Below are positions 1-32,000 of a stretch of 32,000 nucleotides of DNA, piece after piece. The position numbers were made by a program, and so were the translations under genes. The notes beneath the pieces are model-generated. The model worked only from the letters and a program-made list of their open reading frames with translations. It had not been told where the DNA came from and did no database searches. Position 1 is the first letter of the stretch, and each line of letters begins with the position of its first letter. Source of the stretch: an archaeon (GTDB lineage: Archaea > Iainarchaeota > Iainarchaeia > Iainarchaeales > CSSED10-239); contig JBBABY010000010.1 of the NCBI GenBank assembly GCA_041657425.1, forward strand, positions 1 to 32,000. The letters run 5' to 3'.

Positions 1-527
1 CAATGGAGAATTTTGGAAAAACTTATCAAGCTTATGATAAAGACCCAACTGGAAACGGTGTTGATCAATTAAAGAAATTAGTAGAAACACTAAAAACAAA
101 TCCAACAGACAGACGAATGATTGTTTCTGCTTGGAATCCTTTAGACATTAAGCACATGGCTTTACCTCCATGTCATTATGGTTTTCAAGTCACAGTAATA
201 AATGATAAATTAAATTTACTATGGAATCAAAGATCGGTTGATTCAGCACTTGGTCTTCCTTTTAATATTGCAAGTTACGGATTACTTCTTCATCTTCTAG
301 CAAAAGAAGCAAAATTAAAGGAAGGGAAATTAATTGGTTTCTTAGGAGATACACATGTTTATGTTAATCATTTAGAGGGGTTAAAAGAACAATTATCAAG
401 AACACCAACAGCTCTTCCAAAGATAGAAACAGAGAACTTCACTTCAATCTTTGATTGGAAATATACAGATACAAAAATTATTGACTATAAAGCACAACCA
501 TCAATCAAGTTTGAAATTGCAGTTTAA
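1..527 (+). CDS. thyA: Thymidylate synthase ThyA, C-terminal about two thirds (5' end lies outside the window)
   Basis: Frame is open to the window edge. Motifs: DRRMIVSAWNPLDIKHMALPPCHYGFQV (catalytic Cys), LGLPFNIASYGLL (Asn, so dUMP-specific rather than a dCMP hydroxymethylase), GDTHVYVNH, and the typical C-terminal ...KFEIAV. Confidence 0.93.
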   Translation, partial: MENFGKTYQAYDKDPTGNGVDQLKKLVETLKTNPTDRRMIVSAWNPLDIKHMALPPCHYGFQVTVINDKLNLLWNQRSVDSALGLPFNIASYGLLLHLLAKEAKLKEGKLIGFLGDTHVYVNHLEGLKEQLSRTPTALPKIETENFTSIFDWKYTDTKIIDYKAQPSIKFEIAV

Positions 528-544
528 ACCCAAAGGAAAAGAAA

Positions 545-1030
545 ATGAAAAAAGAAACAATTATAATCGTAGCAATTGCAAAAAACTATGTAATAGGTAA
601 AGACAATAAGATTCCTTGGCACATTTCTGAAGATTTTAAAAGATTTAAGAAATTAACAACTGGCCACCCAGTAATTATGGGTAAGAATACTTATCTTTCT
701 CTCCCAATTAAACCACTGCCTCAAAGGCCAAATATTGTTTTAACTTTTCCTGATGATTCGTGGACAGCAGAAGGCATAATTAAGAAAAATAATCTAAAAG
801 AAGCAATAGAGTTTGCTCATACAATAGATAGCACAGTTTATATCATTGGAGGCGCAAGTGTTTATAAGCAAGCAATGGAATTACCAGAAGTAAACAAACT
901 TGAAATAACTAGACTTGATAAAGAATATGAAGGAGATACTTTCTTTCCAATTATTGATACAAATACTTGGACAATGATTAATGAAGAAAAGCAAGACGGC
1001 TATTCTTTTCAAACATATTTAAGAAAATAA
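545..1030 (+). CDS. folA: Dihydrofolate reductase
   Basis: 161 aa. Classic DHFR motifs: IIVAIAKNYVIGKDNKIPWH, DFKRFKKLTTGHPVIMGKNTY, YIIGGASVY. Starts 17 nt after thyA. Confidence 0.9.
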   Translation: MKKETIIIVAIAKNYVIGKDNKIPWHISEDFKRFKKLTTGHPVIMGKNTYLSLPIKPLPQRPNIVLTFPDDSWTAEGIIKKNNLKEAIEFAHTIDSTVYIIGGASVYKQAMELPEVNKLEITRLDKEYEGDTFFPIIDTNTWTMINEEKQDGYSFQTYLRK

Positions 1031-1033
1031 AAA

Positions 1034-2131
1034 ATGGTGAATAACATGATAATTGGCATAACTGGATTTTTAGCAAGCGGAAAAGGAGCAGTTTCAGAAC
1101 TTTTAAAAGCAAAAGGCTTTACAGTCTATTCTTGCTCAGATGAGATTAGAGAAGAATGTAGAAAAAGTAATGTAGAAATTACAAGAGAAAATCTTCAAAG
1201 AGTTGGTAACGAACTTAGACAGAAGTTTGGTCCAAATGTCTTAGCAAAAAGACTAGCTGATAGAATTACTCTTCAAGGTCTTGATAAGAACTATGTAGTT
1301 GAGTCAATTAGAACAGAAGGAGAGATTGAAGAATTAAAGAAACTTCCAAACTTCAATCTAGTTTCTGTGGAAGCAGATAGTAAAATAAGATATGAAAGAG
1401 CTAAATTAAGACTAAGAGAAAAAGAACAAATCTCAAGCTATGAAGAATTTATGGCTTCTGAGAAAAAAGAATTAACTAGTAATGATCCTAATTCTCAAAA
1501 TCTAGAAAAATGTAAGCAACTTGCAGAATATAAACTCAATAATGATGGACCTTTAGACATATTAGGGTCACAAGTAGAAGACTTGCTTTTAAAGATTCAA
1601 ATAAAAAATAGAAATAAACCATCTTGGGATGAATATTTTATTAGAATTACAGATGTTGTTTCAAGAAGAGAAAGTTGTTTATGCGTTAACTTTGGTGCAG
1701 TTATTGTTAAAGATAATGTTATCAAATCAACAGGGTATGTTGGAGCACCAAGAGGAACAAAAGATTGTTTTGAAAAAGGTTATTGTTTAAGAAGAAAGTT
1801 AGAAATTCCTTCAGGACATAGATTTGAACTATGTACAAGTGTTCATGCAGAACAGAATGCAATAATTAATGCAGCAAGAGATGGAGTTTCAATTGTTGGA
1901 GGAACCATGTATATTGTTGGAAAAAGGACATATCAAGGAATAGTTAGTCCTACCAATTCACTTCCTTGCTTTATTTGTAAGAAAATGATAATTAATGCAG
2001 GAATTATTAGAGTTGTTTGTTCAATGCCTGATGGAAGTTATAAATCTTATAATGTATCAGATTGGGTAGAAGATTGGAAAAAGAATGACATTATTGATGA
2101 TAAAGAAAAATATGGAACAAGCTATAAATGA
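1034..2131 (+). CDS. Fusion protein: P-loop kinase-like domain (dephospho-CoA-kinase/UPF0200-like) plus dCMP deaminase (zinc cytidine/deoxycytidylate deaminase fold)
   Basis: N-terminal Walker A GITGFLASGKG. C-terminal half has VHAEQNAIINAA and PCFICKKMIINAGI (H-A-E and PCxxC zinc ligands). Starts 3 nt after folA. An alternative start is ATG 1046. Confidence 0.85.
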   Translation: MVNNMIIGITGFLASGKGAVSELLKAKGFTVYSCSDEIREECRKSNVEITRENLQRVGNELRQKFGPNVLAKRLADRITLQGLDKNYVVESIRTEGEIEELKKLPNFNLVSVEADSKIRYERAKLRLREKEQISSYEEFMASEKKELTSNDPNSQNLEKCKQLAEYKLNNDGPLDILGSQVEDLLLKIQIKNRNKPSWDEYFIRITDVVSRRESCLCVNFGAVIVKDNVIKSTGYVGAPRGTKDCFEKGYCLRRKLEIPSGHRFELCTSVHAEQNAIINAARDGVSIVGGTMYIVGKRTYQGIVSPTNSLPCFICKKMIINAGIIRVVCSMPDGSYKSYNVSDWVEDWKKNDIIDDKEKYGTSYK

Positions 2132-2607
2132 AATTTTTTATGAAATCAATAAAATCAATATTAGTTGCAGTAGTTAAAGAGCTAAATAAACAGAATATAG
2201 GTTATTATGCAACAGGCGGAACTGCACTTTATTTAAGAGGAATCATTGATGATACTCAAGATGTAGATTTATTTGTAAATTTTAAAGATTTAAAAAAATT
2301 AAGAGAAATTTATTCTAAATTTATAATTCCATCAGAGCATAAAGTAAAGAATTATCTTAATTTAAGAATAGAAGGAAGAGAAATAGAATTTATTGGTGTA
2401 AATTCAACTTGGGATAAGCAATCTTATGTTCAATTAAAGAATAGAGATTATGATATTATTAAATTAAATAAAACACACGTAAATATAAGTACTTTGAAGA
2501 ATTTAATAACTTGTTATGAATTTGCTTATAACCAATTTGGAAAAGAAAAACACTTAATGAGAATAGAATTAATTAAAAATTATTTATATAAACATAAAAA
2601 AGCTTAA
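2128..2607 (+). CDS. Nucleotidyltransferase-fold protein (minimal NTase-like), function unknown
   Basis: YYATGGTALYLRGIIDDTQDVDLFV resembles the G-x-RG ... D-x-D NTase signature. Its ATG overlaps the upstream stop (ATGA at 2128-2131). Confidence 0.5.
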   Translation: MKFFMKSIKSILVAVVKELNKQNIGYYATGGTALYLRGIIDDTQDVDLFVNFKDLKKLREIYSKFIIPSEHKVKNYLNLRIEGREIEFIGVNSTWDKQSYVQLKNRDYDIIKLNKTHVNISTLKNLITCYEFAYNQFGKEKHLMRIELIKNYLYKHKKA

Positions 2608-2676
2608 GAAAACATTTATATTCTCTTTTATCTATTGTATTATTATAAATTTATAAAATTAAAACGGTGATAATAG

Positions 2677-3027
2677 ATGATAGGAATAACAACAAGAACT
2701 AGTCCATATAGATTAGATAGTAAATCTAAAGAACCAATAGAGCTTTATTTAAAATTAACAAATAGTCCAATAAAGAGATTATTAAGCATAGATGTTACTT
2801 TAGATGAAGATTTAAGTTTTGATAAAATTAAACCAATTAATACTGATTATAAGAGATTAGGCGATTTTACTCCAGGACAAGCAAAAGAAGTTAAATATAT
2901 AATCTACCCTGCAGTTGGTGCAATTCCTGGACTTAAATCAGTAAAGGTAAGAATTGGAGAGCATAGTAAAGACTATAATTACATTGATAGTAAAACTGAA
3001 AGTACAATAAAAATTAATATGATTTGA
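2677..3027 (+). CDS. Hypothetical protein (116 aa)
   Basis: Clean ORF in the same orientation as its neighbours, with GGTGA upstream of the ATG. No motif recognised. Confidence 0.5.
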   Translation: MIGITTRTSPYRLDSKSKEPIELYLKLTNSPIKRLLSIDVTLDEDLSFDKIKPINTDYKRLGDFTPGQAKEVKYIIYPAVGAIPGLKSVKVRIGEHSKDYNYIDSKTESTIKINMI

Positions 3028-3031
3028 ATTT

Positions 3032-3298
3032 ATGACTCCAAATATTAAACCAAGACTTGCATTTAAGATTGCAAAAGAAAAAAGACGAGAAAAGGCATGT
3101 AAAGGACACGCAAATAAAAAAGCAATGGCTATTCAAATAGACCAACTAAGAATACAGATAAAAAGATTAACTTCTGAAAAGAATTTAAGTAAAAAACAAA
3201 TAGAAGAATTAAAACGAAATTTAGAAGAATTACAAAAAAGATACAATCAATTAGATGATGAGTCAGTAAATACAAGTGCACTTTATAGTAGATATTAA
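3032..3298 (+). CDS. Hypothetical basic coiled-coil protein (88 aa)
   Basis: Lys/Arg/Glu/Gln-rich heptad-like sequence (QIDQLRIQIKRLTSEKNLSKKQIEELKRNLEELQKRYNQL). Starts 4 nt after the previous gene. Confidence 0.45.
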   Translation: MTPNIKPRLAFKIAKEKRREKACKGHANKKAMAIQIDQLRIQIKRLTSEKNLSKKQIEELKRNLEELQKRYNQLDDESVNTSALYSRY

Positions 3299-3318
3299 TT
3301 ATCTTTATTTGATTTGTT

Positions 3319-4026
3319 ATGAATAAACAATTAAAACTAATTTTAGAGGATCTTAAGAAAAAAGGAGACTCCAAGAAAGCAATTGAACAGAAGAGATACC
3401 TTAAGAGTCCATATCAAATGTATGGAATTTGGGGAAAGGATCAAGATTCTGCAGTTAAGCAGTTTTATTTATTAAATAAGGAAATAGACAATAAAGAATT
3501 GTTTAAGATACTAGAAGATTTGTGGAAAAGTAAATGGCACACAGAGAAATCTTTTGCTATTGGTATTGCAACTTATTACACAGATCAATACACCGAGAAA
3601 GAATTATTGTTTTTTAAAAAATGGTTAGATGAATGTACTGGTTGGGACCACACAGATGGAATATCTGGATTTATTATTGCACGAATGGTTGTGGATAATT
3701 CTAAATTGAAAAAAGTCATCAATTCTTGGACAAAAGAGAATTGTATGTGGACAAGAAGGGCGAGTCTTATTAGTTATATAAGATCTTTAAGGAAAGACAA
3801 TAGAGATTTACAAGATGTTTTTAATAATATAAAACCATTAATGCATGAAAAGGAATTTTTTATAAGAAAAGCAATTGGCTGGGTATTAAGAGAAGCAAGT
3901 AAAAAATATTCAAAGGAAGTAATTGCTTTCGTTAAAGAAAATAAAGATGAACTTTCAAATCTTTCTAAAAGAGAAGCTCTAAAAACGATTTTATTAAAAA
4001 AAGAATTATCTAAGTATTTATCTTAG
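3319..4026 (+). CDS. DNA alkylation repair protein (AlkC/AlkD-like HEAT-repeat glycosylase family)
   Basis: Family hallmarks in order: EQKRYLKSPYQMYGI, LWKSKWHTEKSFAI, GWDHTDG, WTRRASLIS, FFIRKAIGWVLREASKKYSKEV, LSKREALK. Confidence 0.85.
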   Translation: MNKQLKLILEDLKKKGDSKKAIEQKRYLKSPYQMYGIWGKDQDSAVKQFYLLNKEIDNKELFKILEDLWKSKWHTEKSFAIGIATYYTDQYTEKELLFFKKWLDECTGWDHTDGISGFIIARMVVDNSKLKKVINSWTKENCMWTRRASLISYIRSLRKDNRDLQDVFNNIKPLMHEKEFFIRKAIGWVLREASKKYSKEVIAFVKENKDELSNLSKREALKTILLKKELSKYLS

Positions 4027-4829
4027 ATAAAATCTCTAATTTCTGTTTGTTTAGTAGTATAATCTGGAACATTTAATTCATAATCCATTACAAAATCAGT
4101 AAATTCTTTTTTTGCATACTTATAGCATTTCATCATATTATCTAAATGTTCATCTCTAACTTTGGTATCAGGATTTAAAAAAGGAGTAAAGTCATAGCCC
4201 ATTTTTTTGTATTTCTCAGATTTTGCAAGTTTAAATGGAATTTCATATAGTGCTAGTCTTTTCTTGTAATTATCTTTTCTATATCTTGCATTAATTATTC
4301 TTGTAATTATAAATCTATTTGCAAATTGGAAAAATACAATCCCCGCAATTGATACTTTTATTCTATTTTTGTAAGTGTCATAATATTTTGGATAAGTTTT
4401 CTTAAAACAAATTTTAACTAATTTTAATGGAAATTTTGGCAATGGTATTTTATAATTTGGAAATTTAGTTTCTAAATAATACTCAGAAACTACGTGTAAA
4501 ACATTATTATAAAATCCTTTTTCTTTAAAGTAATTATGAACATGTTTATCTAGTATTAAATGAGAAATAACTCCAAGGGCAAATAGTCGTTCTTGTTTAT
4601 TTTGAGCATTATCAAGAAGTGATTTTCCATAAATATATTCTATATCGTGTTCTAAGATAAATGTGCTGAAATTTGGTTTATTAGTTAATGTTCTAACATC
4701 TGTAATAAAATGAATATCAGGAAAAATTGCCCCTTGCGATAAATATTTTAAATCCGAGTGTGCAAACAATTTAGGATTTTCTTCTATTAAGTCTTTAACT
4801 AATTGAATGTGTGCAAATAATGATGGCAT
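4023..4829 (-). CDS. Hypothetical His-rich protein, possibly a metal-dependent hydrolase (zinc phospholipase-C-like motifs)
   Basis: 268-aa ORF. MPSLFAHIQL..., GAIFPDIHF and GVISHLILDKHVH suggest metal-binding His/Asp clusters. The functional call is weak. Confidence 0.45.
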   Translation of the reverse strand: MPSLFAHIQLVKDLIEENPKLFAHSDLKYLSQGAIFPDIHFITDVRTLTNKPNFSTFILEHDIEYIYGKSLLDNAQNKQERLFALGVISHLILDKHVHNYFKEKGFYNNVLHVVSEYYLETKFPNYKIPLPKFPLKLVKICFKKTYPKYYDTYKNRIKVSIAGIVFFQFANRFIITRIINARYRKDNYKKRLALYEIPFKLAKSEKYKKMGYDFTPFLNPDTKVRDEHLDNMMKCYKYAKKEFTDFVMDYELNVPDYTTKQTEIRDFI

Positions 4830-4885
4830 TTTAATTACTTAGTTTTAGTTTTAATTAAATAAAAGAACTACAAATGTATTTTAAA

Positions 4886-6391
4886 CTATTTCTTTTCTAA
4901 TGTTGCCTTTTTTATATCTAGGTAACCAGTAAATTCGTTTTGTAGAATCTTTTTAGAAGAACTAATTTTTATTTGTTGTTTAAAGGATGGTCCATTAAGA
5001 ACAAGAGTTTCATACTCTCCCCCTTCTCCTGCAATATTAAGTTTATATTTCTGATTTAGCTTTTTAAGTTCTTCAAGATCCTTTTTATCAATGATTTTAC
5101 CTAAGAATTTTTCAGCCATCCCAAGAGCGGCAATTTTACAAATTATAAATTTAAAATTATTATCTAGAAGTAATTTTATTTCATCCACTTCTTTCATGTG
5201 CCATAATGGTGCATAAAGTTTTAATCCAAGATCTAGACAAATATTTTCAATTCTTTCCTTTTGATAAACACTATAAAGTGCCCCAGCAACAATTCCAGTT
5301 ATTCCATATTCTTGTTTTGCAGAAGTTATTGCTTTTTTAAGATCAGTAAGTTCTTTTTCTTTTTCTCCTTTTGTTTTTGTAATTAAAAGAGGAATATTAA
5401 GAGCTATAGACTGTAGTTTTAAAAACTCAAGTTCAGGTGTTTGAAACATATAAGAGTCTTTGTTATCTGGGATCAAAGAAATTAAACAAGAAATATCATA
5501 GTTTTGTTTCTGCATTAACCAAAGAGAAAGATTAGAATCTTTTCCTCCAGAGTAAAGTGCTCCAATTTTTATTTGTTTTTTTCTTTCAAAAGAAGATAGA
5601 TAATCAGTTTTTGTTTTAAATTTATTCTCTTTTGTAAGTTTTTCAATTACTCTATCAGAATTGCTACCATATTGGCAAGCTACTTTTTTTCTTTCAGCTA
5701 GCTCTTTTGATAACCCAAGATCATTTGTAATTTCTCTAATTACAATTTTGTTTTTGGTTTCTGAAAGTAAAAATTTAGGATTAATAGTTAACGCATAATT
5801 AATAATGCCTTTATCAAGATATGGGCAATCCACAGTTATTCCGAAATGTTCTGCAATAGCTTCATCTCTAGACAGATTATCTTCTTGGAGATTATCTAGA
5901 CATTTCTTTGTTTCTTTTTTAATATCTTTAGAATCTTTAAATTTGCTGTATCCTGCAAATAATTCATCAGAACCAAGTCCAGAAAAGATTACATTTATTC
6001 CTTTTTCTTTTGCTTTCTTACAAGAGAGATATCCAGGTATTGCAATACCCACTTTAATTGGATTAGTTGAATCAATACTAGTAATTATCTCAGAAATTAT
6101 TTTTGGAATATATTTTTTTTCACAAGAGATTATTTCTAATTTCAAATCAAGTTCTTTTGCTGCTTTTTTTGCATAAGCTAAATCTTTTGCTTCAGTTGTA
6201 TCTTTAACATAAGCAAAAAAGCAAGTAAACTTTATATTTTGTTTCTTTAGAAGCATTGCAAGAAGGCAAGAATCAACACCCCCACTAAATAATAAACCAT
6301 ATTTTTTAGATTTATCTTTCGTTCTAGAAGTAATTGATTGTTCAAGAAGATCAAGTAATTTCTTCTTTGTTTGATTTAAACTAATGTTCAT
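4886..6391 (-). CDS. Double PP-loop fusion: asparagine-synthase-like adenylating domain (no glutaminase domain) plus Dph6-type diphthine-ammonia ligase (DUF71/MJ0570-like) domain
   Basis: First PP-loop LLFSGGVDSCLLA with FSGLGSDELFAGY (Asn_synthase C-domain pattern). Second PP-loop GALYSGGKDSNLSL with AGEGGEYETLVLNGPSF (Diphthami_syn_2 pattern). Confidence 0.8.
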   Translation of the reverse strand: MNISLNQTKKKLLDLLEQSITSRTKDKSKKYGLLFSGGVDSCLLAMLLKKQNIKFTCFFAYVKDTTEAKDLAYAKKAAKELDLKLEIISCEKKYIPKIISEIITSIDSTNPIKVGIAIPGYLSCKKAKEKGINVIFSGLGSDELFAGYSKFKDSKDIKKETKKCLDNLQEDNLSRDEAIAEHFGITVDCPYLDKGIINYALTINPKFLLSETKNKIVIREITNDLGLSKELAERKKVACQYGSNSDRVIEKLTKENKFKTKTDYLSSFERKKQIKIGALYSGGKDSNLSLWLMQKQNYDISCLISLIPDNKDSYMFQTPELEFLKLQSIALNIPLLITKTKGEKEKELTDLKKAITSAKQEYGITGIVAGALYSVYQKERIENICLDLGLKLYAPLWHMKEVDEIKLLLDNNFKFIICKIAALGMAEKFLGKIIDKKDLEELKKLNQKYKLNIAGEGGEYETLVLNGPSFKQQIKISSSKKILQNEFTGYLDIKKATLEKK

Positions 6392-6481
6392 AGAAACATT
6401 AAAAAAGAAAACAAATATAAAGTGTTTTGTTAAATCTTTTATTTATAATATTAAGATAATTCTAATTTAAGAGGAAACAAC

Positions 6482-7381
6482 ATGGCACCAACACCAAGAA
6501 GAACAATAAAACCAACGTTTAGGCAAAAAATTAAAACTGGAACGAAGACTTTAGGAAAAAAAGCAGCATTAGTGGCATTGGGTGTTACACTGTCTACTGG
6601 TGCAGGATATAATTTAGTCAATTTAGCAAAACCAGTGAATTATAATATTTCCACAAAAATGGCGCATGGTAATAATTTATCTACAATTGATAATGTAGGT
6701 ACTAGATTATCTGAATTAAATAATAATAAAGAAAATAGAAATAAAGGAATTATTTATGGATTTGATGGCAAAGAAATAAAAAAAGTAAGAGTTGATCCAC
6801 AAAAAGTTGAAAAAATCTTATTAGAGCAAAGAAAGAATTATGAACTTATGGAGACACAAATCACAGAAAAGATAAATAATTTTAATAGAGATGCAAGAGT
6901 TGGTGAAATTTATTTTTGGAATGGGCAAAAAATTTCTAGAATTGTATTAGATCCAGTAAAAGCAGGGAATATATATAAAAGATTATCTCCTGAAACTGAG
7001 TTAAAAATCGAATCAATTATTGATAATATAGTTAAATCTAGAACTGAAAATAAAAATGAAGATATAAGGAATGAATTTTATACCAAAGTTGTAAATAGAA
7101 TGCGTAAAGCAGATAAAGAACATTTTAGAGAGTATTTTGCAACACTTCCATTGGATAAATTTGCTGAAGAAATAAAAAGATATAATCCTGATCAAGTAAT
7201 CGAGATAAATAAATTAATAAAAGAAATAAATCCAGAAGTACTTGATTTAATACAAAAAGACGCAAAAGTGAATAGTATTATTATAGGAAGTGTAACAGGG
7301 GCACTATCTCTTTTCAATTTTTTTGTAGTATATGGGTGGGGCAAAAAATTATTTTCAAAAAATGCAAATAAAAAAATCTGA
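6482..7381 (+). CDS. Hypothetical protein with N- and C-terminal hydrophobic anchors
   Basis: 299 aa. Basic N-terminus followed by AALVALGVTLSTGAG. C-terminal IIIGSVTGALSLFNFFVVYGW. GAGGAAAC lies upstream of the ATG. Confidence 0.55.
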   Translation: MAPTPRRTIKPTFRQKIKTGTKTLGKKAALVALGVTLSTGAGYNLVNLAKPVNYNISTKMAHGNNLSTIDNVGTRLSELNNNKENRNKGIIYGFDGKEIKKVRVDPQKVEKILLEQRKNYELMETQITEKINNFNRDARVGEIYFWNGQKISRIVLDPVKAGNIYKRLSPETELKIESIIDNIVKSRTENKNEDIRNEFYTKVVNRMRKADKEHFREYFATLPLDKFAEEIKRYNPDQVIEINKLIKEINPEVLDLIQKDAKVNSIIIGSVTGALSLFNFFVVYGWGKKLFSKNANKKI

Positions 7382-7466
7382 AAAAAGTAGAAAATAATTT
7401 CTGTAAATAAATGATTTTTTTAATTATTTTACTTTTATTGATATACCTAAAAAAAGATGGCATATA

Positions 7467-8243
7467 ATGGAAAAAGTAAAAACATTTTATAATAAACACC
7501 CTTATCCTAAGGCTGGACAGTACACAAGTAATCAGAAGAGAACAAATAAGAAACTAATTTTGAGTATACTACAAACTGCAGGTTTAAAAGAAAAAGATCT
7601 TGTAGGAAAGAGAATACTTGATGCGGGTTGTGGAACAGGAGAAAAATCTATCTTTTTTTCTAAGGCTGGAGCAAAGGAAGTAGTTGCTATTGATTTTTCA
7701 ATTGAACAATTAAAGGTGGCAAAGAAAACTTCAAAGAAAGAGAACTGTAGGAACATTATTTTAAAAGAAAAAGATTTATTGAATGATAATCTTCAAGAAT
7801 TGGGAAAATTTGATATTATTGTTTCGCTTGGAGTTCTTCATCATACAGAATCTCCAGAAAAAGCATTCTCGTTAATTGTTGGACAACTTAAAGATGACGG
7901 AATAATTGTTATTGGTTTATACCACAAATATTCAAGAGCGAGGTATTGGTTTCAAAGAAAGTTATTACACACATTTGTTTCAAAAGATCCTGACACAATT
8001 ATTAACTTTTTAACCAATAGCCCATTAACAAAGAAATTCCACAAGGCTCCAATTTCAACACTTTATGATAGATATACAGTTCCTCATGAAAGTTATCACA
8101 CTCTTAAAGAAGTAAAGCATTGGTTTAAGAAAAATAATGTCCAATTAATGAGCCACAAAAATATAAGAAATGAAAAAATAGAACTTCTTAATTTATTTGA
8201 AAAAAAGACTATTTTCTTTGTTTCTGGGAAAAAGAAGAAATAA
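7467..8243 (+). CDS. Class I SAM-dependent methyltransferase
   Basis: Motif I ILDAGCGTGEKSIFF, acidic loop VVAIDFS, motif IV-like DIIVSLGVLHH. Confidence 0.85.
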   Translation: MEKVKTFYNKHPYPKAGQYTSNQKRTNKKLILSILQTAGLKEKDLVGKRILDAGCGTGEKSIFFSKAGAKEVVAIDFSIEQLKVAKKTSKKENCRNIILKEKDLLNDNLQELGKFDIIVSLGVLHHTESPEKAFSLIVGQLKDDGIIVIGLYHKYSRARYWFQRKLLHTFVSKDPDTIINFLTNSPLTKKFHKAPISTLYDRYTVPHESYHTLKEVKHWFKKNNVQLMSHKNIRNEKIELLNLFEKKTIFFVSGKKKK

Positions 8244-8249
8244 GCTTTT

Positions 8250-8284
8250 ACCCTGGACATTTAAGTTATTTGGTTGTCCAGGGT
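8250..8284. promoter_or_regulatory. Perfect 10-bp inverted repeat ACCCTGGACA-N15-TGTCCAGGGT between the methyltransferase stop and the Fic start
   Basis: Read directly: 8250-8259 is the reverse complement of 8275-8284. It is GC-rich relative to the flanks. It could be a terminator hairpin or an operator. Confidence 0.5.
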
Positions 8285-8318
8285 AAGATTTATATATATT
8301 TCTAGATATAGATATATT

Positions 8319-9305
8319 ATGACATATATATATTCTAAAGTAATTAATGGGAAATCATATTATTATTTAAGAATGGATAAAAGAGAAAAAGATAAAAAAG
8401 TAATAAAAGATATAGCGTATCTAGGCAATGATCTTTCTAAAATAAATATTGATAAATTATTAGATAATTCTAAATATAAGAAAGAAATTAGAAAAAGTTA
8501 TAAAGTCATAAATAAATATATTAATTCAAATTATTATTTAGATAAAGCAAAATCAGAAAAATTACATAAGGATAAATATCTTACATATGAACAACAGATA
8601 CTATTAGAATCAATAAGATTACATTTTAAAGACAGATTTCTTAAGTTAGATAGAAATACACAAAGGGAAATATATGATAATTTTGTAGTTTCTTTCACTT
8701 ATAACACAACCTCTATTGAAGGAAATACAATTCCTCTAAGTGATGTTAGAAAGATATTGTTTGATGATAAAATACAGCTTAAGAATAAAACATTAAGAGA
8801 AATATATGACTTGAGGAATACAAAGGACACTTTTTTTTCAATTGTCGAGTCTAAAAAACCAATTAATATTGATTTTATAATTAATACCCACAAACAACTA
8901 GTAAAAGATGTAGATGAAAGAATTGGTTTCAGAAAACATGATGTTAGAGTAATTAAGTCAAGATTTGATAGTGCTCCTTATTTTAGAATAGAAAAGGAAA
9001 TACAAGAGTTAATCAATTGGTATAAAGAAAATAAAAAATTAAATCCATTTATTTTAGCAACAATATTTCATCACAAATTTGAAAAAATTCATCCATTCGC
9101 TGACGGCAACGGCAGAACAGGTCGTTTACTAATGAATTATATTTTAATTAAAAATAATTATCCACCAATAATTATCACAAAGAAAAATAGAGATAAATAT
9201 CTAGAAGCATTAGAATCGGCAGATAAATCAGAAGAGTATTCTAAATTATTACAATTTTTATTAGAAGAATATAAAATAGGATATTGGGAGAATTTTGTAG
9301 TATGA
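8319..9305 (+). CDS. fic: Fic family protein (AMPylase-type, class II with N-terminal inhibitory motif)
   Basis: Canonical HPFADGNGRTGR at 9090-9125. [ST]xxxE[GN] inhibitory motif TTSIEG at 8706-8723. ATG 8319 is preferred over the TTG 8274 used by the ORF track, which lies inside the hairpin. Confidence 0.9.
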   Translation: MTYIYSKVINGKSYYYLRMDKREKDKKVIKDIAYLGNDLSKINIDKLLDNSKYKKEIRKSYKVINKYINSNYYLDKAKSEKLHKDKYLTYEQQILLESIRLHFKDRFLKLDRNTQREIYDNFVVSFTYNTTSIEGNTIPLSDVRKILFDDKIQLKNKTLREIYDLRNTKDTFFSIVESKKPINIDFIINTHKQLVKDVDERIGFRKHDVRVIKSRFDSAPYFRIEKEIQELINWYKENKKLNPFILATIFHHKFEKIHPFADGNGRTGRLLMNYILIKNNYPPIIITKKNRDKYLEALESADKSEEYSKLLQFLLEEYKIGYWENFVV

Positions 9306-9306
9306 A

Positions 9307-10269
9307 TTATAATAATTTTTTTCTCCAAAGAATAGCTGATCCAAGAATTGATAAAAGTACAGATATTCCAAGAACTATATAGAATCCGTATTTTGCACTA
9401 CCAAAAGGAACAGGAACATTCATTCCAAATAAACTTGCTACAAGTGTTGGTATTGCAACAATAATAGTTATTGAAGTCAATAACTTTAATGTATGATTAA
9501 GGTTATTTGAAGTAACGGAATTAAAAAGATCAGTTGCATCAGAAATAATATTTTTATAGATAGCAGTAACAACAATTGCTTGTTTGTTTTCATCTATTAC
9601 ATCATCGATAACATCTTTATCATCTTCAGAGTTAACAAAGTCTTTATTTCTTGCAATCTTTTCAAGAAGTATTTGATCACTCTTTAGTGAGGTATTGAAA
9701 TATACAAGAGATTTTTTCAAATCTAAAAGATCAGAAATTTCTTTATTCCTTTGAACACTTTCAAACTTTTCTTCAATGGTTTTAATTTTAGCATCTATTT
9801 CTTTTAAGTATTTGATGTAAGTCTTTGAAGAAACAAGAAGTAATTTAAGCAAAACAAGAGCTTTTTCATGTTTAAATTTTTTATTTTTAAGTATATCTAG
9901 ATTTTCATTATCTCTAAAACTTATAGTAATAATATAATCTTTGTTATACATTATACCTAAAGGGATAGTAATATATTCTACAGCAGACTTATATTTACTT
10001 TCTGGATCCTCGCTTTTAAGTTTATGAGGAGTTCTTGTAATTATAAAATATTCTTGTCTATACTTTTCCATAAATGGAATTTCTTCCATATCCTGTAAAG
10101 AATTAATATCATCTTTAAACTCTTGATAATCCACTTCTTTAACTTTACAAATTTCAGCCAAGTACTTTATTTCATAAGCATCAGGGTTAACTACATTAAT
10201 CCAAGCATCTTTATTAGGTCTTTCTAAGTGTTGCACTCCATGCTCTGAGAATTTTAGAATTTCAATCAT
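9307..10269 (-). CDS. corA: CorA-family magnesium/cobalt transporter
   Basis: C-terminal two TM helices with the signature LFGMNVPVPF (GMN). Size is typical at 320 aa. Confidence 0.85.
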   Translation of the reverse strand: MIEILKFSEHGVQHLERPNKDAWINVVNPDAYEIKYLAEICKVKEVDYQEFKDDINSLQDMEEIPFMEKYRQEYFIITRTPHKLKSEDPESKYKSAVEYITIPLGIMYNKDYIITISFRDNENLDILKNKKFKHEKALVLLKLLLVSSKTYIKYLKEIDAKIKTIEEKFESVQRNKEISDLLDLKKSLVYFNTSLKSDQILLEKIARNKDFVNSEDDKDVIDDVIDENKQAIVVTAIYKNIISDATDLFNSVTSNNLNHTLKLLTSITIIVAIPTLVASLFGMNVPVPFGSAKYGFYIVLGISVLLSILGSAILWRKKLL

Positions 10270-10445
10270 TTTGTAGTTTTCACCCCTTTAACAAATAGTC
10301 TGTCAAATATACAAATATTTATATATAAATAATATAGTAAAGAATATATTTATAAATACTAAACAATATAATATTGTATATATATAACAAACAATTAACT
10401 AGTATAAGTTATATGTTTTAAAAACAGAAAATTTATTTTAAAATA

Positions 10446-12791
10446 ATGTACAATTGGGAAAATAAAATGGACAAAAACAATTTATCAAAATCTATTTTTT
10501 TAATATTAGCAATAATAATTTCAATGACATTTATAAGTAATGGAGTTTTTGCGATTGTTCAATATGATCTTTGTGGTATAGCACAATCTGGGGTTTATGA
10601 TTTGTGTATTCAAAATAATTCTGTTAATATAAATCAACAAACTGATAAATGTCCGCCATCTCATCCTTATTATGTTACATTTATAACAAAGGGTATGCAA
10701 GATGGTAATTATTATGTTGCATTTGTAGAAGATTCAATTTTTAAACAAAATGAAGGTGCAATTTTGAAGTACATGTATTATAAAGAAAATAATCCTTCTT
10801 TGGCAACCTTCAATTTCAATGAATATAAAAATACTGGTCAATTATTAATTGATGCATCTAAATTTACTATATTAAAAAATGACAAGGGAATGTCTTATTG
10901 TTTATCTAGTTCTTTTAGTAAAAAAAATGTAGATATATTTATTTGGCAATATAAAACTAAAAATATAAGTAAAACAATTAAATTCGTATCAGATTATCTT
11001 TCTAATAATATGGGGTATAATACTGAGGATTTTTTAGATTTGGGATTAGGTTCAAATGGCTCAATTCAAAGTTATAATTATTTCTCCACAAATTATAATA
11101 AAAATATTTTTTATAATTATGAATTTAGTTCTGTTTTAGGGATAATTGTTCCAGAATTAGTTACTAGTACAATTCCTGTAATAGTCCCCGCAGCAATCCC
11201 TGCCGTAACCTCTACAGCAATCCCTGCCGCAACAGAACCACCAAAAATCACTTTAGAATTTAATCCTAATTTTTATATTTCAGAAATTAATTATTCAACA
11301 GTAGCAAGTACTTTGTTAAAAGCAAGTAAATTAAGAGATAATGATTCATTTGTAGTTGATGATAAGGATAAAGATAAAAACTTTAGTATAGCATTACCAG
11401 GGTTTAAACCAAATACAGATGTATATGCAATAATAGCAACTCCAGATAAATCTACAGAAATATATACTGAATTAGCATATATACTTTCAAAAGATAAATT
11501 TGAGAGTTATAGTTCTCAAACAAATAATTATGAAATAAGAATGTCAATGACTGCTCCATTAAAACAAATTTTTAAATTAGATGCCCAAGGCATTTTTAAA
11601 TTTGGAATTAAAACAGCAGTTACAAATGAAAAACTAGTATTAATATTAATGCAGAAATCAACAGACGGACGTAAAATAAATTTAGCATACACAAACCTTT
11701 ATCTTTTAGATGATGGAAATCAATCTCTACTTTCTCTTTGTGAAATAAACAAAAGAATTGTAAGTTTTTATTGTAAAGGATATAATTGTAATATTCCTAA
11801 GAGCTGTATAGACAGATGGGATTATGATCCAAAACAATTAGAAGGCATAGTTGGAGCACCTTTGCCAGGAGCAACAATAGATGCACCTCCTGCAGAAGGA
11901 ACACCAACCCCACCAGTAACTGAAACTCCTGTTCAACCAACACTTGCAGCAACAGGAAATTGTGGTATTGACAAACAAGCAACAGTAGAAGAATATATTA
12001 CTTGTTTAAGAAATAATATTGAAACAGTAAATTTAACAAAAAGTTATGATTTAGTTATAAAAAATATTATGCAAGGACAAGCTAAGGTTGGAAATGTTTT
12101 AATAAATGATAAATATATTACAAATACTAATAATTTATGTTTTACTAGTAGTTTATTTAATAATGTAGTATTTTCTGTTGCAAAGGCAGAAAATTTAACT
12201 GAAGAAGAAACTGCGCAATTATGGTCAAGACTTGCAGCAGAATCTGGTTGTAAAGTTGATGTTTGTAATGGATATACTTGTGAAAGTCAAGGAGTTGCAC
12301 AAATTAATGTAGAGTCTTGGAGAGGATCATATAATTTGTTAAACCCATATCTGATTGAGATAGATTCGATAAAATATGGAACTTCTACTAAATTTGAGGC
12401 CGAATTGTCAAATGTTAAAAATAATCCAAGTACCGCAATTGAAATTTCTATTGCAATAAATAAATATCATAAAAGTGTTATTTTAAATAAATCTAAAAAA
12501 GCAAATAGACCATTTACAGATTTATTAGATAAGATTTATGATCATGATGACGCAATAGATATGGAATTTGCAACCGCTTATACATATACAGGAGTAAGTT
12601 ATGCTGATCATTTTGTAGATGGAATAAAAATTGGTGCAAAAAGATTTCAAGGGATTGTATATCCTGCGCTACATAAGATGGGATATTATCTTACATATAA
12701 ACATATGATTTATCAATGTCATAAAGAAGTAACAACTAATGCATTTGTTACTGCTTATAAAACAAAATATAATGGAATATATTGTAAGTAA
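10446..12791 (+). CDS. Large secreted protein with Pro/Thr/Ala linkers and a C-terminal lysozyme-like (lytic transglycosylase, SLT-type) motif set
   Basis: N-terminal signal/anchor SIFLILAIIISMTFISNGVFA. Linkers IPVIVPAAIPAVTSTAIPAATEPP and PPAEGTPTPPVTETPVQP. In order: AAESG, QGVAQINVESW, NPSTAIEISIAINKY, ATAYTYTG. An alternative start is ATG 10467. Confidence 0.7.
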   Translation: MYNWENKMDKNNLSKSIFLILAIIISMTFISNGVFAIVQYDLCGIAQSGVYDLCIQNNSVNINQQTDKCPPSHPYYVTFITKGMQDGNYYVAFVEDSIFKQNEGAILKYMYYKENNPSLATFNFNEYKNTGQLLIDASKFTILKNDKGMSYCLSSSFSKKNVDIFIWQYKTKNISKTIKFVSDYLSNNMGYNTEDFLDLGLGSNGSIQSYNYFSTNYNKNIFYNYEFSSVLGIIVPELVTSTIPVIVPAAIPAVTSTAIPAATEPPKITLEFNPNFYISEINYSTVASTLLKASKLRDNDSFVVDDKDKDKNFSIALPGFKPNTDVYAIIATPDKSTEIYTELAYILSKDKFESYSSQTNNYEIRMSMTAPLKQIFKLDAQGIFKFGIKTAVTNEKLVLILMQKSTDGRKINLAYTNLYLLDDGNQSLLSLCEINKRIVSFYCKGYNCNIPKSCIDRWDYDPKQLEGIVGAPLPGATIDAPPAEGTPTPPVTETPVQPTLAATGNCGIDKQATVEEYITCLRNNIETVNLTKSYDLVIKNIMQGQAKVGNVLINDKYITNTNNLCFTSSLFNNVVFSVAKAENLTEEETAQLWSRLAAESGCKVDVCNGYTCESQGVAQINVESWRGSYNLLNPYLIEIDSIKYGTSTKFEAELSNVKNNPSTAIEISIAINKYHKSVILNKSKKANRPFTDLLDKIYDHDDAIDMEFATAYTYTGVSYADHFVDGIKIGAKRFQGIVYPALHKMGYYLTYKHMIYQCHKEVTTNAFVTAYKTKYNGIYCK

Positions 12792-12849
12792 TTACAATAT
12801 TTTCTTCTTTCTTTCCTCTTTTTAAATTTTTTTATTCTATTATCTATTT

Positions 12850-14685
12850 ATGTGTGGAATAAATGCTTATTTTGGAAATAGAGATTGTGTATCTATTCTT
12901 GTTAATGGACTTAAAAGGTTAGAGTACAGGGGTTATGATTCTTGCGGTATTGCTGTTATTGATAGTAATACAAAGAAATTAAAAGTAATTAAAGCAAAAG
13001 GAAAAATAAGTAATCTAGAAGCAGAAATAAAGAAAGAACCTGAATTAAAAGCAACAATTGGAATTGCACACACAAGATGGGCAACTCATGGTGAGCCAAC
13101 AGTAATTAATGCTCATCCACACACTGATTGTAAAGAAGAAATTGCAATTGTGCATAATGGTATTGTTGAAAACTTTGAAACAATTAAAAAATATCTAGAA
13201 AGTGAAGGCCATGTTTTTAAAACACAAACAGATACTGAAGTTATTGCTCATTTGATTGAAAAGTTCAATAAAGGAGACTTAAAACAAGCAGTACAAAGAG
13301 CAGTTAAAGAAATAGTGGGAACTTTTGGTTTAGTAGTAATAGATAAACAAGGAAAAGAATTAATAGTTGCTAGACGTGGTTCACCAATAGTCTTAGGAAT
13401 TGGAGAAGGAGAATATTTCGTAGCAAGTGATGTTTCTGCAATCATAGAACACACAAAAAAAGTAATCTATTTAGAAGATAATGAAATTGCAAAAATTGAT
13501 AATAAAGGATATGAAATAACAAGTCTAAGTAATATAACGTTAGATAAAGAAATAATAAATGTAGAAATGAATTTAGAACAAATAGAAAAACAAGGATATA
13601 AGCATTTCATGTTAAAAGAAATACATGAACAACCAGAAACAATTAGACAAGCACTAGCAGGAAGAATTGATTTAGAAAATGTAACTGCTAAGTTAGGTGG
13701 ATTAAACCTAGAACCTGACTTCTTAAGAAATCTAAAAAGAATAATAATCGTTGCTTGCGGAACCTCTTGGCATTGCGGATTAGTTACAAAGTTTTCAATG
13801 GAGCGTTTCTTAAGAATTCCAGTTGAAGTTGATTATGCTTCTGAGTTTAGATATAGAGATCCAATAATTGATAATAAAACATTAGTTATTGCAATAAGTC
13901 AATCAGGAGAAACAGCAGACACTCTTGCGGCAATTAGAGAAGCTAAAGGAAAGGGTGCAAAAGTTATTGGAATTGTTAATGTTGTTGGCTCAACAATAGC
14001 AAGAGAATGTGATGGTGGAATATATATTAGAGCAGGGCCAGAGATTGGTGTTGCTTCAACTAAGGCTTTTACCAATCAATTAATAGCTTTAAATCTTTTA
14101 ACACTTTATATTGGTAGATGTATTGGTTCAATGTCTGAAACTGATGCAAGGAAACTAATAGATAATTTACAGGAATTGCCAGAAATAATAAAAGAAACAT
14201 TAAAGGAAGAAAAAAATATTGAAGAAATTGCAAAAGAATACTATACTGCAAAGAATTCTTTATATCTTGGAAGAGGAATCAATTATCCTTTGGCACTTGA
14301 AGGCGCTTTAAAGTTAAAAGAGATATCTTATATCCATGCAGAAGGTTATCCCGCAGCAGAAATGAAGCACGGGCCAATAGCTTTAATTGATAAAGACCTT
14401 CCAATTGTTGTTATTGCAAATCAAGACCTTAACTATGACAAGGTTTTATCAAACATTCATGAAGCAAAAGCAAGAGGTGCAAGAATTATAGCAATTGCAA
14501 CTAGAGGAGACACAGAAATTGGAAAATTATGTAATCATGTAATTTATGTTCCAGACATTTGTACAAACCTTACACCTTTTGTTAATGTCATTCCTTTACA
14601 GCTTTTAGCCTATTACATTGCAGACCTTAAAGACTGCCCAATAGACCAGCCAAGAAATCTTGCAAAATCAGTTACTGTTGAATAA
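12850..14685 (+). CDS. glmS: Glutamine--fructose-6-phosphate aminotransferase (isomerising)
   Basis: MCGI N-terminal nucleophile. Two SIS domains (ACGTSWH, SQSGETADT). C-terminal ...NLAKSVTVE. 611 aa, full length. Confidence 0.97.
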   Translation: MCGINAYFGNRDCVSILVNGLKRLEYRGYDSCGIAVIDSNTKKLKVIKAKGKISNLEAEIKKEPELKATIGIAHTRWATHGEPTVINAHPHTDCKEEIAIVHNGIVENFETIKKYLESEGHVFKTQTDTEVIAHLIEKFNKGDLKQAVQRAVKEIVGTFGLVVIDKQGKELIVARRGSPIVLGIGEGEYFVASDVSAIIEHTKKVIYLEDNEIAKIDNKGYEITSLSNITLDKEIINVEMNLEQIEKQGYKHFMLKEIHEQPETIRQALAGRIDLENVTAKLGGLNLEPDFLRNLKRIIIVACGTSWHCGLVTKFSMERFLRIPVEVDYASEFRYRDPIIDNKTLVIAISQSGETADTLAAIREAKGKGAKVIGIVNVVGSTIARECDGGIYIRAGPEIGVASTKAFTNQLIALNLLTLYIGRCIGSMSETDARKLIDNLQELPEIIKETLKEEKNIEEIAKEYYTAKNSLYLGRGINYPLALEGALKLKEISYIHAEGYPAAEMKHGPIALIDKDLPIVVIANQDLNYDKVLSNIHEAKARGARIIAIATRGDTEIGKLCNHVIYVPDICTNLTPFVNVIPLQLLAYYIADLKDCPIDQPRNLAKSVTVE

Positions 14686-14702
14686 ATAATTTGGAGAAAA
14701 AA

Positions 14703-15191
14703 ATGAACTCAAAAATAAACCTAAAAGAATTAGTGGAATTTCTAGTTGAAGCAAAGATAAATACATATGCTAATTCCCATGCAAAGGAAATAAAAGCAGA
14801 AAGGCCAAGTTTTAGAGAACTAGAATATAAGAAAGGGAAATGGGAATATAGAGACAGTTATTGTGGGTTTTTTTTTGCTCCTGGCCAAGAGATTGTAAGA
14901 TATAATAAAGAACCAATCTGGGCAATGGCTTATTCTGGTGGGATGAATAAGAAGTATCACGGAGATATTTCTTTTGCAAAAGAAACTTTTGGTTTTCTAA
15001 AGAAGGCCTTAGCCAAAGTAAACACAAAGATGCCTTATAGAGGCCCAAAGAACTATAGTGCAGGAGACTACAAATACATTAACACAATTAAAGGAAATAT
15101 AACTGACTTCTCCGGAATTGAAAAGATACTTTACAAAGGCAAAGTTGTATTTAAACAAGAATATATTGGTGGATTAATTATTGCTAAATAA
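14703..15191 (+). CDS. Conserved hypothetical protein (about 160 aa)
   Basis: ORF 6 nt downstream of glmS. ATG 14703 is preceded by TTGGAGAAAAAA. No confident family assignment. Confidence 0.6.
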   Translation: MNSKINLKELVEFLVEAKINTYANSHAKEIKAERPSFRELEYKKGKWEYRDSYCGFFFAPGQEIVRYNKEPIWAMAYSGGMNKKYHGDISFAKETFGFLKKALAKVNTKMPYRGPKNYSAGDYKYINTIKGNITDFSGIEKILYKGKVVFKQEYIGGLIIAK

Positions 15192-15281
15192 ACACACCAT
15201 TTCTTGGACAAATAAAACTAGTCTTATTCTAAGATGTAAAGTAAAAAACTAAAAGAAAAAAGAACCCAAAAAAACTAAAGT

Positions 15282-15351
15282 TTTCTGGGCCCAGAAACAT
15301 AATAAAAGCTAAGCTTTTATGTGCCCAAGAAAATCACTGATTTTTTTTGGG
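15282..15351. terminator. Three consecutive hairpin-forming palindromes between convergent genes (probable bidirectional terminator region)
   Basis: TTTCTGGGCCCAGAAA (15282-15297, a perfect 16-bp palindrome). AAAAGCT-A-AGCTTTT (15304-15318). CCCAAGAAAA ... TTTTTTTTGGG (15324-15351, one G-U pair). Confidence 0.5.
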
Positions 15352-15364
15352 AAAGAAAGAAAAC

Positions 15365-15727
15365 TTAGTTCTTTGCTAAGTTATAGATTTCTTTTAAAGC
15401 AACAATTATTGTTGCAGGAACCACAAATGTTGTTATTGCACTTAATACACTGATTAAGTATGGACCAATATACATTACGTTACTAAAAGCAACTGTTCCA
15501 AATGTTGTAACAATTACAAGAGAAACTGCTGTTAATAAGTAGTCCTTAACTTCAGTATCTGTTACATTTAAAAATCCTACAATTAAACCAAGTAAGACTA
15601 AAACAGATGTTGTTATAGTATTACCGACCATTTGTGATAAAAGACCAGCAATTAATGCAATTACTACACCTATAATAAATGCGATTGCACCGAATTTTTT
15701 TAAATTATTTTCTGTTTTTTTAACCAT
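15365..15727 (-). CDS. Small integral membrane protein (120 aa, about 4 TM)
   Basis: Almost entirely hydrophobic helices. GGGGGAAAATAAA SD-like sequence precedes the ATG on the minus strand. Confidence 0.6.
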   Translation of the reverse strand: MVKKTENNLKKFGAIAFIIGVVIALIAGLLSQMVGNTITTSVLVLLGLIVGFLNVTDTEVKDYLLTAVSLVIVTTFGTVAFSNVMYIGPYLISVLSAITTFVVPATIIVALKEIYNLAKN

Positions 15728-15894
15728 TTTATTTTCCCCCTTTTATATTTAGTATTTTTTATTTTTCTATTAGAAAAAAACGAAAAATCCTTATTTAAGG
15801 TATTTAAATATTTATAGCAAAAACAGTATTTAAATGTTTCTTTTGGACGGTAATATAAAGGTTTTCATACATAATATATATAATAAATAACGGG

Positions 15895-15920
15895 AATTAG
15901 TTACTATTGACTACAGGTGA
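15895..15920 (+). promoter_or_regulatory. Shared leader/operator box AATTAGTTACTATTGACTACAGGTGA upstream of the repeat-protein gene
   Basis: 23 of 26 nt are identical to 29641-29666 upstream of the SAM synthetase gene. It sits just downstream of a TATA-like ATATATATAATAAATA and includes the SD. Confidence 0.45.
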
Positions 15921-15925
15921 TATTT

Positions 15926-18220
15926 ATGAAGAAATTAAAAAAATCAGCAGTAAGTTTTAATAAAAAAGAAATAATGGATAAATTAAATAAACAGCTCAAT
16001 TTTCCAACTACTTTTGTTATTAGTCCAATTGATATATTCTTATTAAAAAAGAAAAAAATTGATATTAAAAATTATGCAAGAGACTTAAAGAAAGTAAATG
16101 CAAATCACACAATTTATCTTGGTATGAAATATAATATTACGGACTTAATGGACGCCGGATTTACCGATACTGAAATTAAGACGTTAGGTTTTACATTAAA
16201 TGAAAAGAAACCAGTTGTTAAAGTTGCAAAGAAACTAGTTGTTATAAAGAAAAAACCAGTTGTAATTAAGAAAAAACCAATCCTAAAAAAGGCAACTGCA
16301 AGTTTAAGCAAAAAAGAAATTGTTGATAAATTAAGTAAACAGCTTAATTCTCCAACCACTTTCTTAATCAGTCCAATAGATATCTCACTATTAAAGAAAA
16401 AGAAAATAAGCATTACAAGATATGCAAAAGACTTAAAAAAAGTAAAAGCAAATCACACAATTTATCTTGGAATGAAATATACAATTAAAGATTTAAAGAA
16501 TGCAGGATTTACAAATTTCGAAATTACAGAACTTGGGTTTAAAGCAGAAGAAAAGAAATCAGTTGTTAAAAAGAAAAAAGAAATTAAGAAAAAGCAATTA
16601 CCATTAATAGAACTTCTAAGAAAGAAAACTCCTGCAAGAAAATTACTTTCATTAGGTTATAACTATATAAAACTAAAACAAAGAAAATATACAGCAACTA
16701 AATTAAAAAAAATGAAATTCAGTTCTAAATATCTTTTTACGATTGGTTTTTCAGCAGCAGATTTACATAATGCAAAATATGCATTAGTGGAATTAAAGAA
16801 AGCAGGTTATTCTGCAAAGGAATTAAAAGCAATTGGCTATTTAGCTAAAGATTTATTAAAAGTAAAATATAGTGAAGATGTTGTCGCTTATGCACAGTAT
16901 CCCGCAAAGGAATTATATAAATTAGATTTCCCAGTTAAGAAATTAAAGATTGCAGGATATAAAGCAACTGAATTAATTGAAGCAGGATATACTTTAGAAG
17001 ATTTAAAGAAGGCATACACAATTAGAGAACTATTAGTTGCAGGATATACTCTTTTAGATTTAGTGGATAAAGAAAAAATAAATATACAGCAATTACTTGA
17101 TGAAGGCATAACTATTGCTGATCTTTTAAAAGAAGGATTTAGAATTAAAGAATTAACTCCAGTTGGCGTTACTGCTAAACAATTTAGAGAAGCAGGTGTA
17201 AGTTCAAGAGACATGTATAAAGTAGGATATTCTATAAGAGAACTAAAAGACGCAGGATATAAGTTAAAAGACTTATTTGATTTAAGAGATCTTTTAACAT
17301 TAAAAGAAAAGAAAGAAGAATTTAATTTAGAAGATTTAAGATATTTAAATTATTCTGCAAAAGAGTTACTTGGATTTGGGTATGCTCCTGCTGAGCTTTA
17401 TTTCTCTGGATATACCACTAAAGAATTATCAGATGCAGGACTTTCTTGTGTTCAGTTAATGGATGCTGGTTGTTCATTAAATGATATAAGATTAATCGGT
17501 TGTGGTTTAGCAGAATTTATTTCTAAAGGATATTTCGCAAAAGACTTAAAAAGAGCAGGATTTTCTGCAGTTGAGATTCATTTAGCAGGATATAGTTTAT
17601 ATGATTTAAGAGATGCAGAATTTAATGCAAAAGAATTACTTGGTATTGGATATTCAGCAAAACAATTTCATAATCTAGGATTTACTGCTAGAGAATTATA
17701 TTTTGCAGGATTTGGTTTACAAATAATAAAAGATGCAGGATATGGTGCTAAAGAACTTGCAGATTTAGATATTGATATAATTGAATTTGCAAATGCGGGA
17801 TATTCAGCAAAAGAAATGAGGGCTGCAAGTTACAGTGCTTATGATTTAAAGAAAGCATATCCAGCAAGAGAACTTAGACTTGCAGGTTTTGATGCTGCTT
17901 CTTTAAGGGATGCAGGGTACTCAGCAAAAGAATTACATGATGTTGGGTTCTTTCCAAGAGAATTATATTATGCAGGATATTCTGCAAAAGATGTTAATGG
18001 ACTAGGATATGGGCCAAGACAATTAAGAGTAATAAGATATACAGCAAAAGAATTAAAGCCAATAGGGTTTACTGCAAGAGAATTATATTCTGCAGGATAT
18101 AGTGCTGATCAATTAATCAAAGCAGGATATAGTTATAAGGACTTATCAGATCTTGGAGTAAGTCAAAGAAGACTACATAGACATCTTAGAATACACTCTA
18201 AAGGATATAATTTCTTTTAG
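15926..18220 (+). CDS. Large repeat protein: duplicated N-terminal module, Lys-rich linkers, then about 50 tandem decapeptide (aGYsakELkx) repeats
   Basis: Uninterrupted 767-codon frame. ATG 15926 with AGGTGA SD is preferred over GTG 15917. No signal peptide or TM segment seen. Confidence 0.75.
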   Translation: MKKLKKSAVSFNKKEIMDKLNKQLNFPTTFVISPIDIFLLKKKKIDIKNYARDLKKVNANHTIYLGMKYNITDLMDAGFTDTEIKTLGFTLNEKKPVVKVAKKLVVIKKKPVVIKKKPILKKATASLSKKEIVDKLSKQLNSPTTFLISPIDISLLKKKKISITRYAKDLKKVKANHTIYLGMKYTIKDLKNAGFTNFEITELGFKAEEKKSVVKKKKEIKKKQLPLIELLRKKTPARKLLSLGYNYIKLKQRKYTATKLKKMKFSSKYLFTIGFSAADLHNAKYALVELKKAGYSAKELKAIGYLAKDLLKVKYSEDVVAYAQYPAKELYKLDFPVKKLKIAGYKATELIEAGYTLEDLKKAYTIRELLVAGYTLLDLVDKEKINIQQLLDEGITIADLLKEGFRIKELTPVGVTAKQFREAGVSSRDMYKVGYSIRELKDAGYKLKDLFDLRDLLTLKEKKEEFNLEDLRYLNYSAKELLGFGYAPAELYFSGYTTKELSDAGLSCVQLMDAGCSLNDIRLIGCGLAEFISKGYFAKDLKRAGFSAVEIHLAGYSLYDLRDAEFNAKELLGIGYSAKQFHNLGFTARELYFAGFGLQIIKDAGYGAKELADLDIDIIEFANAGYSAKEMRAASYSAYDLKKAYPARELRLAGFDAASLRDAGYSAKELHDVGFFPRELYYAGYSAKDVNGLGYGPRQLRVIRYTAKELKPIGFTARELYSAGYSADQLIKAGYSYKDLSDLGVSQRRLHRHLRIHSKGYNFF
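15956..16540 (+). repeat. Two copies of an about 80-aa module, 351 nt (117 codons) apart, inside the repeat-protein gene
   Basis: KKEIMDKLNKQLNFPTTFVISPIDIFLLKKKKIDIKNYARDLKKVNANHTIYLGMKY... matches KKEIVDKLSKQLNSPTTFLISPIDISLLKKKKISITRYAKDLKKVKANHTIYLGMKY... The copies share an identical 23-nt run, gcaaatcacacaatttatcttgg. Confidence 0.85.
16637..18166 (+). repeat. 30-nt (10-codon) periodic coding repeat array, about 50 units
   Basis: Successive units include AGYSAKELKA, IGYLAKDLLK, AQYPAKELYK, AGYKATELIE, AGYTLEDLKK ... AGYSAKELHD, VGFFPRELYY, AGYSAKDVNG. GCAGGATAT recurs at the nucleotide level. Confidence 0.85.
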
Positions 18221-18228
18221 TTTTCTTT

Positions 18229-18669
18229 TTATCTTTCATATCTTCTAAAGTGTTTTACTGGAGTTTTATTACTTGACTTAACAATAGTATAGAATAATTT
18301 AATACAAATAATAATTCCAGGAATCAATAAGGAATTAAAAAGTGTTGCTTTATCTATTGCACCAAATCTAAATAACAATAAAGAACCAAGACCCCAACCA
18401 ACTATATAGAATATTCCTTCTTTTAAATATCCCTTAAATGAATAATAAACAGATTGTGCAGTTGTAGCAATCAAATAACCATAAGATAAGAAAAGATAAG
18501 TTAATCCATTCTTCCACGCAAAGCCAAATGCAATTTCTAAAAATCTAAGGAATACAGTTGAGAGTAAAGAAATAAATGCACCGAAGGTTAAACTTATAAT
18601 TGATTTTTTAAATGAAATAAATAATCCTCTAGTTAGTTCTTTTGTTTTATTATAGTGTAGTTCTGGCAT
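18229..18669 (-). CDS. Integral membrane protein (146 aa, about 4 TM), cotranscribed with the diadenylate cyclase
   Basis: Hydrophobic helices throughout. Its start lies 2 nt downstream of the DAC gene stop on the same strand. Confidence 0.6.
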   Translation of the reverse strand: MPELHYNKTKELTRGLFISFKKSIISLTFGAFISLLSTVFLRFLEIAFGFAWKNGLTYLFLSYGYLIATTAQSVYYSFKGYLKEGIFYIVGWGLGSLLLFRFGAIDKATLFNSLLIPGIIICIKLFYTIVKSSNKTPVKHFRRYER

Positions 18670-18671
18670 AA

Positions 18672-19373
18672 TTATTTTTTTTTAATTTTTTTAACTTCTT
18701 TTTTCTGTTTTGTTACAACTAGTTTTCCAGTTGCTAAGAATTCTTTCATACTAATAAGCCCGTATTTTGTGATTATCCAAGAACCAGTAAATATTGCTCC
18801 TGCCATTAATGGATTTAATCTTAAGAGTAATGAAGCTACGCCACCAGCAGTAGCTACTTGAATGTCTGGTCTTGAAAATAATTCCCCAATTTTTTCAAAG
18901 AATTCTTTTGTTTTACCAGTTTTAGGATTTATTTCTGCAGCTAGTTCTCCGTTTGTAAAAATTCTAACTCTTCCATCTTCTTCTGAAGAGATGATTGCTA
19001 GAACGTTTTTAGTTTCTGAAATTCCTCTTGCTGCAGAATGTCTTGTTCCATGTCCTTTAAGGATTGTAGTTTTCTTAACTTTTGCACCATAATCAACAAT
19101 GTACCCATCATTATCAACAACTATTGCTCCATCAAGTTCAAGTAAAGCGATTAAGAGGGTTTGTGTTTCTTTGTTGAAGATGCTTATTTTCTTACCAGAA
19201 AATAAATCAGGATATAGGCATTCGTATTTATCAGAGATATCCTTTTTAGTAATTATAAAAAAAGAACCTTTCTTTTTATTTGCCATGTCGTTAACCATTT
19301 GAACAACTACGGCTATTACTTTTTTATTTAAATTTGAATTGTGGTTTTTATTCATATTAATATATATATCCAT
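18672..19373 (-). CDS. Diadenylate cyclase (DAC/DisA_N domain; c-di-AMP synthase) with a hydrophobic C-terminal segment
   Basis: DAC hallmarks in order: LELDGAIVVDNDG, GHGTRHSAARGISE, LAIISSEEDGRVRIF. The C-terminal VATAGGVASLLLRLNPLMAGAIFTGSWII is hydrophobic. Confidence 0.85.
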   Translation of the reverse strand: MDIYINMNKNHNSNLNKKVIAVVVQMVNDMANKKKGSFFIITKKDISDKYECLYPDLFSGKKISIFNKETQTLLIALLELDGAIVVDNDGYIVDYGAKVKKTTILKGHGTRHSAARGISETKNVLAIISSEEDGRVRIFTNGELAAEINPKTGKTKEFFEKIGELFSRPDIQVATAGGVASLLLRLNPLMAGAIFTGSWIITKYGLISMKEFLATGKLVVTKQKKEVKKIKKK

Positions 19374-19461
19374 TTAGTTTATATAAAGTATATTATTTAT
19401 TTTTCAGTTATGTTTATAAAATAATTTGATTACTTATATTTATCAATTAAACGGAGAAACC

Positions 19462-20727
19462 ATGAATAGTCCACTTTTATTTTTAGTGTTTATCGCAGGA
19501 ATATTTTTATTAGGATTTTTAGGGAATGTATTTTTTAGAAAAACAAAGATTTCAGATGTTTTTATATTAATTTTTATTGGTTTATTTTTAGGGCCTATAT
19601 TTCAAGTAGTCCCTCAAGCAACAATATTACAACTAAGGGAATATTCACCTATTTTTGCAGCAATTGCCTTAATTGTTTTAATTTTTGATGGAGGACTATA
19701 TCTTAATTTTTATAGAGTTATTACTGAAATAAAAAATGCATTTTTATTTACAATGCTAGTTTTTGTATTAACTTCTGTACTTTCTGGAGTGCTGTTACAT
19801 TTTGTTTTTGGATTTGAATGGATTTATGGTCTTTTATTAGGAGTAATTATTGGAGGAACGAGTTCAGAAATAATAATTCCGTTAGTTACAAAATCAAGTG
19901 CAACAGACCAAACAAAAACAATAATGACTTTAGAATCAGCAATAACTGATGTTTTATGTGTTGTTGCAACAGTTACTATTGTTGGAATAATTATTACTCA
20001 AGTTGCAAATACAAAATTAATTATTCAAGGGGTATTTTCTGCTTTTGCAATCGCCGCAGTTGTTGGCCTTATTGGAGGGATAATTTGGTCTAAAATTTTA
20101 AGAGACTCTGAAGATGTAAAAGGATTTAGTTACTTTCTTACGCTTTCGTTTTTATTTTTATTATATGCAGCAACTGAATTTTTAAGTGGTAATGGCGCAT
20201 TTTGTGTTTTAGTGTTTGGATTAGTGTTAGGCAATGCTTCGGACATATTTAAAACATTTAAGATGAAAGATTTCACTTTAGAAAAAAACATACACCATTT
20301 CCAAACGGAAATCTCACTAGTGATTAAAACTTTCTTTTTTATATATTTAGGAGTAATTATTGAATTTAAATATATAACTTTTGAAGTAATCTTAATAACT
20401 TTAGCATTAGTTGCTTTAATTATTATTTTAAGAATATTAATTACAAAACTATTATTTTTTAAAAATTTTGAAAAGAAAGACAAAGCTCTTATCGTTTCAT
20501 TACACACAAGAGGGTTAGCTGCTGCAGTACTTGCAACTTATCCGATAAGTATGGGAATTAACAATGCCTTTACTCAAAAAATAGTAGGTGTTTCATTATT
20601 AGTAATACTTATGACAAATGTAACAACTACAATATACTATTTTATAATAGAACACAAAAGTGATAGTGAAACAATAAATAAAAATTATTTATTAAAAAAA
20701 GACAAAAATAAAATGAGTAATAAATGA
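19462..20727 (+). CDS. Cation:proton antiporter (Na+/H+ exchanger family, CPA-type)
   Basis: About 12 TM helices and no soluble domain. ATG 19462 with GGAGAAACC SD is preferred over TTG 19426. Overall pattern is typical of Na_H_Exchanger proteins. Confidence 0.8.
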   Translation: MNSPLLFLVFIAGIFLLGFLGNVFFRKTKISDVFILIFIGLFLGPIFQVVPQATILQLREYSPIFAAIALIVLIFDGGLYLNFYRVITEIKNAFLFTMLVFVLTSVLSGVLLHFVFGFEWIYGLLLGVIIGGTSSEIIIPLVTKSSATDQTKTIMTLESAITDVLCVVATVTIVGIIITQVANTKLIIQGVFSAFAIAAVVGLIGGIIWSKILRDSEDVKGFSYFLTLSFLFLLYAATEFLSGNGAFCVLVFGLVLGNASDIFKTFKMKDFTLEKNIHHFQTEISLVIKTFFFIYLGVIIEFKYITFEVILITLALVALIIILRILITKLLFFKNFEKKDKALIVSLHTRGLAAAVLATYPISMGINNAFTQKIVGVSLLVILMTNVTTTIYYFIIEHKSDSETINKNYLLKKDKNKMSNK

Positions 20728-21743
20728 TTTCTAAAAAAGGGGTTTCTGAAATAATAGTTGTAACAATGGTTATTGTAGTTTCTATAATTATTGCAGGAAT
20801 ATTTTTTGTTTGGATTAATGAATATTTATCTAAGGATAAGTTAGATCAAACAGGTGGGGTACTATTACAAGCAAGCGATTTATCTTGTATGAATGTAAAG
20901 ATTAAAGTTGATTCTTGTACAATAAACAATGCAAATAAAGTTACTCAAATTTTAGTTACAAATAGTTCTGATTTAACTCTATTTAATTTTGTGCTTACAA
21001 TTGAAGGAAAGAATGTAAGTGGAACAGATATGACACTTATTGGAACATTTGATGAATCGGTTTCTGGAGGTCAAATAGTAAATCTATCGACAGATACTAA
21101 TTTTAATTATACAAGAGAAGACTTTGATTATTTTACTTTGGATACAAGTGAAATAACAAGCATGGTATTAACTAATGGGACTTGTCCTAAGAAATCAGAA
21201 ATTTTAGAATGCGAGATTATCGCAGGTCCATTAACCACACGCATTATTTCTCCAGAAGATGAAAAATATTATTTTTATGAAGACTCAATAGATTTCAATG
21301 CATACACAAGTGGAGGAAGTGAAGATTATAATTGTTCTTGGTCTTCAGATGTTGATGGCGAATTAGACACCGGTTGTAATCTTGCAATAGATACTTTAAA
21401 AAATTTAGGAGCACACACAATTACTTTAACAGTAACAGATGGAGAAAGTACAGAGATAGCAACCACAGGCATTACAATTAAAGACCACTTAGTACCAATC
21501 ATTTCATCTCCAGCAGACGAATCCATAGTTGCATTAGGAGCAATTGAGTTCTCTGGTTCAGTAAGTAACGCACAAGGAGAATACACTTGTTCTTGGACAT
21601 CAGATGTAGATGGTGCAATTGGATCAAGATGTGATTTTAATAAAAGTAATTTAACTCTTGGCGTGCACACCATTACTTTGACGGTAGCAGATGAATTAGA
21701 AACAAGAAGCACAACTGCAGATATTAATGTTTTAGCAGAATAG
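20724..21743 (+). CDS. Archaeal type IV pilin-like (class III signal peptide) surface protein with 2 PKD-like repeats; ends at an in-frame TAG
   Basis: N-terminus KKGVSEIIVVTMVIVVSIIIAGIFFVWI. Shared head domain SDLSC ... LTNGTCPKK. Two repeats: CSWSSDVDGELDTGC...LGAHTITLTVTDGES and CSWTSDVDGAIGSRC...LGVHTITLTVADELE. Confidence 0.8.
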   Translation: MISKKGVSEIIVVTMVIVVSIIIAGIFFVWINEYLSKDKLDQTGGVLLQASDLSCMNVKIKVDSCTINNANKVTQILVTNSSDLTLFNFVLTIEGKNVSGTDMTLIGTFDESVSGGQIVNLSTDTNFNYTREDFDYFTLDTSEITSMVLTNGTCPKKSEILECEIIAGPLTTRIISPEDEKYYFYEDSIDFNAYTSGGSEDYNCSWSSDVDGELDTGCNLAIDTLKNLGAHTITLTVTDGESTEIATTGITIKDHLVPIISSPADESIVALGAIEFSGSVSNAQGEYTCSWTSDVDGAIGSRCDFNKSNLTLGVHTITLTVADELETRSTTADINVLAE

Positions 21744-22742
21744 CCATGTATCACGGAAGGAGATGGCTCAGAAGAAAATCCATTTATTATTTGTACAATA
21801 GAAGACTTGAATAATGTAAGAAACGATTTAGAGGGTTATTATTTACTTGGTGCGGATATAGATATGAATGTTTCGCCATACAATGAAGGAGAAGGCTGGG
21901 AACCAATTGGAGATGCTTCTGCAGGATTTTTGGGAAATTTTGACGGCAATAATCACACAATAAATAATTTATACATTAATAGACCAGAAACAGATAATGT
22001 AGGATTATTTGGTTATATTATTAGTAATGTAATAAATAATGTAAAATTAGAAGATGTTAATGTTATAGGTCAAAATTATGTGGGGGGATTAGTTGGAATG
22101 AATAATCAGGGAACAATTTTCTCGAGTAATTCCATAGGAAATATTTATGGAATTGGGGGAGTTATTGGTGGTTTAGTTGGGTATATAGAACTGGGAGAGA
22201 TAACTAATTGTTTTTCAAATTCTGTAGTCACTGGAAGAAATAGTGTTGGTACATTAATTGGATCTGGTTTTCAAAGTATCGTCGTAGAAAGTTATTCAAC
22301 AGGGTCTGCAATAGGAGAAGAAAGTGTAGGAGGAATGATTGGACTCGACGAAAGTGGAACATTTGAAAATTGTTATTCATTAAGTAATATAACACGTATA
22401 TCTGATTCTAGTGAAACATCTTTTGGTGGGTTTATAGGATATACAGAAGGCTGGACAGATATTAACAATAGTTATTCAATAGGAAGAGTAATTTATGAAG
22501 ATACATCAAATCCAACAAATAAAGGATTTTCTGGAGATGCAATCAATGGTTACAATAATTTTTGGGATATGAATACATCATTGCAAACAACAAGTGATGA
22601 TGGAGCAATTGGTTTAACAACAGAACAAATGAAAGATCCAAATAATTTTACTGATTGGGATTTCGACACCATCTGGGATATTAATGAAGGAACAACTTAT
22701 CCTTATTTAAGAAATAATATTCCAAGTTCTTTGCCTCAGTAA
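21744..22742 (+). CDS. GLUG-motif repeat domain ORF without its own start codon or signal peptide; in frame with the preceding pilin/PKD gene
   Basis: Lead-in GDGSEENPFIICTIEDLNNVRNDLEGYYLLGADID, then VGGLVGMNNQG, IGGLVGYIELG, VGGMIGLDESG and FGGFIGYTEG repeats. Same frame as 20724-21743. Only TTG 21807 or ATG 21864 are available as starts, and both lie inside the module. Confidence 0.7.
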   Translation, partial: PCITEGDGSEENPFIICTIEDLNNVRNDLEGYYLLGADIDMNVSPYNEGEGWEPIGDASAGFLGNFDGNNHTINNLYINRPETDNVGLFGYIISNVINNVKLEDVNVIGQNYVGGLVGMNNQGTIFSSNSIGNIYGIGGVIGGLVGYIELGEITNCFSNSVVTGRNSVGTLIGSGFQSIVVESYSTGSAIGEESVGGMIGLDESGTFENCYSLSNITRISDSSETSFGGFIGYTEGWTDINNSYSIGRVIYEDTSNPTNKGFSGDAINGYNNFWDMNTSLQTTSDDGAIGLTTEQMKDPNNFTDWDFDTIWDINEGTTYPYLRNNIPSSLPQ

Positions 22743-22804
22743 CTAAAAGCTTTTTTAAAAGTTATATTTATAAAATAATTCTCCTTCTATATTAATGATA
22801 GAAT

Positions 22805-24154
22805 ATGATTAAAACAAATAAAGGCGCATCAGAGGTTATTGTTGTAACTTTAATTATTGTGGTTACAGTAATCCTTGCAGGTATTTTCTTTGCTTGGCTT
22901 AAGGAATCTTCAAATACACAATTAGATCAAACATCAATGCAATTAAAAGAAGCAAGTGATTTGTCTTGCAGCAATGCTACATTTAAGATTGAATCTTTTG
23001 ATTTAGACGAAGTAAATAGAAAGATTAGTTTTGTTTTATCAAACAACTCTGATTTAAAAATTTTTAATTTGATTTTGTCAGTTCAAGGGAAAGATGCAGA
23101 AGGTGTTGATTTAAAAATTAGTGGAAGATTTGATACAATTGTTGAATCTGGACAAATGGTTTCACTTTCAACAGATTCCAATTTCACTTATATTTCTGGA
23201 GATATATCAGCTTTAGGAACATTAGATTTTGGGAATTTAACAAATATCACTTTAACAAACGGAACATGTCCTAAAAAGATTTTATTAATTGATAGTTATG
23301 ATTTAACTTTAATTCAAAGTGATTTAGTTGCAGACCCAAATGCAGATACGTTTTTTGAATCTCAAAACATAACTTTATCGTCAGAAGAAGGAGCAACAAT
23401 ATATTACACAACAGATGGGAGCGATCCAACAATCGAAAGCGAAGTTTATGTTTCTCCAATTAATATTCCTTTAGATACTGTTATAACAATAAACGCAATT
23501 TCGGTTAAGCCAAATTATGAGACTAAAGATTTTACAGGAAAATACACAGTAACCCATATTCTTGCAACGCCGACTGCTGACCCCGAACCTTATGAATTTA
23601 CAAGGCCAATAGAAGTTAGATTATTTGCAGAAGACGGTGCAACTATTTACTATACTCTTGATTCAAGTATACCTGGCGGAAAATCTATGCTATATGAATC
23701 TCCTATACTAATTAATTCCACAACAGTAATAAATGCAATAGCTGTGAGGGATGGATATGGGGATAGTGATCTGTTTACTGGCACATATACTTCTTTAGAA
23801 AGTTATACTTTAGAATATAACACTTCATCTGGGGTTTTAACATTAGAATTAATTCCAGATTTATCTATTCCGCTTAGTAATAATATAGCATTTAGATATT
23901 TTGGTGCTTTTAAGGATCCTATAAGTACTTCTGCTTCAGCTGCTACTACTTCAGGTTTTCTAGAGGCTAATCCTAGTCCATACGAATTTAAAGACTGTAG
24001 GCTAATTAGATTTGATTGTGAGCAGTTGGCTTTAGATATAGGTATGAACGACGTAGATAGATTTGAGATAATTGAAATACCAGATAAAGGGAGCATTAAT
24101 GTTTTGATTACAATTTTACCCGATGATATTACAATAGTTTCTGATAAGAAGTGA
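22805..24154 (+). CDS. Archaeal type IV pilin-like surface protein with two chitobiase/hexosaminidase-C-like (GATIYYT.D) repeats and a unique C-terminal domain
   Basis: N-terminus NKGASEVIVVTLIIVVTVILAGIFFAWL. Paralogous head domain (SDLSC ... LTNGTCPKK). Repeats EEGATIYYTTDGSDPT...VITINAISV and EDGATIYYTLDSSIPG...TVINAIAV. Confidence 0.8.
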   Translation: MIKTNKGASEVIVVTLIIVVTVILAGIFFAWLKESSNTQLDQTSMQLKEASDLSCSNATFKIESFDLDEVNRKISFVLSNNSDLKIFNLILSVQGKDAEGVDLKISGRFDTIVESGQMVSLSTDSNFTYISGDISALGTLDFGNLTNITLTNGTCPKKILLIDSYDLTLIQSDLVADPNADTFFESQNITLSSEEGATIYYTTDGSDPTIESEVYVSPINIPLDTVITINAISVKPNYETKDFTGKYTVTHILATPTADPEPYEFTRPIEVRLFAEDGATIYYTLDSSIPGGKSMLYESPILINSTTVINAIAVRDGYGDSDLFTGTYTSLESYTLEYNTSSGVLTLELIPDLSIPLSNNIAFRYFGAFKDPISTSASAATTSGFLEANPSPYEFKDCRLIRFDCEQLALDIGMNDVDRFEIIEIPDKGSINVLITILPDDITIVSDKK

Positions 24155-24159
24155 AAAGA

Positions 24160-24663
24160 ATGTTTAAACTAAATAATAAAGGTGCTTCAGAAGTAATAGT
24201 AGTGACTTTAATAATTGTTATTTCTGTAATCTTAGCTGGGCTTTTCTTTTCTTGGCTTAAAGAGTCTTCTAAACAGAATATGGATGATGCAAGTAGTGCA
24301 CTTGTTAATTCAAGTGATGTTTCTTGTATAGATGCTAAGTTTTTAGTTGATTCTTGTGATATTAATAGTACAAGTAGAGTAACTAAATTAATGTTTACTA
24401 ATAATTCTGATTTAAAAATATTTAATATAGTGCTTACTATTGAAGGGAAGAATGTAAGTGGAACAGATATGACACTTATTGGTAGATTTGAAGATGTTGT
24501 TAGTGGTGGAGAAGTAATTGAATTATCCACAGATACTAACTTTACTTACACTAGACAAGATTCTGATTATAATACTTTAGACACTAGTGAGATAAGTAAT
24601 ATGGTTCTAACTAATGGAACTTGCCCAAAGAAGGCAGTTGTACTTAATTGTATTGTTAACTAG
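24160..24663 (+). CDS. Archaeal type IV pilin-like protein, head domain only (short paralogue)
   Basis: NKGASEVIVVTLIIVISVILAGLFFSWL. LTIEGKNVSGTDMTLIG is identical to the 20724 paralogue. ATG 24160 is preferred over GTG 24151. Confidence 0.8.
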   Translation: MFKLNNKGASEVIVVTLIIVISVILAGLFFSWLKESSKQNMDDASSALVNSSDVSCIDAKFLVDSCDINSTSRVTKLMFTNNSDLKIFNIVLTIEGKNVSGTDMTLIGRFEDVVSGGEVIELSTDTNFTYTRQDSDYNTLDTSEISNMVLTNGTCPKKAVVLNCIVN

Positions 24664-24690
24664 TTGTTTTAGCATAGCGAACTAATGTGC

Positions 24691-24705
24691 TTTTTTTTAT
24701 TTTTT
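24691..24705 (+). terminator. Oligo-T tract (T8-A-T6) downstream of the pilin-like gene cluster
   Basis: Archaeal terminators are typically oligo-T runs. This tract lies 28 nt after the stop at 24663. Confidence 0.35.
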
Positions 24706-24927
24706 AATTTTGATGGGCGATTTTTTTAAGGTTTATTTTTATAAAATATATTTCTCATTATTTATTGGACAGTTTTGGCGAGTAATTTTTGTCGTTGGTA
24801 ACTTTTAAGTAATATATTATTTAAATAATAAATTATTTAAATATATAATTAAGTAAAACTGCTCTATTTAAAAACATTTTGTTCTTTCTTATTAATAATT
24901 ATTAAACCGATAAACGAGAGGGATAAA

Positions 24928-25170
24928 ATGGGAGTAATAACAATATCAATGGATGATAAATCTGAAAAGACTTTGAGAGAGTCTGCAAAGTTACTTTATG
25001 GAGATAAAAAGGACGCAATAAGTAAAACAATAGTACAAGCAGTAGATAATTTAAATAATAAAAGAGAAGATACTCTTGCAAGATTAAGACATAGGATGTA
25101 TGTAAATCCAATAAAGGTTGGAAAAGGCGGAAAGATGCCTAAAACAAGAGCAGAGATCTACGAAAGATAA
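24928..25170 (+). CDS. vapB: Ribbon-helix-helix-type antitoxin (VapB-like)
   Basis: VITISMDDKSEKTLRESAKLLYG...AISKTIVQAV fits a strand-helix-helix pattern. It lies 14 nt upstream of a PIN gene and is preceded by GAGAGGGATAAA. Confidence 0.6.
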   Translation: MGVITISMDDKSEKTLRESAKLLYGDKKDAISKTIVQAVDNLNNKREDTLARLRHRMYVNPIKVGKGGKMPKTRAEIYER

Positions 25171-25184
25171 AATGGTGGTAAGAA

Positions 25185-25748
25185 ATGACTTTAGAAAACT
25201 TTTATTATAATCAAAATTCAAATAATGATTTTTTAGATATTCAAGAACAATATTTAATAGATACAAATATACTTGTAATTTCTCAATCTAAAAAAGAATC
25301 AGAAGAACGACGATTAATTGCTGCAGCAATTGTAGAATCCGGCACTATTAAAAAAAATGCATTTGTAAGTATACAAAATTTTGTAGAATTTGTAAATGTA
25401 ATAAAACAGAAACTTAAATCCTTAGATGATAATGAAATACAAGAAACACTTATTGATTTCAAGTCTGCATTTACAGTTTTATTTTACTCAGAAAACACTG
25501 TGTCTGCGACAGTAAAGCTATCTTCAGAAACAAAAGTGCACTTTTTTGATGCCCTTCTAGCACAAACTATGCTTGAGAACAATGTAAGAGTGATCTATAC
25601 AGAAAACACTAAGGACTTCAACAAGATTCCTGGAATTAAAGCAATTAACCCATTTACAGATAAGAAAATAGCGAGACTTTGTGAAAAGGCAAGAAAGCAG
25701 AAGTTAAAGTATTCTGTACAAGTAAAAAAGAAGATAAAAATAAAATAG
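25185..25748 (+). CDS. vapC: PIN-domain ribonuclease toxin (VapC-like) with a Lys-rich C-terminal tail
   Basis: Acidic PIN residues in the expected order: YLIDTNILV, VEFVNV, FFDALLAQT, YTENTKDFNKIPGIKAINPF. Confidence 0.8.
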   Translation: MTLENFYYNQNSNNDFLDIQEQYLIDTNILVISQSKKESEERRLIAAAIVESGTIKKNAFVSIQNFVEFVNVIKQKLKSLDDNEIQETLIDFKSAFTVLFYSENTVSATVKLSSETKVHFFDALLAQTMLENNVRVIYTENTKDFNKIPGIKAINPFTDKKIARLCEKARKQKLKYSVQVKKKIKIK

Positions 25749-25809
25749 TAGTTATTTTAATATTTATTGATTTAATAAATATGGGGGATTAAGATAGGTG
25801 ATAATTAAA

Positions 25810-26151
25810 ATGACTTTAGATAATAGAATGAAATTATATTTTCAGAATAGAAAACGAATAGTTGGTGCAGTTTGTAGGCATGTTCTTAAACATCATGGTA
25901 AATTTAATAAAGATCTACCTATTTTAAAAGAAGCTGTAGAAAACACCATTACTAATCTACTAAATCACAAAGATAGAGCATTAGGTGTAGATGCAATAAT
26001 TCATTATGATTCTAAATCTGAGAATTCTTCTTTTTTTATAAAGTTGATTAGCGACAAGGTGTCTTTTGAATACACAAAGTTAATTAAAGAAAAACATGTT
26101 CACTTACAAAAACTAAAGCCAAAACCACACACTCGTGCAAGAATCCATTAG
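25810..26151 (+). CDS. Hypothetical protein (113 aa)
   Basis: ORF with ATG 25810 (the ORF track used GTG 25798). GGGGGATTAAGATAGGTGA lies upstream. No motif recognised. Confidence 0.5.
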   Translation: MTLDNRMKLYFQNRKRIVGAVCRHVLKHHGKFNKDLPILKEAVENTITNLLNHKDRALGVDAIIHYDSKSENSSFFIKLISDKVSFEYTKLIKEKHVHLQKLKPKPHTRARIH

Positions 26152-26314
26152 TTAAATTTTCAGAGTATTTTACACTAAATATTGGACAATCCCCAGTTAA
26201 AAAAAATAAATATTTATAAACTTATCGCAGCATAATATGATTATTATATTAAATAACTTCTATAAGTTATTAAAATATATTATTATTAAAAAAAATTAAA
26301 AAATGGAGATTAAA

Positions 26315-26644
26315 ATGAAAAATGAAAAAACAAAATTAATCATTTGGGCAGTGGTTGCTTTAGTGATTGGTGTAATAATCGGGCTATTATTAACAAATGT
26401 TGTGTCTGGCAATACAACAAAAGTAATGAATACGAAATTTAACAAAAACCCATTTAATGACACCGTGGGTGCATGTTGTAAAAATACATTAAACCAGTAT
26501 ACTTCTATTGAATCTGCATCTTGTTGTGTTGTTATTGGGCGCCAAGGCTATGATCCAGAAACTCCATTAAATGAATTAGGTAGTGTATTGCCACCCGGAT
26601 TTAATTATCTGTGGGATGATCCTATATTTGATCACCCTTTATAA
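26315..26644 (+). CDS. Small membrane-anchored/secreted Cys-containing protein (paralogue A)
   Basis: MKNEKTKLIIWAVVALVIGVIIGLLL anchor. CC...CC pairs (GACCKN, SASCCVV). The leader AAAAAATGGAGAT is shared with paralogue B. Confidence 0.55.
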   Translation: MKNEKTKLIIWAVVALVIGVIIGLLLTNVVSGNTTKVMNTKFNKNPFNDTVGACCKNTLNQYTSIESASCCVVIGRQGYDPETPLNELGSVLPPGFNYLWDDPIFDHPL

Positions 26645-26852
26645 ATTTTTGCGGTTTAATAATTGCTGAGGGTTTAATTGTAAAATAATAAGGCAACTTA
26701 TTTAGCCTTTCTTTTTTATTTTAGTTATCTTACACAAAAACTTGGACGTAATCTAGAAAAACATTTATAAACCCTTTGCAACACCATAAATATAATAATT
26801 AAATAAATTTTATAACTTTTTAAGGTTATTAAAAAATGGAGATGAAAATAAA

Positions 26853-27122
26853 ATGAAAAACGAGAAAATGAAATGGTACATTTTAATTGCTGCAGCTTTA
26901 TTAGTTGGAGCAATAATTGGATACTTTGCGACTGCAAACTTATCTACGACAGGAAATGCATGTCAGAATTTAAACAATCTTAATGGCATAGTTGTTGATG
27001 CAGAAGAAGGCTATTTTATATCTTATGAAGACTGCATAGGTGGCGGCGGGTCAGCCCCAGGATATCCTCGTAGAAGGATTTGTTTTAAATCGGATCATAC
27101 AACAGAAATGATACCAAAATAA
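26853..27122 (+). CDS. Small membrane-anchored/secreted Cys-containing protein (paralogue B)
   Basis: MKNEKMKWYILIAAALLVGAIIGYF anchor and 3 Cys. Same AAAAAATGGAGATGAAAATAAAATG leader as paralogue A. Confidence 0.55.
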   Translation: MKNEKMKWYILIAAALLVGAIIGYFATANLSTTGNACQNLNNLNGIVVDAEEGYFISYEDCIGGGGSAPGYPRRRICFKSDHTTEMIPK

Positions 27123-27135
27123 CTGGTTCGGCATA

Positions 27136-27157
27136 AGAGCAAATCTGCTCTTTTTTC
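27136..27157 (+). terminator. Hairpin AGAGCA-aatc-TGCTCT followed by a T-run
   Basis: The 6-bp stem (27136-27141 / 27146-27151) runs directly into TTTTTT. It starts 14 nt after the stop at 27122. Confidence 0.5.
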
Positions 27158-27193
27158 TTTTTTATTACCTTACATTATATAATAAATAGGGCA

Positions 27194-27526
27194 TTAATTA
27201 ATTTTAAATAGCGATGCTTTACTAGTATCACTTAATCCCGCAATATATTTTTCTTCAACATAGGGGATTGTGTCGTTTTGTTCTTTTTGTAGGGTTTTTG
27301 AATCGATCTCCTCGAGGTCACATAATCTCTTCAGACAATAAGCGGTAATTTTGCATATTTTTGGTTTAATCGGCTATTTTAAATATGCCGTTCCGTATAA
27401 TAAGCATTAAGCCGACCGAAAAGTAGAGAAATTGTGGTTTTTTGATGCTTTTTTGCACATTTTAGCTAGCTAAACTAGCAAAGATTTTGCTTTTTCTTGA
27501 TTTTTTCTAAATTGGACTTTTTTCAT
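27194..27526 (-). pseudogene. Decayed ORF: 111 codons in one frame, interrupted by three in-frame stops (TAG, TAA, TAG)
   Basis: The minus strand reads GGAGGTG-ATG MKKVQFRKNQEKAKSLLV*LAKMCKKASKNHNFSTFRSA*CLLYGTAYLK*PIKPKICKITAYCLKRLCDLEEIDSKTLQKEQNDTIPYVEEKYIAGLSDTSKASLFKIN*. No frameshift is needed to connect the pieces. Confidence 0.3.
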
Positions 27527-27551
27527 CACCTCCTTTCAATTTTTTTTGTAT

Positions 27552-27605
27552 CCCAAGAAAATTTTTTTAATTTTTCTGGACCCAGAAAATTTTTGTTTTC
27601 TCGGG
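27552..27605. repeat. Nested palindromes related to the 15282-15351 element
   Basis: Inner stem TTTTCTGG-AC-CCAGAAAA (27572-27589). Outer arms CCCAAGAAAA (27552-27561) and TTTTCTCGGG (27596-27605), with one mismatch. The 11-mer CCCAAGAAAAT is identical to 15324-15334. Confidence 0.45.
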
Positions 27606-27713
27606 TTTTGGTTGCATTGGGGTAGATCAATTTACTGATGTTTTTTTATACTTTTTTATGTATAACCTTTGGGGAAAGAAAACACCACGTTTTGTTATGT
27701 AGAAGAAAACAAA

Positions 27714-27860
27714 TTAACACTTTGTAAAATATCTTCTTCTTGGATCGTAGTTTGGAATTCTGGTTGTTCCAATCAATCCTTTATTCTTTAGTATTAAATC
27801 ATCAACGGATTTATACATAACACACACATTATCTCTAAACTTATTTTCATTTCGAAACAT
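27714..27860 (-). CDS. Possible small protein (48 aa), below the ORF-track cutoff
   Basis: GGTGAT-gtaaa-ATG on the minus strand, then MFRNENKFRDNVCVMYKSVDDLILKNKGLIGTTRIPNYDPRRRYFTKC*. No homology recognised. Confidence 0.3.
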   Translation of the reverse strand: MFRNENKFRDNVCVMYKSVDDLILKNKGLIGTTRIPNYDPRRRYFTKC

Positions 27861-27974
27861 TTTACATCACCAGATATATATTGTTTTTGAAAGACGGGGT
27901 GTTTTCGGGGGGGTACCTGTCCAGTGCGAAAATTAAAGATATTATTATAAATACATTTACCGAAAAGAATCTAT

Positions 27975-28553
27975 ATGGTAGAAAGAATTGGTTTAAACTA
28001 TAAGGTTATAGATTTAAGAAATAGAGGAGAAGTAAAAACTTTTCTTTCAAATAAACAATTGATAACTCAAATCAAGTCAATCTTAGAAGAAAATAATGCA
28101 TTAGTTCCAAGAGAAAAACATAAAGATGGAAAAATAAATTCTCAGATTTATAGTTTATTTAAAAGATATGTTGATATCTTTTTCTTAGCGTATTCTGAAA
28201 AAACTGGAGAATTGGTAGGGGTAATTGATGGAGAAATACATCCTACTATAAATATAGATAAAAATGAATTCAATATACATTGGATAGCTGTAAAAAAAGA
28301 ATATCAAAATAGAAACATAGGAAAAAGATCAATGTTAAGATTATGTGAATATTTAATTAAAAATGATTTCTCAGAAATTACTTTATATTCAATATCTGTT
28401 AAGACTGATAAGATACTAAAATTCTTAGATGGAAAAGAATCAAGTTTAGGAAAATATAAAGAAGACAAAGAAATGGTGCATTTAGAGAATATTCTCTATG
28501 ATGGCAAGAGCAGCAAATATAAAAGATTATATTTAAATAAGAAAGTAAAATAA
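27975..28553 (+). CDS. GNAT-like N-acetyltransferase (tentative)
   Basis: IHWIAVKKEYQNRNIGKRSMLRLCEYLIKNDFSEITLYSI resembles GNAT motif A (Q/R-x-x-G-x-G/A followed by a helix). Confidence 0.5.
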   Translation: MVERIGLNYKVIDLRNRGEVKTFLSNKQLITQIKSILEENNALVPREKHKDGKINSQIYSLFKRYVDIFFLAYSEKTGELVGVIDGEIHPTINIDKNEFNIHWIAVKKEYQNRNIGKRSMLRLCEYLIKNDFSEITLYSISVKTDKILKFLDGKESSLGKYKEDKEMVHLENILYDGKSSKYKRLYLNKKVK

Positions 28554-28555
28554 TT

Positions 28556-28568
28556 ATTGTCCAACAAT
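28556..28568. repeat. 13-bp palindromic motif ATTGTCCAACAAT, copy 1
   Basis: Starts 3 nt after the stop at 28553. Identical to 29374-29386. ATTGT and ACAAT are inverted arms. Confidence 0.5.
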
Positions 28569-28581
28569 ATGTGTGATTGAA

Positions 28582-29358
28582 ATGAAAACTACAAAAGAAT
28601 TATCTACAGAAGATTGTACCGATTTAATTTTAAACGAATTAAAAAAAGTAAAACAACCAGAAGGACTGTCATTTGAGATAACAAATCCTCACGGTCTAGA
28701 GAATATAAAACAAAGGTTCTCACAAAAAATAATATATTTAAAAGAAGAAGATAATCCAATAGCGATCTTAGAGTTTTATATAAACCATAAATATATTCCT
28801 GGAGATTCAAATAATAAATTTGTAATTTCTATTAAAACAATAAAAGGAAAGAAAGGAATAGAACTGCCTTTGATTTTAAAATGGAGAGATATACTAATGG
28901 GTTCATTTATTAGAGCAACAGTTCCAATAATTGCAAATTATAGTGGTTCAGATATAATCTATACAGATGTGCAAATCGTTAAACAAGACTTGGAAAAATA
29001 CAAGAAATGGGGATATATTTCAGAAGAAGATATAAATGATAAGGAAAAGAAAGAATTTAAGAAAAGATTGTTAAAAAAGATTGCAAATAAAGAAGTAGAT
29101 ATAGGAAAACAATCTATTGAAAGTATTATTAAAGAAATAAATCATACAGAGCAAATGATAAAATCAGTAAATTTAACTAGAAATTTATTTTTTGATAAAG
29201 AAGGATATCTTAATCCAAATAAAGAAAGAGTAAAACAGATATTTAAAGATTATGCAAAAAAGCAAATAATTTCAAAACAAATACTAAAATTAGATGTATC
29301 AAAGGTTAAAAGAAAAGAAAATGATAAAAGACTTTTTAGAAAAACAAAAATCAAATAA
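28582..29358 (+). CDS. Hypothetical protein (258 aa), possibly a degenerate paralogue of the upstream GNAT-like gene
   Basis: ATG 28582 (the ORF track used GTG 28573). IAILEFYINHKYIPGDSNNKFVISIKTIKGKKGIELPLIL loosely parallels the upstream protein's VGVIDGEIHPTINIDKNEFNIHWIAVKKEYQNRNIGKRSML. Confidence 0.55.
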   Translation: MKTTKELSTEDCTDLILNELKKVKQPEGLSFEITNPHGLENIKQRFSQKIIYLKEEDNPIAILEFYINHKYIPGDSNNKFVISIKTIKGKKGIELPLILKWRDILMGSFIRATVPIIANYSGSDIIYTDVQIVKQDLEKYKKWGYISEEDINDKEKKEFKKRLLKKIANKEVDIGKQSIESIIKEINHTEQMIKSVNLTRNLFFDKEGYLNPNKERVKQIFKDYAKKQIISKQILKLDVSKVKRKENDKRLFRKTKIK

Positions 29359-29373
29359 TAGAAAATTAAGATG

Positions 29374-29386
29374 ATTGTCCAACAAT
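29374..29386. repeat. 13-bp palindromic motif ATTGTCCAACAAT, copy 2
   Basis: Lies 16 nt after the stop at 29358. Its last base (29386) is shared with the stop codon of the convergent RHH ORF. Confidence 0.5.
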
Positions 29387-29553
29387 TAATGTTTTTTATC
29401 AGGATTATGAAAGTATCCCATGTCTGTTAATTTAATTAATGTAAGTTGCTTAACAACATCTGCTCGAGAGCATCCAATTTTGTTAACTAACCCATCAATT
29501 ATCTTTATTTGTTCCTTTGAAAAGTAAGGACTCACTCTTGCTTCTGAGGTCAT
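29386..29553 (-). CDS. Ribbon-helix-helix (CopG/MetJ/Arc-type) DNA-binding protein, 55 aa, not in the ORF track
   Basis: Minus strand reads MTSEARVSPYFSKEQIKIIDGLVNKIGCSRADVVKQLTLIKLTDMGYFHNPDKKH*. It has a strand (RVSPYFS), helix, G/loop, helix pattern. GGAGA lies 11 nt upstream of the ATG. Confidence 0.6.
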   Translation of the reverse strand: MTSEARVSPYFSKEQIKIIDGLVNKIGCSRADVVKQLTLIKLTDMGYFHNPDKKH

Positions 29554-29573
29554 ATTCTGTCATTTCTCCTTTC

Positions 29574-29658
29574 TTAGTAACCGTGTGGCCACTATACAGT
29601 TACTAATGAGTGGAAGTATTTTTAAACATTTCTAAACACTAATTAGTTACTAATGAGT
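29574..29658. promoter_or_regulatory. Candidate operator array in the RHH/SAM-synthetase divergent intergenic region
   Basis: AGTTACTAATGAGT occurs twice as a direct repeat (29598-29611 and 29645-29658, 47 bp apart). An inverted half-site TTAGTAAC lies at 29574-29581. A TATA-like TTTTTAAA sits between the two boxes, and box 2 abuts the AGGAG SD. Confidence 0.5.
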
Positions 29659-29672
29659 ACAGGAGAAGAAAC

Positions 29673-30578
29673 ATGAAAACGAAAATAGAAGTAATTGAAA
29701 GAAAAGGAATTGGTCATCCAGATACGATTGCGGATAATTTGTCTGAAAAGTTATCGAAAAGATTATTAAAGGAATACGGAGCAATAAAACACTATAACGT
29801 AGATAAAACAATGGTGTGTGCAGGAGAGATTGAGAACGGAAAGTTTATAACAGAAGTAAGGATTGTTTTTGCTGGTCAATATACAAAAGTAAAAGATATT
29901 GATAAGATACTTGATTTAGTAGTTAAGGAAACTCTAAGTTTTGAGATAAAGAATGGATTGAAATATAAGATTTACAATTTCTTAAACCAAGGCAGTCCTG
30001 ATCTTAATGAAATTTTTTCTTGCAAAAAAGCTAATGATACAAGCTTTGCAGTCGGTTACCCAGAAACAGATAATGAAAGACTAGTAAAGTCTATTGGAAA
30101 CTATATAGATAGTCTTCACAAAACAGATAAGTACATAGGAACGGACAACAAAGTAATGTTTACTTTTGATGGCAAAGATAAAACAATCTATATTGCTCTT
30201 GCTTTCTTAGATAAATTTAAAAAAAAAGAAGAGTATTTTAAATATAAGAGAATACTTGAAGATAAGTTAAAACAAAAGTTTAAGTTAAAAAATTTATACA
30301 TTAATGTGGGAGACACAAAAGAAATGCATTTTATAACAAAGACAGGAACTTCTCTAGAGATGGGGGATAGTGGAGCAACTGGTAGAGGAAACAGAAGAAA
30401 TGGATTGATAACTCCAACTAAACCAATGACTTTAGAAGCCTACTATGGAAAAAATCCAATAACACACATTGGAAGAATATATCAAGATTTAGCAATTGAT
30501 ATGGCAAAGAAAAAGAATATCTTGCTATTAAACAAGATAGGTGGAGATATCAAAAAACCAATTATTTTAGAAATTTAA
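29673..30578 (+). CDS. mat: Archaeal-type S-adenosylmethionine synthetase (MAT), compact 301-aa form
   Basis: VIERKGIGHPDTIAD, ANDTSFAVGYPE, and TGTSLEMGDSGATGRGNRRNGLITPTKPMTLEAYYGKNPITHIGRIY match the archaeal MAT family signature blocks. Confidence 0.9.
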   Translation: MKTKIEVIERKGIGHPDTIADNLSEKLSKRLLKEYGAIKHYNVDKTMVCAGEIENGKFITEVRIVFAGQYTKVKDIDKILDLVVKETLSFEIKNGLKYKIYNFLNQGSPDLNEIFSCKKANDTSFAVGYPETDNERLVKSIGNYIDSLHKTDKYIGTDNKVMFTFDGKDKTIYIALAFLDKFKKKEEYFKYKRILEDKLKQKFKLKNLYINVGDTKEMHFITKTGTSLEMGDSGATGRGNRRNGLITPTKPMTLEAYYGKNPITHIGRIYQDLAIDMAKKKNILLLNKIGGDIKKPIILEI

Positions 30579-31297
30579 CATATCTTTTCACAAACAAAAT
30601 TTGTAAATTTAGAATTTACAATGTCAAAGGACATTTCATAAAAATGAAGTGTTCCATCATTCTTTTGTATGTTTTTAAAGATTATAAGGTTATCAGGGAA
30701 TAAAATTCCTTTTTTGTTTTTTTTGTAAAATTCAGTTTTATTTACAAATTGATAATCTCCTTCTCTGTTTTCTTTTATTAATTCTCCTTTTGGATTATCA
30801 ATCAAAATCACAAATTGAGTGAAATGGCTAAGTAATTCTCCATTTTCTTTGATTATAAAATTGATTACTGAAAAAATTTTTGCGTCTCCAGATAATCCTG
30901 TTTCTTCAAATAATTCTCTTTTTGCACAAGAAAGTATATTTTCTCCAAATTCTACTTTTGCACCAGGAAGTCCATAAAATCCATAATAAGGTTCTTTAGT
31001 TCTATGGTATAATAAATATTTTCCATTTTTTCTAACAACTAAAAGTGCAGCAACAAATGGTCTTTGTCTTTTTTTTCCAGTTTCTCCATCAAGTGATGAT
31101 TCTAAGGTTTTTCCTTTAGTTGTAAGTGCATATTTCTGATCTTTATCTTTCTTTACATATCCTTCTTCAATCAATTGATTTAAATGATATGTGAATTTAT
31201 TAGACGGTACTTTCTTATCCCAAAGATCACTAAATACTGTTTTTTTATTATGTATTAATATGCTTAAAATCTTTTCTCTAATTTCATTGTCTTTCAT
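30575..31297 (-). CDS. Winged-helix DNA-binding domain fused to a NUDIX hydrolase domain
   Basis: N-terminal KILSILIHNKKTVFSDLWDK...FTYHLNQLIEEGYVKK (wHTH). NUDIX box GAKVEFGENILSCAKRELFEETGL. Confidence 0.85.
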   Translation of the reverse strand: MKDNEIREKILSILIHNKKTVFSDLWDKKVPSNKFTYHLNQLIEEGYVKKDKDQKYALTTKGKTLESSLDGETGKKRQRPFVAALLVVRKNGKYLLYHRTKEPYYGFYGLPGAKVEFGENILSCAKRELFEETGLSGDAKIFSVINFIIKENGELLSHFTQFVILIDNPKGELIKENREGDYQFVNKTEFYKKNKKGILFPDNLIIFKNIQKNDGTLHFYEMSFDIVNSKFTNFVCEKIC

Positions 31298-31393
31298 AAT
31301 TATAACCTCTTTTTTTCATTAATAAATAGATTTAGGTAAAGAAGTAATTTAAAAGTAAGATGTCAAGAAAAGTTGAGTAAAATAGAGTAAACT

Positions 31394-32000
31394 CTATCTT
31401 GCTCCTTTAAAGTACATATATGTTTCTTCATAGCATCTGTGTCTAATCATAGTTAGATTTTCAGTGTGTGGAACTGTGAAATCAAAGAATAGATATACAT
31501 ATTCTTTATCAGATATAAGTTTTGGATTGATTTGATAATCAGGATAAATTTTAGCGAAATCTTTCTTAATAAACTTAATCTTTTCTTCAACATTTATTAA
31601 TTCAACAGAAGTTACAGGCGCTTTAACAATTACAGGAATATTAATTCCACCATAAGTAATTACTTGTTTTTCCAGGAAAAGTTTATTTGGAATTTTTATT
31701 GTTTCTTTAATTTCAGTGTTGATTGGATCAATAAACACAAAGAATGTTCCAATATGCTTTACAATTCCTTCTTCTTCTCCCATCTTAATATAATCTCCGA
31801 TTCTAAATGGCTTCTTTGTAAGAAGCATAAACCATACGATATAAGATAAAATAACTTCTCTTATAGCAAAAGCAATACCTGTTGCCGCAAGTCCTAAAAA
31901 TAAAGTGATATTAGATAAAGTAACTCCCATTTTCCAAAGAACAAAGGCAGTAGAAATTACATATATAAAAGAAATATATAATTTACTTAGTAATAGTTTT
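31394..32000 (-). CDS. Mechanosensitive ion channel (MscS family), 5' end outside the window
   Basis: LLTKKPFRIGDYIKMGEEEGIVKHIGTFFVFI is the MscS pore-helix/beta-domain junction. The frame stays open upstream of ATG 31930 to the window end (...LYISFIYVISTAFVLWK-M...), so the gene is partial. Confidence 0.8.
   Translation of the reverse strand, partial: KLLLSKLYISFIYVISTAFVLWKMGVTLSNITLFLGLAATGIAFAIREVILSYIVWFMLLTKKPFRIGDYIKMGEEEGIVKHIGTFFVFIDPINTEIKETIKIPNKLFLEKQVITYGGINIPVIVKAPVTSVELINVEEKIKFIKKDFAKIYPDYQINPKLISDKEYVYLFFDFTVPHTENLTMIRHRCYEETYMYFKGAR

Follow-up and report, generated by a model that had tools for sequence, protein, structure and literature searches.

The window analysed here is a 32,000-nucleotide stretch of archaeal DNA. 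Its forward strand carries an open reading frame (ORF) that starts with the ATG at position 20724, overlaps the TGA of a Na+/H+ exchanger gene (ATGA) and ends after 339 codons at a TAG (21741-21743). Past this codon, the same frame continues for 332 codons, with no internal stop, up to a TAA at 22740-22742. An earlier note on this DNA had described an in-frame amber codon separating a pilin-anchored PKD protein from a GLUG-repeat domain devoid of a start; its coordinates and sequence match, and the peptides that it quoted (PCITEGDGSEENPFIICTIEDLNNVRNDLEGYYLLGADIDMN, VGGLVGMNNQG and the others) were found. The downstream open frame is not a chance event. At 28% GC, a run of 332 codons would stay free of stops with a probability of about 2e-14; the remaining five frames of the downstream stretch contain 17 to 34 stops each. 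The source organism is an uncultured, ultrasmall archaeon of the DPANN type. The two halves of the locus comprise the following features:

20724-21743, + strand: upstream ORF, 339 codons plus TAG; pilin-like class III signal N-terminus, beta head and two PKD/Ig-like domains
20724-20888, + strand: class III (prepilin-type) signal KKG/VSEIIVV... and long hydrophobic alpha-1 helix, residues 1-55
20901-21221, + strand: beta-sandwich head (...TNGTCPKK...), modelled by AF2 and common to two downstream paralogous pilin genes
21234-21482, + strand: PKD/Ig-like domain 1, residues 171-253
21492-21734, + strand: PKD/Ig-like domain 2, residues 257-337
21741-21743, + strand: in-frame amber codon TAG, next base C, in the short linker between the second PKD domain and the GLUG lead-in
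21744-22742, + strand: start-less continuation, 332 codons plus TAA; complete GLUG right-handed beta-helix
21744-21848, + strand: lead-in, or N-terminal cap, of the GLUG module, lying wholly or partly 5' of both candidate starts

The upstream ORF, deposited as the hypothetical protein WCX82_00225, begins with MISKKG/VSEIIVVTMVIVVSIIIAGIFFVW, a short basic leader ending in K-G and followed by a stretch of some 20 or more hydrophobic residues. The AF2 model of the N-terminal half shows helices at residues 6-34 and 37-55 (helix span 6-55) and then a beta sandwich. The Pilin_N family (PF07790) scores only 14 bits (E = 0.097) on this ORF against a cut-off of 25.2 bits; paralogues and relatives score 22.5 to 24.7 bits, marginally below the cut-off (24.7 for the paralogue at 22805-24154, 22.5 for P0248). 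The two tandem PKD-like repeats match each other with 40% identity (E = 1e-15), and both 171-253 and 257-337 are modelled by AF2 as all-beta, Ig-like sandwiches of about 85 residues. Pfam hits in this region are sub-threshold and confined to the second repeat (PKD_4, 24.4 against 27 bits; PKD, 19.7 against 23.5). On the other hand, 807 proteins match at E <= 1e-10, the top scorers at several stretches within residues 160-339; matches to PKD repeats number in the hundreds, further matches to the upstream half bear precomputed PKD Pfam domains, and Foldseek returned tandem Ig strings. Thus, the assignment of a class III signal and two PKD domains made in the earlier note fails by Pfam thresholds and is supported by the internal repeat, the structure model and the Pilin_N scores of the paralogues and relatives.

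In the AF2 model, the final beta strand of the second PKD domain (327-337) stops at residue 337, and the TAG is codon 340. The linker holding the TAG spans roughly four residues, the stop thus falling between two domains; the sequence around the codon reads GCAGAATAGCCATGT.

On the downstream half, the GLUG family (PF07581) scores 35.6 bits, well above its cut-off of 20.5, over two stretches. AF2 models this half with a pLDDT of 94.9 and a pTM of 0.93, and the top Foldseek match of the model is 3n6z, from Bacteroides ovatus (E = 7e-10, TM 0.64). The predicted fold is the right-handed GLUG beta-helix, as in 3n6z and in the streptococcal IgA1 proteases (6xjb, 7uvk). Homologue alignment, AF2 and Foldseek indicate that the module is complete, from the lead-in (GxG...P[FY].I...DL..[VI]RN...DID, beginning G-x-G-x(3)-P-[FY]-x-I) through V/IGGLVG rungs to the C-terminal WDF...YPYL cap; the C-terminus, ...YPYLRNNIPSSLPQ followed by the stop, is the same as in the closest homologues. 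The module differs from the known ones in that it lacks a protease domain and is joined to an archaeal pilin anchor, not to a bacterial signal, LPXTG or T9SS sorting domain. Very little work has addressed what GLUG modules do.

Particular weight attaches to the lead-in. Its conserved residues include Cys2, G8 (conserved in at least 90%), P13, I16 and Cys17, and AF2 confidently folds the cap elements: strand 14-16, helix 19-27 and strand 32-35. At 80 GTDB loci, the match to the module nearly always begins at query residue 1-14, that is, ahead of residues 22 and 41, where the two candidate starts discussed below lie. The earlier note had proposed to count against the continuation any failure of the GLUG model to cover residues encoded upstream of 21807. 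This is ill-posed, since the 28-residue repeat described by PF07581 does not take in the lead-in of any protein, and non-coverage of this segment is uninformative; the question is properly put to homologue alignment and structure modelling, each of which gave a positive result.

From the TAG to position 21807, the frame contains none of the codons ATG, GTG and TTG. As the earlier note had indicated, the first canonical starts are the following:

21807-21809, + strand: TTG halfway along cap helix 19-27, chosen by NCBI PGAP to start WCX82_00220 (311 aa)
21864-21866, + strand: ATG, a Prodigal-type start (292 aa), which deletes the entire N-terminal cap

No signal peptide was found ahead of the lead-in, and a Shine-Dalgarno (SD)-like stretch (GGAAGGAG, 21755-21762) is not followed by any in-frame start close enough to use it. 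Public annotations call two genes at this locus; by that account, a GLUG protein without a signal peptide would be made from TTG 21807 or ATG 21864 through reinitiation or an internal promoter. A marginal GGTG 11 nt before ATG 21864, the only SD candidate at this site, could serve such a start, and signal-less GLUG proteins do exist (L043, L057, L073), but all three start ahead of an intact lead-in. Both starts remove conserved residues and break the confidently modelled cap, homology reaches back to two codons past the TAG, and the closest homologues are pilin-anchored. We therefore consider two genuine genes a highly improbable arrangement, and neither the 311-aa nor the 292-aa product is likely to exist.

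The closest GLUG homologues, P0050 and P0058, are single polypeptides in which the module directly follows the pilin head, with no PKD domain between. They share 46-47% identity with the downstream half in BLASTP (about 50% in MAFFT). Together with P0002 and P0001, also pilin-anchored and uninterrupted, they align through the position of the TAG. The alignments begin at query residues 309 (P0050), 327 (P0058), 335 (P0002) and 327 (P0001), end at 664-672, and pair Cys342, two codons past the TAG, and the NPFIIC segment with conserved residues. At about the position of the TAG, the homologues have Leu, Ile or Val. P0077 displays an uninterrupted PKD-to-GLUG junction with a similarly short linker. 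Relatives carrying the pilin, head and double PKD cassette (P0248, P0244) run without a stop into other distal domains, and none of those listed ends after the second PKD. Given the alignments across the stop, the conserved lead-in, a fold that both starts would cut and relatives that always continue past the PKD pair, it is well supported that the ORFs at 20724-21743 and 21744-22742 are, or were, one gene for a pilin/PKD/GLUG surface protein, as the earlier note had deduced. The locus thus has one in-frame stop within a region homologous to uninterrupted proteins, and a distal part with no start of its own.

A different history would have the TAG native to a complete pilin-PKD gene and the GLUG part a 5'-truncated remnant of a neighbouring pilin-GLUG gene, brought alongside by recombination or deletion and in frame by chance. 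The surroundings lend themselves to such an event: the gene sits in a recombining paralogue cluster, its pilin and head segments are 75-77% identical in nucleotide sequence to the neighbouring pilins, it is missing in relatives, and in P0050 and P0058 the GLUG module comes straight after the pilin head rather than after PKD. Nevertheless, the breakpoint would have had to fall one codon from the lead-in Cys, in frame and without any intergenic residue; the listed relatives with the double PKD cassette all continue beyond it, and a contiguous PKD-to-GLUG arrangement is known from P0077. On balance, a juxtaposition of this kind is very unlikely.

The TAG is real. It is present identically in the NCBI MAG GCA_041678985.1 (65-kb contig), in the ENA MEGAHIT contig ERZ27247350 k141_397045 (31 kb) and in the Logan contig SRR18595299_279350 (a separate run, two samples), the latter matching the window at 100% identity along 3,464 bp; these three assemblies come from different pipelines and represent metagenomic consensus, and the underlying runs may overlap. 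The TAG allele is the consensus in every available assembly of the population. Neither a sense-codon allele nor an uninterrupted orthologue was found in the collections searched, although two of the searches failed to recover even known matches of the gene to itself, and the gene is lineage-specific. A sequencing or assembly error masking a sense codon, an option raised in the earlier note, has nothing positive in its favour beyond the consensus nature of the data and the possible overlap of runs; it is essentially excluded. Neither a repeat, direct or inverted, across the TAG nor a homopolymer at the site was found, which also leaves the suggestion of a phase-variable adhesin unsupported.

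TAG is an ordinary stop on this contig. Of the 50 other genes there, 11 end in it, with extensions past it of at most 23 codons; one of these, the DXP reductoisomerase (DXR) gene, ends normally at TAG-C. Recoding of the codon, whether through pyrrolysine or a suppressor tRNA, is thus unsupported. Pyl-positive archaea are not always poor in TAG and read UAG ambiguously (PMC12626013); however, neither pyl genes (pylT, pylSBCD) nor tRNAs such as a suppressor tRNA-CUA were found in about 50 kb (window plus flanks), and Pyl is strongly associated with methylamine and methane metabolism (PMC12626013). Such metabolism would not be expected in a DPANN-type genome. Decoding of this TAG as an amino acid is barely credible.

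Immediately beyond the GLUG part lie an oligo-T run and two further members of the pilin cluster:

22751-22756, + strand: T6 run directly 3' of the GLUG TAA
22805-24154, + strand: paralogue with pilin, head and two CHB_HEX_C/Fn3_assoc domains, kept in both syntenic relatives
24151-24663, + strand: paralogue with pilin and head only, 170 aa

The head at 20901-21221 is 77% identical in nucleotide sequence to positions 24311-24632. The interrupted gene is absent from the syntenic relative L096 (82% nucleotide identity) and from the more distant L002-L007, and no orthologue was found in the collections searched. It is therefore a young, lineage-specific member of a paralogue cluster with fast turnover. 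The GLUG remnant is undecayed; it has no stops, retains its native C-terminus and resembles the host genes in composition (GC3 0.163). Since 5-7% of substitutions create a stop, the probability that its frame is still open declines with neutral divergence: it is 0.5 once this reaches about 1.35% and 0.05 by about 5.8%.

We postulate that the ancestral, lineage-specific gene encoded, in this order, a class III signal and alpha-1 helix, a beta head, a stalk of two PKD domains and, at the far end, the GLUG beta-helix, and that a single nonsense substitution hit the PKD2-GLUG linker. TAG is one step away from TTG, CAG, GAG, AAG, TCG, TGG and TAY. As a consequence of such a substitution, translation would end after the second PKD domain and yield a domain-complete, 339-aa pilin-PKD protein that lacks the distal beta-helix and may still be exported and processed. 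The 996-nt GLUG remnant would go untranslated, except for basal, unprogrammed readthrough, and would owe its intactness solely to the recency of the mutation. A recent nonsense mutation of this kind is the best fit among the four explanations that the earlier note had listed, and we regard it as probable. What speaks against it is that an intact 332-codon remnant is equally expected from selection on a readthrough product; the C that follows the TAG, considered below, and the failure to find a sense-codon allele, or an orthologue showing the ancestral codon, weigh in the same direction.

Leaky or programmed readthrough is accordingly the alternative to be weighed here. It would make the 339-aa pilin-PKD protein the main product and a 671-residue form with the GLUG module the minor one, through a near-cognate tRNA at UAG-C, so that a bulky adhesin would stud the filament or cell surface at low density. 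The fully intact downstream ORF with its host-like codon use suits this proposal, as does the location of the stop precisely between two domains, in a linker that would accept any inserted residue. The TAG allele is the only one in the three assemblies. Transcription appears to continue past the GLUG part to the T6 run, which by analogy with other archaea may be read as terminator-like; there is no T-run in the 180 nt downstream of the TAG. The base following the stop is C; bacteria and eukaryotes terminate weakly at TAG-C, and the rules in archaea may differ. Yet the DXR gene, a housekeeping gene, ends normally in the same context, and no stable RNA structure was found 3' of the TAG (MFE -16.5 kcal/mol, z = +0.81 relative to shuffled sequences), leaving programmed readthrough, as put forward in the earlier note, with no positive evidence. 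A stop at the equivalent junction was found in no orthologue or paralogue, and none of about 150 GLUG module N-termini at the 80 loci repeats the arrangement; recency explains the intactness of the frame equally well, and stop-codon readthrough in archaea is established for Sec and Pyl only (PMC8211752). Functional readthrough is thus unlikely, if the most serious competitor of the nonsense mutation, and it is slightly less likely still that a DPANN-type archaeon uses a leaky single UAG at a stalk/GLUG linker, independently of Sec and Pyl, to supply both a plentiful short subunit and a rare, longer one bearing an adhesin.

Comparison with known systems places the gene among archaeal type IV pilin-like, adhesin-like surface proteins with a class III signal. 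It shares with them the prepilin N-terminus (K-G followed by a hydrophobic helix), a globular beta domain, Ig-fold or beta-helical modules and a position within a paralogous pilin cluster; it differs in being interrupted and in that genes for an assembly ATPase, a platform protein and a prepilin peptidase are all missing from about 50 kb of the contig. No description of the head, double PKD and GLUG combination was found in the literature. Two adjacent ORFs that amount to one protein, with the break between recognisable halves, are also seen in the -1 frameshift of Sulfolobus solfataricus fucA1 and in Sec/Pyl redefinition (PMC8211752, PMC1616953). The -1 shift in fucA1 goes with a slippery heptamer, in an arrangement that is conserved; Sec requires a SECIS element and Pyl requires pylTSBCD. 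No such signal was identified for the TAG analysed here, which has no record of conservation.

Viral structural proteins extended by readthrough, such as the A1 minor coat protein of Q-beta, arise at sites that are conserved and experimentally demonstrated. A surface subunit made mostly in its short form and, through one leaky stop, rarely with a C-terminal extension would resemble this arrangement, by analogy only.

The nonsense mutation remains the most likely reading of the locus, which would then represent a snapshot of the rapid birth and death of surface proteins in an ultrasmall archaeon: a chimeric pilin-adhesin gene, missing from a relative at 82% nucleotide identity, would already have lost its distal domain. 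For annotation, WCX82_00225 and WCX82_00220 are best handled as one disrupted gene. Though unsurprising to specialists, such a case helps to understand how adhesins vary in DPANN archaea. Readthrough, if true, would matter much more, because functional, Pyl-free UAG readthrough is not established in Archaea; the locus would then be a case of functional stop-codon readthrough independent of Sec and Pyl in this domain.

The window has a GC content of 28% and is a piece of ordinary archaeal chromosome, with genes for thymidylate synthase, DHFR, diphthamide synthase, GlmS, diadenylate cyclase, a Na+/H+ exchanger and an archaeal-type SAM synthetase. The same sequence lies within JBAYND010000001.1 (65,341 bp) of the NCBI MAG GCA_041678985.1, and among named syntenic relatives a Candidatus Diapherotrites MAG (phylum Iainarchaeota, kingdom Nanobdellati, DPANN) stands closest. 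The ATG codon of the gene under study, at 20724, overlaps the TGA of the exchanger gene. The pilin and head region encoded by its first part is also found in two paralogues directly downstream.

20724 to TAG 21741-21743, + strand: upstream ORF, ATG start, 339 codons (N-half)
after the TAG to TAA 22740-22742, same frame as the upstream ORF: downstream continuation, 332 codons (C-half)
22805-24154: paralogue with pilin and head, and two CHB_HEX_C/Fn3_assoc domains
24151-24663: paralogue with pilin and head only, this head being 77% nucleotide-identical to that of the focal gene

The earlier note had described two ORFs split by a single TAG, the same frame remaining open to TAA 22740-22742; its coordinates were confirmed, and the GLUG peptides it quoted are correct in translation. 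Conceptual fusion across the stop reads ...DINVLAE-X-PCITEGDGSEENPF..., where X is the TAG position. Since the probability of a 332-codon stretch being open by chance is ~2e-14 at the composition of the window, and each of the other five frames of the C-half stretch contains 17-34 stops, the open frame is not fortuitous. The public annotation divides the gene into two hypothetical proteins, WCX82_00225 and WCX82_00220, the latter of which is probably wrong as a separate protein.

Three contigs agree exactly at the TAG and around it: that of the NCBI MAG, one assembled with MEGAHIT at ENA and a Logan contig of run SRR18595299. The 31-kb ENA contig differs from the window solely by one 7-nt indel, 4.5 kb off, and the Logan contig, from two samples, is 100% identical to it over 3,464 bp. 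No homopolymer or repeat was found at the TAG site. A sequencing or assembly artefact, one of the explanations listed in the earlier note, is thus very unlikely. The phase-variable adhesin suggested there is not supported: a slippery site or repeat was looked for at the TAG and none is present.

Structure models of the two halves were predicted separately. Pfam returned only sub-threshold matches for the N-half (Pilin_N, E = 0.097; PKD_4, 24.4 bits against a threshold of 27). Its AlphaFold model (pLDDT 86.6) places a long helix at residues 6-55 after the leader (MISKKG/VSEIIVV...), followed by a beta-sandwich head (60-166) and two Ig-like domains (171-253 and 257-337). The latter repeat one another (40% identity, E = 1e-15) and are matched by PKD-type repeats in 807 proteins at E <= 1e-10; the best structural matches of the N-half are tandem strings of Ig-like domains. 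The C-half scores 35.6 bits with Pfam GLUG (threshold 20.5) and is predicted to form a right-handed beta-helix (pLDDT 94.9, pTM 0.93). Among solved structures it most resembles 3n6z, a "putative IgA1 protease" of Bacteroides ovatus (TM 0.64, E = 7e-10), and the beta-helix domain found in IgA1 proteases of streptococci; these were fold matches, a sequence search of the PDB with the C-half giving none. Peptidase_M26_N matches the C-half weakly from residue 22. Residue 22 is merely where the local alignment sets in and was rejected as a domain boundary.

Four independent lines of evidence establish that the two halves are one gene, as the earlier note had proposed: alignments with homologues that cross the stop, the conserved lead-in, the model of the helix cap and the relatives of the N-half. 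The homologues most similar to the C-half (P0050 and P0058, 46-47% identity), as well as P0002, P0001 and P0016, are single polypeptides in which an archaeal class-III-type leader and a head run directly into the GLUG module, and their BLASTP alignments with the conceptual fusion continue through the stop. In these alignments the Cys two codons past the TAG and the NPFIIC motif pair with conserved lead-in residues (..DLVCLGINDNGSGTSEEDPIVICSVDDLNNVRN..). The GLUG module match starts at query residue 1-14 almost always among 80 GTDB loci; C-half residue G8 is conserved at 90% or more in a 30-sequence alignment, and C2, P13, I16 and C17 are invariant in the three closest sequences. The modelled N-terminal cap consists of a strand (14-16), a helix (19-27) and a second strand (32-35).

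The cap model also bears on whether the GLUG part is translated separately from the annotated starts. TTG 21807 corresponds to C-half residue 22, in the middle of the cap helix, and ATG 21864 to residue 41, so that starting there removes all three cap elements. No ATG, GTG or TTG occurs between the TAG and 21807. Separate translation is accordingly quite improbable, if anything a shade more so than the juxtaposition considered below. Coverage by the GLUG HMM of residues upstream of 21807, which the earlier note had offered as a test, is uninformative because PF07581 models the 28-residue repeat only.

An exhaustive HMMER search identified two distant relatives, from other archaea, sharing the pilin-head-PKD-PKD cassette, P0248 (742 aa) and P0244 (1,286 aa), the former also sharing the inter-PKD linker IKDHLVP[IV]I with the focal gene. 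Neither is interrupted by a stop after the second PKD domain (PKD2): P0248 runs into an FGE-sulfatase-like domain and P0244 into three Gly_rich_2 domains with additional PKD domains in between. None of the cassette relatives listed ends after PKD2. Because they continue into differing distal domains, we read the PKD pair as a stalk presenting a variable distal domain, which in the focal gene is the GLUG helix; the two relatives suggest a family of modular display proteins anchored by a pilin. In P0077, another GLUG homologue, PKD and GLUG are contiguous and the linker between them is about as short. The stop, codon 340, comes two residues behind the end of the final PKD2 strand (residue 337), and the conserved Cys of the lead-in is two residues further on; the stop therefore sits in the interdomain linker. 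A complete pilin-PKD gene juxtaposed with a 5'-truncated GLUG gene would also have its stop just behind PKD2; set beside the cassette relatives and P0077, this arrangement is improbable. The only oligo-T stretch close to either end of the two ORFs comes after the GLUG TAA, not after the TAG, and from its likeness to such runs in other archaea we read it as a terminator.

Stop codons were surveyed in the 51 genes of the window plus some 18 kb of added flank. TAG terminates 11 genes besides the focal one, with in-frame extensions of at most 23 codons; in one of these 11, a DXP reductoisomerase gene, the TAG is followed by C, just as at the focal site (TAG-C). Window-wide reassignment of TAG was thus rejected, and the local recoding envisaged in the earlier note is not borne out. 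TAG is not always depleted in users of pyrrolysine (Pyl) (PMC12626013); since such organisms may keep TAG, its frequency alone is weak evidence, and the short extensions are the better argument against special decoding. Neither tRNA genes nor Rfam elements were found in about 50 kb (window and flanks), nor pyl genes among the proteins scanned or listed there. Pyl shows a strong association with methylamine and methane metabolism (PMC12626013). Decoding of this UAG by Pyl or a suppressor, which would join the two halves, is hardly credible. Functional leaky readthrough yielding a minor long isoform would likewise account for an intact C-half. Stop-codon readthrough in archaea is established only for Sec and Pyl (PMC8211752), and the RNA 3' of the stop folds no better than shuffled sequences (z = +0.81), with no recoding structure. 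We regard such readthrough as unlikely.

About 150 GLUG module N-termini were compared across the 80 loci. The window alone shows a stop immediately before a start-less lead-in with an in-frame domain-coding ORF upstream. Signal-less GLUG proteins in three loci (L043, L057, L073) each begin ahead of an intact lead-in. None of the sequences compared hints at a conserved "stop before GLUG" design. In the MAG Methanosarcinaceae archaeon (L055; CAXXJW010000001.1; locus nt 3935-3940, approximately: ...WDFDTIWDICYNATSS*NDGYPYLLNN...), a long multi-module GLUG gene contains an in-frame TAG, with homology continuing to either side. Since members of the Methanosarcinaceae use Pyl and their UAG is ambiguous (PMC12626013), this TAG could reflect Pyl insertion, readthrough or a pseudogene.

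For N-half orthologues, a word-indexed search returned only the protein itself and the exhaustive HMMER search only the distant cassette relatives. A wild-carded DNA scan for alleles (GTTTTAGCAGAANNNCCATGTATCACGGAAGG) gave 0 matches in JGI metagenome contigs and 0 in GTDB genome contigs. Protein searches with the fused sequence or a junction-centred 112-mer returned no sense-codon variant, a weak negative since they also missed exact database members (P0121, P0171, P0173); word-indexed negatives on repeat-rich or short queries call for caution.

The focal gene is missing from two syntenic relatives: L096, which is 82% identical at the nucleotide level (81% in amino acids for the neighbouring gene), and the Diapherotrites set L002-L007. 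It is therefore lineage-specific. In both relatives a CHB_HEX pilin sits directly behind the exchanger. The ATGA overlap with the exchanger stop is found in the window (20724-20727) and in L096 (1226-1229), the first pilin gene differing; the junction has been kept, and what was replaced is the gene behind it. The pilin and head of the focal gene are 75-77% nucleotide-identical to neighbouring pilin genes, and its GC3 is host-like throughout (0.15-0.17). The gene is a chimera in which a duplicated pilin and head were joined to the PKD pair and the GLUG module.

The pilin cluster at 20724-24663 as a whole shows fast turnover relative to L096 and L002-L007. Behind the short pilin the relatives have 311-aa and 868-aa secreted proteins, and the window an 80-aa ORF and then a PIN-domain gene. 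Elsewhere, a 767-aa decapeptide-repeat protein (15917-18220, + strand; PF25296, 406 bits, 11 stretches) has counterparts in L002-L004 of varied length or split (709, 751, 63+659 aa), suggesting that populations differ in repeat number or frame. The indel against the ENA contig (AAAATGA, about 26312-26318), the sole difference over 21 kb, lies at the 5' end of ORF 26303-26644, encoding a small membrane-anchored protein, and alters its N-terminus and start; a small paralogue (ORF 26853-27122) follows.

In an untranslated C-half, a stop would arise from 5.0% of all substitutions that are possible (7.1% under AT-biased mutation), and the probability of its still being open would be 0.5 at about 1.35% divergence and 0.05 at about 5.8%. 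Because this probability falls so fast, either the stop arose very recently or the C-half ORF is still under selection. The best reading, which we consider reasonably probable, is that a young adhesin gene with a pilin anchor recently acquired a nonsense substitution in its PKD2-GLUG linker. Such a substitution would leave a domain-complete 339-aa pilin-PKD protein and, behind the TAG, a GLUG remnant that would be untranslated and still intact.

GLUG is barely covered in the literature, and no publication joining GLUG, pilin and archaea was found. The architecture of the focal gene fits a recognised class (preprint 10.64898/2026.04.22.720090), that of archaeal proteins in which a class III signal is combined with adhesin-like domains of Ig or beta-helical fold. 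Readthrough alone would be remarkable, if true; the gene otherwise belongs to known kinds, those of modular pilin-like adhesins in archaea and of genes disrupted by a nonsense codon.

Follow-up and report, generated by a model that had tools for sequence, protein, structure and literature searches.

Modular type IV pilins have been surveyed in bacteria, PilB and PilC of S. sanguinis being examples (Raynaud et al. 2021, PMC8179133), and type IV filament systems that have a pair of platform proteins (System 1 / subsystem 4A) have been reported from DPANN archaea (bioRxiv 10.64898/2026.04.22.720090; Makarova et al. 2016, PMC4858521). Further points of comparison are the archaeal Pilin_N pilins (PF07790, formerly DUF1628), among them Haloferax PilA, Natrinema PilA2 (8gi2), and the pilins of 9myg and 8fk7, as well as the class III-signal (FlaFind) proteins of the Sulfolobus bindosome. 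Here, a pilin array was analyzed in the genome of an uncultured archaeon (GC content 28%), within a 32,000-nt stretch of contig JBBABY010000010.1 (hereafter, the window). Three neighbouring genes (A, B, and C) have one common pilin head, and A and B bear different tail modules. With a probability of roughly 0.7, we consider them to be paralogous archaeal type IV pilins that constitute a divergent clade within the Pilin_N / class III signal family.

Organization of the locus

All features described below lie on the forward strand, between two conserved borders. The left one is a Na+/H+ antiporter gene (19426..20727, Pfam Na_H_Exchanger), the stop codon of which overlaps the start of gene A in the ATGA at 20724-20727, as stated in a first-pass annotation of the sequence; this tight antiporter/pilin junction recurs in the related loci L007, L004, L003, and L006, irrespective of the type of the first pilin. 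The right border is a toxin-antitoxin-like pair made up of an 80-aa gene and a PIN-domain gene (24928..25748, with a Pfam match to PIN), found at the same position in L003, L004, L010, L011, and L021. Gene A (20724..21743) codes for 339 aa (leader MISKKG, helix and pilin head, two PKD-like repeats), gene B (22805..24154) for 449 aa (leader MIKTNKG, pilin head, two CHB_HEX_C_1/Fn3_assoc domains, and a tail), and gene C (24160..24663) for a head-only pilin of 167 aa counted from the ATG, an alternative GTG start at 24151 adding three codons. The AT-rich motif TTTTTTAAAAGTTATATTTATAAAATA (22751..22777) upstream of gene B is a candidate archaeal TATA-type promoter; it has a second copy (direct repeat D4, 85% identity) in front of the 80-aa gene, at 24722-24748.

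The prepilin-type N-termini reported at first were borne out: those of A, B, and C (MISKKGVSEIIVVT, MIKTNKGASEVIVVT, and MFKLNNKGASEVIVVT, respectively) show the leader pattern K-G|[AV]-S and continue into about 20 hydrophobic residues. The +3 residue is Glu in the window pilins vs. Pro in canonical Pilin_N, and in the family alignment G8 and S10 are invariant and K7 nearly so, ahead of the hydrophobic segment. The heads of A, B, and C are 45–60% identical at the amino acid level. The motifs SD[LV]SC and LTNGTCPKK, invariant in all three, had been taken to bracket a head of about 150 aa; the motifs stand, but the span between them is about 100 aa and the whole unit, including the helix, about 165 aa. 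Four Cys are conserved in the head, the second and fourth being absent together from gene B and its close orthologues, and the two N-x-S/T sequons (N81/S83 and N152/T154) do not vary.

Gene turnover and recombination

The comparison of strains suggested at the first pass revealed genes gained, lost, and truncated, and modules inserted. Inside the antiporter/PIN borders, related loci always contain a C-type gene, usually a B-type, and rarely an A-type, which is broken; gene content differs among syntenic loci by gain or loss of whole genes, and some gene B orthologues carry a DUF5018-like insert. A 593-nt tract in gene B (22904..23496) matches the B orthologue of a diverged lineage, L007, without a single difference (100% identity). 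Outside it, the same two contigs are 78% identical in the antiporter, 62–90% in the B flanks, and 63% in gene C; the L007 protein P0010 was found on two contigs from two sources. This tract marks recent recombination between diverged lineages and is a far stronger recombination signal than the 53-nt patch shared by A and C.

This patch (20991..21043 in A, 24430..24482 in C) encodes the beta-hairpin VLTIEGKNVSGTDMTLIG and is identical at 51 of 53 bases, including an exact run of 35 nt, against a background of 70–71%. In codon terms, 18/18 aa and 51/54 nt are identical (codon-column permutation, P = 5e-5 for the window statistic and 2.5e-4 for the run), and where A and C have the same residue they use the same codon at 14 of 17 positions in the patch and at 39 of 78 outside (Fisher p = 0.017). 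Purifying selection on a critical hairpin, combined with the codon bias of a 28% GC genome, might also explain such a pattern, an account consistent with the modest excess at synonymous sites, with quartet tests that were not significant (p = 0.06–0.2), and with the A-type gene of L008 (a different organism), which in this segment is 83% identical to gene A and 81% to gene C vs. 65–69% elsewhere. Selection is nonetheless doubtful as the explanation, as across loci the segment varies more than the remaining head sequence (56% vs. 62%) and contains indels, and the A/C identity remains improbable (P = 0.008) even when the null is tightened to the 82% identity of the L008 comparison. In L010, moreover, a second within-genome case was found, with two paralogues sharing a derived hairpin that is absent from either orthologue (85% vs. 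72%, a 28-nt run, and a nearest-neighbour switch). Of the gene conversion between A and C proposed at the outset, the patch and its diverged background hold, whereas for conversion between the paralogues as the cause of the patch the support is only moderate and the evidence nominal.

Identity of the pilin head

None of the proteins of the window reached the Pilin_N gathering score in the Pfam search, the best match being that of gene B (24.7 bits vs. a cut-off of 25.2); the gene B orthologue P0014 has a precomputed Pilin_N match. The head of gene A matched the family profile with an E-value of 2e-68 (P0011), and the head profile search returned 214 proteins, the distant members of which are small archaeal proteins with the consensus KKGxSPxIATVLLI (28/60 match Pilin_N). 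hhalign aligned the head family with this distant set over the full length, Cys and Asn positions included (99.5% probability, E 2e-23), a test that is partly circular because the distant set had itself been retrieved with the head profile. The best PDB sequence matches to the head, all of them weak, are archaeal pilins (9myg, 8fk7, and 8gi2). Structure prediction, also proposed at the first pass, gave a long helix (residues 9–57) and a beta-sandwich (61–165, pLDDT ~90) in the AlphaFold model of gene C, and archaeal type IV pilins were among the top Foldseek matches of the head model, with full-length alignments to pilus subunits of S. solfataricus, P. calidifontis, and S. islandicus (ranks 2, 6, and 25) whose values are weak (E 1e-3 to 1e-2, TM 0.4–0.56) and comparable to those of Ig-like sandwiches of unrelated enzymes.

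The link of the family to assembly machinery comes from another DPANN genus, Ca. Iainarchaeum. In two MAGs, an Arc_PepC_II/Peptidase_A24 peptidase, a 964-aa gene, and two T2SSF genes are followed first by a 177-aa member of the family, then by a canonical Pilin_N-type pilin to which an FGE-sulfatase domain is fused, and last by the family member P0017 (174 aa, 36% identity with gene C). Taken together, the Pilin_N score, hhalign, Foldseek, and this peptidase/TadC context support the archaeal prepilin signal and pilin head first proposed for A, B, and C. A pilus ATPase, a platform protein, or a prepilin peptidase was found neither in the window, in agreement with the first-pass annotation, nor in the 10 kb on each side (~52 kb overall).

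The lack of assembly genes near the locus would suit a different identity, that of surface proteins for adhesion or binding, anchored in the membrane by an N-terminal helix (class III-type or uncleaved) and not assembled into pili, the shared head being a mere membrane-proximal stalk, like the substrates of the Sulfolobus bindosome. The coupling of the first gene to a Na+/H+ antiporter instead of pilus genes points the same way, as do family members of 2274–2867 aa, which seem awkward as filament subunits. We consider such anchoring improbable, since a head-only member of 160–170 aa is present in every locus and is hard to see as an anchor without cargo, the Ca. Iainarchaeum members come directly after genes for the peptidase and TadC, and the fold aligns over its full length with filament-forming archaeal pilins.

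C-terminal modules and the in-frame TAG

The described swap of modules after the head (two PKD-like repeats in A, two CHB_HEX_C domains and an own tail in B, none in C) was confirmed by Pfam, with matches for CHB_HEX_C_1, Fn3_assoc, and Glug, and with Pilin_N and PKD_4 below the gathering score. The head of gene A extends to ~21215 and is followed by PKD-like repeats at 21216-21476 and 21477-21740, which share 41% identity (E 3e-15); PKD_4 matched the second repeat only (E 3e-5, below gathering score). In gene B, the head (to ~23290) is followed by Ig-like domains (~23336-23790), with two CHB_HEX_C_1 (E 3e-32) and Fn3_assoc (E 6e-30) matches, and by a conserved alpha/beta tail of ~120 aa (23791-24151) that has no Pfam match. 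Its AlphaFold model (pLDDT 78) is a string of beta-sandwich domains, for which Foldseek returned adhesion-type tandem Ig/Fn3 proteins.

Gene A ends with a TAG (21741..21743, identical in three assemblies), past which the same frame continues into a GLUG (Peptidase_M26_N-like) ORF (21744..22742) without a signal of its own (Glug E 9e-9, above cut-off). The homology of this ORF to P0019, a single ORF with head and GLUG, begins two residues past the TAG and upstream of any in-frame start, in line with the earlier assignment of the GLUG module to gene A; among full-length archaeal homologues, the closest of those inspected (P0160-P0164, P0167, and P0170) likewise join a pilin head to GLUG. From these comparisons we take the ORF to be the former C-terminal module of gene A, removed by a nonsense TAG, which is an ordinary stop in this genome. 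Programmed read-through or recoding, by which a 672-aa pilin tipped with GLUG would be produced alongside the 339-aa form, could be argued from the exact placement of the TAG at the PKD2/GLUG linker, its fixation in the three assemblies, and the absence of stops or frameshifts from the next 332 codons of this AT-rich DNA. It is very unlikely, however, given that TAG terminates several other ORFs of the window, gene C among them, that the window contains no tRNA genes or Rfam elements, and that homology searches found no intact close orthologue; the A-type gene of L008 is broken by a stop and a frameshift at places other than the 21741 TAG, which indicates decay.

Module swapping extends family-wide: full-length matches to the head range from 159 to 2867 aa and carry Laminin_G_3 (12/27), CHB_HEX_C (9), Glug, PKD, RCC1, PT-HINT, and CBM domains. 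Besides archaeal pilin heads, a bacterial N_methyl/T2SSG pilin (P0261) also carries a fused GLUG module. That A, B, and C are archaellum-associated FlaF/FlaG-like proteins and not adhesive pilins, as the JGI annotation of P0014 ('FlaG/FlaF family flagellin (archaellin)') and Arch_flagellin matches in 2/60 distant relatives (E up to 0.001; P0017 only E 0.07) might suggest, is scarcely credible with cargo domains of adhesin or lectin types, no Arch_flagellin match in the window proteins, no fla/arl genes in the window and its 10-kb flanks, and, in Ca. Iainarchaeum, a neighbourhood with a peptidase and a pair of TadC genes, in which none of the called genes is of archaellum type.

Proposed assembly and function

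As type IV pilins, the three proteins would each be made as a prepilin. Cleavage behind the invariant Gly (K-G|[AV]-S) would fall to an A24-type prepilin peptidase whose gene would lie at another site in the genome. The N-terminal helix of ~50 residues would pack into the filament core, with a TadC/ATPase machine driving assembly, and the beta-sandwich, stabilised by disulfides and probably by N-glycans, would point outward. The gene C product is likely the major pilus subunit, because it is head-only and present in all related loci; A and B may be modular pilins composed of the head, an Ig-like stalk (PKD x2 or CHB_HEX_C/Fn3_assoc x2), and a terminal binding module, predicted to be GLUG in the ancestral A and the conserved alpha/beta tail in B. 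With the same head bearing different modules on A and B, the pilus would thus display interchangeable adhesin/lectin modules. The locus has evolved through whole-gene gain and loss, module insertion, inter-lineage recombination, and nonsense truncation, with one beta-hairpin probably homogenised between the same-genome paralogues A and C; the TAG at 21741 strips the GLUG module from A and leaves an intact head-PKD-PKD pilin. The organism could be an episymbiont, with the pilins attaching its cells to a host.

Comparison with known systems

By analogy, the array appears to be an archaeal counterpart of the bacterial modular pilins, with putative roles in adhesion and filament assembly. The module types overlap (a concanavalin-A-like lectin, Laminin_G_3 in the archaeal family, and M26/GLUG), and in both cases a non-modular pilin gene adjoins modular ones. 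The archaeal proteins differ in having a class III / Pilin_N head instead of the IPR012902 N-methylation motif, in an adhesion role that is predicted, and in the same head being shared by modular and head-only paralogues (45–60%), whereas in S. sanguinis the modular PilB/PilC are minor pilins, separate from the major ones. With the archaeal Pilin_N pilins, to which homology is at the profile level, they share a short charged leader, Gly/Ala at -1, Ser at +2, a hydrophobic helix, and a beta-sandwich head; they depart from them in Ser-Glu for Ser-Pro past the cleavage site, the four-Cys pattern, the LTNGTCPKK motif, scores below the Pfam cut-off for the window proteins, and the large C-terminal extensions of many members. 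The DPANN two-platform systems, with their several pilins and adhesin-like proteins, are resembled by the Ca. Iainarchaeum members that follow a peptidase and two T2SSF genes, whereas the window array is detached from the machinery and fused transcriptionally to a Na+/H+ antiporter. Like the class III-signal proteins of the Sulfolobus bindosome, finally, the family comprises large functional proteins with an archaeal class III signal, but the bindosome proteins are solute-binding, while the window family has Ig-like stalks, lectin/adhesin modules, and a constant head-only paralogue.

Genes of the pilin array

Three paralogous genes, A (20724-21743, + strand, 339 aa, N-terminus MISKKGVSEIIVVT), B (22805-24154, +, 449 aa, N-terminus MIKTNKGASEVIVVT) and C (24160-24663, +, 167 aa, N-terminus MFKLNNKGASEVIVVT), lie on one strand downstream of a Na+/H+ antiporter gene, whose stop overlaps the start of A as ATGA. 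We identify the three as an array of archaeal type IV pilin paralogues, probably from a DPANN lineage, with one head-only core subunit (C) and two modular pilins (A and B). The predicted cleavage site in the leaders (KKG/VSEIIVV in A, NKG/ASEVIVV in B and in C) precedes a segment of about 20 hydrophobic residues in all three proteins, and in an alignment of 11 homologues G(-1) and S(+2) were invariant and K(-2) near-invariant. A class III cleavage site would be expected to show such conservation ahead of a hydrophobic segment, and a Sec signal would not. The N-terminal heads are 45-60% identical over ~165 residues, with invariant SD[LV]SC and LTNGTCPKK motifs, so that the class III-type N-termini, the shared head, its motifs and the ATGA overlap had all been described accurately in the first-pass annotation. 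Four cysteines are conserved in the heads, and the joint loss of the second and fourth in B and its close orthologues, the sole basis for this pairing, suggests that these two form a pair. Two N-x-S/T sequons are invariant, as would fit an extracellular glycoprotein.

None of the three proteins reached the gathering score of the Pilin_N model (PF07790, 25.2 bits; B 24.7, C 16.5, A 14.0), and NCBIfam gave only weak UpsA matches for the window proteins (E 6e-5, far under the cut-off). A profile built from 11 heads, searched against 1.84 billion representatives, found 214 proteins, the closer ~40 of which match across the whole head, while the distant ones are proteins of 140-180 aa with the consensus KKGxSPxIATVLLI...W...C...N.G...C, and 28 of 60 distant proteins have a Pilin_N match. 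Alignment of the head set with the distant set (hhalign) gave 99.5% probability over the full length, a test that is partly circular because the distant set had itself been retrieved with the head profile. A precomputed Pilin_N match exists for the B orthologue P0014, and the best PDB sequence matches for the head, all weak, are archaeal pilins (9myg, 8fk7, 8gi2).

The AlphaFold model of C consists of a helix (residues 9-57) followed by a beta-sandwich (pLDDT ~90 for the sandwich), i.e., the lollipop fold with a long N-terminal alpha-helix and a globular beta-rich head. With Foldseek, it aligned over its full length to pilus subunits of S. solfataricus, P. calidifontis and S. islandicus (6w8x, 8fk7, 6nav; E 1e-3 to 1.5e-2, TM 0.42-0.56), matches of moderate strength, and the remaining hits were generic Ig-like sandwiches; the structure prediction proposed in the first pass yields a head resembling solved archaeal pilins at moderate scores. 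An archaellin or FlaF-FlaG identity was rejected, as the window proteins have no Arch_flagellin (PF01917) match and no fla genes are found nearby. Several lines of evidence, from sequence and from modelled structure, agree that the shared unit is, by prediction, an archaeal type IV pilin. The head family is poorly captured by Pfam, and its members are of kinds already known (modular pilins and Pilin_N-type pilins).

Possible link to a pilus machinery

Across the window and the 10 kb to each side of it (~52 kb), no prepilin peptidase, secretion ATPase or TadC was found, which extends the earlier statement that the window itself holds no such machinery. Family members cluster with machinery genes in two Ca. 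Iainarchaeum MAGs (DPANN), in the order Arc_PepC_II/Peptidase_A24 peptidase (50.4 bits vs. a cut-off of 29.9), a 964-aa gene, two T2SSF genes, a 177-aa head-family member, a canonical Pilin_N-type pilin fused to an FGE-sulfatase domain, and a 174-aa head-family member (P0017) that is 36% identical to C; the peptidase gene lies 6-9 kb upstream of the head-family members. A layout with two platform genes was described for some DPANN type IV filament systems in a recent census (bioRxiv 10.64898/2026.04.22.720090). By analogy, this gene order is the best available evidence that the head family would be a substrate of a pilus machine. In one of the two MAGs (GCA_028702685.1, Ca. Iainarchaeum sp., locus L025, 1123-10525) the genes form a compact DPANN type IV filament cluster with two TadC-like genes and three pilins, followed by three ~455-aa secreted paralogues.

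Cargo modules and the truncation of gene A

Pfam searches and repeat comparison bore out the modules that had been assigned to the three genes beyond the head: two PKD-like repeats in A (PKD_4 at E 3e-5, under the cut-off; 41% mutual identity, E 3e-15), two CHB_HEX_C_1/Fn3_assoc domains in B (E 3e-32 and 6e-30) plus a 120-aa tail without a Pfam match, and nothing in C. A single in-frame TAG (21741-21743) parts A from a 332-codon ORF (21744-22742) with GLUG motifs (E 9e-9) and a weak Peptidase_M26_N match, in which no signal of its own was found. This ORF is homologous to P0019 (519 aa), which joins head and GLUG in a single ORF, and the homology begins two residues past the TAG, before any in-frame TTG or ATG is reached, in agreement with the earlier placing of GLUG after the amber codon of A. 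Likewise, the closest full-length archaeal GLUG homologues inspected (P0160-P0164, P0167 and P0170; 44-50% identity) are fusions of a pilin head and GLUG. Based on this homology, on the fusions and on the missing signal, the ORF is, as read from its sequence, the C-terminal module cut off from an ancestral head-PKD-PKD-GLUG pilin of 672 aa, and the present product of A ends cleanly at a domain linker.

The 332 stop-free codons in DNA of 28-34% GC imply either a recent mutation or a read-through that keeps the module under selection. A recent truncation of A is favoured, because A-type genes are missing from most related loci and the A-type orthologue of another population (Logan SRR27197516, locus L008, 720-1772) is broken elsewhere, by an in-frame stop in the first PKD repeat and a later frameshift; some read-through of the TAG is the less favoured of the two. 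When JGI metagenomes were scanned for the exact pattern, with NNN in place of the TAG, no sense codon was found at this position, and protein searches found no intact A-type orthologue closer than 50% identity. An assembly error was rejected, as the TAG is identical in the window, in one ENA and in one Logan assembly. Recoding (Pyl or a genome-wide reassignment) was also rejected as a genome-wide feature: at least six other long ORFs in the window, C among them, terminate in TAG, so the genetic code is standard. Neither tRNA genes nor Rfam families were detected in the window. In L008, a GLUG-like sequence forms the end of the ORF upstream of the A-type gene.

A variable island

The comparison covered syntenic contigs of metagenomes, among them activated-sludge ones, and of 'uncultured archaeon' MAGs (three loci from a contig scan of genomes). 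Their common frame runs from a diadenylate cyclase (DAC) gene through the antiporter and the pilin array to an optional ~300-aa membrane protein with one to three giant proteins that have an NlpC/P60 end, an 80-aa gene and a PIN gene. In the comparison between strains that the first pass had proposed as a check for module shuffling, the loci differ in pilin content: A, B and C in the window; B and C in L007 and L011; B with an extra DUF5018-like insert and C in L003, L010 and L016; two head-only genes in L006; and C only in L004 and L021. The first pilin gene, of whatever type, abuts or overlaps the antiporter stop, and every array includes a head-only gene, always in last position, for which reason C is proposed as the major subunit. 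We conclude that, as the array evolves, genes are gained, lost and truncated, modules are inserted, and sequences recombine.

The right border of the island is formed in all related loci by the 80-aa gene (24928-25170, + in the window) and the PIN-domain gene (25185-25748, +), a toxin-antitoxin-like pair. Relatives (L003 3110-11235; L011 10493-17290; L010 2326-4581; L016 1720-9081) have further genes in the island, for a membrane protein of ~290-340 aa and for between one and three large secreted proteins of ~410-1230 aa, among which several carry an NlpC/P60 cell-wall hydrolase domain at their end; the island of the window lacks both kinds, and a related 781-aa ORF of the window (10446-12791) lies upstream of glmS. 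At the left border, the DAC gene (18672-19373, -) is divergent from the antiporter gene (19426-20727, +), and the DAC-antiporter-pilin arrangement is conserved in L004, L006, L011 and L021, hinting that pilin expression may be coupled to ion or c-di-AMP signalling. An AT-rich motif (TTTTTTAARRKTTATWTTTATAAAATA) occurs twice, ahead of B (22751-22777) and ahead of the 80-aa gene (24722-24748), and looks like a candidate archaeal TATA/BRE promoter; an oligo-T run after C (~24690-24708) resembles a terminator. A bacterial promoter/terminator scan of the window is uninformative for an archaeon.

Recombination

The clearer signal of exchange is a 593-nt tract of B (22904-23496) that is 100% identical to the L007 locus and flanked by sequence of 62-90% identity, where the antiporter and C genes of the two loci are only 78% and 63% identical. 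It covers the head sandwich and the first CHB domain, and shows that diverged lineages have recently exchanged a segment made up of head plus module. A chimeric L007 contig was judged an unlikely source, because two contigs of different source both encode the exact mosaic protein (P0010) and the flanks of the tract hold no long exact words able to join two strains.

A second, shorter candidate is the patch that had been read as gene conversion between A (20991-21043) and C (24430-24482). Its elevated identity stands, with 51 of 53 positions identical, including a 35-nt run, vs. an A/C background of 70% (codon-column permutation, P = 5e-5), and the same codon is used at 14/17 identical residues inside the patch vs. 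39/78 outside (p = 0.017). Between loci, the beta-hairpin encoded by the segment varies more than the rest of the head does (56% vs. 62%) and even has indels, which counts against simple conservation. Moreover, the B and C paralogues of L010 share a derived hairpin unlike that of their orthologues (85% vs. 72%, with a 28-nt run), a nearest-neighbour switch. On the other side, the L008 A-type gene is also 81-83% identical in this segment, which weakens the signal to P = 0.008 under an 82% null, and quartet site counts were not significant (p = 0.06-0.2). Overall, gene conversion at the patch is moderately supported, and we consider it likely but not proven.

Possible roles

To our knowledge, the molecules behind DPANN cell contacts are largely unknown, and the locus offers concrete attachment candidates in the pilin head family and its cargo repertoire. 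DPANN archaea are generally regarded as living in attachment to other cells, with pili-like appendages imaged at the contacts (PMC7906910), and by analogy with DPANN/CPR pili (PMC7906910) the host-attachment role raised in the first pass would be plausible for A, B and C.

A wider reading, to which we give a probability of about one in five with all its parts taken together, is that the island serves a DPANN archaeon as a plug-and-play system for recognising hosts or substrates. The pilus scaffold C would accept any paralogue with the shared head; lineages living side by side would exchange cargo (PKD-GLUG, CHB-tail, Laminin_G and others) through homologous recombination, with the conserved head and signal sequence as anchors; and gene conversion would keep the surface hairpin matched among the paralogues of a genome, allowing their co-assembly. 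Nonsense or leaky stops at domain linkers, such as the TAG, would switch tip modules on and off, while the conserved translational coupling to the antiporter next to the diadenylate cyclase would tie pilin supply to ion/c-di-AMP signalling. A variable island with clear recombination tracts could be tracked across strains to learn how attachment specificity evolves.

Other window genes encode a 767-aa protein (15917-18220, +) made almost wholly of 'Decapeptide repeat region' units (PF25296, E 2e-124, 10 stretches), with synteny kept in L004, L006 and L011, and two small paralogues (26303-26644 and 26853-27122, +) with an N-terminal membrane anchor (MKNEKTKLIIWAVVALVIGV...), Cys-rich C-termini and no Pfam match, homologues of which lie downstream of the PIN gene in L003, L010 and L011. 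A Fic/DOC-domain protein (8274-9305, +) and a Zn-dependent phospholipase C homologue (4023-4829, -) could be effectors in a host-associated lifestyle.

Comparison with modular pilins

Proteins with full-length head matches range from 159 to 2867 aa. Among 27 long members of the family, Pfam found Laminin_G_3 in 12, CHB_HEX_C/Fn3_assoc in nine, Glug in two and PKD in two, with RCC1 repeats, PT-HINT, CBMs and NHL once each. The longest (P0021) was found on a JGI contig (Ga0272380_10000022, 1-28604; locus L027) and combines a pilin head of the A/B/C family with CHB_HEX_C domains; adjacent to it is a second giant protein (>3356 aa) with CHB_HEX_C domains and a DUF2341 (PilY-type) domain, and a 1063-aa RCC1-repeat protein follows the two. 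In the AlphaFold model of B (pLDDT 78), the pilin head is followed by several beta-sandwich domains in a row and, at the end, by a small alpha/beta domain. With full-length B, Foldseek returned only generic tandem Ig/Fn3 adhesion proteins, fibronectin and the Aureispira grappling-hook protein among them, and none specific to the tail. Judging from these matches and from the domain types, the extra modules of A and B may mediate adhesion or ligand binding.

Bacterial 'modular pilins' were defined as a pilin module with one or more extra domains (Raynaud et al. 2021, PMC8179133), in a survey that was keyed on the bacterial motif IPR012902, contains 0 occurrences of 'archaea', and lists a concanavalin-A-like lectin domain and an M26 peptidase domain among the cargo. 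One of the GLUG matches (P0261) is likewise a bacterial N_methyl/T2SSG pilin with a GLUG module. Our literature search found no paper describing the archaeal head family. A and B share with the modular pilins the joining of a pilin module to at least one domain non-specific to pilus biology, but differ in having an archaeal-type leader and no N_methyl (IPR012902) match, and are therefore an archaeal analogue and not members of the bacterial set. The modular-pilin idea itself is not new, and nothing at the locus contradicts current views of type IV filaments; with this locus, a concept documented so far for bacteria (PMC8179133) extends to archaea.

Follow-up and report, generated by a model that had tools for sequence, protein, structure and literature searches.

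Results

A gene for a small RHH-like protein lies divergent to a SAM synthetase gene

The window, by which we mean the whole 32-kb stretch of archaeal DNA that was analysed (32,000 nucleotides), contains two divergent genes whose start codons are separated by a spacer of 119 bp (29554-29672). One encodes a 55-amino-acid protein resembling ribbon-helix-helix (RHH) proteins; the other, mat, encodes a SAM synthetase. The features of the locus are as follows.

29386-29553, minus strand: gene for the RHH-like protein, 55 aa (MTSEARVSPYFSKEQIKIIDGLVNKIGCSRADVVKQLTLIKLTDMGYFHNPDKKH), from the ORF listing and its homologues
29566-29569, minus strand: Shine-Dalgarno-like GGAG of the RHH gene, 12 nt upstream of its ATG, as read from the sequence
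29574-29581, no strand assigned: Site C, a third palindromic core, GGTTACT on the minus strand, agreeing with 6 of the 7 positions of AGTWACT (inverted pairs I3 and I5)
29590-29611, minus strand: predicted operator 1, units ACTCATTAGTA and ACTGTATAGTG, tandem PWM score 20.8 bits (direct repeat D1)
29619-29626, no strand assigned: TATA-like octamer, TTTTTAAA on the plus strand and TTTAAAAA in the RHH direction, midway between the operators, with conserved TTTAWAAA columns
29628-29637, plus strand: second A/T-rich element, ATTTCTAAAC, a tandem copy of ATTTTTAAAC at 29618-29627 (direct repeat D2)
29637-29659, no strand assigned: predicted operator 2, units ACTCATTAGTA and ACTAATTAGTG on the minus strand, quasi-palindromic, tandem PWM scores 30.8 and 27.5 bits
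29662-29665, plus strand: Shine-Dalgarno GGAG of mat, 7 nt before the ATG, conserved as CTCC on the opposite strand
29673-30578, plus strand: mat, archaeal-type methionine adenosyltransferase, 301 aa, the presumed target (Pfam PF01941, E=1.7e-70)

The Pfam match bears out the initial annotation, made from the sequence alone, in placing the small ORF divergent to an archaeal MAT gene. The mat product aligns to residues 19-355 of the P. furiosus MAT 6s81 and keeps the GHPD, ANDTSF, GRGNR and GKNP motifs. The NCBIfam methionine adenosyltransferase models match it at scores below their equivalog cut-offs because the product is ~100 aa shorter.

The small ORF is conserved as a protein in a narrow archaeal family

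Homologues of the 55-aa protein, identified in a search of 5.8 billion proteins, form 33 clusters of 51-57 aa with 59-100% identity to the query, and their source labels describe them as hypothetical proteins of Candidatus Diapherotrites, 'ainarchaeum' (Iainarchaeum) or unclassified archaea. Sixteen columns of the family alignment are invariant (R6, Y10, F11, S12, Q15, L22, G27, C28 and R30-L37). Comparison of 35 distinct coding sequences gave median values of 0.083 for dN/dS and 0.73 for pS, the latter near saturation, and a pN of 0.13; three of the five alternative frames contain stops in all 35 sequences and the other two in 33 of 35. Taken together, the homologue clusters and the pattern of substitution indicate that the 55-codon minus-strand ORF at 29386-29553 is, as had been proposed, a real gene, and one under strong purifying selection. 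The description of the ORF as unannotated stands in that no function has been assigned to it, although in several public MAGs it is listed as a 'hypothetical protein'. Relatives close to the window have either GGTGA or GGAG at the position that corresponds to the Shine-Dalgarno-like GGAG of the RHH gene.

An exhaustive profile search of 1.84 billion representatives yielded just 16 matches at E<=1e-3; thus, the RHH family is narrow. It is restricted mainly to Candidatus Iainarchaeota (Diapherotrites, DPANN), the lineage to which the named genomes carrying RHH loci belong.

The 55-aa protein is predicted to have a minimal RHH fold

An AF2 model built on the family alignment (mean pLDDT 84) has residues 6-12 extended and helices at residues 13-26 and 30-44, which is the beta-alpha-alpha topology of ~45 residues that is expected of the RHH superfamily. 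DSSP calls no strand in this monomer model, as would be expected given that the RHH sheet forms between two subunits. Moreover, the residues of the putative strand alternate in the manner of an RHH ribbon (R6-V-S8-P-Y10-F-S12, in which R6, S8 and Y10 alternate with V, P and F), and the G-x-S/T/N turn that precedes helix 2 in RHH proteins is present as the invariant or near-invariant G27-C28-S29. When the model was compared to the PDB with Foldseek, nearly all of the top 30 matches were RHH proteins, with TM values of 0.5-0.73 and every E-value at 0.5 or above, which is usual for a query of 55 residues. The matches include Arc (1bdv), CopG (2cpg), TacA, AtaR, RHH-type MazE, PutA, NikR, ORF56 (2k9i and 3ft7), CdbA and MatP. 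Remote members of the family gave sub-threshold matches in the correct register to the profiles of ParG (E=0.0095) and RHH_1 (E=0.11). The RHH pattern originally noticed in the ORF thus agrees with both the model and the Foldseek list, and together these comparisons provide good, though not formal, support for a minimal RHH fold.

A search against the CopG, Arc and MetJ families had been suggested as a check on this assignment, and it did not place the protein in any of them. The 55-aa protein matches no Pfam family at E<=1, neither it nor the 33-member profile matches an NCBIfam model, and sequence and profile searches of the PDB with it gave no significant match. Alignments with hhalign to manually entered sequences of MetJ, Arc and CopG were not significant; with E. 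coli MetJ the probability was 0.8%. Membership in MetJ, Arc or CopG was accordingly rejected at the level of sequence (Pfam, NCBIfam and hhalign), and judged by its sequence the RHH family belongs to no curated RHH family in Pfam, NCBIfam or the PDB. (Two further resemblances were set aside: matches to BurrH repeats, which reflect a chance likeness of a short GxSRADxVK motif, and the likeness of VSPYFS to ISPYAEH at the N-terminus of MetJ, which lies outside the MetJ ribbon and was judged coincidental.) A full-text literature search found no description of this RHH family or of an RHH/SAM-synthetase pair; AmzR (10.1101/2025.05.05.652248) was considered and is unrelated.

Many of the Foldseek neighbours are RHH antitoxins, and this, together with the weak ParG match of family members, might suggest that the protein is an antitoxin or a ParG-like partition protein. 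The context of the gene argues against either role, as no gene for a toxin or for a ParA-type ATPase is adjacent to it in ~80 loci and its conserved partner is a housekeeping enzyme encoded on the opposite strand. A type II RHH antitoxin was rejected on these grounds (no neighbour belongs to a toxin family, and the downstream genes vary), as was a ParG-type centromere-binding protein (there is no ParA/ParF gene in the window or in the annotated loci), and we consider a function of this sort extremely improbable.

The RHH gene is paired with SAM synthetases of two enzyme classes

To the window we added 22 RHH loci from a collection with one genome per species, 47 from JGI metagenomes and 5 from exact look-ups, and neighbours were counted where the locus extended 300 nt or more upstream of the RHH gene (n=69, window included). 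A SAM synthetase is divergent to the RHH gene in 63 of these 69 loci: in 21 it is an archaeal-type MAT (PF01941) and in 42 a bacterial-type MetK (PF00438/PF02772/PF02773), with the remaining 6 having no SAM synthetase at this position. With duplicates removed, 41 of 44 distinct combinations include a SAM synthetase. Start-to-start distances between the RHH and SAM synthetase genes range from 96 to 219 nt. Conservation of the pair and of the boxes between the genes had been named in advance as the test by which the proposal of a regulatory link could be refuted, and the pair proved to be conserved, as did the boxes (see below).

In the loci nearest to the window the divergent gene encodes an equivalent archaeal-type MAT of ~300 aa, whereas in more distant loci it encodes a bacterial-type MetK of ~385 aa that opens with MKYLFSSESITEGHPDK and contains three S-AdoMet_synt domains (E 1e-37 to 1e-69). 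The other neighbours of the RHH loci vary and include a mechanosensitive channel, GNAT, transporters and unknowns. In a neighbour-joining tree of the RHH proteins, the copies linked to archaeal MAT form one clade inside the diversity of the MetK-linked copies; one event, in which the enzyme gene was exchanged while regulator and promoter stayed in place, would suffice to explain this nesting. The fact that the pairing outlasts the swap between the MAT and MetK classes is strong comparative evidence for a functional link, and it indicates that the RHH gene is linked to the function of SAM synthetase rather than to one class of enzyme.

The boxes between the genes are tandem arrays of an 11-bp unit

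The spacer had been described as carrying a 14-nt direct repeat and an inverted half-site. Both copies of the repeat, AGTTACTAATGAGT, are present and exact (29598-29611 and 29645-29658), and with up to two mismatches the 14-mer occurs four times in the window compared to 0.61 expected, a count that none of 100 shuffles reached. It is, however, only part of the repeated sequence: a repeat finder showed that the full repeat is 22 nt (29590-29611 and 29637-29658, 86% identical and 47 nt apart), each copy consisting of two tandem 11-bp units. From 30 distinct intergenic regions we derived the unit RCTnATYAGTw (PWM of 13.6 bits), which recurs in tandem at a spacing of exactly 11 bp, so that the array holds two overlapping palindromes, ACTnATnAGT and the junction core AGTWACT. 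The half-site, TTAGTAAC, is also where it had been placed (29574-29581), but we reread it as the third palindromic core, Site C, in the 11-bp register of operator 1 and inside the predicted 5' leader of the RHH gene.

Once the spacers of the archaeal-MAT class are aligned, the columns that never vary are those of three junction cores, in operator 2, in operator 1 and at the third site (in Site C the columns GT.AC are kept), and those of the TATA-like octamer. Note that these operator and TATA columns are invariant although synonymous sites are saturated. Operator 2 is kept in all 14 distinct archaeal-MAT-class intergenic regions and in most of the MetK-class ones; one MetK-class locus, L053, is without it.

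Predicted operators flank a TATA-like element

The order of elements is conserved, with operator 2 followed by 10-12 nt, TTTAWAAA, 7-9 nt and operator 1. In the window operator 1 begins 7 nt past the TATA-like element in the RHH direction, and the spacing of 7-9 nt between the two is kept in both SAM synthetase classes. Purine-rich, BRE-like stretches lie beside the TATA-like octamer on both strands, and we infer that the octamer (29619-29626) has a promoter role. The second A/T-rich element, of which TTTAGAAA is kept in several close relatives, may act either as the BRE of the RHH promoter or as a TATA box dedicated to mat. There may be one palindromic TATA element that serves both directions, or ATTTCTAAAC may be mat's own TATA box.

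The initial annotation had associated the box at operator 1 (Box 1) with the mat TATA box. Its position upstream of the TATA-like element is as described, but it is better read as the RHH gene's own operator, since the TATA-like element is on one side of it and the RHH start on the other, and since in MetK-linked relatives operator 1 abuts or contains the RHH ATG. In those MetK-class loci the ATG follows ~23 nt after the TATA octamer, a spacing that fits a leaderless archaeal mRNA. In the clade of the window operator 1 is kept, with ACTGTATAGTG replacing ACTGTATGGTA, and from the comparison of spacers the RHH gene of this clade appears to have acquired a leader of ~35 nt that contains the GGAG and the third core.

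The box at operator 2 (Box 2) was found, as claimed, over the expected mat start and beside the mat Shine-Dalgarno sequence: operator 2 (29637-29659) lies between the TATA-like region and the GGAG (29662-29665) and ATG of mat, where it covers the predicted transcription start. Characterised archaeal repressors that bind at positions of this kind prevent the recruitment of polymerase. An RHH protein might instead activate transcription of the SAM synthetase gene, or act both ways, for example if binding at operator 1 recruited TBP/TFB, and Box 1, which precedes the TATA-like element when read towards mat, is placed compatibly with such a role; some RHH proteins, AmrZ among them, reportedly both activate and repress (PMC3325190). 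On the other hand, operator 2, which is the better conserved and higher scoring of the two, lies downstream of the TATA-like element and over the expected mat start, a location that is classic for repression in archaea. Although this counterargument is purely one of geometry, activation strikes us as improbable, and repression is the reading that we develop below.

The boxes travel with the RHH gene and not with the enzyme

When the 32-kb window was scanned with the tandem-unit PWM, pairs were found only at 29590-29611 and 29637-29659, and second-order Markov shuffles (n=200) produced none. The related loci, 369 kb in all, gave 126 tandem hits, every one of them at most 260 nt upstream of an RHH gene. 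Note that the PWM was trained on those intergenic regions, and thus only the absence of hits elsewhere is informative: neither the rest of the window nor the rest of the 369 kb holds tandem operators that would point to additional members of a regulon.

A lone core box is present at 15896-15912, upstream of a decapeptide-repeat gene, and is within chance expectation.

Of the six RHH loci that have no SAM synthetase, three lie in contexts resembling mobile elements, one with a type I R-M system, one with a CheR-tubulin fusion and one with an ArdC-like gene. In these three a near-identical 95-bp cassette of operator 2, TATA-like element and operator 1 precedes the RHH gene, and the divergent genes, when compared, are not homologous to each other. 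Conversely, at four loci of the nearest MAT relatives that have no RHH gene (47-58% identical to the window MAT), which lie in glycan operons and viral contigs, there are no tandem boxes. More remote RHH subfamilies, in which the strand residues are RITPRFT or [VI]QVTFT compared to RVSPYFS, have other 11-bp tandem repeats just before their own ATG (TAGTGCYTAT x2 and AGACACAnAAT x2). None of the remote relatives that were checked is paired with a SAM synthetase; they are paired with other genes, and remote relatives and paralogues immediately precede R-M genes of type I and type IIG. The different partners of the remote subfamilies argue that control of SAM synthetase is a lineage-specific use of the protein and not one that extends across the family. 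Together, the scans and locus comparisons indicate that the boxes are non-random, are spaced by 11 bp and belong to the RHH gene rather than to the enzyme.

These findings bear on two other explanations of the locus. The first is that the boxes are bound by some other factor, or act in RNA as a leader structure or riboswitch-like element, with the small ORF a bystander. Palindromic units could form RNA hairpins, but the boxes flank the TATA-like element and lie mostly outside any possible mat leader, which would be ~25 nt or less. They also follow the RHH gene into contexts without MAT, are missing from MAT loci that lack the RHH gene, and change in sequence along with the strand residues of the RHH protein in the remote subfamilies. 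Moreover, a scan of the window against Rfam matched no family, and thus a known riboswitch does not explain the conservation. We regard this explanation as very unlikely.

The second is that the RHH protein is an autoregulator only, a portable 'controller' cassette of mobile elements whose adjacency to SAM synthetase has no regulatory consequence. The occurrence of the cassette (operator 2, TATA-like element, operator 1 and RHH gene) beside three unrelated divergent genes in mobile-element-like contexts fits such a portable device, as do the R-M genes downstream of remote relatives. However, nearly all loci have a second operator on the SAM-synthetase side of the TATA-like element, and operator 2 faces the divergent gene even in the mobile-element cassettes. 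Furthermore, the pairing is kept in 63 of 69 loci while other neighbours change, and it persists through replacement of the enzyme class. Restriction to autoregulation is, in our judgement, unlikely.

Discussion

A proposed model for control of SAM synthetase by the RHH protein

The reading that we favour, and consider probable on the comparative evidence, is that the 55-aa protein is an autoregulated RHH repressor that also controls the divergent SAM synthetase promoter. By analogy with Arc, CopG and MetJ, RHH dimers would sit side by side, one helical turn apart, on the tandem 11-bp units. Binding to operator 1, between the TATA-like element and the RHH start, would shut off the RHH promoter (autorepression), and binding to operator 2, between the TATA-like element (common or adjacent) and the Shine-Dalgarno sequence and start of the SAM synthetase gene, would block transcription of the latter. 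In ~75 bp this would make a compact bidirectional unit, with SAM synthetase kept at a level that is set by a single small repressor. We infer that the protein binds DNA, that it represses rather than activates, and where transcription starts.

A constitutive repressor of itself and of an essential enzyme would make little sense without an input. Given that the pairing is kept with either class of enzyme, the likeliest input is a metabolite of the reaction (SAM, or SAH, methionine or MTA). Moreover, the RHH protein, including its C-terminal EMGYF tail, does not change between the enzyme classes, which makes a partnership with the enzyme itself less likely than the sensing of a shared substrate or product. 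Either the conserved EMGYF tail or the invariant Cys28, or both, could take part in ligand binding or in coupling. Minimal RHH proteins of ~55 aa such as Arc and CopG normally have no ligand site, and the identity, or indeed the existence, of a ligand for the 55-aa protein is speculative. We put forward only tentatively the possibility that it senses SAM or a close relative, such that end-product feedback would have arisen in Iainarchaeota independently of MetJ.

Comparison with known regulators

E. coli MetJ is an RHH protein of 105 aa with a defined SAM site; its targets include metK, its gene has a divergent, autoregulated promoter, and it mediates end-product feedback. Its operators are tandem short palindromic boxes on which adjacent dimers bind cooperatively. 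The unit described here has, from sequence alone, a predicted RHH protein, tandem palindromic boxes, a divergent and putatively autoregulated promoter and a SAM synthetase as target. It differs from MetJ in that the protein has 55 aa rather than 105 aa with a SAM site, with no detectable sequence relationship, and in that the boxes are 11 bp (RCTnATYAGTw) rather than the 8 bp of the MetJ consensus AGACGTCT, no match to which was found in the intergenic sequence. In addition, its regulon seemingly comprises only the local pair (in the 32-kb window and the 369 kb of related loci) and its promoters are of the archaeal TATA/BRE type. The 55-aa protein thus departs from the MetJ family in every feature that could be tested and resembles MetJ in logic. 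The initial proposal of MetJ-like logic holds to this extent: comparative genomics supports the link between regulator and target, but not membership of the MetJ family.

In size and operator plan, the protein is closest to Arc and Mnt of phage P22 and CopG of plasmid pMV158, which have 45-55 aa and beta-alpha-alpha topology and are its best structural neighbours. Arc, Mnt and CopG bind as a dimer of dimers to an operator of 21-22 bp, with half-sites one helical turn apart, and are negatively autoregulated; the 22-bp, two-unit operators described here have the same one-turn spacing as those of Arc and CopG. Whereas Arc, Mnt and CopG belong to phage or plasmid circuits with no metabolic target or ligand, the RHH gene of the window is chromosomal, archaeal and located beside the gene for a housekeeping enzyme.

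Among archaeal proteins, CdrS of haloarchaea, ORF56 of pRN1 and SvtR of SIRV1 are likewise small RHH transcription factors that control either an adjacent gene or the promoter of their own gene. CdrS and viral RHH factors are described as small archaeal RHH regulators (PMC8406309, PMC5569661). The targets of CdrS, ORF56 and SvtR, in contrast, are cell division, plasmid copy number and viral genes, and there is neither a sequence relationship nor a link to SAM.

Two further systems share some of these properties. SAM riboswitches upstream of bacterial metK serve the purpose that we propose here, feedback control of SAM synthetase, but they do so through RNA, whereas the control proposed here would involve a protein bound to DNA operators, and a riboswitch would not fit into a leader as short as that of mat. 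The controller (C) proteins of R-M systems, whose genes lie just ahead of those that they control, are small, DNA-binding and autoregulated, as the RHH protein is proposed to be, and paralogues or remote relatives of the latter do precede R-M genes. C proteins are helix-turn-helix proteins, however, whereas the protein described here is predicted to be RHH, and the copy in the window has no R-M neighbour.

Implications

Within a well-known kind of repressor, the RHH protein would stand as a separate, new family, with a target and a lineage that are both new. In a full-text literature search we found no description of transcriptional control of SAM synthetase in archaea; judged by its sequence and context, the RHH/SAM-synthetase unit would be the first candidate for transcriptional control of SAM synthesis in these organisms. 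To our knowledge, transcription factors linked to metabolites have seldom been described in archaea and hardly ever in DPANN; the reduced genomes of the latter are considered to be poor in regulation. The pair forms a compact and testable circuit, with a protein of 55 aa, a control region of 75 bp and two predicted operators of clear grammar. Moreover, the regulator and its operators have outlasted a change of enzyme class, which amounts to a natural experiment and points to regulated SAM synthesis, rather than any one gene, as the object of selection. Should a ligand be involved, the protein would be a convergent analogue of MetJ and a minimal scaffold for a SAM-responsive switch; and if it does sense SAM, it would be the first archaeal transcription factor for SAM synthesis and the smallest known SAM-responsive repressor.

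The compact MAT and other genes of the window

The archaeal-type SAM synthetase (MAT) encoded at 29673-30578 is a 'mini' form of approximately 300 aa; characterised archaeal MATs are approximately 100 aa longer. Members of its clade that are 47-58% identical to it are encoded at loci L075-L078 (proteins P0074, P0081, P0096 and P0114), some of which lie within viral contigs (phage sheath; D5 primase, terminase, portal) and others within glycan-biosynthesis operons alongside radical-SAM and methyltransferase genes. The Iainarchaeota MAT copy that replaced MetK, the bacterial-type enzyme, may have come from a mobile source like these. (Note that MAG AMR_MDS_2622 carries two different RHH-MAT pairs, L007 and L008, on contigs DAOOON010000047.1 and DAOOON010000029.1, with RHHs 81% and 83% identical and MATs 80% and 77% identical to those of the window; the second pair is due either to a genuine duplication or to the mixing of strains in the bin.)

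Two other genes of the window encode the following:
30575-31297, minus strand: 240-aa protein in which a winged-helix DNA-binding domain (DUF7347/HTH) is fused to a NUDIX hydrolase
18672-19373, minus strand: 233-aa protein with a DisA-type diadenylate cyclase (DAC) domain (E=2.5e-16)
The fusion gene and mat converge, with a 4-nt overlap at the mat stop codon. Judging from the DAC-domain protein, this DPANN genome probably makes c-di-AMP.

Putative promoter elements and a possibly portable cassette

Between operator 1 and operator 2, the putative RHH boxes, an A/T-rich decamer is duplicated in tandem:
29618-29637: ATTTTTAAAC / ATTTCTAAAC
This duplication may constitute two back-to-back TATA or BRE elements belonging to a bidirectional promoter. 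A lone core box occurs elsewhere:
15896-15912: ATTAGTTACTATTGACT
This box matches operator 1 of locus L001 identically over 14 nt and is flanked by an A/T-rich TATA-like stretch on one side and by an SD and ATG (15926) on the other, the latter starting the gene for a 764-aa decapeptide-repeat protein (PF25296, E=2e-124). A single core-box match is no more than is expected by chance.

An op2-TATA-op1 cassette of ~95 bp is present on three contigs:
L004, 3900-4003
L040, 1860-1995
L048, 115-249
Because the cassette is nearly identical at these loci while the divergent genes are unrelated, with the near-identity extending into the divergent gene's first two codons (GTG AAR), the likeness suggests that promoter and regulator form a portable module or that the site is a recombination hotspot. 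(L040 also encodes, at 2267-3757 on the minus strand, a 496-aa protein of unusual architecture in which two domains are fused: CheR-type SAM-dependent methyltransferase, E=2e-30, and Tubulin/FtsZ GTPase, E=2e-13.)

RHH relatives in other contexts

In two loci an RHH gene immediately precedes restriction-modification genes of the same orientation:
L004, 4001-7020: RHH paralogue followed by type I hsdR...hsdS genes
L081, 2501-5189: remote RHH relative followed by the gene for a DNA_methylase/Eco57I protein of >832 aa
These RHHs could act like controller (C) proteins, from which they would differ in having an RHH fold.

Some 48-aa ORFs (L074, 1159-1305; proteins P0038 and P0042), located in a different context of higher GC, combine unrelated N-termini with the C-terminal RHH half (GA[ST]RADVVKQLVLFKLTEMGYFDE); they may represent either remnants or a split form.

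Exact tandem repeats with 11-bp spacing precede the ATG of the remote RHHs:
L081, 2480-2500
L082, 2458-2479
L083, 2397-2418
L082 and L083 share a conserved divergent gene encoding a hypothetical protein of 256-262 aa (57% identical). Each remote subfamily has its own 11-bp-spaced repeat, and the beta-strand residues differ as well; the subfamilies form a natural specificity series that could help in deciphering the recognition code.
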